Source: a virus
Taxonomy: Duplodnaviria > Heunggongvirae > Uroviricota > Caudoviricetes
Virus record (IMG/VR): IMGVR_UViG_2529292718_000007
DNA length: 49,349 nucleotides
Strand: one strand, 5' to 3'
In this document: one piece after another, positions 1 to 49,349 of the stretch
How the letters are laid out: the number at the start of each line of letters is the position of its first letter
How positions within the stretch are numbered: the first letter of the stretch is position 1
Made by a program: the position numbers and the translations under genes
The notes under the pieces: model-generated
Databases searched by the model: none
What the model saw: the letters and a program-made list of their open reading frames with translations, nothing else
What the model was told of the DNA's origin: nothing

Positions 1-1002
1 TTGGTTGCTGCGGTTGTGTCAGGGATGTTTACTGTCTTTATTAAAACAGACGCTCCTGATGGGCCAGTCGGTGAATCGGGTATCCCTCAGTACGAGCAGA
101 TCGATAACCATGATGATAACACCCAAGAAATGGGGAATGGCTCCATAGTAAGTTTGGGTGAAGGTGAGTCGATAGATACAGCAAATCCCGGGCGACCAAA
201 TACGGCATTTGATGGTTTTGTTGTCGCCATATGCCGTCAAATTGGGGCTGCTTTAGAACTCCCTTACGAACTCTTGGTAAAGCATTTTACAGCAAGTTAT
301 AGCGCAAGCAGGGCCGCATTACTTGAAGCCTGGAAAATGTTCCGTATGCGACGTGACTGGATGGTTCAGTCATTTTGCCAACCGATCTATGAGGAATGGT
401 TGGCCGAAGCCGTTGCTAAAGGTCGTGTTATTGCCCCTGGTTTTTTTTATGGGCCTGAATATCGCGCTGCATGGAGTGGCGCTCAATGGTATGGCCCATC
501 ACAAGGCCAATTAGATCCTCTTAAAGAAGTCAAAGCTGCAAAACTGCGTGTTGAGGAAACATTCTCTACCCGTGAAAAAGAAGCGGCTGAAATGTCAGGT
601 CTTAACTGGGAAGAAACCGCACAAATCTGTGGCAGAGAAGAGAATGCTCGCCGTGAGTTGGGGCTTATTACACCTCCTGTTTCTGAGGTAAATGAACAAA
701 ATATGGAGACTGATGATGCCTAATTGGTGGGAAATAAAAAATAGCACGGGTGAAGATGACTCTCCGGCTGAGCTTTTAATTTACGGGTATATTGGTGAAT
801 TTGATGAGGTTTCTTCTTCTGACATAGTTAATAAATTAAAGGATATTTCATCAAATACTATCAACGTAAAAATTAATAGTTATGGTGGTTCTGTTTTTAC
901 TGCTCAAGCTATTCTTTCATCATTAAAGCGTCATAAGGCGAATATTACGGTTTATATCGACGGGATTGCTGCATCGGCTGCAACTATTATTGCAATGGCG
1001 GG
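1..1002. repeat. Window-terminal direct duplication: 1-1002 identical to 48348-49349 (circular genome wrap; unit length 48,347 bp)
   Basis: Direct comparison of first and last ~1 kb; ORF 1..723 has the same 240 aa as the C-terminus of ORF 47496..49070. Confidence 0.95.
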
Positions 1003-1780
1003 TGATAAAATTATTATCCCATCTAATTCTATGATGATGATCCATAATCCGTGGACATTTGCTGCTGGCGATGCGGATGAATTGCGTGATATTGCTGAGA
1101 TGATGGATAAGATACGCAATAGTATTTTATCTGCATATAAGGAGAAAACAGGGCTTTCTGAGGATAAATTAATTGAACTAATGGATCAGGAAACATGGCT
1201 AAATGCAGAAGAGGCTGTAGAGCTTGGATTTGCTGACGAAGTTGAAAAACCAATACGCTTATCCGCTTCTATAAAGGAAGGGATGCTTTCGCTTAATGGA
1301 ATAACTTTTGAAGCATCAAGGTTTTCAAAATTACCTGATTCACTCGCAAAGTTGCCGCAAAATAAAAATGAGTTATCTACTGAATCAAATGAACAAAATG
1401 AGGACGATATTGTGACTCTTGATGAATTAAAAAATAAATATCCAGAATTATACAATCAGGTTTTTAATGCTGGTAAAGACGAGGGCGTTAAATCAGAACG
1501 CGAGCGCATTGAAACAATCGAGAATAGCGTGATTCCTGGTCATGACGACCTGGTTAAGAATGCAAAATTCAAAACAGGAGTTTCTGCGGCTGAACTTGCT
1601 TTGGAAATTATGAATGCAGAGCGAGCGCGTAACAAAAACTTTCTTAATCAACGGCAAGAAGACGCAAGTGAGGTGAATGATTCAGTTGATGTTAATCAAC
1701 CAGAAAACAACGGCAACAAACAGGCTGAAGCAGTAAAAAATGTTATTGGGTCAGTATTTAAAAACCGCGATAAAAATTAA
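692..1780 (+). CDS. Head maturation protease (ClpP-like, S14) with C-terminal scaffold-like domain
   Basis: 362 aa; ClpP-like core (NSYGGSVFTAQAI..., MMMIHNPW, LNAEEAVELGFADEV); acidic coiled C-terminus; start may be ATG 713/716; 5' end repeated at 49039..49349. Confidence 0.8.
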   Translation: MNKIWRLMMPNWWEIKNSTGEDDSPAELLIYGYIGEFDEVSSSDIVNKLKDISSNTINVKINSYGGSVFTAQAILSSLKRHKANITVYIDGIAASAATIIAMAGDKIIIPSNSMMMIHNPWTFAAGDADELRDIAEMMDKIRNSILSAYKEKTGLSEDKLIELMDQETWLNAEEAVELGFADEVEKPIRLSASIKEGMLSLNGITFEASRFSKLPDSLAKLPQNKNELSTESNEQNEDDIVTLDELKNKYPELYNQVFNAGKDEGVKSERERIETIENSVIPGHDDLVKNAKFKTGVSAAELALEIMNAERARNKNFLNQRQEDASEVNDSVDVNQPENNGNKQAEAVKNVIGSVFKNRDKN

Positions 1781-1789
1781 GGTGAGTTT

Positions 1790-2173
1790 ATGCGAGAGTC
1801 TTTTTCATTTGAACCAGATAATCTGATTATTTCTGGTGGTATGCCAGCAATTCCAACAAGTATTAAACTTGCCAGCGGTAAAGTAAAACGGGGTGAGCTA
1901 CTTGCTTTTGTCAGTATTGATCAGAAAACAAATGTTGTCACTGTGGCGCCAATAAATCTCTCTGGTGAAGGGGAGGCAAAAGAACCGTATTGTATCGCTC
2001 AACACAATATTGATGCGACTGATTCAGCGCAAGTCGGAACAGCATGGCTGACCGGAATGTTCAATGCACATGCGGTTATCCTTCCTGAATCAGCAAAAGT
2101 TGCCGATGTATATCTGGCTTGCCGGAAGGTTGGAATATTCCTTAATACCGCACAACAAAATCCATCTGCATAA
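1790..2173 (+). CDS. Head decoration protein (gpD-like)
   Basis: 127 aa small gene between protease and major capsid gene, lambda D position. Confidence 0.6.
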   Translation: MRESFSFEPDNLIISGGMPAIPTSIKLASGKVKRGELLAFVSIDQKTNVVTVAPINLSGEGEAKEPYCIAQHNIDATDSAQVGTAWLTGMFNAHAVILPESAKVADVYLACRKVGIFLNTAQQNPSA

Positions 2174-2193
2174 TATAAAGAGGTCGTATTTTT

Positions 2194-3237
2194 ATGCCGA
2201 ATATTGATATTTTTGAACGACGTACGATGCTTGAGCCTGTTATTCAGAATTTCAAGGCTCGTCGTTTTCTTCTTCGTACCTTTTTTCCTGGTGTTCAGAC
2301 CTTTAATACAAAGAAAGTTGATCTGGATTTTGTTCGCGGTGGCCGTACTATGGCTCCGTTTGTTGGTAAAGGTTTTGGCTCAAAAACCGTTGAGCGACGC
2401 GGCTTTGTAACGAGAACTCTGGAGCCACCACTTGTTGCACCTGATTTGGTAACAACAGCCGAGCTGCTTTTAAACAGGCTTCCGGGTGAGAATATTTACA
2501 ACGCAAAATCGCCAGCAGAACGAGCCGCCGAGCAATTAGGTAAAGATTTGCTTGAGCTTGATGAAATGGTTAACCGCCGTGAAGAATGGATGTGTGCACA
2601 AGTCTTGTTTACGGGGCAGGTTGATATTGTTGGTGAAGGAGTGGATGACACAGTTTATTTTTGGCCTGAAGAGGAAGGAGATAAACCATATCTTGAACTG
2701 ACAGGTGATGATTTATGGAGTGCAGCAAAATCAGATCCGTTAGTCAATGTTCGCAACTGGAAACGTCGGGTATCACTAACTTCAGGTTTTACACCTCGTG
2801 TTGCCGTAATGGGCGCAAAAGTTGTTGATGCCTTCGTTAAAAATGAAGCAGTAACTAAATATCTTGATAATCGCCGAAAAGAGCTTGGGTATATTGAGCC
2901 TAAAGAGTTAGAAGAAGGCGTAACTCATTATGGCAATCTTGAAGGTGTCGATTTTTATGGTTACGACGAACTTATTCGCAATGATAAAACAGGAAAACCT
3001 GAACCATTAGTACCGGAAGATAAGATCCTCTTTGGCTCTCCTGGTCGAGGAACGATGCTGTATGGTGCTGTAGAGCTTGTAGATGACGCCGAAAAGACTC
3101 TAACGATTGTTGAGTCACCACGAGTTCCAGACACCTGGGTAACTCGTAAGCCGGCTGGCCGTTATGTTGCCATGAAGTCATCTCCACTGCCTAATCCTGG
3201 TGTGGCTGATGCCTATCTGGTGGCTAAGGTGGTTTAA
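2194..3237 (+). CDS. Major capsid protein (lambda E family)
   Basis: 347 aa; size and position; N-terminal region resembles E-family capsid proteins. Confidence 0.8.
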   Translation: MPNIDIFERRTMLEPVIQNFKARRFLLRTFFPGVQTFNTKKVDLDFVRGGRTMAPFVGKGFGSKTVERRGFVTRTLEPPLVAPDLVTTAELLLNRLPGENIYNAKSPAERAAEQLGKDLLELDEMVNRREEWMCAQVLFTGQVDIVGEGVDDTVYFWPEEEGDKPYLELTGDDLWSAAKSDPLVNVRNWKRRVSLTSGFTPRVAVMGAKVVDAFVKNEAVTKYLDNRRKELGYIEPKELEEGVTHYGNLEGVDFYGYDELIRNDKTGKPEPLVPEDKILFGSPGRGTMLYGAVELVDDAEKTLTIVESPRVPDTWVTRKPAGRYVAMKSSPLPNPGVADAYLVAKVV

Positions 3238-3630
3238 ATGGCCAGACTGATTAAAAACATTGATACGATAAGCCACGGCTCGCTAAAAGCGGGCCGTTTG
3301 CTTAATGGGCTAATGGATAACTCCAGAATTGCCGAACTGATTGCGTCAGGACATGCTATTGCCACCGAAGAGGATGGTGATTTGGCATCGGCTGGGGGCT
3401 ATGATGCTGCTAAGTTAGCTTTTGAGCATGGATACGCATCTGCTGTTAATGATGCTGTGGACGCGGGGTTGATTACGCGAACGGAGGCGGGTAGCTGTGT
3501 ATTCGAGGTTGAGTTTGAGGATGATGGCGGCAATGAGGAAATGGTTGCTGATGATTCATCTGAATCTGTAGCTACTTCTGATACCAGTAATGCGAAAAAA
3601 TCAACGCAAAAAAAAGGTAATAAGAAGTAA
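3238..3630 (+). CDS. Hypothetical acidic head-associated protein
   Basis: 130 aa ORF abutting capsid gene; acidic C-terminus. Confidence 0.4.
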   Translation: MARLIKNIDTISHGSLKAGRLLNGLMDNSRIAELIASGHAIATEEDGDLASAGGYDAAKLAFEHGYASAVNDAVDAGLITRTEAGSCVFEVEFEDDGGNEEMVADDSSESVATSDTSNAKKSTQKKGNKK

Positions 3631-3974
3631 TGAACTCCTTCAAAGAGGTTATAGCGCAAGATATTTCTGCAATATTCCTCAATGAAAAAGAGTTTGCCGA
3701 TACATATAACATAGACGGCAAGGATATCCTTGCCGTTATTGATACAGACCTTATTCATGAGCGGAATAAACGCTCATATGCTGAGTTTGCAGAGGGAATA
3801 AATCAGGGGCAAATAATATTATTTGTTTCAAGAAAAGATTTTCCTGTTCTCCCTGTCAAAGACCAGTCAATGAAAATCAACGGTAAAAATTATATTGTTG
3901 ATGAAGTATCAGATAATGTTGGTGTATTGGAAATAACTCTCACTGTTAATACTAACAGAGGAATGCCGATTTGA
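3630..3974 (+). CDS. Putative head-tail adaptor/connector protein
   Basis: 114 aa; position between head and tail genes; start overlaps upstream stop. Confidence 0.4.
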   Translation: MNSFKEVIAQDISAIFLNEKEFADTYNIDGKDILAVIDTDLIHERNKRSYAEFAEGINQGQIILFVSRKDFPVLPVKDQSMKINGKNYIVDEVSDNVGVLEITLTVNTNRGMPI

Positions 3975-4456
3975 TTAATCTTTTGATAGATGCAATAAAA
4001 AATCGGTTGGAACATGAGGTTTTCCATGATTTATTAGTGCAGGGGCCTCCTTATGATGAAACAGACAGCGATATTAAATTGTTTGTTCCAACAATATTTA
4101 AAGGGTACTTGCCTCCTAAATCACAACCATCTCCAGATAAACCGCCAGAATTTCCTCATGTGATTATCAGGCCCACGGAAGGAGGAATGCAGCCTGAAAC
4201 GGATGAAGTTAAGGTTAAGTTTCTTCTAGGTGGTTTTTGTGAGGACCATACTGGATATGAATGGGTAATGGCTCTTCTTGAAAGGATGATGTTTCATTTT
4301 CAGGAGAAGCCTTTACTTGAAGAGAAATTTCTCTTTCAGGGTGATATCAGATGGCGAATGTTTGATGATCAACCATATCCATATTGGATAACGGAAGCAA
4401 CTGGAACGTGGCTAGTATTAAAGCCTCAGAATATTCAGTCTCAGGAGTTTATCTAA
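3971..4456 (+). CDS. Putative head closure / tail completion protein
   Basis: 161 aa; overlapping start/stop in morphogenesis operon. Confidence 0.35.
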   Translation: MINLLIDAIKNRLEHEVFHDLLVQGPPYDETDSDIKLFVPTIFKGYLPPKSQPSPDKPPEFPHVIIRPTEGGMQPETDEVKVKFLLGGFCEDHTGYEWVMALLERMMFHFQEKPLLEEKFLFQGDIRWRMFDDQPYPYWITEATGTWLVLKPQNIQSQEFI

Positions 4457-4747
4457 ATGGCTAATAAGAAAAGTAGTAAAGAAGATATAGAAAAGAAGGA
4501 AGATGTTGCTCAAACATTTGTATATATAGGGCCAACAATCCCTCAACTCTCAATTTTGAAGCATAAACTATTTAAGAATGGCTTATCTCCAGAGTGTGAA
4601 AAATTAATATCACATATTCCTGGTGCAAAGTGTTTGTTTGTGGCAACCAGTGATTTTTCAGATGCAGAAAAAAGACTTTCTGATAAAACCAGTGTCGAGT
4701 ATGTAATGTACTCTAGAGTTTCTTCTTCTATCATGGAGATTAAATAA
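4457..4747 (+). CDS. Hypothetical virion-module protein
   Basis: 96 aa ORF immediately upstream of tail sheath gene. Confidence 0.35.
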   Translation: MANKKSSKEDIEKKEDVAQTFVYIGPTIPQLSILKHKLFKNGLSPECEKLISHIPGAKCLFVATSDFSDAEKRLSDKTSVEYVMYSRVSSSIMEIK

Positions 4748-6210
4748 TGGGATATCGCCACGGTATTTATATATCTGAGCTGGCTACATCTATAACTCCT
4801 CCAGTACAAGTTAGTGCTGGGTTGATTGTCGCATTTGGTACAGCTCCTGTTAATCAGTTAGAAGATCCAGCCTCAGCGGTAAATAAACCTATCATTGCTT
4901 ATACATACGCAGAGGCCGTATCTAAAATAGGATATAGCACAAACTTCGAGAAATATACTTTAAGCGAAGTAATTAAAGTCGCATTTGGAATATATGGTGT
5001 TGCGCCAGTTGTATTTATCAATGTGCTTGATCCAGCAAAGCATAAGAAAGACGTAACTGATGAGGTAGTAAAACTTTCTGGCGGGAAAGGTACGCTCTCT
5101 AACGATGGTGTCTTATATAAATCTGTTGTTGTGAAAAAAGCAGATGGTGATTCTCCAGGGTTAACGGTTGATACAGATTATGTACTGGCGCTGGATGATA
5201 ATGGCTATACGGTCATTACCGCTATTAGCGGAGGAAAAGTTACTGAAAAAGACGCCACTCTTAAGGTTAGTTATACGTATCTTGATCCCGGGGCTGTAAC
5301 TAAAAACGATATTATTGGTGGCGTGGATTCCAACACTAAAGCGAATACGGGGCTTGAGTTACTGTCGGATGTTTATCCCCGCTTCAAACTAGTTCCAGGA
5401 CAAGTGATTGCGCCTGGATTTAGTTCTGATAGTGAAGTTGGCCAGCTAATGGCGGCTAAAGCTGCGCTGATTAGTGAATTGTTCAAAGCAGAAGCTATCA
5501 CCGATGCGCCGACTGATAAATCTACTATCAGTGATTATTCTGCTGTTCCTGAATGGAAGCAGAACAATAATCATATGGCAGCTAACCAGACAGTGTGCTG
5601 GCCGATGGTGAAACTTGGTGACAATATTTACCATCACTCAACCCATTTAGCGGCAGCAACATGCTTGCTGGATAGTCAGTATGGTGATATTCCATCACGT
5701 TCTCCGTCAAATATAAAACTACAGATGGACGGTGCTGTACGTAAAGATGGCAGTGAGGTATGGCTTAACATTAGCCAGGCAAACTACTTAAATGGACAGG
5801 GGATTGTAACAAGCCTTAATTTTGATGGTTGGAAATCATGGGGAAACCGTAATGCTATTTATCCAACATCTACAGACCCCAAAGACGCATTTCGTGTTTG
5901 CCGACGTATGTTTAACTGGGTGGGTAATACGTTAATTCTTTCGCATTGGTCAAAAATAGACAATCCTGCAAACCGTCGATTAATTGAATCGATTGTTACT
6001 AGTGCGAATATTTGGCTTAACGGCCTCACTGGTAATCAGGATATTGCAGGTGGTGTTGTTACCTTTGATCAGTCTGAAAACACGATTACGTCATTGATGG
6101 ACGGGATTGTTAAATTCCATGTGAAAATGACACCATTCTCACCTGCCAGAGATATAGAGTTCGTCATGGAATATAATCCTGATTATCTGCTGAACTTGTT
6201 TTCTGAATAA
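4747..6210 (+). CDS. Contractile tail sheath protein
   Basis: 487 aa; size and position before tube gene; Mu L/P2 FI-like. Confidence 0.85.
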   Translation: MGYRHGIYISELATSITPPVQVSAGLIVAFGTAPVNQLEDPASAVNKPIIAYTYAEAVSKIGYSTNFEKYTLSEVIKVAFGIYGVAPVVFINVLDPAKHKKDVTDEVVKLSGGKGTLSNDGVLYKSVVVKKADGDSPGLTVDTDYVLALDDNGYTVITAISGGKVTEKDATLKVSYTYLDPGAVTKNDIIGGVDSNTKANTGLELLSDVYPRFKLVPGQVIAPGFSSDSEVGQLMAAKAALISELFKAEAITDAPTDKSTISDYSAVPEWKQNNNHMAANQTVCWPMVKLGDNIYHHSTHLAAATCLLDSQYGDIPSRSPSNIKLQMDGAVRKDGSEVWLNISQANYLNGQGIVTSLNFDGWKSWGNRNAIYPTSTDPKDAFRVCRRMFNWVGNTLILSHWSKIDNPANRRLIESIVTSANIWLNGLTGNQDIAGGVVTFDQSENTITSLMDGIVKFHVKMTPFSPARDIEFVMEYNPDYLLNLFSE

Positions 6211-6226
6211 ATAATAGGAGGTTGCT

Positions 6227-6748
6227 TTGAGCAATCAAATTCCTGAGAGACTTATTAACTTTACAGTATACGGTGAAGGAAACCGTATTATCGGTGTTGC
6301 TGACGCAAAGCTGCCATCAATTGAGATGATGACAGAAACTGTTAGTGGTGCAGGTATCGCTGGAGAGCTTGAGAGCGGAACGCTGGGGCATTTCAAACCA
6401 ATGACTGTCTCTCTTAAATGGCGAACTCTGACCTCTGCTGGTACAAAATTATTTCTATCCTCATCGCATCAGGTAGATTTTCGCGGTAGCCAGCAGGTTT
6501 ATGATGCAGGAACAGGAAAATATAAAACGGTTCCTATTCGGGCTTCAATGAAGCTAAACCCTAAAAAACTGGATTTAGGTTCGCTACAGGTAGCAAAGGC
6601 CACTGATTCAGAAAATGAATTCGAAGTTCTCTATATCAAATTATTTATTGATGGGAAAGAAGTCTTAGAAATTGATAAGTTGAACTTTATTTGTATCTTT
6701 GATGGCGAAGATATATTAAAAACTGTTCGTGATGATTTAGGTTTATAA
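6227..6748 (+). CDS. Tail tube protein
   Basis: 173 aa directly after sheath; P2 FII/Mu tube size. Confidence 0.8.
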   Translation: MSNQIPERLINFTVYGEGNRIIGVADAKLPSIEMMTETVSGAGIAGELESGTLGHFKPMTVSLKWRTLTSAGTKLFLSSSHQVDFRGSQQVYDAGTGKYKTVPIRASMKLNPKKLDLGSLQVAKATDSENEFEVLYIKLFIDGKEVLEIDKLNFICIFDGEDILKTVRDDLGL

Positions 6749-6757
6749 GGTGAAAAA

Positions 6758-7039
6758 ATGGAAACCGTTAAATTAAGTAAAGAATATCGTTTTGAAGACT
6801 TTGAGCCAGTGACTGAACTCAACCTTGATTTAGACAACCTAAAAGGCAGTGATATTTTAGAGGTATCGGACTTACTGCAATCTCAAGGGCATGTTTCAGT
6901 TCAAACATCACTTGATAATAAAGTCCATGCAGCCTTGGCTGCTCGCTGTATTGGTCGTCCAATAGAGTATCTGAATGGATTACCAGCGAAAGACTTTGTT
7001 AAAGTTTGTCAAAAGGTACAGAATTTTTTGCTCTCGTAG
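6758..7039 (+). CDS. Tail assembly chaperone (short form)
   Basis: 93 aa between tube and tape measure; ends just after slippery T_TTT_TTG. Confidence 0.7.
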   Translation: METVKLSKEYRFEDFEPVTELNLDLDNLKGSDILEVSDLLQSQGHVSVQTSLDNKVHAALAARCIGRPIEYLNGLPAKDFVKVCQKVQNFLLS

Positions 7040-7188
7040 GTTTTGATGAGCAAAAACCTATTGATAAGCAAATAATGAGGGCCGCGAGTTCTCTATCTCA
7101 ATCATCTCAATCAACACCTATATCCTACTGGCTTTCGCTTCGGTTGAGGCGAATCGTCGCATGGATTGACGTGTTTAATGAGGATTAA
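6758..7188 (+). CDS. Tail assembly chaperone, predicted -1 frameshift-extended form
   Basis: Slippery heptamer T_TTT_TTG at 7024..7030 in zero frame; -1 frame continues as ORF 7006..7188 to just before tape measure. Confidence 0.55.
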
Positions 7189-7193
7189 TACTA

Positions 7194-9986
7194 ATGGCCA
7201 GCAATAAGAACTTTAAGCTGGCTTTTGAAATTGGCGGCAAAGTTGCCGCCTCTCTCCCCAAAAGTTTTACTACAGCTAATCAGGCTGTTGCTAAATTAAA
7301 TGCCGAGCTTGCTGGATTAACGAAAGAACATGGGGAAATTCAAAAGCTACAATCTGTAAAAGTAAAGGTTGGACAGACTGCCCTCGAATATCATAAAGCT
7401 GCCGCTCGCGTTGAAGAGTTACAGAAGCAAATAAAAAACACGGCCAATCCAACCAGAGCGATGCTTCGTGACTTTGAGAAGGCAAAAACACATTCATCGA
7501 ATTTACGAGCATCACTACGTTCTCAGCGTGAAGAACTGGCCGCTTTAAAGTCTGCCTATCAGGGAGCTGATACATCTGCCAGAGCTTTGGCCTCAAGAGA
7601 GAAAGAGCTTAAAGCCAGCATTGATCGTAATCGTGAGGCTCAGGCCCGTAGCGTTGAGCAGGTTAACCGCTACAGAACGGCTTTGGCTTTAGCCAGAGCA
7701 AATGTTCAGCAAGTGAAAAAACAGCAGGAGGAACTTAACCGGGCATTAGAAAAACAACGTATTGATAAAATTAACAGCTATAAAAATGCGTTGGCTGAAG
7801 CACGGAAAAATGTTCTTGCAGTAAAACGTGCTCAGGAGGAGTTAAACCGCGCGTTGGAAAGGCAGCGTGAATTGAAGCGAGAGCATCTTGGTGAGGCAAA
7901 GAGTCAACTTGTAAGGTCAGGATTACAAACTGGTGCTGTAGCGGCTGGTGCATTTGCTGCTGCTAACAATGCAGCAAATTTCAATCGTGAAAACAAAATG
8001 ATTGGTCTTACGGCAGATATGAAGCCGGAAGAAGTTCAGGCGATGGGGCAGGCGATGCTTGTTACCGGAACGGCTACCAACCAGTTTGCATCTGATATTC
8101 AGGCCGCTCAGGGTTTTCTCGTAGCTGCTGGGCAGGATTATAAAGAGGCTCAGGCGAATCTACTAACTATTGGGCGAACAGCTACAGCTACTGGCTCTGA
8201 TATCCTCGATGTCTCGAAAGCATCATTTACATTAAGTGACTCATTGAAGATTGATCCATCTCAAATGAAGTCTGCAATGGGGATTCTGGTTCAGGCAGGG
8301 AAAGAGGGGAACTTTGAATTTAAAGATATGGCCAAAAATCTTCCTGTGCTTGGTGCTCAGTTCCAGGCATTAAAAATGGGAGGTAAAGAAGCAGCCGCGA
8401 CGATGGGTGCAGCTTTGCAGATAGCTCGCAAGGGGGCTGCAACTTCGGATGAGGCTGCTAATAATATGAACAACTTTTTGGCAAAAATACTTTCCCCTGA
8501 AACACTAAAAAAAGCAAAGAAAAATTTCGGTGTAGATTTATATAAAATTGTTACAACAGCGCAGAAAAAAGGGAAGAATCCATTCGAAGCTGCAATGCAT
8601 TCTGTCATGAAAATGACTAAGAACGGAGATCAGAAGTTACTTGGTGAACTATTTGGCGATATGCAGGTTCAGAACTTTGTTCGTCCGATGATTCAAAACT
8701 GGAAGGAATACCAGAGAATCAAAGCAACATCTCTTGGAGCTGGAAGTGCTGTTATTGACCGCGATTTTGCCAACATAACGAAAGATAATGCGGAGCGATT
8801 GAAACAATTACGTATTCAGGCTAGCAATGCATCATTAAGTTTTGGTCAGGCCTTGCAACCTGCTTTGAATGCCGCGCTTAGTGTTTTGGTTCCGCTGATT
8901 ACAAAAATTAGTGAATTTGTAGCTAACAACCCCAATTTTGTGTCTCAGATAGTGATGGCGGCAGGTGCGTTTCTAACCATGAAAAGTGTGGTTATAGCGT
9001 GTAGGGTAGCTATGCTGGCTTTATCTGTAGCGACAAAGCTAACACCCTTCGGGTGGATTCAGATGGCTATATCTGCGCTGGTTGCCGCAGGAATATTGCT
9101 CTATCAGAATTGGGATAAGATCAGAGATTATGCTGTCAGAGTTTGGCCTTCTGTTAAGGAATATACAGTTAAATCATTTGAGGCTATAAAAAACTTTATC
9201 TTAAACTTTGACCTCAATGGATGGATTATATCTATGTTTGGTAAAGCATGGGATTATCTTTCCAACATAAACTGGAGTTCGGCAGGTGTAAGAATTTACA
9301 GTACATTAATTAGTGCTTTTAAATGGATGTCTCCGCTTCCGTTCTTAATTAAAGCATTTAAAATTACAACAAATTACCTTTCTGGCATTAACTGGAGCGA
9401 AACAGGAAAGAAAATCATAGATACACTGGTATCTGTTTTTATGCGTTTTTCACCAGTTGGACTCTTTATAAGAGCATTCCAATCTGTAACGACTTATTTA
9501 TCTGGAATAAACTGGAGTGAGTCAGGCGCAAAAATAATTGAGACGTTAATCACTGGGATAAAATCAAAAGCAAATGCTTTAATTAATGAAGTGAAAGGCG
9601 TTTTTTCTTCTGTACGTGAGTATTTACCGTTCTCTGACGCGAAAAAAGGTCCATTCTCACAGCTAACAAAGTCAGGTGGTGCAATAATGACTACTCTGGC
9701 ATCAGGTGTTAGCAGGAATAACAGCTTACAGAATGCAATAGCAAGCAAGTTCGGGCAATCAAATTTATCACCTCACGGGATATCTGCCGCCGGGACTTCT
9801 GGACCTCGCCAGAACGTTAACGCTGTGACTGGTGGAATAACCTATTCACCTGTAATCAATCTTCCGGCTGGTTCACCAAAGGAAACTGAGGCGGCAGCTA
9901 AAAGAGCATTAGATGCGGGATATTCTGATTTTGAGAAGAAATTGAGTGCTCATATGTTCCAACAACGGAGATTAAGTTTTGGATGA
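7194..9986 (+). CDS. Tail tape measure protein
   Basis: 930 aa; coiled-coil N-terminal region with repeated QEELNRALE segments, hydrophobic central region; position. Confidence 0.85.
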   Translation: MASNKNFKLAFEIGGKVAASLPKSFTTANQAVAKLNAELAGLTKEHGEIQKLQSVKVKVGQTALEYHKAAARVEELQKQIKNTANPTRAMLRDFEKAKTHSSNLRASLRSQREELAALKSAYQGADTSARALASREKELKASIDRNREAQARSVEQVNRYRTALALARANVQQVKKQQEELNRALEKQRIDKINSYKNALAEARKNVLAVKRAQEELNRALERQRELKREHLGEAKSQLVRSGLQTGAVAAGAFAAANNAANFNRENKMIGLTADMKPEEVQAMGQAMLVTGTATNQFASDIQAAQGFLVAAGQDYKEAQANLLTIGRTATATGSDILDVSKASFTLSDSLKIDPSQMKSAMGILVQAGKEGNFEFKDMAKNLPVLGAQFQALKMGGKEAAATMGAALQIARKGAATSDEAANNMNNFLAKILSPETLKKAKKNFGVDLYKIVTTAQKKGKNPFEAAMHSVMKMTKNGDQKLLGELFGDMQVQNFVRPMIQNWKEYQRIKATSLGAGSAVIDRDFANITKDNAERLKQLRIQASNASLSFGQALQPALNAALSVLVPLITKISEFVANNPNFVSQIVMAAGAFLTMKSVVIACRVAMLALSVATKLTPFGWIQMAISALVAAGILLYQNWDKIRDYAVRVWPSVKEYTVKSFEAIKNFILNFDLNGWIISMFGKAWDYLSNINWSSAGVRIYSTLISAFKWMSPLPFLIKAFKITTNYLSGINWSETGKKIIDTLVSVFMRFSPVGLFIRAFQSVTTYLSGINWSESGAKIIETLITGIKSKANALINEVKGVFSSVREYLPFSDAKKGPFSQLTKSGGAIMTTLASGVSRNNSLQNAIASKFGQSNLSPHGISAAGTSGPRQNVNAVTGGITYSPVINLPAGSPKETEAAAKRALDAGYSDFEKKLSAHMFQQRRLSFG

Positions 9987-10197
9987 TTATAGAACGGTTC
10001 AAGGGGACTCATGGGATAGTATCGCTTTAAAGTTGTATGGTAATGAGTACCTGTCTTATCTTCTTATTGATGCTAATACTGAGCACCGCTTTACGGTGCT
10101 TTTTTCTGCGGGAATTATTCTTAAAGTTCCTGATGCTCCGGTTATGCCAATATCAGTAAACAATTTTCCTCCGTGGAGACGCAATAGTGTTACGTAA
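9979..10197 (+). CDS. Tail protein X-like (LysM-like)
   Basis: 72 aa; QGDSWDSIALKLYG pattern resembles P2 gpX; position after tape measure. Confidence 0.6.
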   Translation: MDDYRTVQGDSWDSIALKLYGNEYLSYLLIDANTEHRFTVLFSAGIILKVPDAPVMPISVNNFPPWRRNSVT

Positions 10198-11188
10198 AAC
10201 GCTTTTTGATGTTATATATCAGAATGTAAATATTACCGCTCATATGTCACCTGATGTTTTGTCAATGTCTTATACAGATAATGAAGATGGTCAGGTCGAT
10301 GATATTTCTATTATATTAAAAAATGATGATGGGAAATGGTCTGGAGACTGGACACCTAAAAAGGGTGATTTTATTGATTTGAGCTTTAAGCCTATAAATC
10401 AAATCGTCCTTGAGTGCGGGAAATTCCAGGTAGATGGCATAACTTGCTCTGGACCACCTTCTGTGGTTGAGGTAACTGCTGTTTCTGTTCCTGTTTCATC
10501 AGGCATTAGACGTGATTTAAAAAGTAATGCATGGGAAAAAACAACTCTTAAAGATATAGCAACTTCTATAGCTAAATTAGCTAACCTTGAACTGTTGTTT
10601 CTTATTGATGGTGATAGTAATCCATATTATGCGCGTGAAGATCAAATGGAGGAAAGCGATTTAAAATTTCTCCATCGACTTTGCCAGGATGAAGGGTTGT
10701 CGTTAAAGGTCACTGATAGCCAATTAATAATATTTGCTCAAGAGATGTTTGAGCAAAAAGATCCTATCGCTACGCTTACGTTAGGTATTGATGAGATAAT
10801 CAGATATAGCTTTAGCACACAATCTACAGATTTGTATAAAAGTTGCACGTGCAAATATCGCGTACCTAAAAAAAGAAAGTCGCTTTCGTATACTTGGGTA
10901 GATCCATCCGTAGAAGAAGGGTCGAATCTTAAGATAAGAAAACTGGTAGCTAATTTAGATGAAGCAAAACGTAAGGCAAAGGCTGCTTTGCGGCTTAAAA
11001 ATAGATATCAAAATACCGGATCTTTAGTATTGGTTGGAGACACCAGATTGGTAGCTGGTGTAACTATAAATCTGGAGGGATTCGGTTCATTTTCTGGAAA
11101 ATATCTTATATCGAAAGCTGTGCATTCAATTGGGACTAGTGGTTATACCACCTCGATTGATGTCCGAAGAGTAATTAATGGGTATTAA
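10187..11188 (+). CDS. Tail protein D-like (late control D family, baseplate hub)
   Basis: 333 aa; N-terminal pattern resembles P2 gpD/Mu P family; position. Confidence 0.65.
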   Translation: MLRKTLFDVIYQNVNITAHMSPDVLSMSYTDNEDGQVDDISIILKNDDGKWSGDWTPKKGDFIDLSFKPINQIVLECGKFQVDGITCSGPPSVVEVTAVSVPVSSGIRRDLKSNAWEKTTLKDIATSIAKLANLELLFLIDGDSNPYYAREDQMEESDLKFLHRLCQDEGLSLKVTDSQLIIFAQEMFEQKDPIATLTLGIDEIIRYSFSTQSTDLYKSCTCKYRVPKKRKSLSYTWVDPSVEEGSNLKIRKLVANLDEAKRKAKAALRLKNRYQNTGSLVLVGDTRLVAGVTINLEGFGSFSGKYLISKAVHSIGTSGYTTSIDVRRVINGY

Positions 11189-11190
11189 TT

Positions 11191-11811
11191 ATGAATGATT
11201 TAGAAACATTATTACGTCAGACTATAAGAGTTGGCGTTGTTTCTGATATTGATGATGGTGATGTTACAGCAAGAGTTACTTTCGATGATCAGGATAACGT
11301 CACTTCGGCAAAGTTATCAGTTATTGTGAAAAATACAGATAAGAATGCTGATTACTGGATGCCAGATATTGGTGAGCAAGTTTTGTGTATCTTTCATCCC
11401 GCGGGGCCGCAACAAGGTTTTATTCTTGGTAGTTTTTATGATGAAACACAGAAGCCGCCATCTAATACTGTTAATAAACGCGTCATTAGATTTAATAACG
11501 GAACTCGTATTGAGATAGACAGAGAATCTAATTTACTCCTTGTTGATGCTGTCGGAGATGTAACCATTAAGGCTACAGGAACCGTAACTATTGATGCTCC
11601 AGAAACCATCATTACCGGAAATGCTACAGTTGAAGGATTACTAACCTTCAAAGGTGGAATGAAAGGATCTTCTGCTGGAGGTGTTGCAGCTACAATTTCT
11701 GGGAATGTTAAGGTTGTTGGTGGTGATATAGATGTTGATGGGATTAAATCTAAAGGCCACCATCACACAGCTCAGGGGGAATACGCTCCGACAACGGAGG
11801 CTCAGGCATGA
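11191..11811 (+). CDS. Baseplate assembly protein V (spike)
   Basis: 206 aa; gpV-like repetitive beta-helix segment TIKATGTVTIDAPETIITGNATVEG. Confidence 0.7.
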   Translation: MNDLETLLRQTIRVGVVSDIDDGDVTARVTFDDQDNVTSAKLSVIVKNTDKNADYWMPDIGEQVLCIFHPAGPQQGFILGSFYDETQKPPSNTVNKRVIRFNNGTRIEIDRESNLLLVDAVGDVTIKATGTVTIDAPETIITGNATVEGLLTFKGGMKGSSAGGVAATISGNVKVVGGDIDVDGIKSKGHHHTAQGEYAPTTEAQA

Positions 11812-12275
11812 TTGTGGGTATGCTTGGTACAATGCCTTTTGTTGCCTCATCAATAGTGGTGAATACGTTCAACAATTTTAAAAGGACGTCAAAGCGTCGT
11901 GTAGCGCGCCATGATGTTATTGGGCTTAAACCTGTTCTGGAGGATATAGGTCCAGATCTGGATGAAGTTAGTTTTAATATGCGGTTGGATACAACACTTG
12001 GCATTGTTCCATTGGCTGCGCTTTCATTACTTAGGACAATGCAATCAATTCAGGAAGTAAATCCTGTTGTAATTGGTATTCAGTATTTTGGTAATTTTAT
12101 AATTACAGATATAGAGGAATCATGGACTTATTTCGGTCCAACTGGGAATCCACGAGTGATTATCGTCGGCATTAAATTACAGGAAGTCGGACAGACCTCT
12201 CTGAAAGAAGCATTAGTTGATATTGCTGGCAATATAGAGTCAAAAACTAGAAGTGCGTTAGGTAAATTATTATGA
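11808..12275 (+). CDS. Putative baseplate protein
   Basis: 155 aa ORF with overlapping start/stop between gpV-like and gpW-like genes. Confidence 0.4.
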   Translation: MIVGMLGTMPFVASSIVVNTFNNFKRTSKRRVARHDVIGLKPVLEDIGPDLDEVSFNMRLDTTLGIVPLAALSLLRTMQSIQEVNPVVIGIQYFGNFIITDIEESWTYFGPTGNPRVIIVGIKLQEVGQTSLKEALVDIAGNIESKTRSALGKLL

Positions 12276-12592
12276 ATAATACGTTTACCATATCATCACC
12301 TTCTTACTCGATTGATTGGTCGCCCAAAACAGTTGTAGAAGAAGTTTTGCAAAATGTCTCTACTATTATTAATACTCAAATTGGCACTGTACCATATGCC
12401 AGAAAATTAGGAATTAATTCAAGTCTTGTTGATAGCCCTAGTCCAATTTTTATTGCTACAGCAACACGAGAAATAATTCAAAAAATTAGTGAGTTTGAGC
12501 CTAGAGCGATTATCCATTCTGTTACTTTTGAAAGAACGGACGTTTCTGATGGTTTTATTAGGCCAAAACTTGTGATAGGAGTTAGAGAATGA
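12272..12592 (+). CDS. Baseplate wedge protein (GPW/gp25 family)
   Basis: 106 aa; gp25-like pattern (PYARKLGINSSLVDSP...EFEPRAII). Confidence 0.7.
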   Translation: MNNTFTISSPSYSIDWSPKTVVEEVLQNVSTIINTQIGTVPYARKLGINSSLVDSPSPIFIATATREIIQKISEFEPRAIIHSVTFERTDVSDGFIRPKLVIGVRE

Positions 12593-13713
12593 CGTTGCCG
12601 CGTGGTGGTTTGCCAGATATTACTTTCGCAGATTCTAACCCGACTGATATAACAACTCGTTCAATCAGGGCTTTTGAGAGTATAACAGGTGAAACATTAG
12701 CACCTGCTGATCCACGTAGATTATTCATCTTATCATTGTGTGAGATTATTATACAGCAAAGAAAAGCTATCGATTTTTCTGCAAAACAAAACCTTCTTAC
12801 ATATGGTGAAGGTGAATATCTCGACCATATAGGCTATCTGACGGATACGCCTAGGCTGGAAGCTCAATCTGCCTTGACTACATTTGAGTTTAATCTGTCA
12901 ACAAAATTATCGGGGATATATACAATACCTGCTGGCACTCAAGTTTCAACTGGAAATGGTGTTATTTTCCAAACAGATATTTTGTTGGAAATACCTGCTG
13001 GGAAAACAGTTGGTACAGTCTCAGGATATGCTGTTATACCTGGTTTATCTGGGAATGGCTTTTTACCAGGGCAAATAAATGAGTTGGTGACTCCGTTGCC
13101 GTATGTTTCCAGCGTAAGGAATGTAACAACATCTAATTCTGGTGCTGATACGGAGTCAGATGATAATTATGCTGAAAGAATAAAACTGTCGCCGGAAAAA
13201 CTGTCTACAGCAGGGCCGGAGGATTCTTATAAATATTGGACAAGAACAGCCAATCAGAATATAAAAGATGTGAATGTATATACACCATCGCCCGGAATTG
13301 TAGAAATCCGTTCTTTGTTAGAGAACGGAGATATACCTTCTAATGAACTATTAGAGCAGATAAATAGCGTTCTCTCTGCAACTAATATTCGACCATTCAC
13401 AGATAAAGTTCTTGTTAAGAAACCAGAGAGCATTGAATACGATATAATAATTAAATACTGGATTAACTCATCGGACAAAAACAGAACAACTTTAATTCAA
13501 AGTGAGGTTGAGAAAGCTATTGATGAGTATAAACAATGGCAACGTTCGGTTATGGGAAGAGATATAAATCCAGATGAAATTATTCAACGTTTAAAAAATG
13601 CTGGGGCTAAAAGATTAGAAATATCAAGTCCTGTTTTTACTGTGATTGGAGAGACACAGGTCGCCAGAGAGAGAAATATAAATTGCCAGTATGCGGGGTT
13701 AGAGGATGGCTGA
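12589..13713 (+). CDS. Baseplate protein J-like
   Basis: 374 aa; follows gp25-like gene as in P2/Mu baseplate clusters. Confidence 0.7.
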   Translation: MTLPRGGLPDITFADSNPTDITTRSIRAFESITGETLAPADPRRLFILSLCEIIIQQRKAIDFSAKQNLLTYGEGEYLDHIGYLTDTPRLEAQSALTTFEFNLSTKLSGIYTIPAGTQVSTGNGVIFQTDILLEIPAGKTVGTVSGYAVIPGLSGNGFLPGQINELVTPLPYVSSVRNVTTSNSGADTESDDNYAERIKLSPEKLSTAGPEDSYKYWTRTANQNIKDVNVYTPSPGIVEIRSLLENGDIPSNELLEQINSVLSATNIRPFTDKVLVKKPESIEYDIIIKYWINSSDKNRTTLIQSEVEKAIDEYKQWQRSVMGRDINPDEIIQRLKNAGAKRLEISSPVFTVIGETQVARERNINCQYAGLEDG

Positions 13714-14287
13714 TATCTTTAATGTTAGCTTGTTGGATGTTTTACCTCCTAACTTAGCTAGCGATCCCAACGTGATAGCTATGTCGAAAGCTATTGATGA
13801 TGAACTACAAGCAATTAACAATTTAATATATAAGACAGAAATATATAGCGTTGTTGATAACCTGGACTCAGTTGTTCTCGATCATTTAGCTTGGCAATGG
13901 AATGCTGATACATGGAGGGATAGTTGGCCTGTATTGTTAAAGCGTTCTGTTTTTAAATCAATAATACGAACAAAGCGAATAAAGGGTACAAGGGCAGCGG
14001 TTGAAGATGTAGTAAATAGCTTGGGTGGAGAGGTAAACATAACAGAATGGTTTGAAACATCACCACCTGGCGAACCATATACAGCCTCAATTGTTGCTTC
14101 GATTAACTCTTTTGATGGTGCTGTTCCTTCGAAAGAGATGTTGGAGGATACGTTAAGAAGTATCAAGAGTGCAAAGTCGGCAAGAACACTATTTACATTT
14201 TCGCAAGCAACCAATGTTTCAGGTGGTGTTGGTATTGTCGGTGCTTTCCAGCCTGTGTCTTATGTACGATTAATTGGTGAGTGCTAA
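13706..14287 (+). CDS. Tail protein I-like
   Basis: 193 aa; resembles P2 gpI (HLAWQWNADTWRDSWP..., VNITEWFETSPPGEP). Confidence 0.65.
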   Translation: MADIFNVSLLDVLPPNLASDPNVIAMSKAIDDELQAINNLIYKTEIYSVVDNLDSVVLDHLAWQWNADTWRDSWPVLLKRSVFKSIIRTKRIKGTRAAVEDVVNSLGGEVNITEWFETSPPGEPYTASIVASINSFDGAVPSKEMLEDTLRSIKSAKSARTLFTFSQATNVSGGVGIVGAFQPVSYVRLIGEC

Positions 14288-14317
14288 TTTGCGATTTGTT
14301 AATCCAAGGAATTAAGC

Positions 14318-17164
14318 GTGAGTAAATTATTATTTACGATGACTGACGCCGGGCGTAAGGCGCTGGTTAATGCCAACAAGACTGGAACAAATAAAGTTGA
14401 GATCGTTTCTGTTGGTTTAGGTAGTAGATATTATGCCACATCAACCACACAAACAAAAATAACAGATGAAATAAAGCGACTTACCACAATAGGAGGCAAA
14501 GTCGTTTCTCCTGATACCATTCATGTAACTGCGAAGGATGATAGTAAAGATGAGTATGTTGTCCATACAATAGGTTTGTATACAAATAAAGGAACATTGT
14601 TTGCTGTATACTCGCAAGAACAAGTAATAATAAATAAAGCATCTTCTACAATTGCTTTAATATCAAGTGATATAGCAATTAAAAATCTTGATACTAAAAA
14701 CATTACATTTGGTGATGTTGAGTTTATTAACCCTCCCGCAACCGAAACTGTTGTTGGAGTAGCAAGATTTGCTAATGAACAAGAAATTGATGCAGGTACA
14801 GATGATTCCCTGGCTGTTTCAGCAAAGCGGCTTAAGCAAGCTATTGTAAAACATGAGCAATCACGTAATCATCCTGATGCAACTTTAACATCAAAAGGCA
14901 TTGTTCAACTCAGTAATGCCACCAATAGCACGTCTGAAAAGCTCGCAGCGACGCCTAAGGCTGTTAAGGCTGCATATGACCTGGCTGACGGAAAATATAC
15001 CGCCCAGAATGCCACCACGGCACAAAAAGGGATAGTTCAGCTCAGTAGTGCCACTAACAGTACGTCTGAAACGCAGGCGGCAACGCCAAAAGCGGTCAAG
15101 GCAGCAAATGACAACGCAAATTCACGTCTGGCGAAAAATCAGAACGGTGCAGATATCCAGGATAAATCAGCTTTTCTGGACAATGTTGGCGTTACCAGCC
15201 TGACGTTTATGAAAAACAATGGCGAAATGCCGCTTGATGCTGATCTGAATACGTTTGGTCCTGTTAAGGCTTATTCAGGTATCTGGTCTAAAGCAACATC
15301 CACCAACGCAACACTGGAGAAAAATTTCCCGGAAGATAATGCTGTCGGTGTGCTTGAGGTTTTTGCTGCCGGCCATTTTGCAGGTACGCAACGCTTTACC
15401 ACGAGAGACGGCAATGTATACATGCGTAAACTCGCCAATAAGTGGAATGGCACTGATGGTCCGTGGGGCGTATGGCGTCACACTCAATCTGCTACCCGCC
15501 CTTTGAGTACGACTATAGACCTGAATACGCTTGGAGCCGCCGAGCATCTTGGTTTATGGCGTAACAGTAGCTCAGCTATAGCTTCATATGAACGCAATTA
15601 TCCAGAGGAAGGCGGCTTTGCTCAGGGGATGCTTGAGATCCTCGAAGGCGGAAATTATGGAAGAACGCAACGTTATACCACTCGCCGTGGAAATATGTAT
15701 GTCCGCTGTCTTGCGGCAAGCTGGGATGCATCAAATCCGCAGTGGGAACCGTGGTTAAGAGTCGGTCATCAGTCAGAGAGTCGTTATTACGAAGGTGATT
15801 TGAATGATGTAACCTCACCAGGTATTTACAGCGTTACAGGTAAAGCGACCAACGGTCCAGTACTGGACGGAAACGGCGTGACTGTACTCGGCATTCTGGA
15901 AGTGTTGAGGCGGTTTGATGGTGTTAATGTATGGCAGCGTTATACAACTGCCGGAACAGGTACAACCCTTAAAGGCCGCACCTTTGAGCGCGTCTTTACC
16001 GGCAGCTCATGGAGCGAATGGCGGGAAGTCTACACCTCGTATTCACTTCCCCTGAATCTGGGTATCGGCGGTGCTGTGGCAAAGCTCACCAGCCTGGACT
16101 GGCAGACCTACGATTTTGTGCCGGGCAGTCTGATAACCGTTCGGCTTGATAACATGACCAATATTCCCGACGGTATGGACTGGGGCGTCATTGATGGCAA
16201 CCTGATAAACATCTCAGTCGGTCCGAGTGATGATTCTGGTTCGGGACGCTCAATGCATGTATGGCGCAGCACTGTAAGTAAAGCCAACTACCGCTTTTTT
16301 ATGGTTCGCATTTCAGGAAATCCGGGAAGCCGCACGATCACGACAAGACGTGTGCCAATTATCGACGAAGCTCAGACATGGATGGCGAAACAGACATTCA
16401 GCGGTGGTCTTTCAGGCGAACTATCCGGCAATGCTGCTACAGCAACAAAGCTGAAAACGGCAAGGACAATTAACGGCGTAAAATTTGACGGCTCGGCAAA
16501 TATTGAAGCGTTTCCGCCAGGTGTTCCGCTGCCGTGGCCATCAGATACGCCACCTGCAGGTTATGCAATCATGCAGGGGCAGACGTTTGATAAGGCAGCA
16601 TATCCGAAACTGGCTATTGCCTATCCTTCTGGTGTTATTCCAGATATGCGCGGCTGGACAATCAAGGGCAACCCCGCCAGTGGTCGGGCCGTATTGTCTC
16701 AGGAACAGGATGGCATTAAATCGCACACCCACAGTGCCAGCGCATCCAGTACGGATTTGGGTACGAAAACCACATCGTCGTTTGATTACGGTACTAAATC
16801 AACGAATAACACAGGTGCACATACCCACAATGTATCTGGTACTGCAAATAGTGCTGGCGCACATACTCATACCGTTCCATTAAGGAGACCAAACAGTGGC
16901 GGTATGAATTTCGACTGGCTGGATGGTTCATCAAGTGGCACGGTGGTGGGGAATGGAACTGTGCCTTCTTCTGGCGCACATACCCACTCAGTATCAGGTA
17001 CCGCTACAAGTGCTGGGGCACATGCACACACTGTTGGTATTGGCGCTCATACGCACTCTGTTAAGATTGGTTCACATGGACACACCATCACCGTTAACGC
17101 TGCTGGTAACGCGGAAAACACCGTTAAAAACATCGCATTTAATTATATTGTGAGGCTTGCATAA
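14318..17164 (+). CDS. Tail fibre protein
   Basis: 948 aa; tandem fibre repeats (GIVQLSxATNSTSE..[10 protein letters not shown] twice), duplicated central domain, His-rich C-terminal repeats (GAHTHxVSGTA...). Confidence 0.85.
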
Positions 17165-17781
17165 TGGCATTCAGAATGAGTGAACAATCACGTACCGTAA
17201 AAATTTATAACCTGCTGGCCGGAACTAATGAGTTTATTGGTGAAGGTGACGCATATATTCCACCTCATACAGGGCTGCCAGCTAATTCTACAGATATCGC
17301 CCCACCGGAAATTCCTGCTGGCTTTGTGGCAGTTTTTAACAGTGAAAATGAATCGTGGAATATTGTTGAAGACCATCGTGGTAAAACGGTCTATGACGTG
17401 GCGTCGGGGGACGCATTGTTTATTTCTGAACTCGGACCGCTACCAGAGAATGTCACCTGGTTGTCGCCAGCAGGGGAGTATCAGAAGTGGGACGGCGTAT
17501 CCTGGGTGAATGATGAGGAAGCAGAAAAACTGTTTCGGATACGGGAAGCGGAAGAGAAAAAGGCAAGGTTGATCCAGGAAGCAACAGATAACATCGCAAT
17601 TCTGCAGGATGCAGTTAATCTTGAAATAGCAACAAACGAGGAAAATTCACAACTGGATTCCTGGAGAAAATACAGAGTATTAGTGAGTAGAATTGACACC
17701 AGTACAGCTCCGGATATCGTATGGCCAGAGCTGATGAATCAGGGTTATGTTCGGGAGGACGAGCAGATAACTTCAGACTGA
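17164..17781 (+). CDS. Tail fibre assembly protein
   Basis: 205 aa; immediately follows fibre gene; Tfa-like N-terminus and acidic coiled C-terminus. Confidence 0.7.
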
Positions 17782-18308
17782 AATTTAGTGATGAATGTTG
17801 AATCATCAGGAATATCATGCAATACCAATGCATGAGCACCTATTGTGACATTGTTTCCTATACGCACTTTGCCACCAAGAATGGTGGCATTACAACCAAT
17901 GGTCACATTATGCCCTATAACAATATCCATATCATTAAATTCCCCGCGAAGTCCAATAGTTACTCCGGGCTTAATTGAACAATTTTCACCGATTGTTACT
18001 TTGTGACCGATAACAACACTGTTGAGATAAGAAATATCAAAGCCTTTCCCTATATTTACAGTTAAAGGGACTGTTACATTATATTTATCAAGAATGAAAC
18101 GTTCTATTTTTCCCGCAATCTTCCGACAGTATCCGCCTTTATCAAAAAGGTATTTGGCTATGCGCCACCAAAATAAATAACGAACCCTTCTATGTTTTAT
18201 TGCGCGAACAATTGCCTTTCGCCAGGAGAAAGGACGCTCGCTACCGATTACTTCATAGTGAATACAGTCTTTAAGTTCATTAATATTCATATCTTTATTA
18301 TTCAGCAT
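17745..18308 (-). CDS. Hexapeptide-repeat acetyltransferase (WcaB/CysE-like)
   Basis: 187 aa; tandem hexapeptide repeats ([21 protein letters not shown]...[14 protein letters not shown]); AT-rich; convergent with and overlapping 3' end of fibre-assembly gene. Confidence 0.75.
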
Positions 18309-18782
18309 AAGATAATCATGTGACCAATTATTGTAATAATTTTAATGGTATGTTTCTACTGGCTATCCAGCGTGTCTGATATCCAGTAACAAATCGTCAA
18401 CACGGGTGCAATCAAATGGTGAGTGTTAAGACTGACCACTTATTACCAGGTATGAGTGGCCAGCATTAAATCAGAACAGCCCTTTAACTGAACTGGCCGC
18501 GCTGTTAAGGGATGATGTCACCTTATCTTTGAAGCCGGACAGCATATTGCTGAACGATGAGTTTACCGCAGGTTTCTGGCTGGGAATCATTGACTGGAGT
18601 TAGGCCAGTAGTATGATGCTCGCAAAACGAGATCCAATTTAGATCCTTTTACTGGTGGATTATCGTTCGATCAGTGAGAGACTTCGTGCATGACCGAAAG
18701 TGTTGTGGTAGAGTTCTCTTAAAACCACGTAACGTGGTTATGATTGTGGGTGTCTGGTTGGAAAGTGACCAGATATGGAAAC

Positions 18783-18895
18783 AAAAAGCCCGCAGATAAA
18801 TCTGCGGGCTTCTTGCGACATCCACGGAAAACCAACAACTAACCATGGGCGCCTCGACAACTCCCATTATACGTTGGTTTTCCGTGGACGCAAGA
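18783..18895 (-). ncRNA. Candidate CopA-like antisense RNA opposite the repA leader
   Basis: Minus-strand hairpin GCCCGCAGA-ttta-TCTGCGGGC followed by TTTTT (about 18782-18810) and a 15 bp stem (CCACGGAAAACCAAC / GTTGGTTTTCCGTGG, 18812-18889) in the repA leader; promoter not located. Confidence 0.4.
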
Positions 18896-18903
18896 GCGAA
18901 CAT

Positions 18904-19752
18904 ATGGATAGACCAATGCCGTCTCTACGTTCAGCTTACGTTTGTAATTTGTCGCCGGAGTTCCAGCCTCCAAAGCACCATACGCACAAGCTGCCGCTGG
19001 TGTTATCTGATGCTTTACAGCGCATTAATGGGCGTGATCTTACGTGTGAGGTTGCGTTCTACGTTAATCAACCGTCAGAGCGGAAGCGCCGGATAAACGA
19101 GCATCGTCGTCGGGCGATTAATGCTGTGATCGCTGCGATTTTGCACCATGTAAACATCATTTCTAAGCGGGTTCTGGCCAGTGCTGAGGCGTTGGCTGAT
19201 TTTTGCGGCCTGTCTACCGTATCCGAAGCTGGGAACAAGTCTATAACGCGCTGTACAAGGGCGTTGTCGCAACTGAAAGCGTTAGGTTTTATTGATTATG
19301 AACGTCGCTGGGATCGGGTGAATAAACAGTATTGGCCAGCGAAAATAGAGATTCGTGATCAACTGCTGGAAACCGTTGGTATTACTGAACAAGCATGGAG
19401 ACGTGCGGTTAGCCAGAAACTTAATTACTTCAATGCGAAGAATAGCGAACGGCTTAAAAAAGCGATAACGGAGGCTGATTATAAGCGTATTGTTATTCAG
19501 GAGCAGATGGAGAATGTATGGCATCAGAGGAAGACGGCCAGAGAGATAAAGGCAAAACAGAAAGCAGCGGAGAGAGCTGCGCGTCTTGTTCGGGAAAAGG
19601 GAGAGGCCGAACTTCGTCATCAAATCACTAGAGAGGTTAGCCAGGAATTTGCTGATGGCATGTATCCTGGAGCTGACCTTGCATATTTACGATCCCTCGT
19701 TGAGCAGCGTTATAACAGGTTAAGAAAGACCTGGAAATCACTCCAACATTAA
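18904..19752 (+). CDS. repA: Plasmid replication initiator RepA (IncFII RepA1 family)
   Basis: Clear RepA1-like motifs (RRRAINAVIAAILHH, CGLSTVSEAGNKSITRCTRALSQLKALGFIDYE); track ORF begins at ATG 18775 but the leader hairpins lie inside that extension; alternative starts 18775/18916. Confidence 0.8.
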   Translation: MDRPMPSLRSAYVCNLSPEFQPPKHHTHKLPLVLSDALQRINGRDLTCEVAFYVNQPSERKRRINEHRRRAINAVIAAILHHVNIISKRVLASAEALADFCGLSTVSEAGNKSITRCTRALSQLKALGFIDYERRWDRVNKQYWPAKIEIRDQLLETVGITEQAWRRAVSQKLNYFNAKNSERLKKAITEADYKRIVIQEQMENVWHQRKTAREIKAKQKAAERAARLVREKGEAELRHQITREVSQEFADGMYPGADLAYLRSLVEQRYNRLRKTWKSLQH

Positions 19753-19759
19753 CCCACCT

Positions 19760-20250
19760 GAATGATGAATCCGGTTTTACCGGAGGATTATCTACGTCGC
19801 AATAAAATATCTGTTCAAAAAACAATCTAAATTAATTTTCTCTAAACCGGAACACAGCAAAAATATCGCCTTTACAGGCATCGGCTAATAAAGTTATCCA
19901 CAGTTTTGATATGTATATGCAAATGGTTTTTTATAATAGATGCACTAAACAAATAAATGCAAAATCACTTTCTTTTATTAAGACTTTCTTTATTTAACTT
20001 ACGCAGGCTTTGCCTGTGAATATGTTCGCCCTTGCAGCGAGCTAAAGCTCGCGCCGGTTCGAGTCGCTACGCTCAAATATACCTCCTCCGGCACTTGCCG
20101 GAGGCATGGAGCAGCCTGATCATCCTTTTCGAAACGGCGCGTTTCGAACTATACAAAATCAATTTATATAAGGCCGAAATAAGGCCTACGGCCGGGCTTT
20201 GCAGGAGGAAGGGGCGAGCCTTATCAATAAACGTCGAGAAATACGCACAC
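19760..20250. other. Putative replication origin region (oriR-like) downstream of repA
   Basis: Consensus DnaA box TTATCCACA at 19893..19901 in AT-rich DNA, followed by GC-rich segment with several hairpins/palindromes (CCTCCGGCacttGCCGGAGG, TTCGAAACGgcgcGTTTCGAA). Confidence 0.45.
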
Positions 20251-20383
20251 AGTAGCCATCAGAACGCGATAAAACGTAAGAAACATCATTTCCTATTAGA
20301 CATAGAAAACTTGTCTTATACGCAATGTAGTAAATTTCTATTGCCACATAGGAAAAGATTTCCTACCATCGTAGATATAATAA

Positions 20384-20683
20384 ATGGAGATGGTTATGGA
20401 TAAAGATACTGTTTTAAAAATGTTGAATCCGGCTTGTTTAAAAAAAGCGGATGAATGGGAATCTCCTACATGTGGAGAAGTTCGGGCAGTCATTGGCCTC
20501 ACCGGAATGAGTGGCTCGCAGTTGGCCAAAAAACTAGGCTTAAAAGATAGTCGCAATGTTCGCAACTGGCAGATGTTAAAGGAGTCCACATCCAGATCCA
20601 GCATTCCGTATGCAGCCTGGGCGCTGCTGTGTTACTTCGCTGGGTTAGGGTTAATCTTCATTGATAACAAAACAGATGTTTGA
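20384..20683 (+). CDS. HTH-domain protein with C-terminal hydrophobic segment
   Basis: 99 aa; HTH-like GLTGMSGSQLAKKLGL; hydrophobic tail; stop overlaps next ORF. Confidence 0.45.
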   Translation: MEMVMDKDTVLKMLNPACLKKADEWESPTCGEVRAVIGLTGMSGSQLAKKLGLKDSRNVRNWQMLKESTSRSSIPYAAWALLCYFAGLGLIFIDNKTDV

Positions 20684-20706
20684 AACATGCAAATATGAGG
20701 TTTGTT

Positions 20707-20970
20707 ATGGAACTTGTACGCAAAACACGCAAAGAGTTCTTGGACCTGTATCGCATGGGAGCTTTCACTTGTGTTGTGGCTACCCAGGACGAAGTGACAA
20801 AAAGCTGGCGGCTTTTTGCTCTCAATAAAAAAGGGATTGCCGTTTTCATTGAAAAAGCCCGTGGTGGTATCCGCGAATGGGCGGGATTGAATTATGTGGC
20901 TGATTTTTGCGCAGCTATGGGGATTCGTCGCTGGGAAGTCCATATGCCAGGAGTAAAGTCACAAAAATAG
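20707..20970 (+). CDS. Hypothetical protein (partner of upstream HTH gene)
   Basis: ORF 20680..20970; ATG 20707 has GAGG 8 nt upstream. Confidence 0.4.
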   Translation: MELVRKTRKEFLDLYRMGAFTCVVATQDEVTKSWRLFALNKKGIAVFIEKARGGIREWAGLNYVADFCAAMGIRRWEVHMPGVKSQK

Positions 20971-21208
20971 GGCTTTCGCGTCGAAAATGAGGCGAAACTG
21001 AAAACGAGATTTCATTAACAAATAAGCAACATAAAAAACGGTGGAAAACGCCCAGGAAAACATGATCTTTTGAGCGGATTTTTTAGATCCGACAATGAAC
21101 GGTGATCCGGTGGTGCCGATAACGTCCATTATGTTAAATAGCCCCGTTTTTCTTGAAATTATAACCCACAGGTTATATAGTTAGTGATATAAACTACAGG
21201 TTATAGGA

Positions 21209-21562
21209 TTGAGCATGTGGACGGTACTTTTTAGCCAGCGATTTGACGACTGGCTAAATGAGCAAGAAGACGCTCTTCAGGAAAAGGTTTTGGCTGATTT
21301 GAAAAAGCTACAGGTTTACGGACCTGAGTTACCCAGGCCATATGCCGATACCGTAAAAGGTTCTCGGTACAAAAATATGAAAGAGCTTCGCGTTCAGTTT
21401 TCTGGCCGTCCGATAAGAGCCTTTTATGCGTTCGATCCGATTCGCCGGGCCATCGTTCTTTGTGCAGGAGACAAAAGTAACGATAAACGGTTTTATGAAA
21501 AACTGGTGCGTATAGCTGAGGATGAGTTTGCAGCACATCTGAACACACTGGAGAGCAAGTAA
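21209..21562 (+). CDS. higB: Type II toxin, RelE/ParE superfamily (HigB/Gp49-like)
   Basis: 117 aa; Gp49/HigB-like pattern (ELRVQFSGRPIRAFYAF, RRAIVLCAGDKSNDKRFYEKLVRIAEDEF); toxin-first order. Confidence 0.75.
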   Translation: MSMWTVLFSQRFDDWLNEQEDALQEKVLADLKKLQVYGPELPRPYADTVKGSRYKNMKELRVQFSGRPIRAFYAFDPIRRAIVLCAGDKSNDKRFYEKLVRIAEDEFAAHLNTLESK

Positions 21563-21861
21563 TGAGAACATTAGATGAGGTGATTGCCAGCCGTTCACCT
21601 GAAAGCCAGGCGCGAATTAAAGAAATGGCAGATGAGATGATTCTTGAGGTCGGCTTGCAGATGATGCGTGAAGAACTCCAGTTATCACAAAAACAGGTTG
21701 CTGAGGCGATGGGTATAAGCCAGCCAGCAGTAACAAAGCTGGAGCAGCGCGGAAATGATTTAAAGCTGGCGACATTAAAGCGTTACGTTGAAGCTATGGG
21801 AGGCAAATTAAGCCTGGATGTTGAGCTTCCCACAGGAAAACGAATAGCGTTTAACATCTGA
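21562..21861 (+). CDS. higA: Antitoxin, XRE-family HTH (HigA-like)
   Basis: 99 aa; HTH LSQKQVAEAMGISQPAVTKLEQ; ATGA overlap with toxin stop. Confidence 0.75.
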   Translation: MRTLDEVIASRSPESQARIKEMADEMILEVGLQMMREELQLSQKQVAEAMGISQPAVTKLEQRGNDLKLATLKRYVEAMGGKLSLDVELPTGKRIAFNI

Positions 21862-21875
21862 TCAGAACGAATGAT

Positions 21876-21904
21876 AAGCCCCTGTTGCAAAGGGGCTTTT
21901 TTGT
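21876..21904 (+). terminator. Rho-independent terminator after higBA
   Basis: AGCCCCTgttgcaaAGGGGCT hairpin followed by TTTTTT. Confidence 0.6.
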
Positions 21905-21910
21905 GCTCAT

Positions 21911-22024
21911 AGAATTATATAATTATATATTTATATAAAAAGCGCTTTACAGGTGGGAAAAAATTTCCTATGGTTATACCCGAAACCGAGCGATACCCGC
22001 CCTGGTTAAACCGGAGATAACCCG
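21911..22024 (+). promoter_or_regulatory. Conserved promoter-leader module, copy 1 of 3
   Basis: Near-identical to 30607..30719 and 38793..38906; AT-rich palindromes, then TTTACA (21946-21951), 17 bp spacer containing GGAAAAAATTTCC, TATGGT (21969-21974), then leader with GGAGA SD before ATG 22025. Confidence 0.6.
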
Positions 22025-22405
22025 ATGAGCATGATTAAAATCCGCAAAAACGCTTTCCTTAAAATTCAAACTATCCTGGCTGGTTCTGTTGGCGTGATTT
22101 GCCGTTCTTCTTCAAGCCGCATCGATGACGGCTACGATGATGAGTACCGTGTGTCCTCGTGCGATGAGGCTTTAACCTGGCTGAAGGAGAATCAGGAACG
22201 TGCCCAGGTATATCTGGAAACAGAGAACGGCAATCAGATGCTGCGTATTAGCGGTCGTTATGGATTTGAAACTACATTCATGGCCTATTTTAATCAGGCT
22301 TACTTTGACAAGGAGCTGGCCTGGTACACTGATCGCATGAGCAAAAGCGAGCCAGCCCCGATTACACCGCCGAACAATAAACCATTTTTATTCCTCGTTA
22401 AGTAA
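22025..22405 (+). CDS. Hypothetical protein (first gene of module 1)
   Basis: 126 aa ORF with SD; no family recognised. Confidence 0.5.
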   Translation: MSMIKIRKNAFLKIQTILAGSVGVICRSSSSRIDDGYDDEYRVSSCDEALTWLKENQERAQVYLETENGNQMLRISGRYGFETTFMAYFNQAYFDKELAWYTDRMSKSEPAPITPPNNKPFLFLVK

Positions 22406-22468
22406 ACACAATGCGCAAAGTGTCATTTTGACACTTTGCGAGTGTTAATATTGTGCGAGGAGGATGCT

Positions 22469-22741
22469 ATGACGGGTTATGAATTGAAATTATGGCGTCG
22501 TGGGATGAACTGGACGCAGGAGCGAGCCGCCGAATAATTTGGGATATCGTTGGCTACATATAAGCGATATGAGAAGGGGGAGCCGCCGAGGGTCATTGAG
22601 ATGGCCATTCGCGTTCTGTCGTTTGACGATATGGTTAAGGATCTTTCACACCTTGATAAAGATGCGATTCTGTTAAGGCTGCAAACCCTTGTATGGGAAA
22701 AGGTTAAAGTGTCGTCAGAATTGGAACAAGGGATCAAATGA
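22469..22741 (+). pseudogene. XRE-family HTH gene interrupted by in-frame TAA
   Basis: ATG 22469 with strong SD GAGGAGGA; MTGYELKLWRRGMNWTQERAAE then TAA at 22535-22537, same frame continues ...FGISLATYKRYEKGEPPRVIEM... to 22741. Confidence 0.55.
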
Positions 22742-22792
22742 TCCTTTACGGATCGTTTTATGGTGGTGTAATGTAAGCGCCAGAAAGACAAA

Positions 22793-22814
22793 AACCGCCT
22801 TGCCGGGCGGTTTT
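22793..22814 (+). terminator. Rho-independent terminator
   Basis: AACCGCCttgccgGGCGGTT followed by TT. Confidence 0.5.
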
Positions 22815-23347
22815 CAGTCTGAAATTTAAATCTTGCTTGGTAGGCTGGATTTAAAAAGACACCTCTTGATTGGGGCGGCTTTCTTGCGTCTAAAGATAAT
22901 CAAATCTTTTTGCGCCTGCAACCCCTTTTTTACTGGTGCCTGTTTCAGACTCACGCTCGCGTCGTTGTCTTTGCCACTTCGTTGGGTTCGGTGTTTTTGG
23001 GCGGAGTGGCGCGCGGGTATGCGTACAAGGGGAAAGTGTGCTGACGCAAGCCAGGAACAGCGATCTAAACTAAGTCGAGTCTGAGAAAGGCAGGAGTGCG
23101 ACAACTCGCCTGTGCTCAATGAGCAGAAGAAGGTATATCAGACGACCAATGGCATGATTGTGGGCCACAGGGCGCACACGGCGGCGAAGCATTGGAAACG
23201 ATGTGGAGCTATCTGGTGGCATGAGTTCCGGTACTCGATCTCGAGCTTTTTTTGATGCTTTTGAGAAGGGGCCGGAACTCCGGTAAAGGGCACCCTGTAT
23301 GGGGGGAGGGGGGGTTGTGTCTTAAAGGGGCCGTAGCCCCTTTGTTG

Positions 23348-24490
23348 TTATGGTCTGCTTTTCTGTGCGAGCTTATCAGCACATGTTTTTATCAGCTCCT
23401 GTAGTGTCCTGGCTGGCAGGTTTGCATCCAGTACGCTGAGTATGCTGTTGTGATCTGCCTGGTCGACTACTTTGCCTGTCGGTGGTAATAGCTTGAGCTG
23501 AGGATTCAGGTTTTCGTCAAAGCTGATAAGTGCTCTGGCGTTTCTGAGCAGATCAAGAAGTAAGGCTGATATCACATTTTCCTGAGTCATTGCTGGCAGA
23601 TTTAGCGCCGCTTTGGTTTTCCCTGTTGCCTTGTCAAACTCCTTGATTAGTTCCTTCCTGTAGTTCGGTTCCGTTAATAGCCGATTATGCTCTGTTGCCG
23701 CGCGGATAATCGTTTTTTCCTGGTACAGTCGTTTAGCCAGATCGCGCTCGTACTGTGTTTTTAACACGCTGCTGATAGCGCTAAAGGCTTCAATGTAGGC
23801 CAGCTTGATATCCTTCACGCCTGGACCGTCGATACTTTCCATGAGCAAGGTAAATCCGTCTTTTGTCATGCGATAGATTGTTATTTCGCGGTCGCTTCCT
23901 TCCAACGGTCGTTGCTCTTTAAAGAAATGACGCGCCGCAGCTGTGCGAGGAATGCGTAACGCATCGATGGCCATAACGATGGAATTGTTTGTGGTGCTGA
24001 ATGCTTGGGCAACATCGGCTGAGGTTGTGAGTGGCTCGTTATTGCACACCTTAATGTAAAACATCGGTTTGGCGTTGAGCGTATCGACAACCTCACGAGC
24101 ATTGTTTGGCGAGACGGTTACGGTCGCGGCCGTTTGCGCGTTCTGGTTGAAGTAGCAGTCTTCCAGCCGTTCGAATACATCCCACGCCTGATCGGTTTCG
24201 AGCATTTTAGCGTGACGTGCAGCCCCGCGTTCGGTCCAGAGGATTAGTTTTCTAACGTTATTCGCGATGGTTTGAAAATCTCTTAAAGAGATTTTCAAAC
24301 TTTGGAGATCTGTACCTTTTACAATTATGAAATGTTTTCCTTCTGTAAACCGGGACTTATTACGGTGGTGATTTCTGTGAAGACATTCGACGCTACAGCC
24401 ATATAGTTTGGCAAGCAGCTCCGTGGTGATAACGGGGATCTGGTTATGCAGGATAGGCTGTAGGGTGTTAACGGTCGGAAGAGTTTTCAT
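23348..24490 (-). CDS. ant: Phage antirepressor / Rha-family regulatory protein
   Basis: 380 aa; two Rha/antirepressor-like segments (IPVITTELLAKLYGCSVECLHRN; PLTTSADVAQAFSTTNNSIVMAIDAL). Confidence 0.55.
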   Translation of the reverse strand: MKTLPTVNTLQPILHNQIPVITTELLAKLYGCSVECLHRNHHRNKSRFTEGKHFIIVKGTDLQSLKISLRDFQTIANNVRKLILWTERGAARHAKMLETDQAWDVFERLEDCYFNQNAQTAATVTVSPNNAREVVDTLNAKPMFYIKVCNNEPLTTSADVAQAFSTTNNSIVMAIDALRIPRTAAARHFFKEQRPLEGSDREITIYRMTKDGFTLLMESIDGPGVKDIKLAYIEAFSAISSVLKTQYERDLAKRLYQEKTIIRAATEHNRLLTEPNYRKELIKEFDKATGKTKAALNLPAMTQENVISALLLDLLRNARALISFDENLNPQLKLLPPTGKVVDQADHNSILSVLDANLPARTLQELIKTCADKLAQKSRP

Positions 24491-24678
24491 TTTGCACCTC
24501 CCATAACTACTTTGGTTACGAGGGAGATTTTTGCGTCAGAAACAGCGTTATCGTTGCTGGCGATGCGCATAGCTTCGCGCTCGATTATTTCAGCCAGGCG
24601 GAGTTTATCGGCGTATGAGGCTTTCTTGAGAAGGATCTTTACGAGGTTGACGTAATAGTCATGGGGTAGGTTTGTCAT
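24487..24678 (-). CDS. Small protein co-transcribed with antirepressor
   Basis: Track ORF 24487..24714; internal ATG at 24678 has GGAGA SD; stop overlaps ant start (ATGA). Confidence 0.45.
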   Translation of the reverse strand: MTNLPHDYYVNLVKILLKKASYADKLRLAEIIEREAMRIASNDNAVSDAKISLVTKVVMGGAK

Positions 24679-25431
24679 TGTGATATCTCCAGTATATGGA
24701 ACTATCACCGCCATTCGAGGCTAATCAAATGGTGGTGAGCCGTACAGGGTTAGCCTTACCGGACACAATGACGAACCGGCGCGGATTTCTCCGCCCCTGT
24801 ACGACCCACCATAATTTGGGCGTAACAGTGCTCTACGCATAAAAAAACCGCTAACGCGGTATGCGCCATCGTGTTATTCAGGAGGCTAATCCCGGCCGTA
24901 GATTTTGCTACGGCTCGGAAAGTGTCCACCAATGGCGCATTTATGTCAATACGGCGGGGTTTTAACAGAGACAACCACATAGCGTGGGTTTATTGGTAGG
25001 CAGAAACAAAAAAACCGCCCTATTGAGGACGGTTCTTTCGTGCTGATCGGATTCGCGGTCCTTTCAGCATTACGTTGTTGTATAAACAACCACGCAAGCA
25101 CAAGCAGCAAGTTAATTTTACCCAAAAGGTAATAATAGTCCACTATTATGCTTCAAAAAATTGTGGTTCTTGTTGTGCCTGCAAACTCACAGATTGTGGG
25201 TAGGTTACTGATTTTGTGAAAATAAACGAGTTTTTTCGTTTAATTTCTTTCCTATTACTAATCTTAAAATAATCGTAAAATACCTGTGGACCTTCCCGCC
25301 GATTCGCACCCGGGCACCGACTTTAGGGGAGGATTCTCCGTTGCCGTACATGCAAGCACAAGCAGCCGTGCTTGCTCTCGCGTTGTTTTCGTCGGTGGGG
25401 ATGCCGTGAAACGGCCTGTAAGGGCCATACA

Positions 25432-25554
25432 ATGAAAAAATACTGTATGTGTATTTTTATCGTTGTTACTGGGGCTTTGTTTACGCCACATGGGGAGGGT
25501 TGGAAGATTACTGATAACGCTCTGAATGTGACGATAAACATTAGCAGCAAGTAG
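25432..25554 (+). CDS. Small hydrophobic peptide (40 aa)
   Basis: MKKYCMCIFIVVTGALFTPHGEGWKITDNALNVTINISSK; followed by strong terminator. Confidence 0.3.
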   Translation: MKKYCMCIFIVVTGALFTPHGEGWKITDNALNVTINISSK

Positions 25555-25559
25555 CGATT

Positions 25560-25583
25560 AGGCCCCTTCGGGGGCCTTTTTTT
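25560..25583 (+). terminator. Rho-independent terminator
   Basis: AGGCCCCttcgGGGGCCT followed by TTTTTTT. Confidence 0.7.
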
Positions 25584-25805
25584 ATGGCTGAATTTAAACG
25601 CTGGAGCGCATTAAGCCTTTCAGAACTGCTTCACGTACCCATTCTGGCCTGGTGGATAGCAGGGCAAATAAGCAGCCAGCTTGCAGCCGTTTGAGGTCGG
25701 TTAGACGAGTTTTCAGTAACCGTGTATATTGTTGCTCGGACATAACAAATTCCCCTTGTTGTGTCGCGACGGCCAACAGTTGGCGCTGGAGGCCGTCACC
25801 TTCTC

Positions 25806-26054
25806 TTACTTCTGGTTGTATTGAGCCTTGAGTAACTCAAAAGACTTTGTCAGCACTTCTTTCAATGACATATCCATTGAGCTGGCGAACGTTTTGTACT
25901 CGCGTTTAAATTCAGGGTCGACGTTAAACGCCATTTGTGCCCCACCTGATTTGGTTCTGGTTGGCGTTTCAGTCGGGTCGAAAACCTGCGGTTGTTCGAT
26001 CGATGGCGGTACGCCTTTGCTGTTCTTCTTTGGTGGTTTTGATGGTGCGGCCAT
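25806..26054 (-). CDS. ParG-like ribbon-helix-helix centromere-binding protein
   Basis: 82 aa; disordered basic N-terminus then RHH-like FNVDPEFKREYKTFASSMDMSLKEVLTKSFELLK; downstream of parA. Confidence 0.7.
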   Translation of the reverse strand: MAAPSKPPKKNSKGVPPSIEQPQVFDPTETPTRTKSGGAQMAFNVDPEFKREYKTFASSMDMSLKEVLTKSFELLKAQYNQK

Positions 26055-26097
26055 GTGTATCCCCTCTTATATAAATCTATAAAACTATAATTATATA

Positions 26098-26751
26098 TTA
26101 TGCGGCAGTAGTCAGAGCCTCAAGCTGGTTGATAATCCCCTGAATAACGTCGTCTGCCTTTTTGCGTGGCGCAACGTATGAGCACTCAATGAGGCTTAAG
26201 CCCTTATCCTGAGCTTTGCTCAGAGCTGGCTTGTGGGGAATGTACTTATCGACAACAAAGTATGGCGTATTAGCCAGGTACTCTTGGGCTTCAATATAGT
26301 CAGCTTCGTTTTCAGCCGCGCCGGAAAACACCATGCAAATTTTCTTGATTGGTACACCCTTTTTAACGATGCCGTGAGCAGTGTTAACGGTGGTTTCCAG
26401 GTCATCGGTAGAGAATCGGGTTGGCAAAATAACCATATCCAGAAATTCAGATAGCTTCGGTACTGATTCAGATGCGTAGGCACCGCCATCGACGATAACC
26501 AGGTCGTATACTTCTGATTCGATGATTTTCTGGACTTGTGATGGTGTGCCGCACGGCTGCGCCGCGATTGCTGGTTCGATATTGTTGGCCATTCTGCGTT
26601 GTACCCAACGCGTTACCGTTCCGTTAAGCACATCCATATCGATCAGGCATACATTCCAGCCAGCCTTTGCATAAGCAACTGCTAAAGCACGGGCAATTGT
26701 TGATTTGGTTACGCCGCCTTTTCCGTTGAAAATACCTACAGAGATAGTCAT
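26098..26751 (-). CDS. parA: Partition ATPase ParA (small type Ib)
   Basis: Deviant Walker A GIFNGKGGVTKST; track start 26766, ATG 26751 has GGAG SD. Confidence 0.8.
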   Translation of the reverse strand: MTISVGIFNGKGGVTKSTIARALAVAYAKAGWNVCLIDMDVLNGTVTRWVQRRMANNIEPAIAAQPCGTPSQVQKIIESEVYDLVIVDGGAYASESVPKLSEFLDMVILPTRFSTDDLETTVNTAHGIVKKGVPIKKICMVFSGAAENEADYIEAQEYLANTPYFVVDKYIPHKPALSKAQDKGLSLIECSYVAPRKKADDVIQGIINQLEALTTAA

Positions 26752-26775
26752 TTGTCGAGACTCCATGTGTTTGGT

Positions 26776-26879
26776 TATATAATTCTATAAATCTATATTT
26801 ATAGAACGAGGTAAGCATAACCAACTTTTTGGCTGATGAAAAGCGTTTTATATAATTATATAAATCTATAATCATATAA
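26776..26879. promoter_or_regulatory. par operon promoter/operator (possible centromere) with two AT-rich palindrome clusters
   Basis: TATATAATTCTATAAATCTATATTTATAG (about 26776-26805) and TATATAATTATATAAATCTATAATCATATAA (about 26847-26879) upstream of parA; a third cluster at 26067-26100 between parA and parG-like gene. Confidence 0.5.
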
Positions 26880-26901
26880 GCGGGCGTTAGCCCGCTTGCA
26901 G

Positions 26902-27276
26902 TCAGAGGTCAGCTATCGTTGATATCAGTTGATTTGCTAGCTGTCGCTGTTTACGTGAGAGGGTTAGAGCAGCTTCTGAGCGGTCGCTAAGAGGGGGGGT
27001 TTCATCAAGAATCATGAGGCATACAGAAATAATAGCCCTGTTATATGCCATCAATGGCTGGCACAGCTTCGATACCGCTGGCACATCGTATTGTAAGGCC
27101 GTTTTGAGGCAGACTTTTTGTTCTGATGCCAGATGAAGGATAGATTCTATCCAGTCGATATCTTTCTCATTATCAATGATTTGGCATAACATACACTCAA
27201 TCGCTATGTTCAACGCTTGGATTTCGATTCCAGCAGTGATCAGAGTTTCGTTTTTATTGGCTGTATGTAATTCCAT
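26902..27276 (-). CDS. Hypothetical protein downstream of cI-like gene
   Basis: 124 aa ORF; position analogous to accessory genes co-transcribed with repressors. Confidence 0.45.
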   Translation of the reverse strand: MELHTANKNETLITAGIEIQALNIAIECMLCQIIDNEKDIDWIESILHLASEQKVCLKTALQYDVPAVSKLCQPLMAYNRAIISVCLMILDETPPLSDRSEAALTLSRKQRQLANQLISTIADL

Positions 27277-27368
27277 GCGTAGCCTCTTTTATACTTTTAC
27301 ATGTTGTCAAAACCACAAAATGTGGTTTTTTTGAGCGTAGAAATGCACGGCTTTCGCCGTGCTGTGTA

Positions 27369-28025
27369 TCATAACCAGTTGACAACACTAACTACGCGGC
27401 CAAGAACTTTATAACGCTTAAATTCCTCGTTATTCAGATGCTTAGTGTTCATTTCAGCATCCCTTTCGGTTGACAGCATAACAGCATTGTCACCCGGTAT
27501 GACTCTACAGTGCCTCAAAACAACCAGGCCATTTCTGTCTTCAAGGGCATAGATCCCCTCATGAATCTCTGTATCGTCTGTATTAATCAGGACTTGGGAG
27601 CCTGGGGATATTGTTGGTGACATTAACTCATCGTTGCTCTGGAGAACTGACAGAGACGATGGGTTGATGTTCTTGCTTCGTAGAATCTCCTGTTCTATCG
27701 CCAGCACTGGCTTTTCTCCGGCGTGCGATGCTATGTCATTTTTTATAGCTACAAGCCCAGGAATAACAGGAGCGTTAGTATTCTGGGGTGGGAACGGGTT
27801 ATCTGTTAAGCACGCGATATAAGGCGCTGATGCTTTCAGGGCGTGCGCGATTTTCTTGATGGCAGGTATAGATGGTTGTCTTAATCCGGCCTCATAGTTC
27901 TGCAAGGTGCTTAAGCCTATTCCAGTGACTTGCTGGAGATCTCCGGCAGTCATGCCGGATTGTTTCCGTAGAGTCTGAATGCGCAGACCTATTTCTTTCT
28001 TGATGTTCTCGTCGTTGCTTTTCAT
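27369..28025 (-). CDS. cI: CI-like repressor (N-terminal XRE HTH, C-terminal S24 LexA-like domain)
   Basis: 218 aa; HTH GLRIQTLRKQSGMTAGDLQQVTGIGLSTLQNYEAG; C-terminal S24-like fold (MSPTISPGSQVLIN...); divergent from Cro-like gene. Confidence 0.75.
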   Translation of the reverse strand: MKSNDENIKKEIGLRIQTLRKQSGMTAGDLQQVTGIGLSTLQNYEAGLRQPSIPAIKKIAHALKASAPYIACLTDNPFPPQNTNAPVIPGLVAIKNDIASHAGEKPVLAIEQEILRSKNINPSSLSVLQSNDELMSPTISPGSQVLINTDDTEIHEGIYALEDRNGLVVLRHCRVIPGDNAVMLSTERDAEMNTKHLNNEEFKRYKVLGRVVSVVNWL

Positions 28026-28199
28026 GTCTCATCAATCGTGAATGGTGGGTTATTTATACATTACCACATTTAGTGGTTTTCACATGGTAAGACGAGAGGT
28101 GGACCACAAATAGAAGGTTATTTTTTGTTTCGCCCATTGAAAAACTCACGATATGTGGTTTTAATACCACGTATCGTGGTTTTAACTGGAGTTCGTTAA
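28026..28199. promoter_or_regulatory. Immunity-region divergent promoter/operator
   Basis: Operator-like palindromes ACCACATTTAGTGGT (28063-28077) and ACCACGTATCGTGGT (28166-28180); rightward promoter TTGAAA (28137-28142)-17 bp-TTTAAT (28160-28165) abutting the second palindrome. Confidence 0.55.
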
Positions 28200-28694
28200 A
28201 TGACCTTTCAGGAGTGGGTTGACGAAAATGGAGGCCAAATTGGTGTTGCCAGAAAGTTTGGCTTTACGTCATCACTGATTGGTGCCTGGTATCGCTTCGA
28301 GAGATTCCCTCGTGCGGATAACCTGACGCTGCTGGTGGCGTATTCGGAAGGCCGGATTAACGTCCAGCAATGGGCGGCAGATTTTGCCGAACGTCAGCGC
28401 CAGCGTAGCGATGGCACATCGGTTCGGCAGAACAAGATCAAAGGGAATCTCCCTGTTAACTGCTTATCAAGGCTGAAAGCGGTTTTCTCTGAGCTGGGGA
28501 TGCCTGCGGAGCGTTGCAATCTACGCGGTCCGCGATTCATTGCTCGCTGGAAACACTCACACGTAACCGTTTCAGAGGTTCGTGATGCGATTACCGTGCT
28601 GGAGCTTAAGAATAAAGATTCCAGCGATATCGAGCTGATTCATAAGGAGATTAGCAACGCCCGGCGTTCAGCACTTGGGAGGCTTGAGGAATGA
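28200..28694 (+). CDS. Cro-like / early transcriptional regulator
   Basis: 164 aa; first rightward gene; N-terminal Cro-like segment GQIGVARKFGFTSSLIGAWYRF. Confidence 0.45.
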   Translation: MTFQEWVDENGGQIGVARKFGFTSSLIGAWYRFERFPRADNLTLLVAYSEGRINVQQWAADFAERQRQRSDGTSVRQNKIKGNLPVNCLSRLKAVFSELGMPAERCNLRGPRFIARWKHSHVTVSEVRDAITVLELKNKDSSDIELIHKEISNARRSALGRLEE

Positions 28695-29206
28695 TGATTC
28701 TGGCCTTCTTTGGTGATAATCACCAGATTCAATCGCAGGTGGTGCACTACCTTGATCAAACGATTAAAGGATTTGTTATCGATCATATTGATAACGATAG
28801 CAAACGTCTATCTGTAGAGCAGAAAATTGGAGGTGTGCAGCGACTGGTTGCCAGCCGTAACAGACGTGACACCGTAACAGTCGTTACGGGGATTACGGAG
28901 GTCATGGAGTACCAGATGTTGCTGCATCGTGGAGCTGTTTTCTGCGTTCTTCCTGGTATTCTGCCAGCAATTCTTGCTCGTGGTTTTGTCCCTATTGATG
29001 AGTCGTTCTTATATGTAACCCCAAGCCGTTCCCTTCTGGATACGGAGGCGAAGCGTCGCATTTATATGATGCCGGACGAGGCATTTTCTGAATGTTACCG
29101 CCGTGAAATGAGGTTGGGTAAACGAGAAGTGTCTGTTGTTCGTGATGGCAGGTTTTTAAGAAGCCGCACGGTGAAAAGCACCAGAAATGACGGGGGCCAT
29201 CAATGA
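28691..29206 (+). CDS. Hypothetical early protein
   Basis: 171 aa; ATGA start/stop overlap; no family recognised. Confidence 0.5.
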   Translation: MMILAFFGDNHQIQSQVVHYLDQTIKGFVIDHIDNDSKRLSVEQKIGGVQRLVASRNRRDTVTVVTGITEVMEYQMLLHRGAVFCVLPGILPAILARGFVPIDESFLYVTPSRSLLDTEAKRRIYMMPDEAFSECYRREMRLGKREVSVVRDGRFLRSRTVKSTRNDGGHQ

Positions 29207-29436
29207 GTAGTTATGTTCGCGGTGCTGCGATGCATTGCCAGAATCCCCAATTCTGGCGCTTTCTGACCAGTAAAACAGGGAAGAACGTTTCAAACAGTTC
29301 TGAGGCCTCTGTGATTCTGCGTGAGTTTTGCGGGATCTCATCCCGTAAAGAGCTGGCAAAGAACTACGCGGCCAGAAGCATGTATGTCCAGTTAATCAAC
29401 GAGTTCAACCTCTTTATCAATGGTAAGGGGCGCTGA
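29203..29436 (+). CDS. Hypothetical early protein
   Basis: 77 aa ORF with overlapping start/stop. Confidence 0.4.
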   Translation: MSSYVRGAAMHCQNPQFWRFLTSKTGKNVSNSSEASVILREFCGISSRKELAKNYAARSMYVQLINEFNLFINGKGR

Positions 29437-29840
29437 TGAACGGACGTACACCAACGAAGAAAGAGAAACTTTATATACAAGCGGTGCTCACTCACGTGGG
29501 TTGCATAGCTTGCATTATTGATGGCCGTGAAATTGAGAATCCAGAGCTGTGGACGGAGCTACATCACGATCCTGATTACGGCAGCGTTGATGAGAATTGC
29601 CACTTCCATAGCTTTGGGTTGTGCGCACCACATCATCGCGGTGTTGTGCCTGGTGGTGGGCGTGTGCCTCCGCATATTGCCGTTCGTCCCCCTCCCCTGA
29701 GTAATTGTGCTCGCTTTGTTGAGCGTTATGGCACAGATGAATTTTTGTGTGCGCAGACGTGGGAGCTGTTGCCGCAGTCAGTTAAAGACGAAATTGGGTT
29801 TGATCTTAGTCTTGGTGAAGTACCAGGGGATACCAAATGA
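29436..29840 (+). CDS. HNH-family nuclease-like protein
   Basis: 134 aa; Cys/His-rich HNH-like pattern (HVGCIACIIDG...LHHDPDYGSVDENCHFHSFGLCAPHH). Confidence 0.5.
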   Translation: MNGRTPTKKEKLYIQAVLTHVGCIACIIDGREIENPELWTELHHDPDYGSVDENCHFHSFGLCAPHHRGVVPGGGRVPPHIAVRPPPLSNCARFVERYGTDEFLCAQTWELLPQSVKDEIGFDLSLGEVPGDTK

Positions 29841-30169
29841 GATATACCGGCTTTCGCAAACCAGCGACAAGGAAAAGCAAATACGGCAATAAAAAAACGG
29901 TTGTCGATGATATCGCTTTTGATAGCAAAAAAGAGGCTGATTACTACTGCGAACTGAAGCTACTGAGAAAAGCTGGCCGCGTTGTGACGTTTCTTATGCA
30001 GGTGCCTTTTCATCTGCCAGGTGGTGTCGTTTATAAACTTGATTTCATGGTGTTTTATGACGATGGGACGATTGATTGTGTCGACACTAAAGGTGTGCGA
30101 ACAGACGTCTACATCATGAAGAAAAAGCAGGTAGAGGCGCTTTATCCCGTCACGATACGGGAGATCTGA
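29837..30169 (+). CDS. DUF1064-family protein (putative resolvase/nuclease-like)
   Basis: 110 aa; KYGNKKTVVDDIAFDSKKEADYYCELKLL...VDTKG..T pattern. Confidence 0.6.
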   Translation: MRYTGFRKPATRKSKYGNKKTVVDDIAFDSKKEADYYCELKLLRKAGRVVTFLMQVPFHLPGGVVYKLDFMVFYDDGTIDCVDTKGVRTDVYIMKKKQVEALYPVTIREI

Positions 30170-30172
30170 ACA

Positions 30173-30550
30173 GTGAGACGCGATCTGGATAGCTTGTTTG
30201 AGCTATGGGCGCTGTGGGTGCGCAATGGCTGCAACGCCCGTAGCGGTTTCGCGTCGATGTTAGAAATGATGATGGTTACGCGCTGCCAGTTTACCGGAGG
30301 GGGCGGCGCACCAAATGACTCACTGGAAACCAGTATAGAGGGAGCGGTGACGGCCCTCACGGTAGTTGATGAGACTGCGGCGCTGGTTGTCCGAATTGAA
30401 TACGGGGCGTGGGAGATTCGGGGCCTCGACATAAATGCACCGCATATTGATAAAGCCCACGCCCTTTCTCTTAGCCTCAGACAGTATCGCCGGAAGCTGG
30501 CAAAAGCCAGGGCGTATGTTGTCGACTATTTGAAAAAGCGAAGAGAGTAA
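30173..30550 (+). CDS. Putative antitermination protein Q-like
   Basis: 125 aa; N-terminal LFELWALWVRNG and C-terminal pattern resemble the small phage Q-like family; assignment from memory. Confidence 0.45.
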   Translation: MRRDLDSLFELWALWVRNGCNARSGFASMLEMMMVTRCQFTGGGGAPNDSLETSIEGAVTALTVVDETAALVVRIEYGAWEIRGLDINAPHIDKAHALSLSLRQYRRKLAKARAYVVDYLKKRRE

Positions 30551-30606
30551 AAGTGTCATTTTGAGCTGTTTTGATGGTGTGTAGACATCGGGAACATCGA
30601 AAATCT

Positions 30607-30719
30607 ATAAATATATAATTATAGATTTATATAAAAAGTGCTTTACAGGTGGGAAAAAATTTCCTATGGTTATACCCGAAACCGAGCGATACCCGCCCTG
30701 GTTAAACCGGAGAAATCTG
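30607..30719 (+). promoter_or_regulatory. Conserved promoter-leader module, copy 2 of 3
   Basis: TTTACA at 30642-30647; about 95 bp nearly identical to copies 1 and 3 (one substitution before the last 10 nt of the leader); ends at ATG 30720. Confidence 0.6.
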
Positions 30720-31787
30720 ATGAATAAACAAGTAATTATTTCTGACTGGATCAACAACCCTAACAGCCTGTTAAGCACTGATACTGGCTACCTATTACGC
30801 CATGTTAATGGTCGTATGGTCAAAAGCGATGAGCACGAAACCTTTTTCTTTGTTGAAGACGATGGGCGTATCTATGAGGATGGTTACTCTTATGAAGCCC
30901 AAACTGGTTGTATCCCTGCGGAGCTGGTGGACGTAACAGAAGATCTGCGCAAAGCATGGCTTGAACAGCAGCAGCGCGGAGATGATTACGTAAACACCTA
31001 TCAGGAACGCCAGAACGCGCGTCTTGCCCGATATATTGCTCGTGCAGAAAAAGCCAGAAAAGAAGGTGCGGTAGCGCATAAGCGAGCGCATGACCTGTTG
31101 GATGTGATCCCGTTAGGCCAGCCGATTTTAGTTGACCATTATAGCGCGAAAGGCCATCGCCGCCGTTTGTCTAAAGCTGATGCGTTATTCAGAAAAGCGT
31201 TTGTTGAATGCGAAAGTAAAGCATCACACTACGAGAGCAAAGCCGCAGGTGTTGGTCGTAATGGAATTTCGTCTGATGATCCTGATGCGCTATTTAAGTT
31301 GCTTCGTAAGCTGCAAGGCTGCATGAAGTCACACGTCAAAATGAAGGCCGCAAATAAGGCCATTCGCAAATACAAAAAAGACCAAATACAGCAGCTTTCT
31401 GCATTAATCGATCTCAGGTTTACAGAAAGCGAAGCCAAAGAGTTACTGGCCGGAGATTTCTGTGGGCACATCGGATTCCCTTCATACGCACTGAGCAACA
31501 ATAACGCCGAAATCAAACGACTACAGAGCCGTATTAAGGAGCTTGAATCGGTCAAGTCTGTAACAGGAGCACAGCGCGAAGAATACGACGGCTTTTCTAT
31601 GGAGATAGATCCAGAGGATAACCGCATCCTGTTTTATTTCCCTGGCAAACCAGAGGCAAACATTCGTTCGCTGCTTAAATCACGCGCCTTTAAGTGGAGT
31701 CCAACCCGTAATGCATGGGTTCGCAAGATTACTCCAAACGCCCTGGCTGATGCCCGATATCTAAAAGAATCGCTATTGAAAGCCTGA
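30720..31787 (+). CDS. DUF3560-like protein
   Basis: 355 aa from ATG 30720 (track ORF 30666 begins inside the conserved leader); QPILVDHYSAKGHRRR and C-terminal FKWSPTRNAWVRK pattern. Confidence 0.5.
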   Translation: MNKQVIISDWINNPNSLLSTDTGYLLRHVNGRMVKSDEHETFFFVEDDGRIYEDGYSYEAQTGCIPAELVDVTEDLRKAWLEQQQRGDDYVNTYQERQNARLARYIARAEKARKEGAVAHKRAHDLLDVIPLGQPILVDHYSAKGHRRRLSKADALFRKAFVECESKASHYESKAAGVGRNGISSDDPDALFKLLRKLQGCMKSHVKMKAANKAIRKYKKDQIQQLSALIDLRFTESEAKELLAGDFCGHIGFPSYALSNNNAEIKRLQSRIKELESVKSVTGAQREEYDGFSMEIDPEDNRILFYFPGKPEANIRSLLKSRAFKWSPTRNAWVRKITPNALADARYLKESLLKA

Positions 31788-31864
31788 CAGTAAGCCTACG
31801 GCGGGACGTCTCCCGCCGTATATAGAATTATATATTTATACAAATGTATAAGGACGCCTCGACA

Positions 31865-32146
31865 ATGAAACGCAAAATTATTAACCCCCAAGATGTGATT
31901 AATTTCCTGACCGATCACCCATGTTCAAAAGTGGACGTAATCGCGGAGCACATTGGTGTGTCGCAGAACTCTATGCGTTGCAGACTGAGAAGCATGGTTG
32001 CCGAAGGACAGATAACAACCAGGAAAATAAATGGTTGCCTGTACTACTCCGCTAAACCGGAATTGCCATTTGGCATGAATCCTAACTCCATGTTGTTTAA
32101 CACCTTATTAGCCAAAGTTAAGCCGTTGAGAGGGGCTGTGGCATGA
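31865..32146 (+). CDS. Putative winged-helix DNA-binding protein
   Basis: Track ORF 31844..32146; ATG 31865 has AAGGA SD; helix-rich small protein; preceded by AT-rich palindrome cluster. Confidence 0.4.
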   Translation: MKRKIINPQDVINFLTDHPCSKVDVIAEHIGVSQNSMRCRLRSMVAEGQITTRKINGCLYYSAKPELPFGMNPNSMLFNTLLAKVKPLRGAVA

Positions 32147-32508
32147 GCATCAAAACCCATACCGGAATAATCATTACCAATGATGGTGAGAAAAAAGTGA
32201 AGTTGCGCGAGACGCCGACAACCTGGTGTGTTGGTCCGAAAGAAACATATCGCAAGGAAGATGGCCGTCGTTGTGGGGCACCACTTTCCCGCCGTCGCCT
32301 CCTTTTGAGCACGATAAAACCTATCGGGCAGGTTGAGCAACCAACGACTCCGGTAACGAAGATTTCAGACAAGAGTCTGGCAAACCTGATCGCCGATGCG
32401 GACAAGGTGCTGGAGCGGAACACCCCAGTAGCCGATGAGGAATGGTGGCAGGATTTCCGAGCCGCAATGCTAGAGCTTCAGGAACGTCGTCGGGAGGAGT
32501 TGAAGTGA
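32143..32508 (+). CDS. Hypothetical protein
   Basis: 121 aa; ATGA overlap with upstream stop. Confidence 0.45.
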   Translation: MSIKTHTGIIITNDGEKKVKLRETPTTWCVGPKETYRKEDGRRCGAPLSRRRLLLSTIKPIGQVEQPTTPVTKISDKSLANLIADADKVLERNTPVADEEWWQDFRAAMLELQERRREELK

Positions 32509-32696
32509 GCAAGAAAAATGCCGGATGGGTCAGGCCAATGAAGGCGAATAAACATCATTATTTTAATGAAGGTGAAGTAACCAGCATTTGCGGCCGTTGG
32601 ATGTATTTTGGTGATTACCGTGAGCCAGACACTTTTGAGAGTCCTGATGATTGCGTGTCTTGTCGCCGGAAATTGAACAAGGTGGCTTCTAAATGA
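32505..32696 (+). CDS. Small Cys-containing protein (possible zinc ribbon)
   Basis: GTG 32505 overlaps upstream stop; CGRW...CVSCRR motif. Confidence 0.35.
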   Translation: MSKKNAGWVRPMKANKHHYFNEGEVTSICGRWMYFGDYREPDTFESPDDCVSCRRKLNKVASK

Positions 32697-33304
32697 AAGA
32701 ACGTGGTGTTGTTTTTAATGACGATATGGTTAGGGCCATCCTCGAAGGAAGGAAGACGCAGACTCGCCGACCTGTAAAAAATGTCAGGGCCGATAACTGC
32801 CTGGTTATCCGTAAACCGACAAAGAAACGCAATGGTGTCTATACCCACGTTATGGATGCACCGGAACATGGTTTATGCCCGTTCGGTAACGTTGGTGATC
32901 GCATATGGGTCCGTGAAACATTCAACGCTTTTTGGCTGGATAACGATGTCATTCAGGAAATCAAAGATGGTGTCTCTCTGGCTTCTGAACTGTGTGATTA
33001 CAAGGCTGATTACTCAGATAGTAGCAAGCCAGCTGAGGGTTGGACCCCATCAATTCACATGCCGCGCTGGGCTTCACGTATTTTGCTGGAAATTACCGAC
33101 GTGCGTGTGGAACGGCTGCATGACATGAGCGAGGCAGATGCTAAAGCAGAAGGCGCATCTCCGGTGACGTACAAGATTACACAGCCGGAAGCTGTTTATC
33201 GCGTTGGCTTTGGTGATATCTGGCGCGGTATTTACGGGCAAGAGAACTGGCTATCTAACCCGTGGGTATGGGTAATTGAGTTTAAGCGTATTAAGGAAGC
33301 ATAA
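32693..33304 (+). CDS. Hypothetical phage protein
   Basis: 203 aa; N-terminal MVRAILEGRKTQTRRP motif seen in a conserved phage family; function unknown. Confidence 0.5.
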   Translation: MKERGVVFNDDMVRAILEGRKTQTRRPVKNVRADNCLVIRKPTKKRNGVYTHVMDAPEHGLCPFGNVGDRIWVRETFNAFWLDNDVIQEIKDGVSLASELCDYKADYSDSSKPAEGWTPSIHMPRWASRILLEITDVRVERLHDMSEADAKAEGASPVTYKITQPEAVYRVGFGDIWRGIYGQENWLSNPWVWVIEFKRIKEA

Positions 33305-33306
33305 CT

Positions 33307-33651
33307 ATGAGCAAATCACTTAACGCACGCTGCATCCGTCGCTGGACCGTCGAATTTAAAGGCCGCTGCGACTCAAAATATAGCCCGTATTGGCGTAAGC
33401 GCGACCTGCGGGGGTACATCCGTGAGGTTGCACTGAACACCGCGGATTGCATGGTCGAGCGTATGGCCGAGGATAATGCGATGGTAGATTTTCAGGGGGC
33501 TAATCGAGGATGGTCGCCGGAGTTCTCAGCCTGGTACCACGAACGCCGTGAACAGTATCTCAAAGAGGCGCGCGACCATCTGAACGAAGACGCCACCAAT
33601 GACGAGGTTGACGAGGAGATTCAGAACGAGCTGGAGGCCTGGAATGACTAA
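33307..33651 (+). CDS. Hypothetical protein
   Basis: 114 aa ORF. Confidence 0.45.
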   Translation: MSKSLNARCIRRWTVEFKGRCDSKYSPYWRKRDLRGYIREVALNTADCMVERMAEDNAMVDFQGANRGWSPEFSAWYHERREQYLKEARDHLNEDATNDEVDEEIQNELEAWND

Positions 33652-34444
33652 CAGCACAGCAATTAACTATCAGGCACTACGTGAGATAGCAAAACAGGCA
33701 ACACAGGGCGAATGGGTCGCATTTATTTCGCCGGGCAAACACGGCACGTACGCTGTGCACACACCAGGAGATAATCATCACGGAGATATTGTCGACTGGC
33801 CAGGATTCGACGAACAGAAAAACGCAGAGAACAACGCTCGTTATATCGCAGCTTTCAACCCTGAAGTAGTGCAGGCATTACTGGATGAACGGGAAAGAAA
33901 CCAGCAATACATCAAATCACGCGACCAGGAGAACGAGGATATTGCGCTAACGGTAGGGAAGCTGAGAGTTGAGCTTGAGGAAGTAAAACAACACGCTGAA
34001 GAATTATCCGAAACCAAGGCTGTTCGTAACCAATGGCGGCCAGATCTTTGCCCAATAACCGGACGTGCATTTTTCATGTGGATTGAGCATCCAACATTGG
34101 GAAATGTGCCGACATATGGTGGCCCATTAGATAGTTACACCATTCCAACAAAGGACGGTGACGGTGAGTTTTCATGTGAGCGTTACGATCATGATTTTGG
34201 CGGTTGGGTAGAAAGCGAATGTCTTGGGTTATATCTGATTGATGATAGAGAACAATGCAGGGTCTACGAACTGGAGGAACGCGTTAAGGAACTGGATGCT
34301 CGGGAAATATCGCTCCCGGAACGTAGCAGCATGCTTCATCGAACAGATTTTCACGATGATTACCAAACGGTAATGGCATACAAAGTTTCTGAAGTCATCG
34401 ATGCAATCCGCGCCGCAGGCATTCGCATCAAAGGAGGTGAGTAA
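33644..34444 (+). CDS. Ead/Ea22-like protein
   Basis: Starts MTNSTAINYQALREIAKQATQGEWV...NARYIAAFNPEVVQALLDE, typical Ea22-like N-terminus. Confidence 0.55.
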   Translation: MTNSTAINYQALREIAKQATQGEWVAFISPGKHGTYAVHTPGDNHHGDIVDWPGFDEQKNAENNARYIAAFNPEVVQALLDERERNQQYIKSRDQENEDIALTVGKLRVELEEVKQHAEELSETKAVRNQWRPDLCPITGRAFFMWIEHPTLGNVPTYGGPLDSYTIPTKDGDGEFSCERYDHDFGGWVESECLGLYLIDDREQCRVYELEERVKELDAREISLPERSSMLHRTDFHDDYQTVMAYKVSEVIDAIRAAGIRIKGGE

Positions 34445-34620
34445 TGCGTGTGGCATGTATCGGCTTTTTACCGTACCCGACTCGTTTTTGGGCTTCTGCG
34501 CTAATTGCAAAGCCGTATGTCCTGATGGCTGACAACATCATCCCGGCACCAAAGCGCCGCCATACCGGTATTGCAGCGGCACGACGAGCAGAAAAGAGAC
34601 GCAGGAGAGCAAAGCGATGA
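34444..34620 (+). CDS. Small Arg-rich ORF (58 aa)
   Basis: Below 60 aa so absent from track; ATG overlaps upstream stop; basic C-terminus. Confidence 0.25.
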   Translation: MRVACIGFLPYPTRFWASALIAKPYVLMADNIIPAPKRRHTGIAAARRAEKRRRRAKR

Positions 34621-34793
34621 AAAACCGTAAGGCAAAACGACTTTTTTTACAGCGACCTGTGCGTGTGGTGGAGCTGGTTATTAGCAACCATAAGATAGCG
34701 GTACTCCATCCATTTGGTCAGGTGGCTTTTGCCGCAAAGCGTAAGCCTACTGCGTCACAGAACAGGCGGAAGAAAGGGTACGCTGTAAGATGA
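34617..34793 (+). CDS. Small basic protein, paralog A (MKNRKAK...)
   Basis: 58 aa; shares MKNRKAKxLxxxR N-terminus with the next ORF; ATGA overlaps. Confidence 0.35.
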   Translation: MKNRKAKRLFLQRPVRVVELVISNHKIAVLHPFGQVAFAAKRKPTASQNRRKKGYAVR

Positions 34794-34978
34794 AAAACCG
34801 TAAAGCAAAGATTCTGTTAGTTCGTAGAAACGCTCCTGGCGTCTGGCAGTGGGTGAGACTCAGCAACCGACGGATGGGGTTGATGAAATATTACGGGATG
34901 ATGGATTGTGGTTTTTGCAAAAAGCCCAGCGCGGCGCAAAACCGCTGGAAAAACCACTTGCGCACTAAAGGAGAGTGA
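34790..34978 (+). CDS. Small basic protein, paralog B (MKNRKAK...)
   Basis: 62 aa track ORF with same N-terminal motif. Confidence 0.4.
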   Translation: MKNRKAKILLVRRNAPGVWQWVRLSNRRMGLMKYYGMMDCGFCKKPSAAQNRWKNHLRTKGE

Positions 34979-34979
34979 T

Positions 34980-35189
34980 ATGGCTATCGCTGCAAGTTAC
35001 ACCATGCATCTCTATTGTGATTGCCTCCAATGTACAGATGGCAAATATAAGTCGCCAGACTTCGGTGAGTATATAGGTACGTCATGGGCTGGCTGTGCAA
35101 AAGAGGCGCGCAAGGATGGCTGGCGAATAAGCAAAGACAAAACGCGTGCTTTTGCGCCCGGGCATAAAGTTTTGAGGATTAACAAATGA
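34980..35189 (+). CDS. Small Cys-rich hypothetical protein
   Basis: ATG 34980 with AAGGAG SD; 69 aa. Confidence 0.45.
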   Translation: MAIAASYTMHLYCDCLQCTDGKYKSPDFGEYIGTSWAGCAKEARKDGWRISKDKTRAFAPGHKVLRINK

Positions 35190-35581
35190 CTACTATAACC
35201 AAAGAGCGACTGCTGACAATCAAGCAGTGGCGCGAAACATACGGACTTGGTAGCAACGTTGTACTGCCAGCAGAAGAAGCGGAAGAACTGGCACGAATTG
35301 CTCTGGCAGCGCTGGAAGTCGAGCCGATAGGTTTCCGTTGCAGGCGCAATGATAACCTTGGTGATTGGAGTTACGTATATCATCGAGAGCCAGATGATTT
35401 TGAGCGCAAACATTTAGTGATAGAGGGCATTTACGCCGCCCCTCCATCGCCAGTAGTACCGGAAGAAAAACCAATGCCTAATCCTCTTAGCATGTACGCG
35501 GTTGATGCTGTTGCCGCTATTGCAGAGGTGAGAGGCTGGAATGCCTGCCGCGCGGCTATGCTTCATGGGAAAGGAAAGTGA
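35186..35581 (+). CDS. Hypothetical protein
   Basis: 131 aa; ATGA overlap. Confidence 0.45.
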   Translation: MTTITKERLLTIKQWRETYGLGSNVVLPAEEAEELARIALAALEVEPIGFRCRRNDNLGDWSYVYHREPDDFERKHLVIEGIYAAPPSPVVPEEKPMPNPLSMYAVDAVAAIAEVRGWNACRAAMLHGKGK

Positions 35582-35582
35582 T

Positions 35583-35858
35583 ATGGCTACTTTTACCAAA
35601 GAGCAATTGATTGCCCATATTCGTGAACGTAAGGAAGCGCGCCAGAGAATGTTGGATACGGTAACTATTAACCCCGGATTTCGTGAATATCTTGAAAGAG
35701 AGCTTGCTACAGATGAAATTGCACTGGCATCCCTGGCATCTGCACCTGTTGCATGGCTAGTTGGAGGGCGTTTGTTCACAACTGAGATAGCTGCGGGGAT
35801 GTACGCTAGTGAGGTGAGGAAAGCAGTTAAGCCGCTATTCTTTTCTGCACTACTGTGA
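35583..35858 (+). CDS. Hypothetical protein
   Basis: 91 aa from ATG 35583; N-terminus TKEQL resembles upstream ORF. Confidence 0.4.
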   Translation: MATFTKEQLIAHIRERKEARQRMLDTVTINPGFREYLERELATDEIALASLASAPVAWLVGGRLFTTEIAAGMYASEVRKAVKPLFFSALL

Positions 35859-36002
35859 GTATTGTTTTTTTATTGATCGATCAACCACATTTTGAAGGTT
35901 TTTTTATGAAGAAACCTTGTTTTAGGTGGTAACTGGGTGTAGTGTTTCATTTAACGTAGTAAAACTGCGTTAAGCGATTACCGCGTAATTTGTTGCTTTA
36001 TG

Positions 36003-36032
36003 AAGCCCTGCCTTTTCGGCGGGGCTTTTTTT
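36003..36032 (+). terminator. Strong rho-independent terminator immediately upstream of the lysis cassette
   Basis: AGCCCTGCCttttcGGCGGGGCT followed by T8. Confidence 0.75.
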
Positions 36033-36046
36033 TAACGAGGATTTCA

Positions 36047-36442
36047 ATGTCAGCAGAACCAATTTCCGGTACGGCCGTTGCTGCTGGTGGCCTGATGGGT
36101 GCCAGCGTTTTTGGTATTGCAACTGGTATTGATTACGGCGTTGTATTCGGGGCATTTGCTGGCGCTGTTTTCTATGTTGCTACAGCGGTGAATATTAGCC
36201 GTCTCAAGCTGATTGGCTATTTCTTTACATCGTTCATTGTTGGAGTGATTGGAGCGCCGTTAGTTGGCTCATTTCTTGCCAAATGGACCAGCTACAACGA
36301 TCGTCCTCTGGATGCGCTTGGTGCGGTTATTGTGGCTGCATTGACCATTAAAATCCTCACGTTCGTAAACAGCCAGGATCTCGGTAGCATCTTTGGAATG
36401 CTTTCCCGCTTACGTGGAGGGGGTTCAAATGGTAAGCAGTGA
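36047..36442 (+). CDS. Putative holin
   Basis: 131 aa with several hydrophobic transmembrane-like segments; first gene of lysis cassette; GAGG SD. Confidence 0.55.
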   Translation: MSAEPISGTAVAAGGLMGASVFGIATGIDYGVVFGAFAGAVFYVATAVNISRLKLIGYFFTSFIVGVIGAPLVGSFLAKWTSYNDRPLDALGAVIVAALTIKILTFVNSQDLGSIFGMLSRLRGGGSNGKQ

Positions 36443-36725
36443 CCCGTCAGCACTGATTAATGCGGTGCTTTGCACAGTAATAGTAATGGCGCTGATGCTT
36501 TATCGACGGAAAGACTCCAGGCATCGTCCATTTGTTTCCTTTCTGGCTTATATCTACGTCATTGTATACGCCAATGTTCCCTTCCGTTATGTGTTCGGTC
36601 TTTATCAAGAATCCCACTGGCTGGTGGTTATTGGAAATCTGATTATCTGCATCGTTGTTCTGTATTTCAGGGGCAATCTGGCGCGGATAGTTGACGCATT
36701 AGGGTTTAATCATGACCAAAGATGA
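36429..36725 (+). CDS. Membrane protein (second holin/antiholin-like)
   Basis: 98 aa with three hydrophobic segments; GGAGGG SD; overlaps neighbours. Confidence 0.45.
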   Translation: MVSSDPSALINAVLCTVIVMALMLYRRKDSRHRPFVSFLAYIYVIVYANVPFRYVFGLYQESHWLVVIGNLIICIVVLYFRGNLARIVDALGFNHDQR

Positions 36726-37254
36726 GATTTTTAACAGCATTCTTGGAAAAGAGGGCGGCTATGTGGATCACCCTGACGACAAGGGAGGCCCAACAAAGTG
36801 GGGCATTACTCAGAATACTGCCCGTGCTCACGGATACCGTGGCGATATGCGAGATCTGACGCGAGAACAGGCTCTGATGATTCTTGAAGGTGATTATTGG
36901 TATGGGCCTCGTTTTGACCAGGTGGCGCAATTTTCCCCTGATATTGCGGCTGAGATGTGCGATACGGGCGTCAACATGGGGCCGACTGTGGCTACGAAGA
37001 TGCTTCAACGTTGGCTGAATGTTTTCAACCGTGGCGGGAAGTTGTATCCAGATATGGATGTGGATGGGCGAATCGGCCCGCGCACCATTGCGGCATTACG
37101 TGCTTATCTTGGGAATCGGGGAAAAGACGGCGAACGGGTAATGCTGACGGCCCTGAACTGTACGCAGGGCGACCGTTATCTGGACCTGGCGGAGAAACGC
37201 GAAGCAAATGAGTCGTTTGTCTATGGCTGGATGAAAGAGCGAGTGGTGGTATGA
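36712..37254 (+). CDS. Endolysin (GH108 muramidase with peptidoglycan-binding domain)
   Basis: EGGYVDHPDDKGGPTKWGIT signature of GH108; C-terminal PG-binding-like region. Confidence 0.85.
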   Translation: MTKDEIFNSILGKEGGYVDHPDDKGGPTKWGITQNTARAHGYRGDMRDLTREQALMILEGDYWYGPRFDQVAQFSPDIAAEMCDTGVNMGPTVATKMLQRWLNVFNRGGKLYPDMDVDGRIGPRTIAALRAYLGNRGKDGERVMLTALNCTQGDRYLDLAEKREANESFVYGWMKERVVV

Positions 37255-37529
37255 CTGGTTTGAAAGCCGTTTTGTCATTTATCGGCACCGTTATATTGGT
37301 TGCATTCGGTGCGTTTGGTTTTGGTCGTATGAAGGGGCGAGAAAAGGCCGAAGATGAAGCTGAAAAGCAGCGCATTAATGAGAATGCAGCCGCCGTAAAA
37401 GCCACTGCGGAGCGGCGTATAGAAGTGACAAAAGAGGTGGGCAATGTACAGCAGAGTGTTAACCATATGGCTGATGACGATGTTGATCGCGAGCTGCGGG
37501 AGTCGTGGAAGCGTCCCGGTGGTGGTTGA
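37251..37529 (+). CDS. Inner-membrane spanin (Rz-like)
   Basis: 92 aa; N-terminal TM helix then charged coiled region; follows endolysin. Confidence 0.55.
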   Translation: MTGLKAVLSFIGTVILVAFGAFGFGRMKGREKAEDEAEKQRINENAAAVKATAERRIEVTKEVGNVQQSVNHMADDDVDRELRESWKRPGGG

Positions 37530-37653
37530 TACCGCCTGTGATTGGGTAAAGCCCATCTACCTGACTGATCACGATATCGATGTTATGGACCGCCAGACAA
37601 AGAAAGATATTCTGGCTCATAACAGGGCATGGGAAATCAACTGCCCCAAGTAA
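37444..37653 (+). CDS. Outer-membrane spanin lipoprotein (Rz1-like), overlapped frame
   Basis: 69 aa in alternative frame overlapping the i-spanin 3' end; signal-like N-terminus with lipobox LIASC. Confidence 0.5.
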   Translation: MYSRVLTIWLMTMLIASCGSRGSVPVVVDTACDWVKPIYLTDHDIDVMDRQTKKDILAHNRAWEINCPK

Positions 37654-37822
37654 TATATATTTCTATAATTATATAAATATATAGTTACAACATTCTATGC
37701 GCTTTTCTCATGGGCGCACGCATCAACCATGTTTGTCTGATATGCCGCCGCGCCCAAAAATCCTGAATTTATTGGCTGGGATTTTCGTGCGCGGCGCCAC
37801 ACCAGACAAACAGATCAAATAT

Positions 37823-37898
37823 GGCCCCTTAGCTCAGTGGTTAGAGCAGGCGACTCATAATCGCACGGTCATCGGTTCAAATCCGGTAGGGGCCACCA
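37823..37898 (+). tRNA. tRNA with CAU anticodon (Met or lysidine-type Ile2)
   Basis: 76 nt cloverleaf: acceptor GGCCCCT/AGGGGCC, D-stem GCTC/GAGC, anticodon loop CTCATAA, T-arm ATCGG-TTCAAAT-CCGGT, 3' ACCA. Confidence 0.85.
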
Positions 37899-38206
37899 AT
37901 TCACTCTCACACATAAAGATAAGCGCGGTGGAGTTACTTCCTTCGTGCTCATCTTTATGCGTGCCTGGTGCGCATTTCGGGCGAACGTGGGGCTAAGTTA
38001 CAGGCAGGGCCTGTTATCCGCAAAGGGGTAAAAGCTGGAGCGGCACGGAACTGTAGCCGTGTTACCAAAACAGCGTTGTCGGGCGATATCCGGCACACAA
38101 CAGGCAAGGGCATTAATCAGTCTGGTTAGTGCCCTTTTCGTTGCGTCTGCTGTAGAGCTGGCCAGCGTTATGACTGCCGGAGATAAGCGCCGGAGGCACA
38201 ACTAAC

Positions 38207-38794
38207 ATGGAGGCAATTGCATTGTTTAATCTGATTTATGCAGATCCCCCCTGGGAATACAAAGATAAGTGTAAGGATGGGAATCGTGGAGCTGGTTTTA
38301 AGTATCCAACGATGAAAGCTGAGGATATTGCTCGTATTCCTGTCTTGCAGCTTGCTAATCCTGAATCGTGTTTGTTGGCCATGTGGTGGGTTCCGACTCA
38401 GCCAGAAGAAGCGTTGCTGGTGGTGAAAGCATGGGGATTCAGGCTTATGACCATGAAGGGCTTCACATGGAACAAATGTGGTAGCCGACAACCAGATAAG
38501 CTGGTGATGGGGATGGGGCATATGACTCGTGCAAACAGTGAAGATTGCTTGTTTGCGGTAAAAGGCAAATTGCCGACCCGCCTTGATGCGGGGATCATTC
38601 AGTCGTTTACATCGCCTCGTCTGGAGCATTCTCGGAAGCCTGATGTGGTTCGTGACAAGCTGGTAAGGCTGTTAGGTGATGTTCCTCGTATTGAGCTGTT
38701 TGCTCGCGGTGATTTACCTGATGGTTGGCATGGCTGGGGCAACCAGTGCAATGGAGGTATCCAGTTGCATGATGCTCTCTGGCAAGTGGTATAG
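38207..38794 (+). CDS. DNA N6-adenine methyltransferase (MT-A70 family)
   Basis: 195 aa; hallmark DPPW motif (LIYADPPWEY). Confidence 0.8.
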   Translation: MEAIALFNLIYADPPWEYKDKCKDGNRGAGFKYPTMKAEDIARIPVLQLANPESCLLAMWWVPTQPEEALLVVKAWGFRLMTMKGFTWNKCGSRQPDKLVMGMGHMTRANSEDCLFAVKGKLPTRLDAGIIQSFTSPRLEHSRKPDVVRDKLVRLLGDVPRIELFARGDLPDGWHGWGNQCNGGIQLHDALWQVV

Positions 38795-38906
38795 AATTAT
38801 ATAATTATAGATTTATATAAAAAGTGCTTTACAGGTGGGAAAAAATTTCCTATGGTTATACCCGAAACCGAGCGATACCCGCCCTGGTTAAACCGGAGAT
38901 AACCCG
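38793..38906 (+). promoter_or_regulatory. Conserved promoter-leader module, copy 3 of 3
   Basis: TTTACA at 38828-38833; identical leader and SD before ATG 38907. Confidence 0.6.
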
Positions 38907-39176
38907 ATGAAAGTACAAGACCGTGAAGTAGTAAAAAACCTCCTGCAATACCTGACCTCAAAAAACCTGACTGGCAGCGTTGAGTTCCGTGAAGCGTTAA
39001 AACATTTCAACGTCACTACGGTTTATCGTTGGGAAAACAAACATTCTGAAAGACCGTATGTGGTGGATGTTTTTGCGCCTGATATTGAGTGCGGTTTTGA
39101 GCGTCATTCGTTCAAGGAGAAACATTCTGCTGATTTTTTTTGTGAGGTTGTATGTGCGGCAGGAGATGATGAGTGA
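38907..39176 (+). CDS. Hypothetical protein (first gene of module 3)
   Basis: 89 aa ORF with SD. Confidence 0.5.
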   Translation: MKVQDREVVKNLLQYLTSKNLTGSVEFREALKHFNVTTVYRWENKHSERPYVVDVFAPDIECGFERHSFKEKHSADFFCEVVCAAGDDE

Positions 39177-39373
39177 TGCGTATTTCCTTCAAACGTGCGA
39201 CTGAGCAGCAACGCAAAGAGTTCCTGGCTGATGATGTAGCGGCCGTTTATGACCTCATGAAAGAGGTTGTGGAATCAGGGAACTACACGGCGGCAAAGAT
39301 GCTTAAACTGCAATTCTTGCTGGGCGACCTGAAATACAAATCCGAAGTTGTCGCCGGACGACGCGAGCATTAA
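39173..39373 (+). CDS. Hypothetical protein
   Basis: 66 aa; ATGA overlap. Confidence 0.45.
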   Translation: MMRISFKRATEQQRKEFLADDVAAVYDLMKEVVESGNYTAAKMLKLQFLLGDLKYKSEVVAGRREH

Positions 39374-39396
39374 ACCGTAACGATAACGAACAACGA

Positions 39397-39422
39397 GCCT
39401 CGGCAATTGCCGGGGCTTTTTT
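39397..39422 (+). terminator. Rho-independent terminator
   Basis: GCCTCGGCAattGCCGGGGC followed by TTTTTT. Confidence 0.65.
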
Positions 39423-39447
39423 ACATCCAGACAAAGGAGAACATGGG

Positions 39448-39903
39448 ATGCCTTCGACAAGCACCAAAAAAGAAATGGCGGTTAGTGATGTGCTTTACGC
39501 GCTTTCGACTATATGTGACGGAGCAATGATGAGGATGAAAGTCCTCCATGAAGCATACGGAAAAAGTCACGATGAGGCAGCTAAAGAATGCCTGAATGAG
39601 ATTGTGGACTTCATTGATAGCCATCGGTCGCTGATAGCTCTCGATACCCAGCCGCAAGCCGAAGAATGCCAGAAGCGCGAGTATAAAACGATATATGGGA
39701 ATAAGTTCTTCTGTCTAAGCGAGTTGGCTGCAAAGGTGGCCGACATTCTGGAGAACAACGGCGGTCGAATGCGTCAGGTTAGCTATCTGGCTGAATATGA
39801 ATCTCTAATCATGTTAGTTGATCATTTAGTTGATACAGGAGCTTTACAGCTCAACTGCCTAAGGCTATCTGGTCACCCGATAAAAATGAATGGAAGGATA
39901 TAA
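39448..39903 (+). CDS. Hypothetical protein
   Basis: 151 aa ORF. Confidence 0.5.
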   Translation: MPSTSTKKEMAVSDVLYALSTICDGAMMRMKVLHEAYGKSHDEAAKECLNEIVDFIDSHRSLIALDTQPQAEECQKREYKTIYGNKFFCLSELAAKVADILENNGGRMRQVSYLAEYESLIMLVDHLVDTGALQLNCLRLSGHPIKMNGRI

Positions 39904-39905
39904 CC

Positions 39906-40112
39906 GTGGACTTGCCGAGTGATTTGTTCTGGTTTCCGCTTCCAATAAGAGATTTGTTGGTATTTCTGGCTGGCGCTTACGTCTGGAGAAAAGCGAAGGA
40001 CACCTCGTTATCTTTGAGGTTTGTCTTAGCTATATCGGTAGGAACCGCGCTGGGAACGGCGTATCTCTTGATATTACTGGAGATATTCATTGAAGAATGG
40101 ATAGTTTCATGA
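39906..40112 (+). CDS. Small membrane protein
   Basis: 68 aa, GTG start; two hydrophobic segments. Confidence 0.4.
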   Translation: MDLPSDLFWFPLPIRDLLVFLAGAYVWRKAKDTSLSLRFVLAISVGTALGTAYLLILLEIFIEEWIVS

Positions 40113-40261
40113 ATGGTGTTGGCATTTTTCTGATGGTTGTGGCCGTGTGTTTTTGTATCTCGCTGGTGGTTATCGCTGGTGTCCTGTGGCGCATCTTAGT
40201 GGCGCAGAGAGCTTTTCGGCGTAAGCGGGAGCAATTGCGCCTTGATTTCTATCGAAAGTAA
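40109..40261 (+). CDS. Small membrane protein (50 aa)
   Basis: Below track cutoff; ATGA overlap; hydrophobic core then basic C-terminus; followed by terminator. Confidence 0.3.
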   Translation: MNGVGIFLMVVAVCFCISLVVIAGVLWRILVAQRAFRRKREQLRLDFYRK

Positions 40262-40270
40262 CTCTTACAG

Positions 40271-40297
40271 CCTCGCGGTGTCGCGGGGCTTTTTATT
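40271..40297 (+). terminator. Rho-independent terminator
   Basis: CCTCGCGgtgtCGCGGGG followed by CTTTTTATTTT. Confidence 0.6.
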
Positions 40298-40310
40298 TTC
40301 AGGTGATGTT

Positions 40311-40721
40311 ATGGAAAAGAAAGAAGATAAACCGATTGCCATTGGTGCAGATGCTGTTCCGTTTAAGTTTGAATTATCCCAACTGGTAACAATGCGTATC
40401 AGTGACGAATGGGGAGAAGTTAAAGCCCGTGCTCAGTATGCAAATGGCGAAAACCAGTATCTGATTCACTATCAGGCGGCTGATGGCCGTGCTACCACAG
40501 AGTGGTTCGGTGAGTCGATGCTGATTGCGATGGAGGATAAACGTCATCCTGGCTGCCCTGTTTTTGCCTGTATTGATTTGCCAGAAGGCGCGGTACTTGA
40601 AGACGACAAAGAAGAATGGTCGCCTGATGGCGAACTTGTCATTACCGGAATCGTGGATGGTAAGCAGGAATATTCCCGTATTGAGGTAAATAACGGCCAC
40701 ATCTGTTTGATCCCTGCGTAA
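40311..40721 (+). CDS. Hypothetical acidic protein
   Basis: Track ORF 40242..40721 spans the terminator; ATG 40311 has AGGTGA SD. Confidence 0.5.
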   Translation: MEKKEDKPIAIGADAVPFKFELSQLVTMRISDEWGEVKARAQYANGENQYLIHYQAADGRATTEWFGESMLIAMEDKRHPGCPVFACIDLPEGAVLEDDKEEWSPDGELVITGIVDGKQEYSRIEVNNGHICLIPA

Positions 40722-40955
40722 CGCATTACAGCAGCTCTTGTGCTTATCAGGGGCTGCGATAATGCGCAAACCAAAGCTGCCTCATTAACTCCAGCTCGCT
40801 GTGGAGTTAATGCTGGTGGCTTTTTTATTACTGGAAGGTGGGCGACCGCCGTCAGTTGCGACCTGACGACAGTCATTCATACCCACAGGGTGCCGTGGAT
40901 ACAAACCGAGGCCCACTTGCTTGCACAAGCGAGGGGATTTTAGCGGATAAACGGC

Positions 40956-41579
40956 ATGACAAAACATCTTAATGTGGTTTCTTTACCACTTTCTGTGTTG
41001 ATTGGTTATGAAAAGAACGCTCGCACACACTCCGTGGAGCAGGTAGATCAGATTGTTGCCAGCATACAGGAGTACGGATGGACTAATCCGATCCTGATAG
41101 ACGAGAACAACGTTGTAATTGCTGGTCATGGTCGAATTGCTGCGGCCACTCAGTTGGGGATGGATGACGTTCCCTGCATTGTTCTGGAAGGGCTAACGGA
41201 GAATCAGAAGAAGGCATATCGTCTGGCCGACAACCGTATTCCGCTGAATGCTGGTTGGGATGAAGAGCTGTTAAGCGCGGAGCTTGCAGATCTTGCGGCC
41301 GATGATTTTGCTCTGGACTCAATTGGTTTTACTCAGCGCGAACTGGATAACTTATTGAGTGCGGCGGTCTACGATGACACAGAGGGTATGGATATCCCAT
41401 TTGAGAAGGATGAGGCCAAATCAGGCGTAAAAGTTCAGTACCTGTCATTTGGAGGTCATAAAATCCCGGCAACGGATGAGGAAGCGGATCGTTTTGACTG
41501 CGCGGTGTCTCGTTATGTTGATGATAATGGCAGCTATATCGGATTTGTATCCGCATTGCTGGCTGGGGAGGGGTGCTGA
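40956..41579 (+). CDS. ParB-like nuclease domain protein
   Basis: 207 aa; N-terminus parallels 44245..44835 (KNARTHSVEQVDQIVASIQEYGWTNPILIDENNVVIAGHGRIAAA). Confidence 0.7.
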   Translation: MTKHLNVVSLPLSVLIGYEKNARTHSVEQVDQIVASIQEYGWTNPILIDENNVVIAGHGRIAAATQLGMDDVPCIVLEGLTENQKKAYRLADNRIPLNAGWDEELLSAELADLAADDFALDSIGFTQRELDNLLSAAVYDDTEGMDIPFEKDEAKSGVKVQYLSFGGHKIPATDEEADRFDCAVSRYVDDNGSYIGFVSALLAGEGC

Positions 41580-42952
41580 TGCTTCACCTCAATTACGACA
41601 TAACGCACCTACGTGGCGCGGAATATAACCCGCGTTTTATCGGTGAGGATGATCTTGCGAGGCTGGCGGAAAGCGTCAGGGAGCTGGGGCTTGTGAAGCC
41701 ATTGATAGTGCGTGGCGATTTGCTGGTGGCGGGACACCAAAGGACGAAGGCGCTACGTAAGTTGGGAATAACGCGTGCTGCGGTGTATGTGTTGCCCTGT
41801 GAAACGACGGTATACGACGAAGTACGGTTTAACCAACTGCATAACGGAACGGATTTTGATAGCGGAGATGAGCGTTGCAGGGTGTCCGGTCTGGAAGATA
41901 AGCATGGTTTTGTTCAGGTATCGGCAAGCCAGATCTCAGGCAATATGCGCGCGAAAATGGCATATGTTCGAAAGAACATAGCGGAACTGGTTATCAAGTA
42001 TGGTCCGTGGGGTGGTTGTGTTGCTACTCAGTCTGGCGAGGTTATTCACTGTGCTCAGTATGCATTAGCAGCGAAGATGACGCGCACACCGCTAACGGTG
42101 TTTGTGATCCCTGATGTTGAGAAGGGAAAATACCAAAGTTATCTGAATAAAACTTATGGTGTATTTGAGTATTCTCATCTGGAGAAAACAACATACATCC
42201 AGACGTATGCGCAGCTTATGCGGTTGCGTAATGGTGGCAGCCTGAAATCAAACCTGTATGAGTCGTTGATCCTCCCGATCATCGCCAAGACGCCAAGAGG
42301 AATTGATTTTGGTTCGGGGCAGGGAGACTACGCGCGAATGCTCAGGGCAAAGGGATATAACCTGCATGATCTCGAGCTTTTCCGCCGTAAGGGCGCTGGA
42401 AACACTCTGGATAGGACCGCAACAAACCGGATGATTGATACGCTGGTGGACGACTTAAAAACGCGAGGGCGTTACGACTACGTGATTTGCGATAGCGTTT
42501 TGAACTCGGTCGATAGTGTCGAGGCTGAATGGTCCGTTCTGACGGTTCTGAAAGGCCTGTGTAAAGCTGGTGGGTCAATATTCTTTTCTGGTCGTAGCCG
42601 TGGAGAGCTGGAAACAGTCCTGAAGCAAACACAAGCGGCGAGTTCCAAAAGCCGGCTTTATTTTATTGATCATAACGGTTTTACCGCGTTGTACCGGAAG
42701 GGGCACTGGTTTTACCAGAAGTTTCACTCTGATGATGAAGTGAAGCAGTTGTGTCGTGTACATGGTTTCAGGATTAAGCGGTCAATATTCAACTGTAAGA
42801 GCTGGTATTTGCACGTCATTAACGATGATTCCCTTAGTTGGGCGAGTCTGGAGAAAGCTGTTCGTTTTGAGTTTGAGTTGCCGTTGCCTGGTGGTTCAAC
42901 AATCGGACGATCTGATGATGTGCTGGCGGCTTTCCGGCCGTTGATTAAGTAG
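41573..42952 (+). CDS. ParB-like N-terminal domain fused to a class I SAM-dependent methyltransferase-like domain
   Basis: 459 aa; N-terminal ParB-like motif (LIVRGDLLVAGHQRTKAL); C-terminal SAM motif I IDFGSGQGDYA with downstream acidic residue and YVICDSVLN motif; no DPPY/DPPW motif. Confidence 0.55.
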   Translation: MLMLHLNYDITHLRGAEYNPRFIGEDDLARLAESVRELGLVKPLIVRGDLLVAGHQRTKALRKLGITRAAVYVLPCETTVYDEVRFNQLHNGTDFDSGDERCRVSGLEDKHGFVQVSASQISGNMRAKMAYVRKNIAELVIKYGPWGGCVATQSGEVIHCAQYALAAKMTRTPLTVFVIPDVEKGKYQSYLNKTYGVFEYSHLEKTTYIQTYAQLMRLRNGGSLKSNLYESLILPIIAKTPRGIDFGSGQGDYARMLRAKGYNLHDLELFRRKGAGNTLDRTATNRMIDTLVDDLKTRGRYDYVICDSVLNSVDSVEAEWSVLTVLKGLCKAGGSIFFSGRSRGELETVLKQTQAASSKSRLYFIDHNGFTALYRKGHWFYQKFHSDDEVKQLCRVHGFRIKRSIFNCKSWYLHVINDDSLSWASLEKAVRFEFELPLPGGSTIGRSDDVLAAFRPLIK

Positions 42953-42968
42953 TGTGTAGGAGGCGCTG

Positions 42969-43688
42969 GTGGCTGACAGAATTGAGATAAAGATGGATTT
43001 TTCTTCTCAGGATATTCAACGACAACTCCAGCGCCTTGAAGAACGCGAATTGCCGTTCGCAATGGCGCTTGCGGCAACCAGAACGGCAAAGGCTTCTCAG
43101 GCTGCGATTAAGAATGAAATTAATCGGGTATTTGACAGGCCCACGCCGTGGATTCAGAACTCTACTTACGTTTTGGCCGCAAAGAAGAGTGATCCTACAG
43201 CCATTGTGTATGCTCGTGAATGGGGAGGAACGCCAGCCCCTGTAACGTTGACTCCGCAAATCGAAGGTGGACAACGACAGTACAAACGCTCAGAAGGGGC
43301 GCTAAGGGCTGGTGGATATTTGCCTAACGGCTGGCAGCTTGCTCCTGGTCCCGGCGCAAAGCTGGACAAATACGGGAATATTTCGCGGGGGCAATTACAG
43401 CAGGTCTTATCTGGCCTAAGAGTTCAGCGAGATGCGCATCAAAATCGCCGTCAGGGCAAGCCTACGGAGTTTTTTGTTGTTCGACCTGGTACAAGTAACC
43501 CGCTTCAACCAGGCGTCTGGCAGCGCGTTGGGCGGCGTCCTACGTTGATCCTTACGTTTATCCAGCAACCTAACTATTCGCAGCGTCTTGATTGGCATGG
43601 CGTGGCGCTGCGTGCTGGTGAGGATGCGTTTGCTGATGAAGTCACAAAGGCTATTGATGACATTCTTTCTAAGACTTTCTCTCGTTAA
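42969..43688 (+). CDS. Hypothetical protein
   Basis: 239 aa ORF; no family recognised. Confidence 0.5.
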   Translation: MADRIEIKMDFSSQDIQRQLQRLEERELPFAMALAATRTAKASQAAIKNEINRVFDRPTPWIQNSTYVLAAKKSDPTAIVYAREWGGTPAPVTLTPQIEGGQRQYKRSEGALRAGGYLPNGWQLAPGPGAKLDKYGNISRGQLQQVLSGLRVQRDAHQNRRQGKPTEFFVVRPGTSNPLQPGVWQRVGRRPTLILTFIQQPNYSQRLDWHGVALRAGEDAFADEVTKAIDDILSKTFSR

Positions 43689-44244
43689 TCATCGTGTGGT
43701 TGATGGTGTTGTTATGCAGAGTGTATTCACTGTGTTCTGTAGCGTCGCTCGCTGGCTGTCTGTGGGGGAGCACGAGCATCGTTTCATCGTCCGGCAGAAT
43801 TGGGTCCTTCTGGCCAAAAGCGTTGGATGCGGGTCATTCGAACCCCGATATTCGGCTAGCTAAACGTGAAAAAAGTTAGGTTAAAAGTTGCGGTAAAAGA
43901 AATTTACTCATCTCATTGAAAAATATCGGGAAAACGTGATTTTTTCTGTATTTGTACTGGTAAAAAGAAAGTGGAAAATTTTCTTTTAGATCATCAAGAT
44001 ACGCGCAGATCTTTAACCAATGTGATGTTGTTCTGATAAAAATCGTTATAAATCATGCAAATACATCCAATCTTTTAACCAAAACACCATCGCAAGATCC
44101 TTTTTACTTATAAAAACTTAATAAAATCAGATAATTATGCTGGTTTGTGTGATTTTTTATGAGTAAAAAGATCGTCATTTTTCTCTTTTAGTATCAATAA
44201 GTTAAACAGTTTTCTTTAACCTGTTGTGTTATGGCGGTTAAAAA
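43689..44244. promoter_or_regulatory. AT-rich intergenic region upstream of packaging/structural operon (candidate late promoter and packaging-site region)
   Basis: About 550 bp without convincing ORFs; three TCTTT(T)AACC repeats (44010-44018, 44071-44080, 44213-44221) and four GATC sites within about 185 bp. Confidence 0.4.
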
Positions 44245-44835
44245 ATGGCTCTAAAAATCGAATATTTACCAGTCGGTAAGTTGCTCAGATATGCCAAAAA
44301 TTCACGGACTCATTCAGATGAGCAAGTTGAACAGTTGGTGAACAGTATCCGTGAGTTCGGTTTCACTAATCCTGTGCTGATCGATGAAAAGAATGAACTG
44401 ATTGCGGGGCATGGGCGGCTTGCAGCAGCCGAAATTCTGGAAATGGATAAAGTTCCGGCGATTCGGTTGAGTAACCTTTCTGAAAAACAGAAGAAGGCTT
44501 ACAGGATTGCAGATAACAAGCTGGCCTTAAATGCTGGCTGGGATATGCAGCTTCTGGCCGAAGAAGTCAAAGAGTTAATGGATGATGATTTTGATATTGA
44601 TCTGCTTGGGTTTAATGATGCAGAGCTTGACGAAATGTTAAGCGATGAACAGCCGCAGGAAGAAGACGATAATTCTTCCCCTGTTGTTCAAATTAAGTAC
44701 CTGGCTATTGATAAAGAACGTATTCCCGCGACGGATATGGAAATTGCATTGTTGCTGGATGTTTATCGTCAGTACCACGACGCGCATGAAACGCATGAGG
44801 GATTTGTTCAGTATCTTGCTAATGGTTGCAAGTAA
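44245..44835 (+). CDS. ParB-like nuclease domain protein, immediately upstream of terminase genes
   Basis: 196 aa; N-terminal ParB/Srx-type motifs (KNSRTHSDEQVEQL, LIAGHGRLAAA); paralog of 40956..41579; stop overlaps terS start. Confidence 0.7.
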   Translation: MALKIEYLPVGKLLRYAKNSRTHSDEQVEQLVNSIREFGFTNPVLIDEKNELIAGHGRLAAAEILEMDKVPAIRLSNLSEKQKKAYRIADNKLALNAGWDMQLLAEEVKELMDDDFDIDLLGFNDAELDEMLSDEQPQEEDDNSSPVVQIKYLAIDKERIPATDMEIALLLDVYRQYHDAHETHEGFVQYLANGCK

Positions 44836-45386
44836 TGGCCATCGTCAGTAAGTCAGAGTTTGCCCGCCGGAAAGGTATTTCTCCGGCAATGGTTACGAAG
44901 CTCTGTCGTTCCGGTCGCATTCCAGTGCTGAAAAGCGGCAAGCTGGATTTTGATAAAGCCAGTGCGGCTTATGAAGCGAGCCGACAGGTTGGTCGTGAGG
45001 TATCTGCTGAAAATGGAAAAAGAGGGCATGGGATATCTTCGGAACAACCAGAGTTACCCGCTGATGATGCCGGATTAGCTGGTGGTACTTCCGGTGTTGC
45101 GGTGCAATTCAACAAGGCTAAGACCGCAGAAAAAATTTATCAGGCAAAGCTGAAACGCCTTGAATTTGAAGAAAAGGAAGGCTCTCTCATCGCTAAAGAT
45201 GCGGTCAGGGATGATGCATTTCTGGCAGCTAATGAATTGCGTAGCCGCTTATTTAGTATTGCTCCAAGAGCAGCTCCCCGTTGTGAAGGCAAAACAGCCA
45301 GGGAGATCGAGCGCATTATTGAAGACGAGATTAATTTTGCGCTTCAGGCGCTCCAGGAATCCCGATTTATTAAGCAGGAAGAATAA
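44835..45386 (+). CDS. terS: Terminase small subunit (Nu1-like, N-terminal HTH)
   Basis: Position directly before large terminase; N-terminal HTH-like segment SKSEFARRKGISPAMVTKLCRSGRIP; track ORF starts at TTG 44826, ATG 44835 preferred. Confidence 0.6.
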   Translation: MAIVSKSEFARRKGISPAMVTKLCRSGRIPVLKSGKLDFDKASAAYEASRQVGREVSAENGKRGHGISSEQPELPADDAGLAGGTSGVAVQFNKAKTAEKIYQAKLKRLEFEEKEGSLIAKDAVRDDAFLAANELRSRLFSIAPRAAPRCEGKTAREIERIIEDEINFALQALQESRFIKQEE

Positions 45387-45391
45387 ACCTC

Positions 45392-47248
45392 ATGGGCGAA
45401 ACAGTATGGAGCACCGCTTTTTTCCGTGCGCTTCGCCCTAAATCACGGCTAACTGTTTCCGAATGGGCTGATAAGTATCGTCATGTAGCGCCGGGAACGT
45501 CTCCAGAGCCAGGGCCGTGGCGTACAAGCCGAGTGCCATATTTGCGTGAACCAATGGATGTTATTGGTGACGCTGATACAGAAACAGTAGTGATGCAATG
45601 TAGCTCGCAAATTGGTAAATCCGAATTACAGCTAAATGTTATGGGTTACTTTGCAGATCAGGAGCCATCTCCTCAGTTGATGATTTATCCAACGGTAGAG
45701 GCGGCTGAGGCTTTTTCAAAAGAGCGTATTGATCCGACGTTCAAATATTCCCCTGGTTTGAAACACAAGCTGCATGAAGGGAAAGAGGGGCGCGGTGCAG
45801 CCAAAAAGTCCAGCACGACTATACGTATGAAGCATTACGCTGGTGGATATATAGCACTTGTTGGTGCTAATTCCCCAGCAGGTCTTGCATCCAGGCCAAT
45901 TCGAATACTGTTAGGTGATGAGATTGATCGTTACGGTGTGACGCAGGAGGGCGACCCACTAAAACTAGGTATTCAGCGTACTACCAACTTTCATAATCGT
46001 AAGAAAGTTTTTGTTTCTACTCCTGTTTTGGAGGAAACAAGCAAAATCCACAAGTGGTTTAAGCTCTCCGATCAGCGTTACTACCATGTTCCTTGCCCAT
46101 GTTGTGGCACCATGCAGGTGATGAAATGGTCGCAAGTCAGATGGGATAAGAGCGATTCAGGTGAGGCGTTACCGGAAACGGCCAGATATGAGTGCTGTGA
46201 GTGCGGCGGGATTATGCGCGGATCTGGTAAACCAGACGTTGATTGGTTGGCGAAGGGGGTATGGATAGCTGAACATACTGGAGTTAAAGGTATTGTTGGT
46301 TTTCATATTAACAGTCTTTACTCCCCGTGGGTTGCATTGTCAGAGCTGGTTGAAGAATTTACGGAAGCAACCAGAAACCGCGATAAAAATGGATTAATGG
46401 AGTTTATTAACCTTAAGCTGGGTGAGCCATGGAAAGAGGATGCTAAAGACGATATCGATCCTGAATACTTGTTGCAACGCAGAATAAGGTTTGAAGAGTT
46501 TTTACCAGATGATGTTTTATTGTTAAGTGCTGGTGTTGACGTACAGGACACGTATTTAGTTTGTGAATTGGTCGGTTGGGGAAAAGGTAAGGAGTCATGG
46601 GGGATAGAATATAAAATATTCCCAGGTGATCCCGCACAAGATGTTGTCTGGAAACAACTTGATGAATACTTACTCCGTAGCTGGTCATTCCGTGACGGTC
46701 GAAAATTACAGATTTCTTCCGTTTGTATTGACTCTGGTGGGCATTTTACGACAGAGGTATATCGCTTTACTAAGCCGAGAGAATCAAGGCGAATATACTC
46801 TATCAGGGGGCGTGGTGGGGTAGGTTTACCATTTATAGGAAAGCCAAGTAATAATAACCGTGTGGGTGCTATGTTGTTTAATTTGGGGGTTGATGATGGT
46901 AAAGGGACCATCATGGCAAGAATTAAACTACATGATCCTGGTCCTGGTTATATGCATTTCCCATTAGATTCTGACAGAGGATATGATACCGAATACTTTA
47001 AAGGATTATTATCAGAGAAAAAAATATTTGAATATAAAAATGGGCAGACAAAAGAAAAGTGGGTGAAAGTCTACGAGCGTAACGAGCCTCTTGATTGCCG
47101 TAACTATGCAACTGCCGCGATGGAAATTCTGAACCCTAATTTTAACTGGCTTGCCGAACAGGAAATGCGAGGTAATGTGTATGTGCAGAACTCGTCAGGT
47201 ATACGTAGAAGACGCCGTAGAGTTATAAGTAAAGGCGTAACCATATAG
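45392..47248 (+). CDS. terL: Terminase large subunit (lambda GpA family)
   Basis: 618 aa; GpA-like features (TVSEWAD, Cys-rich CPCCG...CCECGG, ICIDSGGH) and position before gpW-like and portal genes. Confidence 0.85.
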   Translation: MGETVWSTAFFRALRPKSRLTVSEWADKYRHVAPGTSPEPGPWRTSRVPYLREPMDVIGDADTETVVMQCSSQIGKSELQLNVMGYFADQEPSPQLMIYPTVEAAEAFSKERIDPTFKYSPGLKHKLHEGKEGRGAAKKSSTTIRMKHYAGGYIALVGANSPAGLASRPIRILLGDEIDRYGVTQEGDPLKLGIQRTTNFHNRKKVFVSTPVLEETSKIHKWFKLSDQRYYHVPCPCCGTMQVMKWSQVRWDKSDSGEALPETARYECCECGGIMRGSGKPDVDWLAKGVWIAEHTGVKGIVGFHINSLYSPWVALSELVEEFTEATRNRDKNGLMEFINLKLGEPWKEDAKDDIDPEYLLQRRIRFEEFLPDDVLLLSAGVDVQDTYLVCELVGWGKGKESWGIEYKIFPGDPAQDVVWKQLDEYLLRSWSFRDGRKLQISSVCIDSGGHFTTEVYRFTKPRESRRIYSIRGRGGVGLPFIGKPSNNNRVGAMLFNLGVDDGKGTIMARIKLHDPGPGYMHFPLDSDRGYDTEYFKGLLSEKKIFEYKNGQTKEKWVKVYERNEPLDCRNYATAAMEILNPNFNWLAEQEMRGNVYVQNSSGIRRRRRRVISKGVTI

Positions 47249-47259
47249 AGGAAATATAA

Positions 47260-47499
47260 ATGAACAATGAAGCATTTTCTCTGACTGAAGCCAGAGAGAT
47301 GTTATCTGTCTGGCGGGAAGCATATCGCGCTATTGCTATTGGCGGTCAGTCATATAAATTTGGTACGCGGCAGTTAACTCGTGCGGATTTATCAGAAGTC
47401 AGAAAAGAGATGGATTACTGGCGTAATGAAGTAGAAAGATTATCAGCAGGTGTACGCCGAGGCCCACGAATTAAACGAGTGGTGATAAGAGATTTATGA
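47260..47499 (+). CDS. Head-tail joining protein (lambda gpW-like)
   Basis: 79 aa between terminase and portal, as gpW in lambda-like head modules. Confidence 0.6.
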   Translation: MNNEAFSLTEAREMLSVWREAYRAIAIGGQSYKFGTRQLTRADLSEVRKEMDYWRNEVERLSAGVRRGPRIKRVVIRDL

Positions 47500-49070
47500 A
47501 TATTCTTGATCGAGTTATTGCGCCGTTTTCACCTCAGAGGGCATTAAATCGAGCTTTGGCAAGAAAACGGTTAGAAGCACTTGAAGGTATTAATAACCTT
47601 GGATATTCACGTCATGGTGCAAGCACTCATAAAAAATCATTAAGGGGTTGGTTTAGTAAAGCTGGTTCTCCTGATGATGATATTGTTAAAAATATAGATA
47701 AATTGCGTGAGCGTTCTCGTGATCTCTTCATGGGAAACCCGCTATCTGTTGGCGCAATAAAAACTATCAGGACAAACGTTGTTGGTTCCGGTTTAAAACT
47801 AAATGCGAACATTGATGCCGATTTCTTGGGGATGACGCAGGAAGAAGCGCGAGCATGGGAAAAGCATGTTGAGCGTGAGTTTAGATTATGGGCTGATTCT
47901 CCAAATTGTGATGCATCAAGAATGTGTACTTTTGGACAATTGCAATCATTGGTCCAAATATCTGCGTTAACATCTGGCGATATATTTGCTGCGCTACCAG
48001 TTATTAAGCGTAAGGGTGTTATATATGATTTGTGCGTCTATTTAATTGAAGGTGATCGTGTTTGCAATCCAGAGGATCGTTTTATACCAAATCTTTACGG
48101 TGGCGTAGAGGTTGGTGAATTTAGCGAGCCTGTGGCGTACTGGGTTGCAAAACATCACCCAGCCGGGACTTCTGGTTTTGTAACCCGCAAGTGGGAACGT
48201 ATTCCCGCATATGGGAGTAAAACAGGAAGAAGAAATATTCTGCATGTCATGCAGGATTTTGAAAGGCCTGGGCAACGCCGTGGCGTTCCTGTCCTTGCTC
48301 CTGTAATTGAAGCATTGAAGCAGTTAGGGCGATACACCGATGCTGAATTGGTTGCTGCGGTTGTGTCAGGGATGTTTACTGTCTTTATTAAAACAGACGC
48401 TCCTGATGGGCCAGTCGGTGAATCGGGTATCCCTCAGTACGAGCAGATCGATAACCATGATGATAACACCCAAGAAATGGGGAATGGCTCCATAGTAAGT
48501 TTGGGTGAAGGTGAGTCGATAGATACAGCAAATCCCGGGCGACCAAATACGGCATTTGATGGTTTTGTTGTCGCCATATGCCGTCAAATTGGGGCTGCTT
48601 TAGAACTCCCTTACGAACTCTTGGTAAAGCATTTTACAGCAAGTTATAGCGCAAGCAGGGCCGCATTACTTGAAGCCTGGAAAATGTTCCGTATGCGACG
48701 TGACTGGATGGTTCAGTCATTTTGCCAACCGATCTATGAGGAATGGTTGGCCGAAGCCGTTGCTAAAGGTCGTGTTATTGCCCCTGGTTTTTTTTATGGG
48801 CCTGAATATCGCGCTGCATGGAGTGGCGCTCAATGGTATGGCCCATCACAAGGCCAATTAGATCCTCTTAAAGAAGTCAAAGCTGCAAAACTGCGTGTTG
48901 AGGAAACATTCTCTACCCGTGAAAAAGAAGCGGCTGAAATGTCAGGTCTTAACTGGGAAGAAACCGCACAAATCTGTGGCAGAGAAGAGAATGCTCGCCG
49001 TGAGTTGGGGCTTATTACACCTCCTGTTTCTGAGGTAAATGAACAAAATATGGAGACTGATGATGCCTAA
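47496..49070 (+). CDS. Portal protein (lambda gpB family)
   Basis: 524 aa following terminase/gpW; C-terminal 240 aa repeated at 1..723 because the window wraps. Confidence 0.85.
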   Translation: MNILDRVIAPFSPQRALNRALARKRLEALEGINNLGYSRHGASTHKKSLRGWFSKAGSPDDDIVKNIDKLRERSRDLFMGNPLSVGAIKTIRTNVVGSGLKLNANIDADFLGMTQEEARAWEKHVEREFRLWADSPNCDASRMCTFGQLQSLVQISALTSGDIFAALPVIKRKGVIYDLCVYLIEGDRVCNPEDRFIPNLYGGVEVGEFSEPVAYWVAKHHPAGTSGFVTRKWERIPAYGSKTGRRNILHVMQDFERPGQRRGVPVLAPVIEALKQLGRYTDAELVAAVVSGMFTVFIKTDAPDGPVGESGIPQYEQIDNHDDNTQEMGNGSIVSLGEGESIDTANPGRPNTAFDGFVVAICRQIGAALELPYELLVKHFTASYSASRAALLEAWKMFRMRRDWMVQSFCQPIYEEWLAEAVAKGRVIAPGFFYGPEYRAAWSGAQWYGPSQGQLDPLKEVKAAKLRVEETFSTREKEAAEMSGLNWEETAQICGREENARRELGLITPPVSEVNEQNMETDDA

Positions 49071-49349
49071 TTGGTGGGAAATAAAAAATAGCACGGGTGA
49101 AGATGACTCTCCGGCTGAGCTTTTAATTTACGGGTATATTGGTGAATTTGATGAGGTTTCTTCTTCTGACATAGTTAATAAATTAAAGGATATTTCATCA
49201 AATACTATCAACGTAAAAATTAATAGTTATGGTGGTTCTGTTTTTACTGCTCAAGCTATTCTTTCATCATTAAAGCGTCATAAGGCGAATATTACGGTTT
49301 ATATCGACGGGATTGCTGCATCGGCTGCAACTATTATTGCAATGGCGGG

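Follow-up and report, generated by a model that had tools for sequence, protein, structure and literature searches.

Three Copies of One Module on a Phage-Plasmid

The window, that is, the whole stretch of DNA analysed here (49,349 nucleotides), is a complete, circularly permuted phage-plasmid, on which a repeat-family search placed three copies of one module:

21909-22028, plus strand: module copy 1
30605-30724, plus strand: module copy 2 (89% over 120 nt, ungapped)
38791-38910, plus strand: module copy 3 (98%)

The ungapped identity of copy 2 is just 89% because a 1-nt deletion lies near its start codon. The copies are direct repeats, with start-to-start distances of 8696 and 8186 nt, and the genes that flank them are unrelated to one another. 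In a MAFFT alignment they are invariant in nearly all columns from the AT-rich block to the ATG, the similarity ending within a few bases on each side, and over the core running from AAAAAG to GGAGA the three pairs of copies match at 80/81, 80/81 and 81/81 positions. A threefold repeat of this kind is far beyond chance. The original prediction, made from the letters alone, had described three near-identical modules at these places; both the repeat search and the multiple alignment bear this out, the similarity being no lower than had been claimed, and TTTACA, a 17-nt spacer with GGAAAAAATTTCC, TATGGT and GGAGA are all present as described there. Each module consists, in order, of an array of four 8-bp AT-rich units, a -35 element, a 17-bp dyad within the spacer, a -10 element, a 5' hairpin, GGAGA and the ATG.

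The units that the modules are predicted to drive comprise the following features:

22013-22017, plus strand: Shine-Dalgarno sequence (SD) GGAGA of module 1
22025-22405, plus strand: 126-aa gene (phrog_8090), ATG at 22025, apparently a single-gene unit
30709..31787, plus strand: SD of module 2 and 355-aa DUF3560 gene, ATG at 30720
about 31799-31818, plus strand: GC hairpin, then an AT array, after the DUF3560 gene
38895..39418, plus strand: module 3 unit (SD, two genes and hairpin)
38907-39176, plus strand: 89-aa gene
39173-39373, plus strand: 66-aa gene
39395-39418, plus strand: terminator-like hairpin after the 89-/66-aa pair

Terminator-like hairpins are found upstream of module 1 and downstream of the module 3 unit. 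The driven genes are neither structural nor lysis genes, and homologues of the 126-aa protein are confined to this plasmid family and one Vibrio plasmid.

A Predicted KorC-Type Operator in the Promoter Spacer

The core of each module could be read as a promoter whose spacer is filled by a dyad, and a fourth such site lies in front of a gene for a small helix-turn-helix (HTH) protein:

21946..21974, plus strand: module 1 core promoter (-35 TTTACA, 21946-21951; 17-nt spacer; -10 TATGGT, 21969-21974)
21954-21970, plus strand: module 1 predicted operator TGGGAAAAAATTTCCTA, filling the spacer, its final TA opening the -10
30642..30670, plus strand: module 2 core promoter (-35, 30642-47; operator, 30650-30666; -10, 30665-70)
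38828..38856, plus strand: module 3 core promoter (-35, 38828-33; operator, 38836-38852; -10, 38851-56)
20341..20369, plus strand: promoter of the repressor gene (-35 TTGCCA, 17-nt spacer, -10 TACCAT)
20349-20365, plus strand: operator TAGGAAAAGATTTCCTA, the best operator copy, in the spacer of the repressor promoter, 30 nt upstream of the gene
20396-20683, plus strand: gene for a KorC-family HTH protein (95 aa) that is proposed to repress its own promoter as well as the three modules

The 17-bp dyad of the modules reads TGGGAAA-AAA-TTTCCTA, with GGAAAAAATTTCC as its core. The pattern ATAGGAAA-N3-TTTCCTAT occurs four times in the window, where 0.44 occurrences would be expected, and the four dyads are those of the three modules and of the promoter spacer of the 95-aa HTH gene. 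In the E. coli-type copies, the module half-site reads TGGG against the consensus TAGG, leaving six of the seven dyad pairs, while the first half-site is TAGG in the Salmonella-type copies. When 24 cassettes were aligned (alignment A3; 70% mean column identity), the dyad proved to be 97.6% complementary, with changes on both sides at 3/7 positions (GGAAA/TTTCC, GGACT/AGTCC and GGGCA/TGCCC).

The nature of the protein encoded next to the fourth dyad provides the link to plasmid biology. It shows 51% identity with KorC of R772 across 80 residues (E 4e-23), its tblastn matches are annotated korC, and a 52% homologue occupies the korC position in the order klcA-klcB-korC-kleE-korA-incC-korB of IncP-1 plasmids. 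Neither Pfam nor NCBIfam has a model that names this protein or the 82-aa protein described below. The operator in the repressor promoter is conserved across four lineages, and its dyad has been retained in the Salmonella, Citrobacter and Enterobacter relatives in spite of divergence in the flanks.

The resemblance extends to the whole cassette. R772, pEST4011, a Methylomonas plasmid, pKUN4843_2, an mcr-1 IncP plasmid and a further plasmid (L047) share one layout, namely a -35 element, TAGGnnn-N3-nnnCCTA with its last TA opening the -10, a hairpin, ACCGGAGA and the ATG. From the operator start to the ATG, these IncP-1-type plasmids span 72-77 nt and the window copies 73-74 nt; the register of TGGGAAAAAATTTCCTA to the -10 is the same as in all six, which carry one to three such cassettes in the stretches read. 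Judged by sequence, therefore, homology to the IncP-1 klcA/kleA promoter cassettes runs through the modules column by column, and the 17-bp dyad of the modules is best described as a KorC-type operator rather than a mere feature of the spacer. The promoter-plus-leader reading of the original prediction is supported and sharpened by this homology to KorC-repressed cassettes. The module promoter shows 9/12 consensus matches, which are no commoner in the region than in shuffles; promoter activity, the transcription start and repression are predicted from homology. Control of the modules by CI was considered and rejected: the modules contain no operator of the ACCAC...GTGGT type that lies between cI (27369-28025) and the rightward operon.

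Two other readings of the dyad can be weighed at this point. According to the first, the modules would be unregulated "moron" promoters, recently duplicated, with the dyad lying in the spacer by accident, as might be suggested by short units bounded by terminator-like hairpins and by copies that are almost identical. This is very unlikely, considering that the symmetry of the dyad is kept through changes in both half-sites in three lineages, that the dyad recurs at the promoter of the KorC homologue in every lineage examined and that the arrangement is old enough to be common to IncP-1 plasmids. The second would have the dyad bind an activator, the modules being late or induced promoters in lytic growth; repeated phage promoter modules are, indeed, often activator-dependent late promoters. 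However, the good -35 element and the 17-nt spacing mean that no activator would be needed, and the site occupies the spacer, which is where repressors typically bind. The cognate protein, moreover, comes from a family characterised as repressors, and none of the driven genes is a structural or lysis gene, so that an activator appears quite improbable.

A Covarying Hairpin in the Leader

The short leader of each module carries a hairpin:

21984..22007, plus strand: hairpin in the module 1 leader (AACC.GAGCG-loop-CGC..GGUU), 3-5 nt away from where transcription is predicted to start
30680..30703, plus strand: module 2 leader hairpin
38866..38889, plus strand: module 3 leader hairpin

Pairing of the hairpin reaches 89.6% in the 24-cassette alignment, and five of its eight pairs show compensatory changes; none of 500 shuffles reached the observed score, slid controls were at most 44% paired, and RNAalifold independently predicts the same structure. 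Taken alone, it is weak (-9.6 kcal/mol, z from -1.1 to -1.8). The three ACCCG repeats that the original prediction had noticed in the leader are not conserved in relatives, where the hairpin is conserved instead; as protein sites, these direct repeats were likewise discarded, since they are not kept in the Salmonella copies.

The covariation of the hairpin across IncP-1 and phage-plasmid cassettes, together with a conserved distance between hairpin and SD, raises the alternative that the leader is a cis-acting regulatory RNA (acting by antitermination, attenuation or translational control) and that this is the main cause of the conservation. We consider this unlikely. An Rfam cmscan of positions 18000-45000 (E <= 1) gave no match in any module; the hairpin has 7-8 pairs, lacks a U-tract and leaves the SD unsequestered; and no partner complementary to the leader over at least 12 nt was found elsewhere in the genome. 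Moreover, the driven units contain just one or two genes, so there is little for processive antitermination to act on.

It had also been suggested that the leader encodes a conserved 16-codon upstream ORF (MVIPETERYPPWLNRR) starting within TATGGT; such an ORF would be translated and control the downstream gene. Window copies 1 and 3 do have an ATG followed by a stop in the same frame. Nevertheless, the ATG has become AAG in two of the three copies of the Yersinia phage vB_YpM_39, a 1-nt insertion after codon 2 leads to an unrelated peptide in the Salmonella and Citrobacter relatives, and in window copy 2 the frame runs into the downstream gene. The ORF lacks a Shine-Dalgarno sequence and is absent from the IncP-1 and clade-B cassettes, and its ATG lies inside the -10 element and hence upstream of the expected transcription start. 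The notion of a translated upstream ORF is thus barely tenable.

AT-Rich Arrays and the Partition Locus

The AT-rich block at the head of the modules is found at other sites in the window as well:

21908..21939, plus strand: module 1 array of four 8-bp units (CATAGAAT, TATATAAT, TATATATT and TATATAAA), ending 6 bp upstream of the -35
30602..30635, plus strand: module 2 array of 8-bp units
38790..38821, plus strand: module 3 array of 8-bp units, the first of which contains the TAG stop of an MT-A70 methyltransferase gene
26847..26878, minus strand: array upstream of the putative par promoter
26842-26837 (-35 TTTTCA) and 26819-26814 (-10 TATGCT), minus strand: putative par promoter
26774..26807, minus strand: array between the putative par promoter and parA
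26098-26751, minus strand: ParA-type ATPase
26066..26099, minus strand: array between the parA stop and the 82-aa gene
25806-26054, minus strand: 82-aa protein whose N-terminal tail is basic and disordered and whose C-terminal part has two helices
31819..31850, plus strand: array without module, 13 nt upstream of the MarR-like gene
31844..32146 as listed, plus strand: MarR-like winged-helix gene, with an ATG at 31865
37652..37685, plus strand: array without module, upstream of an ORF at 37697 and a tRNA (37823-37895)

The consensus TATAKAWT has 47 matches in the window against 3.1 expected, and there are eight arrays of four phased 8-bp units, three in the modules and five at sites without the promoter-leader. 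Consequently, the "AT-rich palindrome cluster" of the original prediction is AT-rich as stated, while what had been taken for palindromes is a phased array of four TATAKAWT units. The same distribution (par locus, modules and one or two other sites) is observed in the Salmonella, Citrobacter, Enterobacter and clade-B relatives.

The arrays occur three times within the par locus and are, therefore, probably sites for a second regulator. In the modules they occupy the place beside the -35 where IncP-1 cassettes carry the KorA operator. That operator (GTTTAGCTAAAC) is absent from the window, with two 2-mismatch matches elsewhere against 2.3 expected, and no korA gene was found in the window. Most likely, the arrays, which take the place of the KorA operator, are binding sites of a second regulator, and the ParA-adjacent 82-aa protein is the first candidate to bind them. 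Its AlphaFold model is of low confidence (pLDDT 64) and shows helices at 47-58 and 62-80 and no strand; with this model as query, Foldseek gave no match in the PDB beyond noise, and a PDB sequence search gave no match either. For ParA, no close solved relative was found.

A different emphasis would make the arrays dispersed partition (centromere) sites for the 82-aa protein, so that the modules serve mainly in segregation and control of the promoter is secondary. Three of the eight arrays lie inside the par locus, with the same layout in relatives, three are too near a start codon to be upstream promoter elements, and a basic disordered tail followed by two helices is the layout of small type Ib centromere-binding proteins. 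On the other hand, the 82-aa protein has no fold or family match, the MarR-like gene that immediately follows one array encodes a candidate binder of equal standing, AT-rich DNA may act as an UP element or as a site for host nucleoid proteins, and the homologous IncP-1 cassettes are devoid of arrays. A mainly segregational role is, in our opinion, a real possibility that falls somewhat short of being probable. It would be compatible with the KorC-repressed cassettes that we favour.

Distribution and Concerted Evolution of the Modules

The module is present in about three copies per record in ~65 related E. coli/Salmonella plasmids of 44-52 kb (190 places). Among 5426 complete E. coli genomes, 74 contain it, at a median of three places, and 214 of the 217 places are on plasmids. 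Three Yersinia myophages also have about three copies each. In a more distant clade (clade B), where the homologue of the 126-aa protein is 47% identical, the entire module exists in a version particular to that clade; there are 2-4 copies, and one of them drives the operon to which the korC-like gene belongs. Scanning genome contigs with the 126-aa family revealed no wider relatives, and a metagenome scan returned the same two clades only. The phage-plasmid pSLy3 was considered as the group and set aside, as it belongs to the roughly 100-kb SSU5 supergroup.

Paralogous modules match at 78-82 of 81-82 positions, while orthologous modules of E. coli-type and Salmonella-type match at 73-75 of 82, and seven differences are fixed in all paralogues of each of these two lineages. 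This pattern indicates that the paralogues evolve in concert, apparently being kept identical by gene conversion. In the distant clade, an indel of ~900 bp between two records (L015 and L016) is bounded by modules. The proposal that the copies could serve as recombination points or cassette boundaries hence receives indirect support, from concerted evolution, the module-bounded indel and the 2-4 copies of the distant clade.

The repressor gene and its operator, the wider distribution of the arrays and the link to IncP-1 had not been seen in the original prediction.

A Working Model

All these observations could be integrated by assuming that the modules are self-contained expression cassettes of the IncP-1 "kil-kor" type, repressed by a KorC-like protein and resident on a phage-plasmid, an interpretation that we regard as likely. 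In this model, each cassette would consist of a sigma-70 promoter, whose spacer is filled by an operator for the KorC-family repressor encoded at 20396-20683, and a short leader with the conserved 5' hairpin, which probably stabilises the transcript, followed by a strong ribosome-binding site. The three cassettes would drive unrelated units, namely the 126-aa gene, the DUF3560 gene and the 89-aa plus 66-aa pair. When the DNA enters a repressor-free cell, all three units would fire; as the KorC-like protein builds up, it would sit between the -35 and the -10 and shut down the modules and its own promoter to a low level. This low-level state would correspond to the plasmid-prophage, with a behaviour presumably like that measured for the KorC/KorA-repressed klcA on RP4. 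The AT array would be an element in its own right, which also occurs at the par operon and at two other sites, and the copies of the module may act as recombination points where small gene cassettes come and go. An "entry burst" as the purpose of the driven genes is proposed by analogy.

A broader and more speculative idea, which we hold to be possible but doubtful, is that the cassette is a portable "entry-burst" unit, common to conjugative plasmids and tailed phage-plasmids and spreading by recombination, and that the partition protein is also a global co-repressor. If so, the driven proteins (126 aa, DUF3560, 89 and 66 aa), as well as the 86-, 61- and 103-aa proteins driven in clade B, would act in establishment or anti-defence and be produced solely during the first minutes following entry of the DNA, and the dispersed 8-bp arrays would replace KorA and its operator O_A, with the partition protein as co-repressor.

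The analysis would connect the classical kil-kor circuitry of IncP-1 plasmids with the regulation of a temperate phage-plasmid family that is common among clinical E. coli and Salmonella isolates and can infect Yersinia pestis. It suggests that whole promoter-operator-leader cassettes, and not genes alone, are exchanged between conjugative plasmids and phages, points to a covarying 5' hairpin common to the IncP-1-type and phage-plasmid cassettes read here, and narrows down to a few genes the candidates for functions needed just after DNA entry.

Comparison with Known Systems

Mobile promoter cassettes flanking small accessory genes are known in T4-type phages as PeSLs, and morons are units made of promoter, gene and terminator. 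The modules resemble both in being repeated at accessory genes, in the gain and loss of genes and in the promoter-gene-terminator layout, but they have no sequence relationship to them and contain an operator for a dedicated repressor. In phage anti-CRISPR systems repressed by Aca proteins, small accessory genes are expressed on entry before an autorepressor, bound to an inverted repeat inside a strong early promoter, silences them. The analogy here would lie in a small HTH autorepressor, an inverted repeat inside the promoter and early accessory genes; the likeness of the 95-aa protein to AcrIF24 (E 1.4e-5) and Aca3 (E 0.016) is limited to the HTH region.

In type Ib par systems, arrays of repeats act as both operators and centromeres, and the phage-plasmid N15 has dispersed sopC-like centromeres. 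Like the systems of TP228 (ParG/parH) and pSM19035 (omega), the window has phased short repeats around an operon for a small ParA, repeats at other promoters of the replicon and a small candidate protein with a flexible basic tail beside parA. However, TATAKAWT is unlike the ParG or omega repeats, and no ribbon-helix-helix fold could be recognised in the low-confidence model (pLDDT 64) of the 82-aa protein.

As regards control by KorC, the regulatory layout is like that of the IncU plasmid RA3, where several promoters scattered over one replicon are jointly controlled by a small KorC repressor. RA3 KorC is a global repressor of five promoters, and the korC promoter of RA3 was reported to be weak and constitutive (PMC7414963), while the repressor promoter described here carries an operator.

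The closest counterparts are the kilC and kilE promoters (klcA, kleA and kleC) of the IncP-1 plasmids RK2/RP4, R751 and R772. The title of Thomas et al. (1988), as cited in PMC7314908, reports three RK2 operons repressed by KorA and KorC; on RP4, klcA is the gene most strongly induced on entering a new cell, and its low basal level was attributed to KorA and KorC (PMC7314908). The two sets share a homologous repressor (51% identity), the placement of the 17-bp dyad, the leader hairpin, the ACCGGAGA ribosome-binding site, the overall length and a homologous -35 region (GTGCTTGACA against GTGCTTTACA). In both, the replicon has several near-identical copies, each at the head of a short unit, and an O_C promoter also serves the repressor gene itself. 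In contrast, the host replicon is a tailed phage-plasmid and not a conjugative plasmid, the inner operator bases are GGAAA instead of GGGCA, klcA and kleA have no relatives among the driven genes, and in place of a KorA operator there is a 4 x 8-bp AT array beside the -35. Co-repression by KorA is a feature of the IncP-1 version and not of KorC control as such. A literature search for KorC together with phage-plasmids returned nothing relevant.

Genome and relatives

A repeat search showed that positions 1-1002 of the window are identical to positions 48348-49349 over 1002 bases, and the window therefore represents a single complete genome, circularly permuted and 48,347 bp long. Its genes specify a lambda-like head, a contractile tail, lysis functions, a CI-like repressor (27369-28025) and a HigB/HigA pair, together with replication and partition functions:

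18775-19752, IncFII-type RepA
26098-26751, minus strand, small ParA, followed by the gene of an 82-aa protein

Three Yersinia pestis myophages (vB_YpM_39, vB_YpM_41 and vB_YpM_44) are close relatives, as are about 65 non-mobilizable plasmids, 44-52 kb in size, that come from E. coli, E. albertii, E. fergusonii, Salmonella and Klebsiella. The genome is a phage-plasmid.

Several further features were recorded. A P1-type immunity region on the minus strand (23348-24930) contains a C4 antisense RNA (24728-24816, 70.8 bits), a match to the c4 target, an isrK-like RNA (24841-24914) and an ORF6N/Rha antirepressor gene (23348-24490), and it accompanies the separate CI-like repressor. Between this antirepressor region and the par locus, the ryfA RNA family gave a full-length match on the plus strand (25286-25582, 141.8 bits, E 1e-36). 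Genes for three proteins with a ParB N-terminal domain (40956-42952 and 44245-44835) lie upstream of the terminase genes, and in one of these proteins (41573-42952) the domain is joined to a methyltransferase domain. Repeats inside genes, noted at 9254-9535 and 16814-17035, are three in-frame repeats with 120-nt spacing in the tape-measure gene and in-frame, histidine-rich GAHTH-type repeats in the tail-fibre gene. A sub-threshold GcvB-like match (35877-36033; 33.7 bits versus a gathering score of 42) lies between the Ead/Ea22-like region and the lysis genes, closed by a strong terminator (36002-36028).

Three copies of a promoter-leader module

The modules are placed as follows, with spacings of 8696 and 8186 bp:

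21909-22028, module copy 1
30605-30724, module copy 2
38791-38910, module copy 3

The original prediction described three near-identical promoter-leader modules between unrelated genes, and alignment bore this out: almost all columns are invariant from the AT-rich block to the ATG, the pairwise matches over an 81-nt core are 80/81, 80/81 and 81/81, and the similarity stops sharply on both sides. The upstream neighbours are HigA with a terminator, a 125-aa gene and an MT-A70 methylase, and the downstream ones a 126-aa gene, a DUF3560 gene and an 89-aa gene. A search of related genomes, which had been suggested, revealed three copies in the same three places in nearly all relatives (190 places in 65 plasmids, with a median of 3 per genome). 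Each module begins with four phased 8-bp AT-rich units (TATAKAWT), followed by AAAAAGYGC, a -35 element TTTACA, a 17-nt spacer, a -10 element TATGGT, about 10 nt, a small hairpin, AAACC, GGAGA, and 7-8 nt leading to the ATG.

The promoter-leader and recombination readings of that prediction were supported; two of its elements were not. A 16-codon upstream ORF, offered as an alternative, failed every comparative test: two of the vB_YpM_39 copies have AAG in place of its ATG, the copies from Salmonella and Citrobacter encode an altered peptide owing to a 1-nt insertion, the ORF continues into the gene in copy 2 of the window, and it is missing from the cassettes of IncP-1 plasmids and of a distant phage-plasmid clade. 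Likewise, the three ACCCG repeats are not conserved in relatives. No Rfam family matches the modules, and the window genome contains no antisense partner of the leader of 12 nt or more. Control of the modules by CI was rejected, the CI operators being of a different type.

A KorC-type operator in the promoter spacer

The key to interpreting the module is that two of its parts, the AT array and the spacer palindrome, recur elsewhere in the genome. The extended palindrome, ATAGGAAA-N3-TTTCCTAT, has 4 matches in the window versus 0.44 expected. The fourth copy (20348-20366) coincides with the 17-nt spacer in a promoter-like site, TTGCCA-17-TACCAT; some 30 nt further downstream begins the gene of a 95-aa protein with a helix-turn-helix (HTH) motif. 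A 52%-identical homolog of this protein is encoded on IncP-1 plasmids between klcB and kleE/korA/incC/korB, which is the position of korC, and its identity to the annotated KorC of R772 is 51% (E 4e-23). About 50 bp upstream of this repressor gene's promoter, an imperfect inverted repeat, TTTCCTAT-tagac-ATAGAAAA (20288-20308), presents the KorC-type half-site in the arrangement opposite to that of the operator.

The IncP-1 klcA and kleA promoter regions align with the window module and share its construction (R772 kleA, AAAGTGCTTGACAggcTAGGGCATTTTGCCCTAATATagcacttgaaGGCCGGGCAcattGCCCAGGTCaactACCGGAGAaagtCCGATG; window, AAAGTGCTTTACAggTGGGAAAAAATTTCCTATGGTtatacccgaaACCGAGCGataccCGCCCTGGTTaaACCGGAGAtaaCCCGATG). 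All aligned cassettes contain a 17-bp dyad, TAGGnnn-N3-nnnCCTA, whose final TA is the start of the -10 element; the distance from dyad start to ATG is 72-77 nt in the IncP-1 cassettes versus 73-74 nt in the window, and 1-3 such cassettes were found per IncP-1-type plasmid in the stretches examined. The module is therefore, as judged from sequence, a member of the KorC-operator promoter family.

Covariation of operator and leader hairpin

Both elements were evaluated in an alignment of 24 cassettes, of which six IncP-1-type plasmids supplied 13, phage-plasmids of E. coli, Yersinia, Salmonella and Citrobacter type 6, and the distant clade 5. In the operator dyad, 97.6% of cells are complementary, and two-sided, symmetry-keeping changes occur at 3 of 7 positions (GGAAA/TTTCC, GGACT/AGTCC, GGGCA/TGCCC, GGCCA/TGGCC), as a dimeric DNA-binding protein would select for.

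In the leader hairpin (columns 33-36 with 53-56 and 38-41 with 47-50), 89.6% of cells are paired and compensatory changes affect 5 of 8 pairs, for instance GGCC:GGCC versus AACC:GGUU in the outer stem. None of 500 shuffles reached the observed pairing or covariation score, shifting the partner by 1-3 columns lowered pairing to 44% or less, and RNAalifold predicted the same hairpin unprompted. Folded alone, the hairpin is weak (-9.6 kcal/mol, z about -1.1 to -1.8), and the support for it is comparative. It starts 10-12 nt past the -10 element, and thus a few nucleotides from the expected 5' end. Stem-loops near the 5' end shield E. coli mRNAs from 5'-end-dependent decay, and the hairpin may be such a 5' protector of the transcript.

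Evidence for recombination between module copies

In viral and metagenomic contigs of the distant clade, where the homolog of the 126-aa protein shares just 47% identity, the whole module is present in a distinct version: AT array, TTGCGC, TAGGACT-AAA-AGTCCTA, TATTAT, the hairpin GGCCGGAC...GTCAAGGCC, GAGGAGA and ATG. Two, three or four copies occur within about 2.5 kb and precede different small genes (a 103-aa gene followed by the korC-like gene, then 86-aa, 96-98-aa and 61-aa genes). Two of these contigs, L015 and L016, differ by an indel of about 900 bp, comprising one gene and one module, with both junctions inside modules. In Salmonella-type plasmids, 7 substitutions or indels are common to all three paralogues, as against all nine E. 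coli/Yersinia-type copies, and within the window's clade paralogues match at 78-82 of 81-82 positions versus 73-75 of 82 for orthologues. These lineage-specific changes and the module-bounded indel indicate that the copies are homogenised within a genome and act as recombination points, in line with the earlier suggestion that they could mediate recombination.

AT arrays and the partition locus

The AT array occurs without the promoter-leader at five further sites, giving eight arrays in total (47 pattern matches versus 3.1 expected). The par locus accounts for three of these: the first lies upstream of a promoter-like site, the second separates this site from parA, and the third falls in the gap from parA to the 82-aa gene. 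Of the other two, one precedes a MarR-like gene and one a tRNA-containing region. Three of the eight are too near a start codon to act as an upstream promoter element, and the distribution is the same in all relatives examined. The arrays are an element separate from the promoter-operator-leader.

The 82-aa protein is predicted, in a low-confidence model, to have an N-terminal half that is basic and disordered, with two helices at the C-terminal end, a layout known from the small centromere-binding/repressor proteins of type Ib partition systems; fold and family searches with it gave no match. On that footing, our best guess is that the arrays are sites of this ParA-adjacent protein, with a role in partition as a centromere, in regulation as an operator, or in both. 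Another candidate binder is the MarR-like protein, whose gene directly follows one array.

The putative par promoter (TTTTCA-17-TATGCT, 26814-26842, minus strand) resembles the module promoter in layout, with an AT array and then AAAACGC; its spacer palindrome, CCAA-AAAG-TTGG, is not a KorC-type dyad. An array and the next ~15 nt to the ATG are common to the window (31819-31866, GACGCCTCGACAATG) and L016 (16469-16526, GAGACCTCGACAATG), before a MarR-like 100-aa gene in the former and a 133-aa gene in the latter, and may constitute a second kind of portable 5' cassette. A tRNA gene (37823-37895, 67 bits) downstream of an array is annotated as tRNA-Met in vB_YpM_39 and as tRNA-Ile in pECO-b75. 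In the Enterobacter-type relatives L050 (4142-4260) and L051 (4215-4333), an array lies about 85 bp ahead of an 86-aa HTH gene (L050 4259-4519) and is followed by a different promoter region lacking a KorC-type dyad, and the korC-like gene retains its own operator.

Proposed working and comparison with known systems

The genome thus contains three homologous promoter-operator-leader cassettes and a KorC-family gene whose promoter carries that operator as well. The operator evolves preserving symmetry and the hairpin preserving pairs, and the driven units are short (module 1 is preceded, and the 89/66-aa pair followed, by a terminator-like hairpin, and a GC hairpin lies 3' of the DUF3560 gene). 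In the proposed model, the cassettes would fire on entry into a repressor-free cell; the KorC-like protein would then build up and occupy the spacer of all four promoters, leading to low expression in the plasmid-prophage.

In RK2, three operons are reported to be under repression by KorA and KorC, going by the title of a 1988 paper by Thomas et al. that PMC7314908 cites. IncP-1 cassettes carry a KorA operator, GTTTAGCTAAAC, beside the -35 element, whereas the window modules have the AT array there and this operator is absent from the window. A literature search on KorC together with phage-plasmids found nothing relevant. KorC/O_C promoter cassettes are a known kind; those of the window belong to a tailed phage-plasmid and have an AT-repeat array where the KorA operator would be. 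AcrIF24 and Aca3 have HTH motifs similar to that of the 95-aa protein, and they act as repressors of strong early promoters that drive small accessory genes; the same logic would apply to the cassettes described here.

Follow-up and report, generated by a model that had tools for sequence, protein, structure and literature searches.

P1 has two origins, the plasmid origin oriR with RepA and the lytic origin oriL with RepL, the latter adjoining the c4-icd-ant immunity region. In mitochondria, conserved sequence block II (CSBII) places a run of G, an A, and another run of G where primer RNA gives way to heavy-strand DNA, and polypurine RNA-DNA hybrids are unusually stable. In ColE1, RNA II is ∼550 nt long, RNA I comprises ∼100 nt with three stem-loops, and binding of the latter alters the fold of RNA II (PMC8683028). 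Here, we analyzed a stretch of 49,349 nucleotides from a Caudoviricetes record (IMGVR_UViG_2529292718_000007; hereafter, the window), which belongs to a family of 47-50-kb phage-plasmids with IncFII repA and parA. Its plus-strand block at ∼22720-23325 is probably a strongly diverged ColE1-type replication origin, most likely a previously unrecognised diverged form of a known replicon type; the preliminary description of this DNA did not identify the RNA, and literature searches found no description of the element. We infer the replication function, as well as both transcripts, the structural switch, the priming activity, and the role of the G tract discussed below.

Comparison of copies indicates that the block is a real element under selection. 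It is 86-90% identical among phage-plasmids of Escherichia, Salmonella, Klebsiella, Citrobacter, and Yokenella, while the flanking genes are only 67-78% identical. In particular, between the E. coli and Salmonella versions the identity is 86% for the block, 91-96% for its 5' hairpin region, and 67-78% for the flanking coding sequences. A full-length copy with 69.5% identity (L073, on a contig of 39.9 kb, JGI 3300036772, Ga0376650_0000218) resides in an unrelated phage backbone, directly 3' of a tail-fibre gene, without the HTH, orf126, or repA neighbours and with no ant operon nearby. Additional diversity comes from this copy and two deletion variants (L048 and L061) only. Among 5,426 complete E. 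coli genomes, 72 carry the phage-plasmid family, and ATCC 25922, a reference strain, is one of them. The family further comprises infectious Yersinia phages and members from Salmonella, Klebsiella, and Citrobacter. A blastn search of the block against 72,556 plasmids matched its own family only and found no plasmid with the element as the sole replicon. Two scans of species-representative genomes for distant copies gave nothing, the neighbouring HTH protein, used as a guide to such copies, led only to other genomic contexts, and relatives of the L073 ParA yielded no more copies of the block. One record of 31 kb is an incomplete assembly, and hence uninformative on whether repA is dispensable.

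The preliminary description had presented 22830-23345 as a GC-rich non-coding block, and every feature it listed was found at its position. The G+C content of 23001-23500 is 53.8%, compared with ∼45% typical of the window, and none of the ORFs is conserved with signs of purifying selection. The motif AGTCTGA(A/G)A occurs three times in both orientations, at 22816-22824 (plus), 22943-22951 (minus), and 23078-23086 (plus); the window as a whole has four occurrences against 0.59 expected, and none of 100 shuffles reached four. The inverted repeat forms a perfect 9-bp match between GAGTTCCGG (23223-23231) and CCGGAACTC (23272-23280) around CTCGATCTCGAG (23234-23245), the G6-A-G7 tract GGGGGGAGGGGGGG lies at 23301-23314, and the terminal hairpin GGGGC-CGTA-GCCCC at 23327-23340 is a plus-strand terminator by score. 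There are also two long-range repeats, 22932-22952 / 23077-23097 (21 nt, 81% complementary) and 22816-22824 / 22943-22951 (9 nt, 100% complementary). The left boundary had to be corrected from 22830, since the functional unit would start at ∼22720-22745 and take in the promoter and the hairpin 22789-22816; the right end of conservation is at ∼23325. The features of the block and its immediate surroundings are as follows.

22720-22781, plus strand: promoter region of the predicted sense (RNAII-like) RNA, with GATC-containing inverted repeats, -35, -10, and the predicted start at ∼A22782.
22783-22886, minus strand: predicted antisense RNA (∼104 nt) resembling RNAI, in which three stem-loops, ending with the terminator, follow a short 5' tail.
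22789-22816, both strands: stem-loop 1, AAAACCGCC-TTGCCG-GGCGGTTTT, a stem-loop of the sense RNA and, on the minus strand, the intrinsic terminator of the predicted antisense RNA.
22816-22824, plus strand: segment A, AGUCUGAAA, within the antisense-targeted region, capable of perfect 9-bp pairing with segment B.
22893-22921, minus strand: predicted antisense promoter, -35 TTGCAG (22921-22916), 17-nt spacer, -10 TATCTT (22898-22893).
22932-22952, plus strand: segments X and B, which can pair with segment A or, as the 21-nt inverted repeat, with 23077-23097.
22955-23018, plus strand: long hairpin domain with the conserved 20-nt apical loop UUGGGUUCRGUGUUUUUGG (22983-23002).
23015-23061, plus strand: invariant 47-nt stretch GGGTATGCGTACAAGGGGAAAGTGTGCTGACGCAAGCCAGGAACAGC, unchanged in 17 distinct variants of close lineages and 81% identical in L073.
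23062-23165, plus strand: central multi-helix domain, holding the hairpin UGCUC-NAY-GAGCA (23114-23126) and the helix GUCUGA/UCAGAC.
23189-23204, plus strand: G-C-closed GAAA-tetraloop hairpin with 3-4 covarying pairs among lineages.
23223-23281, plus strand: long 3' hairpin GAGUUCCGGU...GCCGGAACUC with a U-rich apical loop, which includes the previously described repeat TGAGTTCCGG/CCGGAACTCC.
23284-23290, plus strand: GGTAAAG, aligned with GGAAAAAC, tentative equivalent of the ColE1 RNA-to-DNA transition site.
23301-23314, plus strand: G6-A-G7 polypurine tract, 12-26 nt downstream of the origin-equivalent site; no strongly conserved feature lies beyond it.
23323-23344, plus strand: intrinsic terminator, shared with the convergent ant gene and lying outside the conserved block.

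The earlier suggestion of a structured RNA is borne out by the relatives, where the helices stay paired via compensatory changes, and by the block being more conserved than the neighbouring genes. Changes on both sides of a pair number 25, as against 9.3±2.0 in shuffles (0 of 500 reaching the observed value) and 4-11 in slid controls. That G·U intermediates (381 cells) far exceed A·C (25 cells) marks the plus strand as the RNA. Folding of the block as a single sequence gave a modest signal (z about -2.6 on both strands), and the case for RNA structure rests on comparison between copies, not on such folding.

The best covariation in the element is that of the hairpin at 22955-23018, with five pairs altered on both sides (helix 14). 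Here, L073 has UUUUACCG/CGGUAAAA in place of GCCACUUCG/CGGAGUGGC and, in the outer helix, CUAUG/CAUAG in place of UCGCG/CGCGG, while in the metagenome copy L048 the hairpin and the 3' strand of the outer helix are deleted (window ∼22972-23021). In the central domain (helices 17-21), eight pairs are altered on both sides; four of the five helices are 99-100% paired, and helix 20 is 94.8% paired. The upper stem of the long 3' hairpin is CCAUUG/CAAUGG in L073 for UCUCGA/UUGAGA. At the places of segments A and B, L073 has different but again complementary sequences, GGAACUAG / CUAGUUCU. The second position of the X:Y pairing covaries as well: the C-G pair of E. coli is replaced by U-A in Salmonella, Citrobacter, and L073, with U·G seen in another two lineages. 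Pairing of 22932-22952 with 23077-23097 is incompatible with the local hairpin 23088-23110, which itself covaries (helix 20). Segments X and B could form a structural switch.

The alternative offered in the preliminary description, a slippage-prone regulatory element, did not hold. In the 45 copies examined, the first G run never departs from G6, and the second is G7 in 40, G8 in four, and G5TG in one; the G8 variants have a T-to-G substitution with the total length unchanged, and the tract is exactly G6AG7 in L073 despite the overall identity of 69.5%. The tract is not slippage-prone, since its length stays constant. RNAalifold predicted long-range pairing of C4U6 (22922-22931) with the G tract, but we rejected this helix, as L073 does not retain the C4U6 partner. 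Many variants carry a cargo ORF, with its own ribosome-binding site, right behind the block and ahead of a plus-strand terminator, in several of them directly after the G tract. The cargo is wholly different from variant to variant: a 62-aa protein, a membrane protein of 214-218 aa (phrog_23465), or a zinc-ribbon protein. We considered whether the 62-aa ORF could be Rop and rejected this identity, as it had no Pfam match.

These observations bear on explanations that do without an RNA, in which the block is a decayed protein gene, a DNA-level site for Xer-type multimer resolution, or a phase-variable homopolymer switch. A minus-strand ORF of 50 codons (23070-23222) is open in all variants, as a gene might be, but its changes are mostly non-synonymous; no plus-strand ORF stays in frame across the variants, and single-base indels occur along the block. 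TGCGTACAA (23020-23028) equals the XerC-binding arm of the ColE1 cer site, but the XerD arm is absent. The two long G runs would suit a homopolymer switch, but their lengths are stable in the 45 copies, and compensatory changes with G·U intermediates indicate RNA. This group of explanations is largely refuted, and we consider it extremely improbable.

The sense RNA is predicted to be non-coding, to start near 22782, and to extend for ∼510-540 nt, the distance being 508 nt to the origin-equivalent site (∼23289) and 533 nt to the end of the G tract. Its promoter has a weak -35 box TTACGG (22746-22751), a 17-nt spacer, and a -10 box TAATGT (22769-22774); in L073, these are TTGCGG-17-TATCTT. Promoter and start align position by position with the pMB1-type RNAII promoter TTGAGA-17-TAATCT. 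Stem-loop 1, which by score is a strong minus-strand terminator, is the most conserved stretch (91-96% identity) and aligns with stem-loop 1 of ColE1, that is, with the RNAI terminator. The predicted antisense RNA folds into three stem-loops both in the window (z -3.2) and in L073 (z -2.45), as in pMB1 RNAI. Counted from the sense start, it spans about +5 to +105, compared with +5 to +109 for the Rfam-confirmed RNAI of a real ColE1-type origin. The position of the antisense promoter matches that of the RNAI promoter in pMB1; L073 retains the -10 TATCTT and, with TTGCGC in place of TTGCAG, the TTG of the -35; its spacer is again 17 nt long but differs at eight of these bases. Both predicted promoters are weak, and a consensus promoter scan missed them, the antisense one scoring below the threshold. 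Variation is not enriched in the loops that the antisense RNA would target: 12 of 42 unpaired and 16 of 63 paired positions vary, a difference that is not significant, and therefore we make no claim about incompatibility loops.

In its layout, the block shares with ColE1 and pMB1 a non-coding sense RNA of ∼510-555 nt directed towards the origin and an antisense RNA of ∼100-108 nt with three stem-loops, covering the first ∼105 nt and ending at the sense start, both of these being predictions here. Further likenesses are the alignable promoter hexamers, spacing, and start site, the GAAA hairpin and the long hairpin with the U-rich loop just 5' of the origin, and a G run ∼20 nt before the transition site; in the pMB1-type locus, 555 nt from the RNAII start falls in an A run. 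Conservation ends just past the origin, as among ColE1 plasmids, and the downstream content differs between variants.

The sequence and structural similarity to ColE1-type origins appears weak but significant. An nhmmer profile of the element matched all five ColE1-type origins searched, collinearly and on the plus strand, although these origins are related to each other and the matches are not independent. Profile positions 431-555 aligned with the last ∼125 nt of RNAII at 11.6, 8.4, 6.0, 5.9, and 4.6 bits, while the top score of the same profile in 1000 dinucleotide-shuffled origins was 3.6 bits. The 5' promoter and stem-loop 1 matched in one origin only (L090, 12-13 bits), a score that partly reflects a generic terminator-like hairpin, as a similar hairpin elsewhere in the window scored 7.2 bits; the 5' match was not significant in a second origin (L088; E 2.2, -3.8 bits). 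Smith-Waterman scores for the whole element against the origins were 22-23, compared with 11.7-11.9±1.2-1.5 in shuffles; with the pMB1-type origin the score was 22 against 11.9±1.5 (0 of 300 shuffles), driven by the promoter region. The 3' domain scored 15-16 against 10.0-10.2±1.3-1.4, and the z-scores for the whole element and the 3' domain were ∼3.4-9.

The structures agree as well. In a joint alignment of six copies of the element and five ColE1-type origins, 17 pairs from the GAAA hairpin and the 10-bp stem were 94% paired in common columns, compared with 33-55% for slid partners, and the joint covariation score was 0.54 as against 0.27 in shuffles. The GAAA hairpin occupies the same alignment columns in genuine ColE1 RNAII (CCAGGGGGAAACGCCUGG). 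The 10-bp lower stem of the long 3' hairpin is 100% paired in 11 of 11 sequences, the five ColE1-type origins included, with a G-C to C-G swap, and its apical loop TTTTTTTGATGCT aligns with ColE1 TTTTTGTGATGCT.

The differences from ColE1 and pMB1 are considerable. The central ∼300 nt of the block cannot be aligned to ColE1, and no similarity was detected there. The reciprocal search, with a profile of the five ColE1-type origins, gave no match to the block at E values as high as 1000. The Rfam RNAI model (RF00106) scored 18.1 bits in the window and 17 bits in L073, below its threshold of 47, compared with 58-84 bits in control ColE1-type origins, while these sub-threshold matches lie at the expected place and strand (minus, stem-loop 1). 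Five members of the family are absent from a census of 1,035 ColE1 plasmids in which two control plasmids are present. In addition, the -35 box of the block is much weaker, conservation continues for ∼35 nt past the equivalent of the ColE1 origin, taking in G6AG7, no Rop was found here, and the annotation of one relative has no mob or cer functions. Finally, ColE1 origins are found in small multicopy plasmids, unlike the block, which lies in 47-50-kb phage-plasmids that have IncFII repA and parA as well.

One could also think of a new class of independent, trans-acting structured ncRNA, such as a protein sponge or an anti-defence RNA, with a likeness to ColE1 that is convergent or accidental. 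Such an RNA would be consistent with the large, well-structured fold, the 47-nt invariant core, and the GNRA tetraloop, with the presence of the element in two unrelated phage backbones, and with the negative reciprocal ColE1 search. It would also agree with the lack of an Rfam family: neither the gathering score nor a cutoff of E up to 10 gave an Rfam 15 match within 22817-23345, and at the 5' edge of the block (22785-22875) there were weak matches, to Phe_leader and RNAI, below the threshold. Against this, a chance likeness is unlikely because both ends are collinear, the orientation is right, and the same hairpins stand in the same columns. Moreover, no significant complementarity to the block was found elsewhere within the window, as a trans-acting antisense RNA might require. 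GUACAAGGGG resembles the CsrA-binding consensus, but a rough count shows no excess of GGA motifs, which speaks against a sponge of the CsrA type. We regard a new class of ncRNA as very unlikely.

Other candidate identities were considered. A search of the block for tRNA and tmRNA gave nothing. A type I toxin of the hok/sok type was rejected, as the sense strand has no conserved small ORF and indels break the candidates; in the sole short ORF common to L073, frame changes and non-synonymous changes build up. The block resembles hok/sok and ryfA-like loci in being an unannotated plasmid or prophage locus with a highly folded sense RNA (300-400 nt in those systems), long-range alternative pairings, and a short antisense RNA; it differs from hok/sok in lacking a conserved small hydrophobic sense-strand ORF and an Rfam match. 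The window contains a ryfA-like RNA at 25286-25582.

A third alternative is a sense/antisense riboregulatory module, of ColE1-type descent or otherwise, which has no part in priming replication and would act as a leader or ncRNA controlling read-through into the cargo and/or the convergent ant operon. The cargo ORFs with ribosome-binding sites, placed right after the G tract and before the plus-strand terminator, would fit a leader RNA, the element is convergent with the c4-icd-ant immunity operon, and the covarying alternative pairings suggest a switch. In addition, the phage-plasmid already carries an intact IncFII-type repA, so a second origin is not obviously needed. However, the window and many relatives have no cargo ORF and yet retain the whole block at 86-99% identity, and cargo that differs completely among variants cannot account for the conservation. 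There is no ant operon near L073, and the likeness to the ColE1 RNAII promoter and origin-proximal hairpins would be left without explanation. A purely regulatory module thus seems unlikely, less so than the new class of ncRNA.

If the block is a ColE1-type origin, as we consider probable, the weak promoter TTACGG-17-TAATGT would drive a non-coding RNA of ∼510-540 nt from near 22782. This RNA would fold into the conserved multi-helix structure, run to ∼23284-23314, and stay hybridised to its template there; once cut at this site by host RNase H, it would prime leading-strand synthesis by DNA polymerase I. The antisense RNA of ∼104 nt with three stem-loops, transcribed from the promoter at 22921-22893 and ending at the hairpin 22816-22789, would pair with the 5'-terminal ∼100 nt of the sense RNA during its synthesis. 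With 22816-22824 thus occupied, 22943-22951 would pair with 23078-23086 instead, so that primer formation is blocked and the copy number is set. Past the transition point, the G6AG7 tract may stabilise or delimit the RNA-DNA hybrid.

The arrangement is reminiscent of P1, likewise a temperate phage kept as a plasmid, which shares the ant operon and an antisense RNA of the c4 type; an active block would give the present family two replicons too. In P1, the second origin depends on a protein (RepL) and lies in the ant operon, whereas the candidate described here would be RNA-primed and is convergent with ant. CSBII and the tract are almost identical in motif (G6AG7-8 followed by UU), and the tract adjoins a proposed RNA-to-DNA transition. 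However, there is no homology, the polymerases are different, and we purely infer the role of the tract in this element. Combining these parallels, one could imagine an RNA-primed origin that responds to induction (lytic or copy-up) and is silenced by the antisense RNA in the plasmid state, with G6AG7 as a CSBII-like, RNase H-resistant polypurine R-loop anchor fixing the 3' end of the primer; classical ColE1 uses no such mechanism. We consider this combination conceivable but doubtful. If it were true, differences in the antisense stem-loops between lineages would define incompatibility groups, and possibly superinfection groups.

The origin hypothesis can be tested directly in a widely owned strain, as ATCC 25922 carries the family. 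If the block is an active ColE1-type origin, its G6AG7 tract would make it a natural variant for the study of RNA-primer definition. These phage-plasmids would also carry two replicons of different kinds, with consequences for copy number and incompatibility and for the way in which they change from maintenance as a plasmid to lytic amplification. The ColE1 family would then reach far past small multicopy plasmids, with members that replicon typing, Rfam, and a dedicated HMM census have overlooked.

The non-coding block (about 22720-23325, + strand) very probably specifies a conserved structured RNA. The preliminary description had suggested such an RNA, and the relatives bear this out: in the consensus fold of 27 distinct variants, 98% of cells are paired, with strong compensatory change in the hairpin at 22972-23011 and the GAAA-tetraloop hairpin at 23189-23204. 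With L073, a divergent copy on a viral contig, added, 25 pairs were altered on both sides, compared to 9.3±2.0 in shuffles (0/500) and 4-11 with slid partners. The RNA was assigned to the + strand because G·U cells far exceed A·C cells (381 vs. 25, and 74 vs. 9 when only variable pairs in the best-supported helices are counted). The fold of a single sequence gives a modest signal on either strand (z about -2.6). Several helices are wholly rewritten in L073 with complementarity kept, and covariation is seen in both of two mutually exclusive pairing sets, which suggests a conformational switch:

Helix GCCACUUCG/CGGAGUGGC, replaced by UUUUACCG/CGGUAAAA in L073
Helix UCGCG/CGCGG, replaced by CUAUG/CAUAG in L073
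Helix UCUCGA/UUGAGA, replaced by CCAUUG/CAAUGG in L073
22943-22951, able to pair with 22816-22824 or with 23078-23086
23088-23097, able to pair with 22932-22941 or with 23103-23110

A predicted long-range helix between C4U6 and the G tract was refuted, its 5' partner not being conserved in L073. Two metagenome variants carry deletions: L048:237-751 (minus strand) has lost 50 nt (window about 22972-23021), which takes out the covarying hairpin together with its conserved loop and the outer helix's 3' strand, and L061:2423-2949 (minus strand) has lost 22 nt (about 23069-23090). They may be inactive copies or guides to dispensable domains.

All sequence features listed in the preliminary description were found at their positions, and its view that the block holds no credible ORF stands. 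No + strand ORF is kept in frame across the variants, the sole minus-strand ORF open in them gathers mostly non-synonymous changes, and single-base indels are scattered over the block. No Rfam match in the block reached or came close to threshold; elsewhere in the window Rfam matched c4, isrK, ryfA, and a tRNA. The motif AGTCTGA(A/G)A, described earlier as repeated, has four copies in the window against 0.59 expected, a number reached in 0/100 shuffles. The window has exactly two copies of the palindrome TTCAG-N-CTGAA, one at the block start (22813-22823) and one at 17772-17782, within a minus-strand ORF (17745-18308) and about 1 kb before repA on its upstream side; this pair is not above chance at one mismatch, as 13/100 shuffles equal it. 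A 47-nt invariant stretch contains TGCGTACAA (23020-23028), which is identical to the arm of the ColE1 cer site that XerC binds; no XerD arm follows it, and the match is probably a coincidence.

Weak promoters are predicted for a sense and an antisense RNA in the block, the latter as follows:

22921-22893, minus strand, antisense promoter (TTGCAG at 22921-22916, 17 nt, TATCTT at 22898-22893)

In L073 this promoter has a diverged spacer of unchanged length and keeps both the -10 hexamer and the TTG of the -35. The antisense transcript would stop at a strong minus-strand terminator (22816-22789), and the predicted antisense RNA of ~104 nt forms three stem-loops in the window and L073 lineages. 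The sense RNA, predicted to start near 22782 and to reach the G tract after about 510-540 nt, would have its first ~100 nt covered by this antisense RNA. The predicted layout of the two RNAs is the same as in ColE1-type origins, with their ~550-nt RNA II (the pre-primer) and ~100-nt RNA I of three stem-loops, whose binding changes the RNA II fold (PMC8683028).

For direct comparison, we used five genuine ColE1-type origins (L087-L091); Rfam confirmed RNA I, at 58-84 bits, in the three scanned (L087, L089, L091). An nhmmer profile of the element matches all five on the + strand and collinearly, although these origins are mutually related and their matches are not independent. The last ~125 profile positions match the final ~125 nt of RNA II, up to GGAAAAAC, with 11.6 to 4.6 bits, and the first ~75 positions match the RNA II promoter and first stem-loop in one origin (L090) with 12-13 bits. 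The best score among 1000 dinucleotide-shuffled origins was 3.6 bits; elsewhere in the window the top score was 7.2 bits, at a terminator-like hairpin. Smith-Waterman scores against a pMB1-type origin were 22-23 for the window and L073 vs. 11.7-11.9±1.2-1.5 for shuffles (0/300), and 15-16 vs. about 10±1.3-1.4 for the 3' domain only (1/300). The promoters align by hexamer (TTACGG-17-TAATGT-7-A in the element, TTGAGA-17-TAATCT-7-G in the pMB1-type origin). When the element and the origins are aligned jointly, two structures occupy the same columns in both families, the GAAA hairpin and the lower stem (10 bp) of a long U-rich-loop hairpin; they are 94% paired across both families, vs. 33-55% in slid controls. 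The central ~300 nt of the block are not alignable to ColE1, the reverse search with a profile of the five origins gave no match to the block, and the Rfam RNA I model scored only 17-18 bits in the window and L073. On balance, the block is likely a strongly diverged ColE1-type origin, with replication as its predicted role.

In ColE1 plasmids similarity ends just past the origin, as it does in the family of the block, where conservation stops abruptly at about 23325 and the G tract is the last conserved feature. The tract lies 12-26 nt downstream of the equivalent of the ColE1 RNA-to-DNA transition (GGTAAAG, aligned with GGAAAAAC) and might stabilise or delimit an RNA-DNA hybrid; hybrids of the polypurine kind are stable, and G6AG7 resembles mitochondrial CSBII. 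Contrary to the earlier suggestion, it is not slippage-prone, since its length does not vary among 45 copies: 40 have G6AG7, four G6AG8 (a T-to-G substitution) and one G6AG5TG, and the tract of L073 is identical to that of the window. To the right, the variants have ant directly, Rha, or an inserted ORF and then a + strand terminator, and the interval between ~23325 and this terminator is an insertion hot spot, with a strong terminator after each insert:

L002:6576-6761, inserted ORF
L005:3592-4236, inserted ORF
L026:1480-2136, inserted ORF
L073:~11860-12030, inserted ORF

The products are a 62-aa ORF, a 214-218-aa protein with an N-terminal membrane anchor (phrog_23465, function unknown), and a small zinc-ribbon protein. 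As an ORF follows the block in some variants, its role may instead be purely regulatory; the phage-plasmid also has an intact RepA replicon besides the block.

Identity of the E. coli and Salmonella versions is 86% for the block and 91-96% for the hairpin region immediately upstream, against only 67-78% for the coding sequences on either side and 70% (amino acids) for the neighbouring HTH protein; by these comparisons, the block is under selection. Scanning viral contigs with a pattern turned up a single truly divergent copy, L073, with 69.5% identity along the full length. Since this copy directly follows a tail-fibre gene, has no HTH, orf126, or repA neighbour and lies on a contig encoding a T7-type terminase, the block is a self-contained module. 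L073/L083 (JGI 3300036772, contig Ga0376650_0000218) represent a different phage backbone, with an S74 peptidase domain in the tail fibre and the divergent copy convergent with a parA operon. Contig L084, with a 76%-identical ParA, also has genes for a family A DNA polymerase and an SNF2 helicase, and stops short of the region where the element would lie.

The window itself is a phage-plasmid of roughly 48 kb with structural genes of myovirus type, a HigB/HigA pair, parA, and the following features:

18775-19752, intact IncFII-type repA
23348-24914, minus strand, P1-like immunity I module, convergent with the block
24841-24914, minus strand, isrK-like RNA of this module
24728-24816, minus strand, c4 antisense RNA of this module

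The two RNAs are followed by icd (a 75-codon icd-like ORF) and then ant (a 380-aa ORF6N/Rha-type antirepressor). Directly upstream of the block, an XRE-type HTH gene (22469-22741), intact with 90 codons in relatives, is broken in the window by an in-frame TAA (22535-22537); the 3' end of this gene extends into the upstream portion of the proposed promoter for the sense RNA. A full-length ryfA-family RNA (25286-25582, + strand, 141.8 bits in Rfam) is unannotated in relatives; ryfA is a known type I toxin mRNA locus. ARAGORN calls a tRNA with the CAU anticodon (37823-37898, + strand) tRNA-Met, while RefSeq annotates it in relatives as tRNA-Ile. Nearly all 500-nt windows show positive GC skew, even those of 23.3-28 kb, whose genes lie on the minus strand. 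This is compatible with unidirectional + replication, the direction of the proposed primer RNA, and does not tell the proposed origin from the RepA origin.

Near-identical elements are found in 72 of 5,426 complete E. coli genomes, among them E. coli ATCC 25922, where they are nearly always 47-52-kb plasmids, and also in three Yersinia phages and in Salmonella, Klebsiella aerogenes, Citrobacter, and Yokenella. The annotated records inspected have no RNA or regulatory feature over the block. MOB-suite typing in PLSDB assigns a replicon type to the ColE1-type control plasmids and to none of the three family members inspected; a census of 1,035 ColE1 plasmids includes two control plasmids and none of five family members deposited before 2020; and the literature searched yielded no description of the element. 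We therefore rate it as new: if the ColE1-type reading holds, as is probable, it is a previously undescribed, strongly diverged form of a known replicon type, carried by an unusual host element.

Follow-up and report, generated by a model that had tools for sequence, protein, structure and literature searches.

In the immI region of phages P1 and P7, the antisense RNA C4 lies within the leader of the very operon that it targets, and its two exposed segments pair with the sites a1 and b1 upstream and the sites a2 and b2 downstream of it. In control of this type, C4 is cut out of the leader by RNase P, and the block of translation comes with premature termination. The small ORF icd overlaps ant in this region, and the target-specificity alleles co-vary (heteroimmunity). 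In the isrK-orf45-anrP locus of Gifsy-1, the short RNA IsrK ends at a leaky terminator; when transcription reads through, the resulting mRNA specifies a small ORF whose translation is coupled to that of the antirepressor. Downstream of IsrK there is also STnc1160, a stable RNA produced by processing, which is complementary to IsrK (PMC4825925). A different kind of small-RNA locus is timPR, in which the RNA known as ryfA is the mRNA of TimP, a small toxin that acts on the inner membrane, and is repressed by a divergently encoded sRNA, TimR; in the published loci TimR always lies upstream on the opposite strand with a terminator behind it, and over 18 nt its 5' end shows complementarity to the 5'UTR of timP (PMC7667032). 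In Salmonella, the TimR-binding site is in stem-loop 2 (SL2), and a 7-bp pseudoknot between upper SL1 (site 1) and SL3 (site 3) is essential for translation (PMC11228461). C4, isrK/a1b1, ryfA/timP and TimR are all described families with worked-out mechanisms.

The DNA analysed here (the window, 49,349 nt) is a whole myovirus-type phage-plasmid of about 49 kb, which is non-mobilisable and carries genes for terminase, portal, protease, tail sheath, tape measure, tail fibre, a primase-like protein, ParA and a CI-like repressor (HTH plus S24 peptidase). The first-pass annotation described the interval 24679-25431 as a single structured leader of the antirepressor operon containing a 15-nt direct repeat. 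When the entire window was searched against Rfam with gathering thresholds, four families matched, three of them in or beside this interval. We are confident that the interval is instead occupied by two independent known RNA modules, back to back, whose promoters and transcript ends are predicted. Their parts are as follows.

23348..24490, minus strand: ant, antirepressor of 380 aa with ORF6N and Rha domains (Pfam, PHROGs)
24487..24678, minus strand: 63-aa ORF just upstream of ant; its stop overlaps the ant start (ATGA)
24669..24682, minus strand: C4 target site a2 (CACAAUGACAAACC), spanning the AUG (24678-24676) of the 63-aa ORF
24717..24726, minus strand: C4 target site b2 (GAUUAGCCUC), a 10-mer identical to b1 and complementary to AGGCUAA of C4
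24728..24816, minus strand: C4 antisense RNA (RF01695), 70.8 bits against a gathering score of 45, model positions 1-87 of 87
24841..24927, minus strand: isrK-like short RNA with decoy sites b1 and a1 (Rfam isrK, terminator scan)
24921..24949, minus strand: putative promoter of isrK-C4-ORF-ant, TTGACA, 17-nt spacer, GACACT (sequence reading)
25006..25108, minus strand: TimR-like antitoxin sRNA, about 102 nt (fold, pairing, likeness to K-12 timR b4811)
25115..25142, minus strand: promoter-like site of the TimR-like sRNA, TGGACT, 16-nt spacer, TAAAAT (promoter scan, 9/12)
25286..25582, plus strand: timP toxin mRNA (Rfam ryfA RF00126), 297 nt, 141.8 bits against a gathering score of 80
25432..25554, plus strand: timP ORF, 40 aa, MKKYCMCIFIVVTGALFTPHGEGWKITDNALNVTINISSK, with a hydrophobic N-terminus (NCBIfam, BLASTP)

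The individual sequence elements of the first-pass annotation are real. The 15-nt repeat GCAAGCACAAGCAGC occurs in exact copies at 25094-25108 and 25352-25366 on inspection of the sequence, the Rfam ryfA alignment contains the hairpin at the second copy (GCAAGCAC...GTGCTTGC, 25352-25359 with 25368-25375), and the two minus-strand hairpins with T-runs were recovered, the one near 24840-24865 by the terminator scan (stem 24847-24860, T-run 24841-24846) and the one near 25005-25035 by folding (about 25006-25041). On the other hand, the single non-coding ant leader of about 750 nt does not exist as such: at least three RNA genes on two strands are present, two minus-strand terminators and two further promoters interrupt 24679-25431, and relatives carry a 573-nt HTH gene in the middle of the supposed leader. 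The first base of the timP ORF, 25432, is the one directly after the end of the interval (25431). The suggestion that ant is controlled by an antisense RNA holds for the proximal 250 nt, which contain C4, isrK/a1b1, the target sites and the coupled 63-aa ORF. It does not hold for the evidence that had been offered for it, since the terminator at 25005-25035, like the 15-nt repeat and the GTGCTTGC hairpin, belongs to timP and TimR.

In the proximal part, the ant product matched ORF6N (64.8 bits) and Phage_pRha (44.7 bits) in Pfam as well as anti-repressor families in PHROGs, with E-values down to 1e-55. The 63-aa ORF matched phrog_7886 (function unknown, E 7.8e-47) and is annotated as a hypothetical CDS of 192 nt in relatives; it had no Pfam or NCBIfam match and was without similarity to a named family in Pfam, NCBIfam or PHROGs. 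It occupies what we take to be the position of icd in P1 or orf45 in Gifsy-1, and its Shine-Dalgarno sequence, GGAG, is at 24690-24687. The C4 RNA folds with a minimum free energy of -46.6 kcal/mol into a long closing stem with two internal elements, and its relatives score 70.8-77.8 bits. One segment in a hairpin loop of C4, a' (...GUCAUUGUG...), complements CACAAUGAC over the AUG of the 63-aa ORF (a2): the 14 nt of a2 are 93% complementary to C4 at 24764-24777, and the duplex energy of -25.6 kcal/mol was equalled by 1 of 500 shuffles. The other segment, b', is the single-stranded AGGCUAA of C4, which complements UUAGCCU at b2 (a 7-nt core) and at b1; the energy of the b'/b2 duplex was no better than that of shuffles.

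The isrK-like RNA upstream of C4 scored 68 bits against a gathering score of 50 for RF01394 (24841-24914, minus strand), and the c4-a1b1 model RF03163, which overlaps it at 24875-24927, did not reach its gathering score of 46.7 (36.7 bits). The decoy sites within this RNA are b1, running from 24891 to 24882, and a1 (ACACGAUGGC), running from 24874 to 24865, which pairs with a'. The predicted duplexes of the isrK-like RNA with a' and b' reached -27.3 kcal/mol (equalled by 1/500 shuffles) and -18.3 kcal/mol (9/500), respectively. The loop of isrK hairpin 1, GCAAAAUC, was also considered as a1 and was rejected, since nothing in this C4 is complementary to it; the true a1 lies downstream of b1. 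The putative promoter at 24921-24949, which the promoter scan did not call, would start transcription near 24914, in agreement with the 5' end of the isrK model.

The C4 pairings covary among the relatives. The sites b1, b' and b2 all switch from UUAGCCU/AGGCUAA to UUGGAAC/GUUCCAA in five of them (L001, L002, L003, L005 and L008), and a2/a' switch from CACAAUG/CAUUGUG to CACCAUG/CAUGGUG in L002 and L003, where a1 (CAUCAUGG) changes alongside. By analogy, such concerted switching would be as expected for specificity alleles of the P1/P7 immI type. The isrK-C4 module is common: related DNA was found in 284 phage records, mostly of Stx phages.

The minus-strand module from 24949 to 23348 is best read, in its proposed working, as a switch of the P1-immI or Gifsy-1-isrK type. 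A single promoter would yield the isrK-like RNA with b1, a1 and a leaky terminator, and beyond it C4, b2/a2, the 63-aa ORF and ant. The two exposed segments of C4 would bind b2 and the AUG-covering a2 and block translation of the small ORF, and thereby, through translational coupling, that of Ant; the short isrK-like RNA could titrate C4. The pairings and their covariation are observed here; the processing of C4 and its effect on expression are carried over from P1 and Gifsy-1.

The distal part of the interval contains the timPR module. The match to RF00126 covers model positions 1-296 of 296 (E 1.8e-36), and relatives score 134-138 bits. The mRNA ends at a terminator called at 25560-25582 by the terminator scan, and TAAAAT at 25276-25281 is likely to be the -10 element of timP. 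Within this mRNA, the TimR site with the second repeat copy lies at 25349-25366 (SL2), and pseudoknot sites 1 and 3 lie at 25315-25321 and 25391-25397. The 7-bp pseudoknot is perfect, pairing CACCGAC (nt 30-36) with GUCGGUG (nt 106-112). In K-12 it is formed by CGCUGGC and GCCAGUG (nt 30-36 and 104-110), so that the changes between the window and K-12 are compensatory. The AUG of timP is at mRNA nt 147 in the window and in K-12 alike. The 40-aa ORF aligned with NCBIfam NF040796 (toxic_TimP) over residues 1-40 of 40 at 23 bits (E 7e-5), below the cutoff of 45. In BLASTP it was 50% identical (E 2e-13) to TimP as annotated by PGAP on the Yersinia plasmid pGDT4. Pfam gave no match for TimP, the 63-aa ORF or the 82-aa ORF. 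Judged from these alignments, the predicted peptide is clearly homologous to TimP, though the curated threshold was missed. The gene has been left unannotated probably because its NCBIfam score is below the cutoff, and the records of the relatives examined carry neither an RNA annotation for either module nor a timP annotation.

The nucleotide sequence is too diverged for blastn to reach most chromosomal copies. A blastn search in distant mode did not tie the window to chromosomal ryfA, and 1 of 74 places was chromosomal; blastn reached chromosomal ryfA for the variant clade only, with about 70% identity over 200 nt. The link between the window and chromosomal ryfA comes from the covariance model and the architecture, not from blastn. 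In the K-12 annotation, timR (100 nt, minus strand), ryfA (304 nt, plus strand) and timP show the same divergent layout as in the window.

The antitoxin was recognized by position, fold and pairing; Rfam is without a TimR model, and the only matches in the TimR region were sub-threshold. These, RNAI (26.7 bits, E 0.028) and Phe_leader, were set aside as structural look-alikes. The TimR-like RNA lies upstream of timP on the opposite strand; its 5' end, GCUGCUUGUGCUUGCGUG, holds the first repeat copy (25091-25108), and two internal hairpins are followed by an intrinsic terminator (hairpin and U-run, 25006-25041). Global alignment to K-12 timR (b4811) showed a common GCUG start, a GAAAGG-CCGCGAA-C hairpin, the terminator and a three-hairpin fold, and the body of the RNA is 91-98% conserved among the relatives. 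The site at 25115-25142 probably serves as its promoter: the -10 element ends 6 nt ahead of the GCUG start, and the -35 element TGGACT is retained in most relatives. A 14-base degenerate pattern of the TimR core, when searched in viral contigs, gave mostly chance matches; 6 of 120 among the matches listed were real, and these six loci all belong to the same phage-plasmid family, so that this pattern is no reliable guide to other phages.

Nucleotides 1-18 of the TimR-like RNA pair continuously with nt 64-81 of the timP mRNA (25349-25366), with 18 bp including one G.U, in the same way as nt 1-19 of K-12 timR pair with mRNA nt 64-82. The duplex of the TimR 5' segment with timP had an energy of -35.9 kcal/mol, equalled by none of 500 shuffles. 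With the full-length TimR and timP RNAs, the energy given by RNAduplex was no better than that of shuffles; long sequences yield spurious extended duplexes in this calculation, and the 5'-segment tests were used instead.

This pairing accounts for the direct repeat. When a plus-strand mRNA contains a sequence and its antisense partner is encoded elsewhere on the minus strand, the sequence must appear twice as a plus-strand direct repeat. The 15-nt repeat reflects, at the DNA level, the complementarity between TimR and the timP mRNA: the first copy, taken on the minus strand, forms the 5' end of the TimR-like sRNA, and the second copy is the TimR-binding site in SL2 of the timP 5'UTR (mRNA nt 64-81), where it forms an 8-bp hairpin with the following GTGCTTGC, namely SL2 of the ryfA model. 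The repeat lengthens to 18 nt with one mismatch (25091-25108 and 25349-25366). In dinucleotide-preserving shuffles of the window, repeat matches with at most two mismatches averaged 0.10, and the observed number was reached in 0 of 100.

The complementarity is kept while the sequence changes. Pairing was counted over 20 pairs at six diverse loci, comprising phage-plasmid relatives, the K-12 chromosome and two conjugative plasmids, the latter chosen for strong ryfA matches (timP is PGAP-annotated on one of them). Thirteen of the 20 pairs were altered on both sides and 98.3% of the cells were paired, a figure that is inflated by setting the pairing register for maximal complementarity and to which the phage-plasmid relatives contribute only about three haplotypes. 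None of 500 shuffles was as good, and sliding the partner by 1-3 columns as a control left 22-49% paired. Among the eight fetched relatives, both copies change from G to A at repeat position 11 in L001, L002, L005 and L007, and from A to G at position 13 in L004, L006 and L008. Where only the mRNA copy has changed (A to G, U to C), A-U becomes G.U, or G.U becomes G-C. The two-sided changes are hard to account for except by RNA pairing.

These data bear on two other explanations of the repeat. One is that the whole stretch of about 750 nt is a minus-strand leader of ant, with the repeats and hairpins as cis elements or as sources of processed sRNAs acting on ant. It is true that every element lies upstream of ant, that the TimR-like RNA, isrK and C4 share the strand of ant, and that transcription past the TimR terminator could physically reach the isrK promoter region. 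Between the first repeat copy and ant, however, lie the strong terminator of TimR (about 25006-25041), the separate putative promoter at 24921-24949 and the strong terminator of isrK (24841-24860), and the second copy is upstream of the TimR promoter, within a plus-strand RNA that matches full-length ryfA. In L001, L002, L007 and L008 the plus-strand HTH gene of 573 nt divides the parts, with the isrK promoter on one side of it and the TimR terminator on the other; on account of this gene, functional coupling by read-through from TimR was also rejected. Moreover, the same repeat logic is found at the chromosomal timPR of K-12, and timPR occurs without any ant there and on the conjugative plasmids. 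We regard the single leader as extremely improbable, and the C4-ant and timPR modules are, as far as their sequences tell, independent. No more credible is the explanation that the repeats are DNA sites for a protein, such as operators of the CI-like repressor or iterons or a centromere of the ParA system. Direct repeats are typical of operators and iterons, and those in the window adjoin the partition genes (parA, 26098-26766) and are near the immunity genes. Nevertheless, there are two copies only, 258 bp apart, the sole other match in the 49 kb being far away and with 2 mismatches, and their positions are exactly the TimR 5' end and SL2 of timP. It is the complementarity that is kept across loci, not the sequence itself, and the mRNA-only changes that preserve pairing through G.U are predicted by RNA pairing, not by a shared protein motif.

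The activity of the locus is another matter: timPR might be a decaying relic here, or the ryfA-like RNA might act mainly as a non-coding regulator as in UPEC/APEC. TimP falls under the NCBIfam cutoff, one plasmid homologue (Y. similis, L132) has ryfA with no recognisable TimR, and RyfA is described as a regulatory sRNA of stress resistance and virulence in two reports (PMC8205139, PMC13188913). We consider an inactive or non-coding locus improbable, since the timP ORF is intact in all relatives, with 97.6% identity and a single amino-acid change, beside timR-timP intergenic DNA that is just 46-54% identical among the phage-plasmid variants. The Shine-Dalgarno/SL4 element, the pseudoknot and the TimR site are likewise all kept with compensatory changes, and this retention argues for purifying selection on what appears to be translation control.

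The region 25006-25582 is most probably a type I toxin-antitoxin locus of the timPR kind. In its proposed working, the plus-strand mRNA of 297 nt would encode a predicted 40-aa membrane toxin, and the minus strand would yield the TimR-like sRNA of about 102 nt in the divergent direction. By homology with the timPR of Salmonella, binding of TimR to SL2 would stop the pseudoknot between sites 1 and 3 that ribosomes need, leaving the toxin untranslated. The module lies directly downstream of the parA partition operon, and on this ground its most likely role would be to stabilise the phage-plasmid by post-segregational killing. The cognate TimR/timP pair has a predicted energy of about -34 kcal/mol, and cross-pairing with the K-12 chromosomal partners reaches -13 to -15 kcal/mol; the three TimR/timP alleles of the phage-plasmids cross-react at a predicted -27 to -34 kcal/mol. 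The pairing of the phage-plasmid is therefore predicted to be orthogonal to that of the host timPR, and a maintenance role kept apart from this host copy would be the simplest interpretation. In addition, the promoter region evolves fast (46-54% identity) beside RNAs that are 87-98% identical. One possible reading, which we put forward tentatively, is that timPR is a maintenance or abortive-infection module whose TimR specificity is insulated from the host copy, and that the promoter divergence may reflect selection on the balance of expression. If true, such an insulated module would give timPR a concrete function on a mobile element.

The carriers form a family of non-mobilisable E. coli plasmids of 47-49 kb, with 61 PLSDB records and presence in 72 of 5426 complete E. 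coli genomes, and three Yersinia phages (vB_YpM_39/41/44) fall in the same family. The novelty is modest: a divergent, unannotated timPR next to the partition genes of this 47-49 kb phage-plasmid family; we found no paper in the literature that describes timPR on a phage or phage-plasmid. The chief value of the analysis is a correction, in that an apparent long leader consists of known small-RNA genes missed by genome annotation. It also means that a type I toxin-antitoxin system so far studied as chromosomal is present on a widespread E. coli phage-plasmid family, with a predicted pairing specificity distinct from that of the host copy. A relative (plasmid NZ_CP009073.1) is present in E. coli ATCC 25922, which should be a handy system for probing timPR function.

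Finally, the two modules can be set beside their described counterparts. The proximal module is like P1/P7 immI in the embedded C4, the paired a and b sites, the small ORF overlapping ant and the co-varying alleles. It differs in that the small ORF is unrelated to Icd by family matches (only phrog_7886), that a2 spans the start codon, and that the a1b1 element scores under the gathering score of RF03163; moreover, the main repressor of P1 is C1, whereas that of the window is CI-like (HTH plus S24 peptidase). With Gifsy-1 it shares the short isrK RNA, the terminator, the downstream coupling of an ORF to the antirepressor and a complementary downstream RNA; it differs in that the coupled 63-aa ORF of the window lies downstream of C4 without overlapping it.

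The distal module is like timP/TimR (ryfA/ryfB) of Salmonella and E. coli (PMC7667032, PMC11228461, PMC13000454) in its divergent sRNA of about 100 nt and mRNA of about 300 nt, the 5' 18 nt facing mRNA nt 64-81 in SL2, the terminators on both RNAs, the AUG at +147, the hydrophobic peptide of about 40 aa and the 7-bp pseudoknot between sites 1 and 3. On the other hand, the copy in the window lies beside parA on a phage-plasmid and the chromosomal copy between sseA and sseB, the gap between timR and timP is 177 nt in the window and 398 nt in K-12, the DNA is too diverged for a blastn link to most chromosomal copies, and the pairing sequence differs. On Yersinia pseudotuberculosis pGDT4 and Serratia plasmids, ryfA matches score 214-235 bits, a TimR-like sRNA is encoded upstream of them on the other strand, and pairing extends over 20-28 bp; timP is named by PGAP on pGDT4, whereas neither RNA nor the ORF is annotated in the relatives of the window that were examined. 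Those carriers are conjugative plasmids (IncFII/MOB) in whose transfer region timPR lies, in contrast to the non-mobilisable phage-plasmid that carries it here.

The timR-timP intergenic (promoter) region of the phage-plasmid, between the gene for a TimR-like antitoxin RNA and that of the small toxin TimP (window 25109-25285), shares 46-54% identity among phage-plasmid variants, and the RNAs that flank it share 87-98% among the same variants. On these alignments, this region stands out as a spot where divergence or recombination is locally concentrated. In some relatives, a plus-strand helix-turn-helix gene of 540-573 nt has the isrK promoter on one side and the TimR terminator on the other, at a position equivalent to window ~24950-25005:

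L001 2453-3025, plus strand, helix-turn-helix gene
L002 3395-3934, plus strand, helix-turn-helix gene
L007 953-1525, plus strand, helix-turn-helix gene
L008 953-1525, plus strand, helix-turn-helix gene

In the comparison of the window with its eight fetched relatives (L001-L008), in contrast, this gene is absent between the two elements in the window and in L003-L006.

Three further features were located in the window:

25806-26766, minus strand, operon of parA (222 aa) and an 82-aa ORF, ending just downstream of the timP terminator
37823-37898, plus strand, tRNA-Met gene with anticodon CAT, carried on the phage-plasmid
24721-24840, minus strand, predicted 39-aa ORF, starting directly after the isrK terminator and overlapping the whole C4 antisense RNA

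The 82-aa protein of the parA operon, for which no family match was found, may be a centromere-binding partner. The convergent timP gene and parA operon are separated by the timP terminator hairpin (25560-25582), which was called only in the plus-strand orientation by the terminator scan and might stop transcription from both directions.

A ryfA/timP homologue (179.5 bits) is also present at 1336-1812 of a Yersinia similis plasmid (NZ_CP007231.1), with a match to Ysr224 RNA upstream on the same strand. No TimR-like complement was found upstream of this homologue, the best pairing being 11 bp; this may be a case of an orphan toxin, or of one with a different antitoxin.

The loop of isrK hairpin 1, GCAAAAUC (window 24896-24903), is the same in all relatives and is also conserved in the Rfam c4-a1b1 consensus, and no complement to it occurs within the C4 RNA of the window. 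In position, the predicted 39-aa ORF is the analogue of Gifsy-1 orf45/STnc1160.

Follow-up and report, generated by a model that had tools for sequence, protein, structure and literature searches.

The intergenic region at positions 26776-26879, located 5' of parA, carries AT-rich repeats that recur at promoters unrelated to partition, which raises the question of whether one small partition protein could bind at all of these places. The window, that is, the whole stretch of 49,349 nucleotides analyzed here, is a circular genome of ~48,347 bp whose sequence runs on beyond its own start, positions 1-1002 being the same as 48348-49349 (a 1,002-bp overlap). The Yersinia phages vB_YpM_39/41/44 show 96% identity to the window, and ~60 non-mobilizable plasmids of E. 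coli, Salmonella and Klebsiella (44-52 kb) show 98-100% identity. The RefSeq annotation of an identical plasmid includes a myovirus structural module, lysis genes, an IncFII-type RepA, a CI-like repressor, a toxin-antitoxin pair and a ParA gene; since phage genes and plasmid genes are annotated on the same molecule, the element was classified as a phage-plasmid. No description of its regulon was found in the literature. Note that repeats of another kind are present in the tail gene at 9254-9535 (three 42-nt repeats spaced 120 bp) and in the tail-fibre region at 16814-17035 (repeated GAHTH-coding units); these are probably structural protein repeats.

Eight arrays were found in seven intergenic regions. 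Each consists of four TATA-like tetramer boxes with an exact 8-bp period and 4-bp A/T-rich spacers, (TATA-N4)x4, and the 32 boxes include 26 TATA, five TAGA and one TACA. The arrays, to which no strand was assigned, are as follows:

21910-21937, array D, located 8 bp 5' of the -35 of promoter module 1 (box starts 21910/18/26/34)
26070-26097, array A, four TATA boxes in the 43-bp parA-parG spacer, directly 5' of the parG-like RBS (26070/78/86/94)
26778-26805, array B, the proximal par array, boxes TATA, TATA, TATA, TAGA, ~10 bp 3' of the parA -10 (26778/86/94/802)
26851-26878, array C, the distal par array, four TATA boxes directly after a terminator hairpin, ending 8 bp 5' of the parA -35 (26851/59/67/75)
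30606-30633, array E, 8 bp 5' of the -35 of module 2 (30606/14/22/30)
31823-31850, array G, boxes TAGA, TATA, TACA, TATA, directly 5' of AGGACGCCTCGACAATG (31823/31/39/47)
37656-37683, array H, four TATA boxes ~140 bp 5' of tRNA-Met at 37823-37898 (37656/64/72/80)
38792-38819, array F, 8 bp 5' of the -35 of module 3 (38792/800/808/816)

An earlier sequence-only reading had reported a family of AT-rich palindromes at eight loci, and clusters were found at every one of them. The description as palindromes had to be abandoned: TATAATTATA is palindromic, yet an 8-bp lattice of tetramer boxes accounts better for the arrays, with 13 in-register TATA triplets at period 8 and zero at periods 5-7 and 9-12. 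In a scan of the genome, no tetramer other than TATA showed such behavior at period 8. The motif TATAAATCTATA, with up to one mismatch, gave 14 matches against 0.25 expected, and TATAATTATA gave 18 against 2.57. The proposed enrichment over matched sequence was borne out by simulation. The eight four-box arrays observed compare with 0-0.005 per genome in whole-genome Markov simulations of orders 1, 3 and 5, with 0-0.03 under Markov models trained solely on the AT-rich neighbourhoods of the arrays, and with 0 in shuffled array cores.

All arrays are intergenic and together span 21.9-38.8 kb, the maintenance and early region, and all eight are retained in the 96%-identical Yersinia phage (L001). 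In five of them (A, B, C, E and F), TATAGATTTATATAA points to the regulated gene, on either gene strand. The only other near-match in the window (8531-8542) was a two-box partial array, TAGATTTATATAAAA, within a structural gene at 8531-8546, with TTGTTACAAC coming after it; array H is similarly trailed by GTTACAAC (37684-37691). The occurrence of TTGTTACAAC and GTTACAAC downstream of arrays may be due to chance.

The region in question belongs to a two-gene operon with the following components:

26814-26842, minus strand, putative parA promoter (PparA), -35 TTTTCA at 26837-26842 in plus-strand coordinates, 17-bp spacer, -10 TATGCT at 26814-26819, read by hand
26098-26751, minus strand, parA, a Walker-type ATPase of 217 aa that lacks an N-terminal DNA-binding domain (type Ib)
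25806-26054, minus strand, parG-like gene, an 82-aa putative centromere-binding protein, predicted ribbon-helix-helix (RHH)

Read along the minus strand, the terminator hairpin of the upstream gene is followed by array C, an 8-bp gap, PparA (TTTTCA-17-TATGCT), ~10 bp and array B. Then come GGAG and the ATG of parA, its stop codon, array A in the 43-bp spacer, and the RBS and ATG of the 82-aa gene. If the putative promoter is correct, array B spans the start of the parA transcript, before the ribosome-binding site. The putative promoter agrees only weakly with the consensus and was missed by a stricter consensus scan. Its design is that of the three repeated promoter modules described below, and homologous TTTACA-N17 promoters are present in relatives. 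The ParA protein matched the Pfam families CbiA (1.7e-12), ParA and MipZ, an HTH domain being absent, and is named 'ParA family protein' by RefSeq on identical plasmids. The putative promoter is bracketed by arrays B and C, with array A ahead of parG; this layout was also found in eight relatives, where the repeats are specific to the par module. Judged by gene content and layout, parA and the 82-aa gene are a type Ib par module, composed of a small Walker ParA, a downstream partner with a predicted RHH fold and repeat arrays flanking the putative parA promoter.

Several other features were observed around this operon. A translation-start region, GGAG/AGGAC-N-CCTCGACA(A)ATG, is common to parA (26749-26766) and an unrelated winged-helix gene (31848-31867), and was also found in relatives (L002 38090-38107, L003 27712-27729, L008 ~5925-5945). 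It always stands right after an array, in all three of the specificity groups defined below; shared translational control and a duplicated module are both possibilities. In addition, a search against Rfam gave matches at these positions:

24728-24816, minus strand, C4 antisense RNA
24841-24914, minus strand, isrK
25286-25582, plus strand, ryfA-like RNA

The ryfA-like RNA lies immediately 3' of the par operon. C4 antisense RNA and isrK lie beside an ORF6N/Rha antirepressor-like gene (23348-24490), an arrangement that looks like the P1/P7-type immI antirepressor control.

The 82-aa protein begins with a conserved basic N-terminal tail, MAxPSKPPKKxxKGxPP, and continues with the beta strand QMAFNVD and two helices. 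Modeling using AlphaFold (AF2) gave a beta-alpha-alpha arrangement for residues 41-80 at pLDDT 91-96 with a disordered tail, and an RHH fold is therefore predicted. The best Foldseek matches to the model were nearly all RHH proteins (StnY, CdbA, AmrZ, ParG 1P94 at rank 6, ParD, CopG, Arc), with weak E-values (0.5-3) because the domain is short (~40 residues); the match to ParG 1P94 had 15% identity and a TM score of 0.44-0.47. A Pfam search gave no match for the 82-aa protein itself. Among 45 homologues, weak matches to RHH_10 (in 16) and Antitox_RHH (in 9) were obtained, with no ParG family among the matches. Searches of PDB sequences using the single sequence and a profile also gave no match, so sequence homology to ParG or to any solved protein was not detected by these searches. 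The predicted RHH-like fold with a tail, combined with the lack of a sequence match, points to a ParG architecture without detectable sequence kinship. Thus, the name 'ParG-like', given to the protein from the sequence alone, is apt for the architecture (tail, predicted RHH, 1P94 at rank 6) and not for homology. The protein belongs to a family of ~80-aa proteins, for which 62 representatives at E<=1e-3 were found in one search and 161 in another; its members share the basic N-terminal tail and the C-terminal strand-helix-helix. By analogy with ParG and omega, K13-G14-P17 in the conserved tail is a candidate ParA-contact motif. A search of genome contigs with a ParA alignment returned two irrelevant loci only, and alignments of the ParG-like proteins contained no segment of sufficient conservation for such a search.

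Outside par, arrays D, E and F form the 5' ends of a 120-bp unit repeated three times (21909-22028, 30605-30724 and 38791-38910) with 89-98% identity, ahead of unrelated genes. The unit consists of the array itself, AAAAAG, the promoter TTTACA-17-TATGGT, a conserved 45-nt leader, an RBS and ATG. The promoter modules are as follows:

21946-22027, plus strand, module 1, TTTACA-17-TATGGT (21946-21974) with the conserved 5' leader to the ATG of a 126-aa gene
30642-30722, plus strand, module 2, promoter 30642-30670 with leader, ahead of a DUF3560/primase-like gene in an operon running towards the lysis genes
38828-38909, plus strand, module 3, promoter 38828-38856 with leader, heading genes that precede the ParB/Srx-like and terminase genes

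Since they are parts of one duplicated 120-bp unit, arrays D, E and F are not independent of one another within this genome. The last box and the -35 are separated by 8 bp at each of the three modules, and the same distance is seen at PparA. The region AGGACGCCTCGACAATG that follows array G is the start region of a 93-aa winged-helix (MarR/FaeA-like) gene and resembles the parA start region GGAGTCTCGACAAATG; homologous units of an array plus start region were found in L002, L003, L008, L009 and L014.

The leader RNA of the modules was only marginally more stable than its shuffles (z = -1.8), and no Rfam family matched the conserved leader. The spacer between the -35 and -10 of the modules contains an inverted repeat, GGAAAAAATTTCC, found in these three places only. 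Relatives carry TAGGAC-N5-GTCCTA at the same position, and GGAAAAAATTTCC may be the operator of a second regulator. Inverted repeats of the type CCAC...GTGG are located at 28060-28180, between the CI-like repressor gene (27369-28025, minus strand) and the rightward operon (28200 onwards), and are probably CI/Cro operators that differ from the TATA arrays. A CI operator within the promoter modules was considered and rejected, as GGAAAAAATTTCC is unlike the CCAC...GTGG of the CI-cro region and CCAC...GTGG is absent from the modules.

The position of the arrays at -46 to -71, next to the AAAAAG tract, would suit a generic AT-rich promoter architecture of UP elements or sites for the host proteins H-NS, IHF or Fis, without a dedicated plasmid-encoded binder. 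We take the A-tract beside the array to resemble a proximal UP subsite, and TpA-rich DNA is a good substrate for H-NS. However, the exact 8-bp period and the count of four boxes are foreign to UP elements, and arrays were also found 3' of the parA -10 and in the parA-parG spacer. The IHF core WATCAANNNNTTR was not found within 15 bp of any array, and IHF sites were rejected for lack of this consensus at the arrays. The comparison with relatives bears further on this explanation.

Relatives were selected as phage-plasmids with the gene order CI-like, small ORF, ParA, ParG-like, Rha, RepA, with ParG-like proteins 38-48% identical to that of the window. According to the beta strand of the ParG-like protein and the repeats at par, the genomes were arranged as follows:

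Group 1: the window, L001 (Yersinia phage) and L014 (Citrobacter, ParG 90%); strand QMAFNVD/QMSFNVD, repeats TATAAWTN
Group 2: L002 and L003 (Serratia) and L012; strand (A/P/S)M(N/Y)FN(V/M)D, TTTAA-type 8-bp units, e.g., AATCTTTAAATATTTAA
Group 3: L008 (Citrobacter) and L009 (Enterobacter); strand QLLLRLD, GATATA/TATATC units
Further: L013; strand PMHFNVD, with its own repeat flavour
Further: L015; strand LLTFNID, also with its own repeat flavour

The par layout was found to be preserved, with a distal array and a TTTACA-like promoter in all relatives and a proximal array in all but L013, while arrays occupy the position of array A in the parA-parG spacer of L002, L010 and L014. Homologous modules, recognised in relatives by a leader ending in CCGGAGATAA..ATG, carry the local repeat flavour, as do the homologous 'CCTCGACAATG' start regions. 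Sites were assigned to groups by the exact 8-mers that they have in common with the par arrays of the respective groups. All 29 non-par sites, from seven genomes, matched the par arrays of their own group best (0.39-0.97 versus 0.00-0.63 for other groups). A 12-mer cross-scan allowing one mismatch was only partly group-specific, groups 1 and 3 partly overlapping, because all flavours consist of A/T only; specificity differences should thus be subtler than for operators containing G/C. Comparison of the genomes showed that the repeat flavour co-varies with the ParG-like protein, jointly at par and at the homologous non-par promoters. The plasmid pTP33 of Y. pestis and an Erwinia plasmid were also tried as comparators and set aside as uninformative on the regulon, having distant ParG-like homologues, a different backbone and TTTCA-type repeats. 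Note that the Serratia marcescens relative L002 (CP083756.1) contains a recombinase gene and blaTEM-1 at 22462-24062, so this phage-plasmid lineage is able to carry a resistance gene.

The motif differs among phage-plasmids whose hosts are closely related Enterobacterales, with common specificities of the RNA polymerase alpha subunit and of the nucleoid proteins, and it tracks the type of ParG-like protein. Being lineage-specific within one host order, the arrays cannot be explained by the role of a host factor or UP element, and we consider such an origin extremely unlikely. UP elements or IHF-type sites, which had been offered as the alternative in the sequence-only reading, were not borne out as the main explanation, on this ground and on the missing IHF consensus.

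A dedicated binder could still be a backbone-encoded protein other than the ParG-like one, with sites that include those at par; the 124-aa protein encoded 5' of parA and an HTH regulator are candidates, and several small proteins of unknown function are encoded nearby. The backbone and the par module diverge together, and co-variation alone cannot name the binder. This explanation is opposed by L010, a fragment of a conjugative plasmid from Klebsiella aerogenes that contains T4SS genes. Only ParA (84%) and ParG (79%) are common to L010 and L002, and L010 has no homologue of CI or of the 124-aa protein, yet its arrays at par belong to group 2, as does its beta strand. Perfect TTAAAGAA repeats are located 5' of parA and between parA and parG of L010 and nowhere else in the 16 kb covered, from which it follows that the repeats travel with the parA-parG pair. 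Taken together with the 29 matching sites, L010 indicates that the binder of the par repeats also has matching sites at other promoters. In addition, the small gene between CI and parA is not conserved among relatives (72 aa in L015, 135 aa in L013), and binding to repeats near the parA promoter is characteristic of type Ib centromere-binding proteins (PMC3130281, PMC3074150). Because the backbone and par co-diverge, a second backbone-encoded binder is excluded by L010 and parsimony only; its involvement was nevertheless judged very unlikely. No natural par-swap recombinant or par-less chromosomal relative was identified.

If the ParG-like protein does bind all eight arrays, those outside par could serve as a dispersed centromere only, adding complex mass or attachment points with no effect on transcription. 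Dispersion of this kind has a precedent in the phage-plasmid N15, whose four centromere sites lie apart from one another. With four boxes only, centromere activity in TP228 is about half of the full level, and it improves as boxes are added (PMC3130281), hence 32 boxes over 17 kb could help. On the other hand, the distance of the non-par arrays from the -35 is constant (8 bp), as is their orientation relative to the gene, which would be unexpected for centromere ballast. Their promoter-proximal positions are held in three specificity groups though the sequence changes, and omega, the best-studied analogue, uses the same sites as centromere and operator (PMC3074150). A purely centromeric role for the arrays outside par is thus regarded as unlikely.

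The reading that we favor, and hold to be likely, is that the eight arrays are binding sites of the 82-aa ParG-like RHH protein and act as a centromere, as the par operator and as operators of a small regulon. This was also the central proposal of the sequence-only reading, including a regulon beyond par, and it came through all in silico tests applied, namely those of the type Ib pair, the ParG-like site geometry, the co-variation of flavours and L010. Binding by the 82-aa protein, the stoichiometry of one dimer to a box, the direction of regulation and the partition activity are inferred by analogy. Each TATA-like box would accept one ParG-like dimer with its beta ribbon inserted in the major groove, and dimers on boxes 8 bp apart would cooperate, giving about four dimers per four-box array. 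Arrays A, B and C would then be the centromere and autoregulatory operator of par, while arrays D-H would be operators of the three modules, the 31865 gene and the tRNA region, which would make the partition protein a plasmid-wide regulator.

Repression could proceed by two routes: the alpha C-terminal domain of RNA polymerase could be kept off the A-tract beside the -35, or one further dimer could be cooperatively extended onto the -35. Both are conceivable, since the array ends 8 bp from the -35 by the A-tract and the box lattice continues into the -35. Repression is the most likely sign, although -46 to -71 is a typical activator position; it is preferred because it is the most economical assumption and matches the autorepression expected at PparA, which has the same geometry. 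Activation may also result from this position of the arrays.

A more far-reaching version of this mechanism is put forward tentatively, and we regard it as doubtful. ParG-like dimers, aided by ParA, would hold down the three modules in the plasmid state. An increase in copy number following induction, or a disturbance of the partition complex, would let the 32 boxes per copy titrate the protein, so that the modules fire. The operons of the modules lead to replication-like, lysis and packaging genes, and no CI-type operator is present in the modules. If this were true, partition status or copy number would itself serve as a developmental signal, and the five or more protein/repeat flavours would be incompatibility and immunity types among related phage-plasmids.

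The promoter module was found in 74 of 5,426 complete E. coli genomes (~1.4%), and 214 of its 217 places were plasmid-borne, the other three being chromosomal. It occurs three times in each of 62 plasmids, all of which belong to group 1. The reference strain E. coli ATCC 25922 carries the same phage-plasmid (48,488 bp, modules ~96% identical; NZ_CP009073.1 / NZ_CP117232.1), and experiments should therefore be easy to set up. Phage-plasmids must coordinate two lifestyles. For the link between maintenance genes and the phage programme, the arrangement described here offers a testable wiring, in which candidate sites of one small partition protein are located at par and at a thrice-repeated module and are re-specified together in relatives. 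Orthogonal protein/repeat pairs that differ at beta-strand positions could be a natural toolkit for the study of RHH specificity and for synthetic repressors.

Among known systems, the ParF-ParG-parH/OF module of TP228 is similar in that the gene for a small Walker ParA precedes that for a protein of ~80 aa, in which a flexible N-terminal tail is combined with an RHH domain (a predicted one in our case). In both systems, degenerate tetramer boxes with regular 4-bp AT-rich spacers and an 8-bp period lie upstream of the ATPase gene (PMC3130281). In TP228, one ParG dimer binds each ACTC box, the boxes being separated by 4-bp AT-rich spacers; binding is cooperative, the DNA is both operator and centromere, and dimers can be tethered onto neighbouring non-cognate positions (PMC3130281). 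The window differs in its box (TATA/TAGA versus ACTC), in discrete four-box units (eight arrays, 32 boxes) versus one block of 20 boxes, and in the absence of detected sequence homology between the 82-aa protein and ParG. Furthermore, the parA-parG spacer holds one of the arrays and unrelated promoters account for five, whereas ParG is known as an autoregulator only.

In pSM19035, heptad arrays 5' of the copS, delta and omega promoters serve as both centromeres and operators (PMC3074150). Omega is an RHH protein with a disordered N-terminus that binds cooperatively with one dimer per repeat and couples partition to global plasmid gene control (PMC3074150). The resemblance lies in the same repeat arrays being present at several non-par promoters, five in the window. 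The omega sites differ, being contiguous 7-bp heptads WATCACW, 7-10 per site, in a Gram-positive system, versus 8-bp units in fours in a Gram-negative phage-plasmid, and no triple box matches at period 7, as would be expected of heptads, were found for the window arrays. The targets of omega concern copy control, par and toxin-antitoxin, whereas the putative targets here include operons leading into phage early, lysis and packaging genes.

Two further plasmid segregation proteins, KorB of RK2 and StbA of R388, have many operators across the replicon and control several operons (PMC11790492; bioRxiv 10.1101/2022.04.29.490116). KorB is a ParB-CTPase sliding clamp and StbA an HTH protein, both unlike the ParG-like system in fold, site type and mechanism. 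For the linear phage-plasmid N15, Ravin, Rech and Lane are reported to have found in 2008 that the sop sites are close to phage promoters and affect the expression of late genes. The partition sites of N15 (IR1-4; PMC7205306) are, like the arrays, scattered through the genome instead of being grouped beside the par operon. Unlike the window, N15 has a type Ia system with a large SopA and a spreading HTH SopB, and its sites are single 16-bp inverted repeats instead of tetramer-box arrays.

If the favored reading is correct, the omega paradigm would be extended to Gram-negative phage-plasmids, and the tetramer-box geometry of ParG to a new protein family with ~160 detectable members or more. Omega, KorB and StbA already exemplify the regulator logic, and ParG the site geometry; the novelty lies in their combination. 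It comprises a new centromere-binding family, predicted to be RHH, in Gram-negative phage-plasmids, discrete four-box arrays, several co-evolving protein/repeat flavours and a thrice-repeated promoter module presumptively controlled by a partition protein.

Follow-up and report, generated by a model that had tools for sequence, protein, structure and literature searches.

The DNA analysed here (49,349 nucleotides, referred to below as the window) contains at positions 35917-36033 a segment which, with a probability that we put at roughly 0.6, is the equivalent of a pR'/qut/tR' region, and the lysis genes that follow it, probably together with all late genes, would depend on a Q-like protein of 125 amino acids encoded on the + strand at 30173-30550. 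This layout had been described from the sequence alone as one expected for antitermination-dependent expression of the lysis genes, and the comparisons reported below support that description: the terminator in front of the lysis genes cannot be bypassed from a promoter downstream of it, and the protein, annotated as hypothetical, appears to be a remote relative of the Q protein of phage 21 (Q21). The distance of 5.5 kb between the gene of the Q-like protein and the lysis genes poses no difficulty, because Q would act in trans.

The first 300 nucleotides of the window are identical to positions 48348-48647, and further repeats extend up to 49315, which indicates a circular replicon of about 48.3 kb that was read slightly beyond its end. 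Near-identical matches to the window were found in E. coli plasmids of 47-51 kb and in the Yersinia phages vB_YpM_39, 41 and 44. A relative annotated by PGAP encodes RepA, ParA and an XRE-type repressor; it also has a long rightward operon, a lysis cassette, and head and tail genes of P2-like type. The combination of RepA and ParA with a phage gene set in this relative identifies the element as a phage-plasmid. Nothing specific to the group of 47-51 kb phage-plasmids was found in the literature.

The gap before the lysis genes consists of 188 non-coding bases (35859-36046). The strong terminator that the sequence-only reading had placed just before the holin gene is present at 36002-36033 on the + strand. 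In the terminator scan its stem, GAAGCCCTGCC-TTTTC-GGCGGGGCTTT at 36002-36028, had 11 pairs, 7 of them G-C, and a 5-nt loop, and a run of eight T occupies 36026-36033. Folded alone, the terminator reached -20.2 kcal/mol (z = -5.8), and none of 200 shuffled sequences was as stable. It is one-directional: on the minus strand no T run follows the stem. It is an intrinsic terminator of tR'-like type and lies about 50 nt past the predicted transcription start. Between the T run and the holin ATG at 36047 there are only 13 nt, which leaves no room behind the terminator for the independent lysis promoter which had been named as the finding that would speak against this layout.

The first gene past the terminator, at 36047-36442, encodes a holin (Phage_holin_8, Pfam E 1.7e-37) and has GAGGA before its ATG. 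It is followed on the same strand by a second holin or antiholin-like gene in ORF 36393-36725 (Phage_holin_3_7, Pfam E 1.2e-17), whose true start is probably inside this ORF; the product of the corresponding gene in relative L002 is given by PGAP as 98 amino acids long. The endolysin gene (36712-37254, + strand) encodes a GH108 domain and a peptidoglycan-binding domain (Pfam E 4e-26 and 1.7e-26, respectively). The cassette continues with a + strand spanin pair (37251-37653), made up of an Rz-like gene at 37251-37529, which matched PHROG 1026 ('Rz-like spanin') with E 5.9e-32, and an overlapping lipoprotein ORF at 37444-37653, in whose translation a putative lipobox, LIASCG, can be read.

Relatives of the window keep the terminator at the same place, with folding energies between -12 and -19.4 kcal/mol and with compensatory changes in the stem (CC..GG to TT..AA; AAGCCCTGCC/GGCGGGGCTT to AAGCCTCGCTT/AAGCGGGGCTT), and it is kept also in relatives in which the lysis cassette and the upstream gene both differ. 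The simplest view of such an element would be that it is an ordinary operon-end terminator closing the rightward accessory operon, with lysis governed by low read-through or by holin timing. Terminators are indeed common at the boundaries of gene clusters, and the genes upstream of this one are mosaic accessory genes. We nevertheless regard this view as extremely unlikely. The homology with vB_YpM_41 and vB_YpM_44 begins exactly at 35856, which indicates that the non-coding stretch and the terminator belong with the lysis genes and not with the upstream genes; moreover, a non-coding block under strong constraint is preserved along with the terminator, and space for a separate lysis promoter is lacking. 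Further strong + strand terminators were found at 39395-39418 and 40269-40290, each directly before genes. Terminators in such positions before later genes fit processive antitermination.

Conservation of the block in front of the terminator was studied over a range of distances. The segment 35862-35971 is 84-87% identical in Salmonella plasmids and in two IMG/VR contigs, in which the upstream gene and the lysis cassette are replaced. Its 57-nt core (35915-35971) has only 2 differences between E. coli and Salmonella, compared with 68-80% identity in the shared coding DNA. More diverged copies of the leader came from loci fetched via the Q-like protein, and copies from 13 lineages (E. coli, Salmonella, L015, Pantoea, L017, L018, L024, Serratia, L149, L150, L151, L152 and L153) could be aligned with one single-column gap.

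In this alignment the block looks like a promoter with a second -10-like hexamer behind it, and this is a likely Q target inside 35859-36046 that the sequence-only reading had overlooked. The candidate -35 hexamer, TTGTTT (35917-35922, + strand), stands 17-18 nt from the -10, and its TTG is invariant in the 13 lineages, as are the T, A and final T of the candidate -10 hexamer TAGTGT (35940-35945, of the form TAnnnT). The TT just after the -10 (35946-35947) is invariant or nearly so. The spacer (35923-35939) is variable in sequence and 17 or 18 nt long, except for two invariant columns, T23 and G24 of alignment A8, which correspond to the TG at 35927-35928 (in GTGGT) and make the spacer a candidate Q-binding element; a second spacer repeat (TGG, 7-8 bp later) occurs in some lineages only. 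In phage 21 the Q-binding element is located between -35 and -10 (PMC6606751).

The second -10-like hexamer, TAACGT (35952-35957), begins 6 nt past the -10, at about +1 to +6 of the predicted transcript, and is a candidate sigma-dependent pause element. Across the 13 lineages it has the form (T/C)AACGT, in which the A and the final GT are invariant and the central AC nearly so; variants were seen in L150 and L152 (both CAACGT) and in L151 (CATTGT). The A and the T that are equivalent to -11 and -7 and are needed by sigma region 2 are thus kept. At Q-dependent late promoters the sigma-dependent pause element is a second -10-like hexamer (PMC6606751; 10.1101/2022.01.24.477500). The tetranucleotide TGCG (35966-35969) is located 9-12 nt past the hexamer, with an invariant G63 and nearly invariant T62 and C64; it fits TnYG, the consensus for the scrunched paused complex (10.1101/2022.01.24.477500), and may be the pause site. 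Read in this way, the conserved columns are the anatomy of a Q-utilisation site.

The window contains the combination TTG-N20-TANNNT-N6-TAACGT a single time, and 100 shuffled sequences did not contain it at all. The exact pattern was found in 17 fetched loci encoding a Q-like protein, once in each and always in the orientation of the Q-like gene. Against the proposal, it was not found in L020, L147 and L022. The last of these is a near-identical replicon, with a Q-like protein 99% identical to that of the window, and its match to the window stops 2 kb before the leader. When viral contigs were scanned with the 17-mer TAGTGTTTNNNTTAACG, most matches were due to chance and none added a lineage. 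Judged by consensus, the promoter of the window is weak (3/6 matches in the -35 and 3/6 in the -10), and TTGTTT-17-TAGTGT was not called in a consensus promoter scan of the window; the homologous site of L149, TTGTAA-17-TATAGT, was called independently by such a scan.

In 10 of the 13 lineages of the alignment a terminator follows the element at a distance of about 40-90 nt; these are the window, L003 of Salmonella, L015, L021 of Pantoea (for which the terminator was seen in L005 as well), L023 of Serratia, L149, L150, L151, L152 and L153. The genes that come next encode a holin in the window, Salmonella, L015, L150 and L153, spanins in Pantoea and probably in L149, and tail proteins in L152. 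In this last lineage the Q-like gene stops 40 nt short of the element, and the terminator and the late genes come after it, in the classical lambda order. In L017, L018, L019 and L024, by contrast, 0.85-1.7 kb of conserved DNA that lacks long ORFs, rather than about 50 nt, comes before the first strong terminator, which counts against the proposal. Another terminator, with AT-rich repeats adjoining it, stands directly before the holin gene in L017, L018 and L019; the holin gene of L024 was not located.

Upstream of the candidate -35 the leader block extends over an A/T-rich part (35862-35916, + strand), which contains an inverted repeat, AAGGTTT/AAACCTT. The versions from E. coli, the Yersinia phages, Salmonella and L015 share this part despite different upstream genes, and it is not conserved in more distant lineages. 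It is possibly an UP-like element or a regulator site. This part includes the AACCACA heptamer, to which the sequence-only reading had drawn attention as a half operator. The heptamer is present at 35883-35889, and it is conserved in close relatives; its significance as an operator did not hold up, since AACCACR occurs 20 times in the window, compared with 11.6 ± 3.1 expected, and a single AACCACA is therefore not beyond chance. It was rejected as an operator half-site. Two other readings of the leader were also discarded. Leader-peptide attenuation through the mini-ORF at 35906-35932 (MKKPCFRW) did not agree with its codons, which are without synonymous variation, or with its start, which shifts in L015, and the bases of the mini-ORF are already explained by the -35 and the spacer. 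A similarity to the GcvB sRNA (RF00022) reached 33.7 bits, below the gathering threshold of 42 bits, lacked 48 positions of the model, and was dropped because the leaders of L003, L015 and L021 gave no match.

The minimum free energy fold of the leader contains a 10-bp hairpin or imperfect palindrome, UUAACGUAGU-AAA-ACUGCGUUAA, at 35951-35973 (+ strand), which overlaps the pause hexamer and TGCG. It could be envisaged that this hairpin acts as a nut/boxB- or put-like RNA element in transcripts that come from upstream, where it would attract a factor or itself modify the polymerase shortly ahead of the terminator, and that the Q-like protein is not involved. The hairpin is stable and stands about 30 nt before the terminator, and in the Pantoea version (CGUGAC-GAA-GUCGCG) a U-G wobble occupies the same place in the stem, which suggests selection on the + strand RNA; in addition, a small Arg-rich ORF is found just upstream in most close relatives. 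On the other hand, both arms of the hairpin are conserved as sequence and show no covariation, so that 35951-35973 may or may not have a structural role, and its length and loop vary or the hairpin is lost (L149, L151). Fixed hexamers at fixed spacing around a variable spacer are conservation of the promoter type, unlike that of an RNA. The window lacks the Arg-rich ORF, and an N-like role for it was rejected on that ground. The Rfam scan of 35859-36046 gave no family at gathering threshold (elsewhere in the window Rfam matched C4 antisense RNA, isrK, ryfA and a tRNA). Taken together, these observations make a purely RNA-based mechanism very unlikely.

Antitermination in the proposed form requires a Q protein. 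The ORF at 30173-30550, which had been singled out as the only Q-like candidate, has kept this position: no other ORF of the window matches the Q-like or the QuuD profile. The label itself had been given without a database search, and remote homology to Q21 is now indicated by profile, by profile-profile comparison and by fold. The protein on its own had no match in Pfam (PF06530 was absent even at E 10) or among PDB sequences, and its only match among the PHROGs was PHROG 5285, to which no function is assigned. An exhaustive HMM search that started from a first alignment yielded about 130 cluster representatives (at 50% identity), mostly of about 105-165 amino acids, and a family profile of 109 members, alignment A5, was used in the comparisons that follow. 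With this profile Q21 was the sole significant match in the PDB (E 2.5e-5; the next match had 0.2), the aligned part comprising the N-terminus with its ELW(A/G)xW motif and the following helix. By hhalign, A5 could be aligned colinearly with an alignment of the QuuD family over 112 columns (probability 74.5%, E 2.7e-5); QuuD itself matched Q21 with E 7.6e-7. Weak direct matches to PF06530 were obtained with 10 of the 109 family members (best E 1e-4). With a shallow profile of 24 sequences only a helix-turn-helix match was seen, and the hhalign probability was 1-3% (2.9% in one comparison); the link to Q21 surfaced only with the 109-member profile.

An AlphaFold model of the Q-like protein (pLDDT 77, pTM 0.67) led to the same family. 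In a Foldseek search of the PDB the four best matches of the model were Q21 structures, aligned over the full length (probability 0.77-0.94, E about 0.3), whereas fold matches in BFVD were uninformative. In the predicted fold an N-terminal helix packs against a sigma-R4-like helix-turn-helix (H3-H6). Residues 23-46 are the most conserved sequence of the protein, yet they are modelled at pLDDT <50; this is the segment that would need to form the RNA-exit ring or nozzle. By the curated threshold the protein is not a member of PF06530. Judging from profiles and model, it is a divergent, remote member of the Q21/PF06530 antiterminator superfamily.

The resemblance to sigma region 4 could also mean that the Q-like protein is an activator or appropriator of a weak late promoter, and that the terminator, partly leaky, merely dampens transcription or insulates the lysis genes. 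Matches to sigma R4 do not discriminate between these possibilities, because the fold of sigma R4 is shared by H3-H6 of 21Q (PMC6606751) and such matches are therefore expected of a Q21 relative as well. That Q21 is the sole significant sequence match in the PDB argues against the activator, and an activator would leave two features unexplained, namely the strong terminator found 40-90 nt downstream in most lineages and the second -10-like hexamer. We therefore consider an activator of this kind highly improbable, and retain the Q-like protein as a proposed antiterminator.

The most serious alternative concerns the place where such an antiterminator would be loaded. The gene of the Q-like protein is preceded by genes for a Ref nuclease and a DUF1064 protein (Holliday-junction-resolvase PHROG), and it is directly followed, as the sequence-only reading had stated, by copy 2 of a repeated promoter module (30605-30724). 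Between the Q-like gene and its presumed site in the lysis leader there are 5.3 kb of mosaic accessory genes (DUF3560, Ead/Ea22, DUF551-like). The Q-like protein might be loaded at the three promoter modules, especially at copy 2 (TTTACA-17-TATGGT, 30642-30670), and the lysis genes might be transcribed from there over 5.3 kb and past the terminator; some other role would then fall to the conserved leader block. This alternative is serious because copy 2 sits at the place that pR' occupies in lambdoid phages. The modules, which are nearly identical to each other, are good sigma-70 matches (9/12) and have AGGTGG just past the -35 in common with the lysis leader, and there is no strong terminator between 30670 and 36002. 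However, the -10 of the modules is not followed by a -10-like hexamer in which the conserved A and T are present, and the full motif is confined to 35917-35957; the modules were rejected as Q targets for want of the pause hexamer. Furthermore, in the Salmonella relatives another gene lies between the Q-like gene and the module, and distant relatives have only AT-rich repeats at the position of the module, yet possess the TAACGT-type element elsewhere. Loading at the modules thus appears unlikely.

If 35917-36033 is the late switch, its operation can be envisaged as follows. The host sigma-70 polymerase would start near 35952 at the weak promoter TTGTTT-17-TAGTGT, its sigma region 2 would then make a new contact, with TAACGT (about +1 to +6), and a pause would follow near TGCG. 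Without help the transcript would stop at the terminator, giving an RNA of about 80 nt and leaving the genes of the holins, the endolysin and the spanins silent. Once the rightward early operon is derepressed, the Q-like protein would build up, bind DNA in or beside the promoter spacer via its sigma-R4-like helix-turn-helix and load onto the paused polymerase. The modified polymerase would then pass the terminator at 36002-36033, and probably also the + strand terminators at 39395 and 40269, on its way to the structural genes.

An extended form of this scheme has little probability. In it the leader RNA or its 5' hairpin (35951-35973) would be the partner of the Q-like protein, or would act in trans; the observation behind it is the expansion of the leaders of L017, L018, L019 and L024 to 0.85-1.7 kb. 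In that case the 125-amino-acid Q-like proteins and their PA0613-like relatives could form a distinct and widespread class of late antiterminators whose loading is unlike that of Q21; if true, such a class would extend over phage-plasmids, prophages and tailocin clusters including the pyocins.

The proposed switch would provide a function for a protein family that PGAP, Pfam and the PHROGs (PHROG 5285) leave hypothetical. The signature TTG-N17/18-TAnnnT-N6-(T/C)AACGT...TGCG followed by a terminator would mark the late or lysis switch in the common 47-51 kb phage-plasmids of E. coli and Salmonella and in more distant elements, and the lysis decision of these phage-plasmids becomes directly testable.

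Among characterized systems that of phage 21 is one of the closest. The homology of the window protein to its Q (6P18/6P19, 6JNX/6JNY) is detectable at profile level, the folds are similar and the ELW(A/G)xW motif is common to both; the phage 21 pR' site, like the leader as it is read here, combines a promoter with a -10-like hexamer at the beginning of the transcribed sequence and with an intrinsic terminator in front of the lysis and late genes. There are also clear differences. Q21 has 162 amino acids, whereas the window protein has 125, is without the long H5-H6 loop and fails the Pfam model. The Q-binding element of phage 21 contains two TGAGCA direct repeats, in contrast to the one conserved TG in the spacer of the window. 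The Q21 gene adjoins its site, whereas the Q-like gene is 5.3 kb from its presumed site. Finally, phage 21 is lambdoid and the window derives from a RepA/ParA phage-plasmid with a P2-like tail. In gene order there is a parallel with DLP12, in which quuD follows rusA, just as the Q-like gene follows a Holliday-junction-resolvase-like gene.

With the Q/pR'/tR' system of lambda the proposed switch shares the logic: a terminated leader RNA in the absence of Q, an early pause hexamer, a TnYG-type site, and lysis genes as the first genes to be reached. In lambda the pause is at +16/+17 and the leader is the 6S RNA. The lambda leader is 194 nt long, compared with about 80 nt predicted for the window, lambda pR' is strong whereas the promoter of the window is weak, and lambda Q belongs to an unrelated protein family. 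AlpA and its target alpBCDE of Pseudomonas aeruginosa can be likened to the proposed switch by mode of working; unlike the system of the window, AlpA is encoded on the chromosome and belongs to a programmed cell-death pathway.

In sequence the Q-like protein appears closer to the PA0613 family (NCBIfam NF051483) than to Q21. PA0613 adjoins the holin gene PA0614 in the R/F-pyocin cluster, and PA0613 and Q-like genes alike are found in clusters of lysis or tail genes. The PA0613 model matched 56 of the 109 members of the Q-like family (best E 6.7e-9) and the window protein from end to end (E 2.5e-4), but all scores were far under the 100-bit cut-off of the family, which makes the Q-like proteins a sister group and a different family. 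No description of the function of PA0613 was found in the literature; by its kinship with the Q-like proteins, PA0613 could be an antiterminator that has so far been overlooked in the Pseudomonas pyocin cluster. Seen against these systems, the mechanism proposed here would extend textbook antitermination rather than replace it: it places a familiar mechanism, in itself unsurprising, in an unannotated protein family, and its use would lie mainly in annotation.

Just ahead of the holin gene (ATG at 36047), the conserved non-coding leader that begins at 35862 carries a mini-ORF, MKKPCFRW-stop (35906-35932), preceded at a distance of 7 nt by an SD-like GAAGG. The sequences of all close relatives likewise translate in frame to an xPCFxW-stop peptide, with a start codon that shifts between them (ATG TAA ATG in L015). 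Because the mini-ORF overlaps the proposed -35 and the spacer, it may be the promoter that is conserved here. A different small ORF was seen before the leader in relatives (L001, 12480-12640; L002, ~17040-17215; L003, from Salmonella, 7801-8000; L015, 11249-11443). It is unannotated or small, encodes ~60-66 aa with an Arg-rich N-terminus (MRLRAVFRYSER...) and a conserved QLKQWH.GEYYG, and in most relatives ends exactly where the conserved leader begins. This ORF is absent from the window, where another gene (35541-35858) abuts the leader.

An Rfam match to GcvB was obtained at 35877-36033, with a sub-threshold score of 33.7 bits against a gathering cutoff of 42 (E 5e-6 for a 301-nt search). 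Two hairpins, the terminator and a G/U-rich stretch, GGUGUAGUGUUU, account for the score. With a score below the gathering threshold and no such match found in the homologous leaders of relatives (L003, L015 and L021), the identification as GcvB was rejected.

In four other relatives, conserved DNA that lacks long ORFs extends for 0.85-1.7 kb beyond the promoter/pause element (TTG, 17-18 nt, TAnnnT, 6 nt, (T/C)AACGT) and is closed by a very strong terminator (L017, ~14451-16170; L018, ~15460-16690; L019, ~16840-18765; L024, ~14845-15700). No Rfam family matched this stretch, which may represent a long structured leader or a non-coding RNA.

Further strong terminator hairpins were found on the + strand at 39395-39418, 40269-40290 and ~40779-40830, in the stretch ahead of the ParB-like and terminase genes, each immediately preceding the ribosome-binding site of the next gene. 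The segment 39385-39459 is ~91% identical to L015, a value above that of the flanking coding DNA. A 120-nt module occurs in three almost identical copies (21909-22028, 30605-30724 and 38791-38910), each combining AT-rich 8-bp TATA-type repeats with TTTACA-17-TATGGT, a 50-nt UTR and an ATG with its SD. Additional arrays of module-type repeats (26061-26098, 26775-26879, 31814-31850 and 37647-37692) are dispersed across the regulatory region, and in distant relatives similar AT-rich arrays lie 3' of the Q-like gene and also abut the pre-holin terminator. One possibility is that the arrays are dispersed partition or regulator sites. Positions 1-1002 of the window are repeated at 48348-49349; with its ends overlapping in this way, the replicon is circular and ~48,347 bp long.

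ACCAC(A/G)-N3-6-(T/C)GTGGT palindromes at 18717-18744, 27305-27332, 28146-28179 and 40957-40984 are likely operators of the XRE-type repressor. One of them also has the look of a terminator hairpin; it is located in the gap that separates the repressor gene from the first early gene, immediately ahead of the ATG at 28200. The lone AACCACA at 35883-35889, in the interval flagged by the sequence-only reading (35859-36046), is similar to one half of these palindromes. Rfam identified a C4 antisense RNA (24728-24816, -), isrK (24841-24914, -) and ryfA (25286-25582, +) upstream of the gene for an ORF6N/Rha-type antirepressor (23348-24490, -); the arrangement looks like a P1/P7-style immI antirepressor control region with a possible ryfA-type toxin RNA beside it.

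NCBIfam PA0613_fam was matched by 56 of the 109 members of the Q-like family (best E 6.7e-9), and the Q-like family, to which the window protein (30173-30550) belongs, and PA0613_fam are sister groups. PA0613 adjoins the holin gene PA0614 in the R/F-pyocin cluster of P. aeruginosa; no function was described for it in the literature found, and it may belong, unrecognised, to the Q-type antiterminators. A compact Q-like locus is present in L152 (GCA_042682845.1, JBHUIF010000017.1, 10001-10620), possibly as part of a tailocin-like cluster. There an S24-type repressor gene, a 137-aa gene and the Q-like gene are followed directly by the promoter with its CAACGT element, then by a terminator and by baseplate and tail genes of P2-like type, an arrangement that corresponds to the classical Q-pR'-tR' adjacency.

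Follow-up and report, generated by a model that had tools for sequence, protein, structure and literature searches.

A candidate cos site with a lambda-like layout and a long repeat array upstream of the packaging genes of a phage-plasmid

We analyzed a stretch of viral DNA of 49,349 nucleotides (hereafter the window) and found that the gap at 43689-44244 is probably the cos site of a 47-49 kb myovirus phage-plasmid of E. coli, organised like the cos of lambda. The site is an ordinary cos, previously undescribed, and an extension of lambda-type biology rather than a new principle. The initial annotation had suggested a cos or pac region here, and this idea gained support from the record ends of relatives, which fall at 43832/43844 inside the interval, and from the GpA type of the large terminase. 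The gap was also said to be AT-rich; the gap is real, but the AT-richness is limited to about 43850-44244 (28-30% GC), while the first 140 bp have about 50% GC. The nicking site, approximately 180 bp upstream of the first of the repeats described earlier, had been overlooked. Coordinates of all the features are given in Table 1.

Table 1. Features of the candidate cos site and of the packaging genes that follow it. Coordinates are those of the window, and distances with a plus sign are counted from cosN.
Feature	Coordinates	Strand	Remarks
cosQ-like box GGGTCCTTCTGG	43802..43813	+	Inside conserved block 43800-43822
cosN, inferred 12-nt cohesive end GGTCATTCGAAC	43832..43843	+	From record ends of relatives
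Conserved right flank of cosN, CCCGATATTCGGCTAGCTAAACG	43844..43866	+	CCCG....TTCG.CTAGCTA.A
Copy a, GGTTAAAAG	43879..43887	+	+37
Copy b, GGTAAAAGA	43892..43900	+	+49
Copy c, GGTAAAAAG	43959..43967	+	+116
90-bp segment with GATC1, GATC2 and R1	43969..44058		Deleted in vB_YpM_44
GATC span	43989..44173		Four sites: 43989, 44008, 44096, 44170
R1, TCTTTAACC (reverse complement GGTTAAAGA)	44010..44018	-	+170; first repeat of the initial annotation
R2, TCTTTTAACC	44071..44080	-	+232; second repeat of the initial annotation
Degenerate copy f, CCTTTTTAC	44099..44107	-	Left arm of imperfect palindrome 44096-44173 (inverted repeat I1)
IHF-consensus site AATCAGATAATTA (WATCARNNNNTTR)	44125..44137	+	Between copies f and g
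Copy g, AGTAAAAAGA	44162..44171	+	Right arm of the palindrome; 8/9 columns invariant
Second IHF-consensus site TATCAATAAGTTA	44192..44204	+	Perfect match to WATCAANNNNTTR; shuffles expect 0.08
R3, TCTTTAACC	44213..44221	-	+373; third repeat of the initial annotation
ParB/Srx N-terminal-domain protein, 196 aa	44245..44835	+	Pfam ParB_N, E = 3.8e-8; PHROG 620
TerS, 183 aa from ATG 44835	44835..45386	+	PHROG 57, terminase small subunit, E = 7e-42
TerL, lambda gpA type	45392..47248	+	Pfam GpA_ATPase, E = 1.6e-75; GpA_nuclease, E = 1.1e-84

The position of cosN was read from the boundaries of related records. In three 98-99% identical Yersinia phage records, labelled circular and devoid of terminus annotation, the record boundary lies at GCG/GGTCATTCGAAC/CCCG (slashes mark the ends): vB_YpM_41 and vB_YpM_39 carry the 12-mer at the left end and finish in ...GGATGCG, and vB_YpM_44 opens with CCCGATG and has the 12-mer at its right end. 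Four Vibrio phages whose genes run ParB-like, TerS, GpA-type TerL also have a record boundary at the homologous site, and in the test for fixed ends this held for five Vibrio records. The records of R20L and PVP-XSN open at GGTGCTCGCGAC/CCCG and close at ...GAGCG, X29 has the 12-mer GGTGCTCGCGAC at the right end, and XM1 has it at both ends, consistent with a filled-in 5' overhang. In addition, the record of the Acinetobacter phage HFM1 contains a feature worded '5' cohesive sequence ... identified by PhageTerm' at the homologous GCG/GG...GAC/CCC junction, and two metagenome contigs open exactly at the G equivalent to window position 43832. Judged from these records, the shared 12-mer boundaries are the signature of a 12-nt cohesive end, which in this element is probably 5'-protruding. 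The test for fixed ends was run on the relatives, in place of this exact molecule, and put the 12-nt sequence at one or the other end of their records. The nicks were placed at 43831/43832 and 43843/43844, plus or minus 1 nt, because the X29 boundary differs by one base. The core GGGTCATTCGAACCC was found in every related locus, either exact or with a one-base difference, and the pattern of the right flank was common to the Salmonella-type, L011-type and Vibrio phages. A structured RNA or a tRNA remnant at the core was rejected, as there was no Rfam match there (E <=1) and the sole tRNA is located at 37823-37898; matches of the viral contigs L054, L056 and L057 to the 16-mer were discarded as unrelated and due to chance.

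On the left side of cosN, the box GGGTCCTTCTGG starts 30 nt upstream of the inferred top-strand nick. In three enterobacterial lineages, 19/24 columns of 43799-43822 are invariant, versus 7/28 just upstream. At an equal distance, the box was also present in L073 and L076, both of the Yersinia type, and, as GGGTCCTTCTGGG, in the Vibrio phages XM1, R20L and PVP-XSN. By analogy with lambda cosQ (PMC4669245), this box may have a cosQ role. On the right side, the large terminase next to the site belongs to the GpA family, as in a lambda-type cos.

Between cosN and the ParB-like gene, the DNA contains an array of short repeats. The three TCTTT(T)AACC repeats reported earlier were confirmed at 44010, 44071 and 44213, all read on the + strand, and within 43844-44244 the pattern was seen 3 times versus 0.012 expected from 5000 dinucleotide shuffles, which is far beyond chance. 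This trio is the minus-strand subset of a larger family, GGTWAAARR, with 7 of its 10 window-wide matches on either strand inside 43844-44244, where shuffles expect 0.1. The six enterobacterial lineages have copies at +37, +50, about +117, about +171, about +232 and about +373. Copy a is invariant in 9/9 columns across all of the enterobacterial lineages, and a copy was found at +37 to +39 in every lineage, Vibrio included; the position of copy b is +49 or +50 in all enterobacterial lineages and +55 in Vibrio, and that of copy c is +116 to +119 in the E. coli, Salmonella and Yersinia types. A minus-oriented R1 copy is found at +170 to +172 in 6/6 enterobacterial lineages, and a minus-oriented R2 copy at +231 to +234 in Yersinia-type lineages, this one being degenerate in the Salmonella type. 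The R3 copy, at +366 to +375 in all enterobacterial lineages, pairs with an inverted half-site, AGTTAAAC, at 44200-44207 (I13), and reads TCTTTTACC in the Salmonella type, which marks its A/T position as a true W. From cosN, the ATG is always 397-403 bp away, even though identity is about 67% or lower. Columns within features were invariant in 77% of cases versus 39% elsewhere (Fisher P = 3e-11), a comparison that is partly circular, since some features were picked by conservation. The 90-bp segment with R1 is dispensable in a viable relative, the plaque-isolated Yersinia phage vB_YpM_44, from which it is deleted.

Of the copies, those at +37, +49 and +116 point away from cosN and those at +170, +232 and +257 point back, the inverted pair at +257 and +320 flanks the first IHF-consensus site, and the final copy is at +373. 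The arms of the palindrome change in parallel, with ACTTAT/ACTCAT in E. coli versus ATCCAT/ACCCAT in Salmonella. A same-strand IHF match was found at +282 to +284 in the window and in L005, L011, L060 and L076, and the second IHF match, at +349 to +351, also in L011, L060 and L075. A-tract periodicity gave a weak peak near 10.5-10.8 bp, which was not used.

It had been proposed that the repeats are binding sites for the small terminase. This is plausible and was strengthened by the analysis, as the positions and orientations of the copies are kept and the motif shifts with the TerS helix: SPAMVTKL occurs with GGTWAAAGA, SRAAITKL with GGTTAACAA, and SHVWVKKL with GGTTAACAC. In lambda versus phage 21, the repeat sequence likewise tracks the TerS recognition helix (PMC4669245). 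In an AlphaFold model, TerS residues 5-56 form a winged helix-turn-helix (HTH) like the DNA-binding domains of Xis, BldC, RacA and MerR, and the fold search with this domain, with target-normalised TM of 0.6-0.69 and non-significant E values of at least 0.3, is a hint of fold class only. From these sequences, we infer that TerS binds the repeats. L032 was considered as a natural experiment on the array binder, with an apparent 49% TerS identity and an unchanged array, but its gene is frameshifted and thus uninformative.

The same array could instead be bound by the ParB/Srx-fold protein, and not by TerS (alone), with this protein acting as a cos-specific accessory that would, e.g., mark, protect or help cleave cos, comparable to the loading of ParB proteins at sites adjacent to the genes that encode them. 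Its gene is the first after cos, the order ParB-like, TerS, TerL right behind the end of the genome is shared by E. coli and Vibrio phages (X29 and XM1), and the window encodes three ParB_N paralogues. The motif shifts with the ParB-like lineage too, and this protein covaries with lineage like TerS, so motif covariation cannot separate the two. However, HFM1 has GTTAA-type motifs between its PhageTerm-annotated cos end and terS with no ParB-like gene there, and the metagenome elements L104 and L125 lack GGTTAA repeats but share cosN and have a ParB-like homologue. Moreover, the protein has no HTH or other sequence-specific DNA-binding domain beyond ParB_N, and it is TerS that confers specificity in cos and pac systems characterised so far (PMC4669245). 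We therefore consider binding by the ParB-like protein unlikely. A more elaborate version, in which this protein is a conserved third packaging-initiation component that recognises or loads at the GGTTAA-core array, possibly as a nucleotide-dependent clamp or a nickase, with the GATC-overlapping copies making its assembly Dam-sensitive in E. coli and Salmonella, is also unlikely; if true, Dam-sensitive assembly would let the plasmid prophage keep its own cos uncut until lytic growth.

The GATC sites of the array had been taken as a possible coupling of packaging or late transcription to adenine methylation. Two of the four sites were correctly placed at 44008 and 44096, and the other two, given as 43988 and 44169, were off by one and start at 43989 and 44170. 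The statement that they are far denser than expected holds only against the local AT-rich composition (4 observed versus 0.83 expected, P of about 0.006). Across the window, GATC is under-represented (136 observed versus 185 expected), yet when 136 sites are placed at random in 49 kb, 80% of the placements contain four of them within 185 bp, and chance alone would be expected to give a cluster this dense at some place in the window. Another cluster of equal density was found at 22640-22751, and neither this one (no match) nor that at 18631-18669 (one weak two-copy match) had a convincing repeat family.

The idea that these sites couple terminase assembly or late transcription to methylation, cf. 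P1 pac, would mean that cos is cut only when the DNA is fully methylated, or only if SeqA is absent; it draws on several observations besides the local count. Three GATCs overlap the edge of a motif copy (GATCTTTAACC, GATCCTTTTTAC and GTAAAAAGATC), some E. coli-type relatives (e.g., L004 and L070) have lost the GATC at R1 and gained one at R2, and the element encodes an MT-A70 (DPPW) adenine methyltransferase. Furthermore, three lineages retain GATC3 and GATC4, at +254 and +327 on either side of the IHF site, which makes a modulatory role of methylation conceivable. Nonetheless, the number of GATCs in the homologous interval varies from 0 to 5 among relatives: 0-1 in the Yersinia type and 0 in Vibrio phages, both with an intact array, and 1-5 in the E. 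coli, Salmonella and L011 types, with as few as 1 in Salmonella-type members. The Salmonella type lacks GATC1 and GATC2, both of which are also deleted in the viable vB_YpM_44, and in L012 and L031 both GATC3 and GATC4 are gone while the neighbouring GTAAAAAGA core is retained. The MT-A70 enzyme is not of the Dam family, and no promoter was predicted in the region. The sites look incidental: GATC2, GATC3 and GATC4 lie directly against copies R1, f and g, and most of the sites arise where a motif copy ending in ...GA is followed by TC, rather than as a conserved control element. Methylation coupling was therefore not supported, and we regard it as improbable.

Similarly doubtful is that the AT-rich region is mainly regulatory, i.e., that it is the late promoter of the operon with the ParB-like gene, terS and terL, that the repeats are its operator or activator sites, and that cos is limited to about the first 60 bp. 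Repeat arrays with IHF sites are typical of activator-dependent promoters, the region is directly upstream of the first gene of the head/packaging operon, and 400 bp is long for a cosB. In the region, no sigma-70-like promoter, terminator or Rfam match was found. Neither a sigma-70-like promoter nor a terminator was predicted in Yersinia-type L073 or Vibrio X29 either, whereas shuffles gave 0.5-2.8 promoters, but this evidence against a promoter is weak, as such a scan misses activator-dependent promoters. The upstream genes are all on the same strand, with no predicted terminator, and read-through as in lambda would thus be sufficient. In addition, the repeats of the Vibrio phages occupy the entire 140 bp, beginning 39 bp away from the physical end. 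Finally, a plasmid or lytic replication origin is very improbable and an iteron-type origin was rejected: such origins combine AT-rich DNA, short repeats, IHF sites and GATC, as does this region, but repA is about 23 kb away in the annotated relative pMS21199B (47512-48492 versus 24079-24634 for the region), 43689-44244 contains no DnaA box with <=1 mismatch, and in the linear records of the Vibrio and Acinetobacter phages the architecture is at the physical genome end.

Under the cos reading, which we favor, the GpA-type TerL would nick both sides of GGTCATTCGAAC in a staggered manner, leaving 12-nt cohesive ends, probably 5', and the upstream box would serve packaging termination. Some 400 bp of AT-rich DNA, from the nick to the start of the packaging operon, would be a cosB-type assembly platform, in which eight GGTWAAAGA copies have set distances to the nick. 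These copies would be bound by the winged-HTH N-terminal domain of TerS and, with IHF presumably bending the DNA at its consensus sites, this would place TerL on cosN. Packaging would then run rightwards into the ParB-like gene, terS and terL.

The cos of lambda follows a cosQ-cosN-cosB plan, with the gpNu1/gpA terminase and the IHF site I1, and its cosB has three sites in 120 bp (PMC4669245). Our site resembles it in the GpA-type TerL, in the 12-nt cohesive segment just upstream of the packaging genes, in the conserved box about 30 nt upstream of the nick, at the place of lambda's cosQ, and in the short TerS-type sites of mixed orientation between cosN and terS, with an IHF-consensus site within an inverted pair of them and repeats that follow the TerS recognition helix. 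There are also differences. The cohesive end of lambda is GGGCGGCGACCT, and that of this element is unrelated, with 3/12 identities. TerS belongs here to PHROG 57 and has no Pfam Phage_Nu1 match, a ParB-like gene lies between the cosB-like part and terS, and the element, a plasmid prophage, has a contractile tail. The cosB-like part, with eight sites in about 400 bp, is >3x the length of that in lambda, and part of it may serve another purpose. Under the strict definition of 'lambda-like phages', based on end identity and a Nu1-type TerS (PMC4669245), the element is outside this group.

The closest parallels were found in HFM1 and in the Vibrio phages X29, phi 2, vB_VpaM_XM1, PVP-XSN and R20L, the latter proposed as 'Weiviridae' in a study that has no terminus analysis and does not describe the cos regions of the Vibrio phages or HFM1 (PMC11432961). 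They share a homologous TerS (42% identity for the Vibrio phages and 35% for HFM1, by tblastn), a GpA-type TerL, the GCG/GG.......AC/CCC junction at the record ends, and GTTAA-core repeats from about 38 bp off the end; the Vibrio phages also share the cosQ-like box and the gene order. Their array is compact, however: in 140 bp there are five direct GTTAACA(C/G) copies of a single orientation, with GATC absent and no IHF consensus noted. HFM1 lacks the ParB-like gene and has an 11-nt end. P1 is also a phage-plasmid, and its packaging site has clustered GATC-bearing repeats and an IHF site. It packages by headful, with GATC hexamers on both sides of the cut and cleavage that depends on Dam methylation. 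The element resembles P1 in being a phage-plasmid with clustered GATCs and IHF-consensus sites at the candidate packaging site, but here the cohesive ends are fixed, the GATCs vary among relatives, and all are 146-327 bp to one side, with none within 43689-43988, unlike the both-sided arrangement of P1.

This family of phage-plasmids is common. Near-identical copies of the element were found in 72/5426 complete E. coli genomes, among them that of the reference strain ATCC 25922 (plasmid NZ_CP009073), and the family is also present in Salmonella, Klebsiella aerogenes, E. albertii and E. fergusonii, and in phages isolated on Yersinia pestis. The pSLy3 phage-plasmid group was considered and rejected as part of this family, being a member of the SSU5 supergroup. 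Our literature search found no paper describing vB_YpM_39, vB_YpM_41 or vB_YpM_44; the paper on vB_YpM_HQ103 contains nothing on termini or on a relation to this element, and neither the vB_EcoM-613R2 preprint nor the XM1 paper contains a terminus analysis. With the cut and the likely terminase-recruiting sequences known, linear genome maps of this family can be drawn correctly, and the prediction of co-packaged elements is helped, the two 9-kb contigs that share cosN being possible examples. A defined fragment of 0.45 kb could serve for cos-based transducible vectors, and the constant layout of eight sites in 400 bp offers a testable model of how a TerS oligomer may organise DNA.

The element in the window is a phage-plasmid, as indicated by the gene content of its annotated relative pMS21199B, in which repA and a ParA gene occur together with genes for lysis, a lambda-like head and a P2-like tail. 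A 1.5-kb stretch around the gap was 100% identical to Escherichia phage vB_EcoM-613R2 and 98-99% identical to the Yersinia pestis phages vB_YpM_39, _41 and _44. Plasmids of 47-50 kb that match it at >95% identity occur in 72 of the 5426 complete E. coli genomes, and ATCC 25922, Klebsiella aerogenes, E. albertii and E. fergusonii have matching plasmids as well. The surrounding genes were all on the + strand. A single tRNA gene with a CAT anticodon (37823-37898) was called tRNA-Met by ARAGORN; the same gene in pMS21199B is tRNA-Ile in RefSeq, presumably lysidine-modified.

The records of vB_YpM_41 and _39 start with GGTCATTCGAAC CCCGATG and finish with ...GGATGCG, and that of vB_YpM_44 starts with CCCGATG and finishes with ...GGATGCG GGTCATTCGAAC; a 12-mer placed now left, now right is the expected outcome of assembling cohesive-ended DNA. 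The same end pattern was observed in distant relatives reached through TerS (42% identity), the Vibrio phages, of which R20L and PVP-XSN start with GGTGCTCGCGAC CCCG and finish with ...GGAGCG, and the 12-mer is at both ends in XM1 and at the right end in X29. In Acinetobacter phage HFM1 (TerS 35% identical by tblastn, TerL GpA-type), a PhageTerm-derived 5' cohesive end is annotated at the homologous GCG/GG...GAC/CCC junction, and the same overhang polarity is presumed for the window's element. Two ~9-kb metagenome contigs, L104 (Ga0209212_1011120, 9049 nt) and L125 (Ga0209727_1003934, 9207 nt), start exactly with GGTCATTCGAACCCCGA, the nucleotide of window 43832, and the core GGGTCATTCGAACCC was exact or one base different in all related loci. 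Because of these record ends, the HFM1 annotation, the contig starts and the conserved core, we infer that the nicking site, cosN, lies at 43832-43843, plus or minus 1; with the relatives' ends and the HFM1 end at the equivalent of this interval, the cos/pac region suspected in the gap by the initial annotation is supported. A box, GGGTCCTTCTGG, 30 nt upstream of cosN was conserved from E. coli to Vibrio, and the stretch just before it was not (7/28 columns); it sits at about the position of lambda cosQ and may play that role. Besides a ParB-like homologue (59% identity), the two contigs code for an HTH protein, a D5_N primase-like protein and a DUF5131 protein; over their whole length they have neither a GpA-type terminase nor GGTTAA repeats, and they may be satellite-like elements borrowing the phage family's cosN.

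The three TCTTT(T)AACC repeats first reported in the gap were confirmed as TCTTTAACC (R1 and R3) and TCTTTTAACC (R2), and they are clearly non-random, with 3 seen in 43844-44244 versus 0.012 expected from 5000 dinucleotide shuffles. On the opposite strand they read GGTTAAA(A)GA, and 7 of the 10 window-wide matches to GGTWAAARR fell inside 43844-44244, where shuffles gave 0.1. The R3 copy is TCTTTTACC in Salmonella-type relatives and, therefore, the central motif position is a true W. The eight sites comprise GGTWAAARR matches and two degenerate copies; a ninth match, GGTTAAAAA at 44236, overlapping the ribosome-binding region and lacking conservation, was left out. The GC content was 28-30% in the AT-rich core (43850-44244) and about 50% in the first 140 bp of the gap.

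Repeat copies, GATC sites and genes in and around the gap (distances from the inferred cosN)
Feature	Position	Strand	Distance (bp)	Remark
239-aa protein	42969-43688	+		PHROG 1924
Gap	between 239-aa gene and ParB_N gene			556 bp
Copy a	43879	+	+37	
Copy b	43892	+	+49	
Copy c	43959	+	+116	
GATC1	43989			
GATC2	44008			
Copy R1	44010	-	+170	
Copy R2	44071	-	+232	
GATC3	44096			
Copy f	44099	-	+257	
Copy g	44162	+	+320	
GATC4	44170			
Copy R3	44213	-	+373	
ParB_N-domain protein	44245-44835	+		
TerS	44835-45386	+		PHROG 57, E = 7e-42
TerL	45392-47248	+		GpA-type
DUF6148 protein	47260-47499	+		
524-aa ORF	47496-49070	+		pMS21199B counterpart annotated portal protein

Six enterobacterial lineages were compared: the E. 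coli type, the Salmonella type (about 67% identical), the L011 type and three Yersinia-type loci found via TerS homologues at 52-57% identity. In all six, the ATG lay 397-403 bp from cosN, and motif copies were present at +37, +50, ~+117, ~+171, ~+232 and ~+373 in equal orientations; IHF-consensus matches on the same strand recurred at +282 and/or +349. Over three lineages, 77% of the columns within features were invariant versus 39% of the remainder (Fisher P = 3e-11, the test being partly circular). The otherwise strict spacing is broken in vB_YpM_44, an isolated phage with a natural 90-bp deletion (window 43969-44058) within the cosB-like array. In the Vibrio phages, the right ends of XM1 (L065 530-757), R20L and PVP-XSN (L150, L151) carry GTTAAC(G/A)C copies 60-100 bp left of the cut, so that repeats flank cosN on both sides, unlike in the window.

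The predicted TerS recognition helix and the motif changed in step between lineages: SPAMVTKL with GGTWAAAGA in the E. coli, Salmonella and L011 types, SRAA(I/V)TKL with GGTTAACAA in the Yersinia type, and SHVWVKKL with GGTTAACAC, in five direct copies within 140 bp, in the Vibrio phages. In its AlphaFold model, TerS has a confident N-terminal winged HTH, whose nearest folds were the Xis, BldC, RacA and MerR DNA-binding domains (target-normalised TM <=0.69, E >=0.3); the predicted fold class is the same as that reported for lambda gpNu1 (PMC4669245). The repeat-binding protein is thus probably TerS. With lambda cos as the model (PMC4669245), TerS would bind the repeat array, as in lambda, IHF would bend the DNA that separates copies f and g, an inverted pair, and the TerS-IHF assembly would anchor the GpA-type TerL, leading to nicking of cosN; packaging would run rightwards and end at the next cosQ-cosN. 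In the Salmonella-type locus L032 (IMGVR_UViG_2880350357_000007, 3001-3540), terS is broken by frameshifts while neither the cos region nor the ParB-like gene is damaged, and the same genome has a second, intact element copy (L023).

Synteny speaks for the ParB-like protein as the binder of the array, but HFM1, with GTTAA-type motifs between cos and terS despite having no ParB-like gene, is evidence against this, as are the elements L104 and L125. Vibrio phages X29 and XM1 also have ParB-like, TerS, TerL in this order directly after the genome end; such conservation suggests a packaging-linked, previously undescribed role for the ParB-like protein. Three ParB_N paralogues lie inside 4 kb of the window (40956-41579, 41573-42952 and 44245-44835); two are small proteins (~200 aa) that share their C-terminal tail, and in the third ParB_N is fused to a Methyltransf_23 domain. 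The AT-rich region could instead be a late promoter; however, a sigma-70-like site was absent in the three lineages scanned, and transcription from upstream could read through. A replication origin (repA ~23 kb off, no DnaA box) and a structured RNA (no Rfam hits) were rejected.

The GATC sites, initially described as far denser than expected and possibly coupling packaging or late transcription to methylation, were enriched locally (4 versus 0.83 expected, P ~0.006, shuffles of 43844-44244) but not window-wide, as 80% of random placements of the window's 136 sites gave four in 185 bp and an equally dense cluster lies at 22640-22751; the cluster is only mildly unusual. In the homologous interval, the E. 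coli type had 2-5 sites, the Salmonella type 1-3, L011 4, the Yersinia type 0-1 and Vibrio 0. GATC1 and GATC2 are absent in the Salmonella type and inside the vB_YpM_44 deletion; GATC3 and GATC4 are retained in three lineages. Both of the latter are gone in the related loci L012 and L031, and GATC4 in L014, L023 and L032, each time with the neighbouring GTAAAAAGA core kept. At three of the four sites, GATC is formed where a motif copy ending in GA runs into TC, and the MT-A70 (DPPW) methyltransferase encoded by the element does not belong to the Dam type. Given this gain and loss, motif-end origin and non-Dam enzyme, methylation coupling is not required by the data and is no family property, the sites varying from 0 to 5 among relatives; in the E. 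coli and Salmonella lineage, it may still have a modulatory role. The methyltransferase, an N6-adenine enzyme at 38207-38794 just past the lysis genes and tRNA, has MT-A70/METTL3-type enzymes as nearest solved relatives. Other clusters were three sites in 40 bp (18631-18669), just past the repA-like gene (placed there by offset from pMS21199B), and the four in 112 bp at 22640-22751, intergenic near an HTH gene; a repeat search gave one weak two-copy match in the former and none in the latter.

The site probably works like lambda cos, yet it is outside the strict lambda-like group because its cohesive end shares 3/12 bases with that of lambda and TerS is not Nu1-type. It also differs from lambda in its putative cosB, of 400 bp, eight sites and fixed length, and in having a ParB-like gene ahead of terS, after cosB. 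In the literature searched, neither this cos nor those of its relatives had been described, and the main use of the finding is in the annotation and engineering of a widespread phage-plasmid family.
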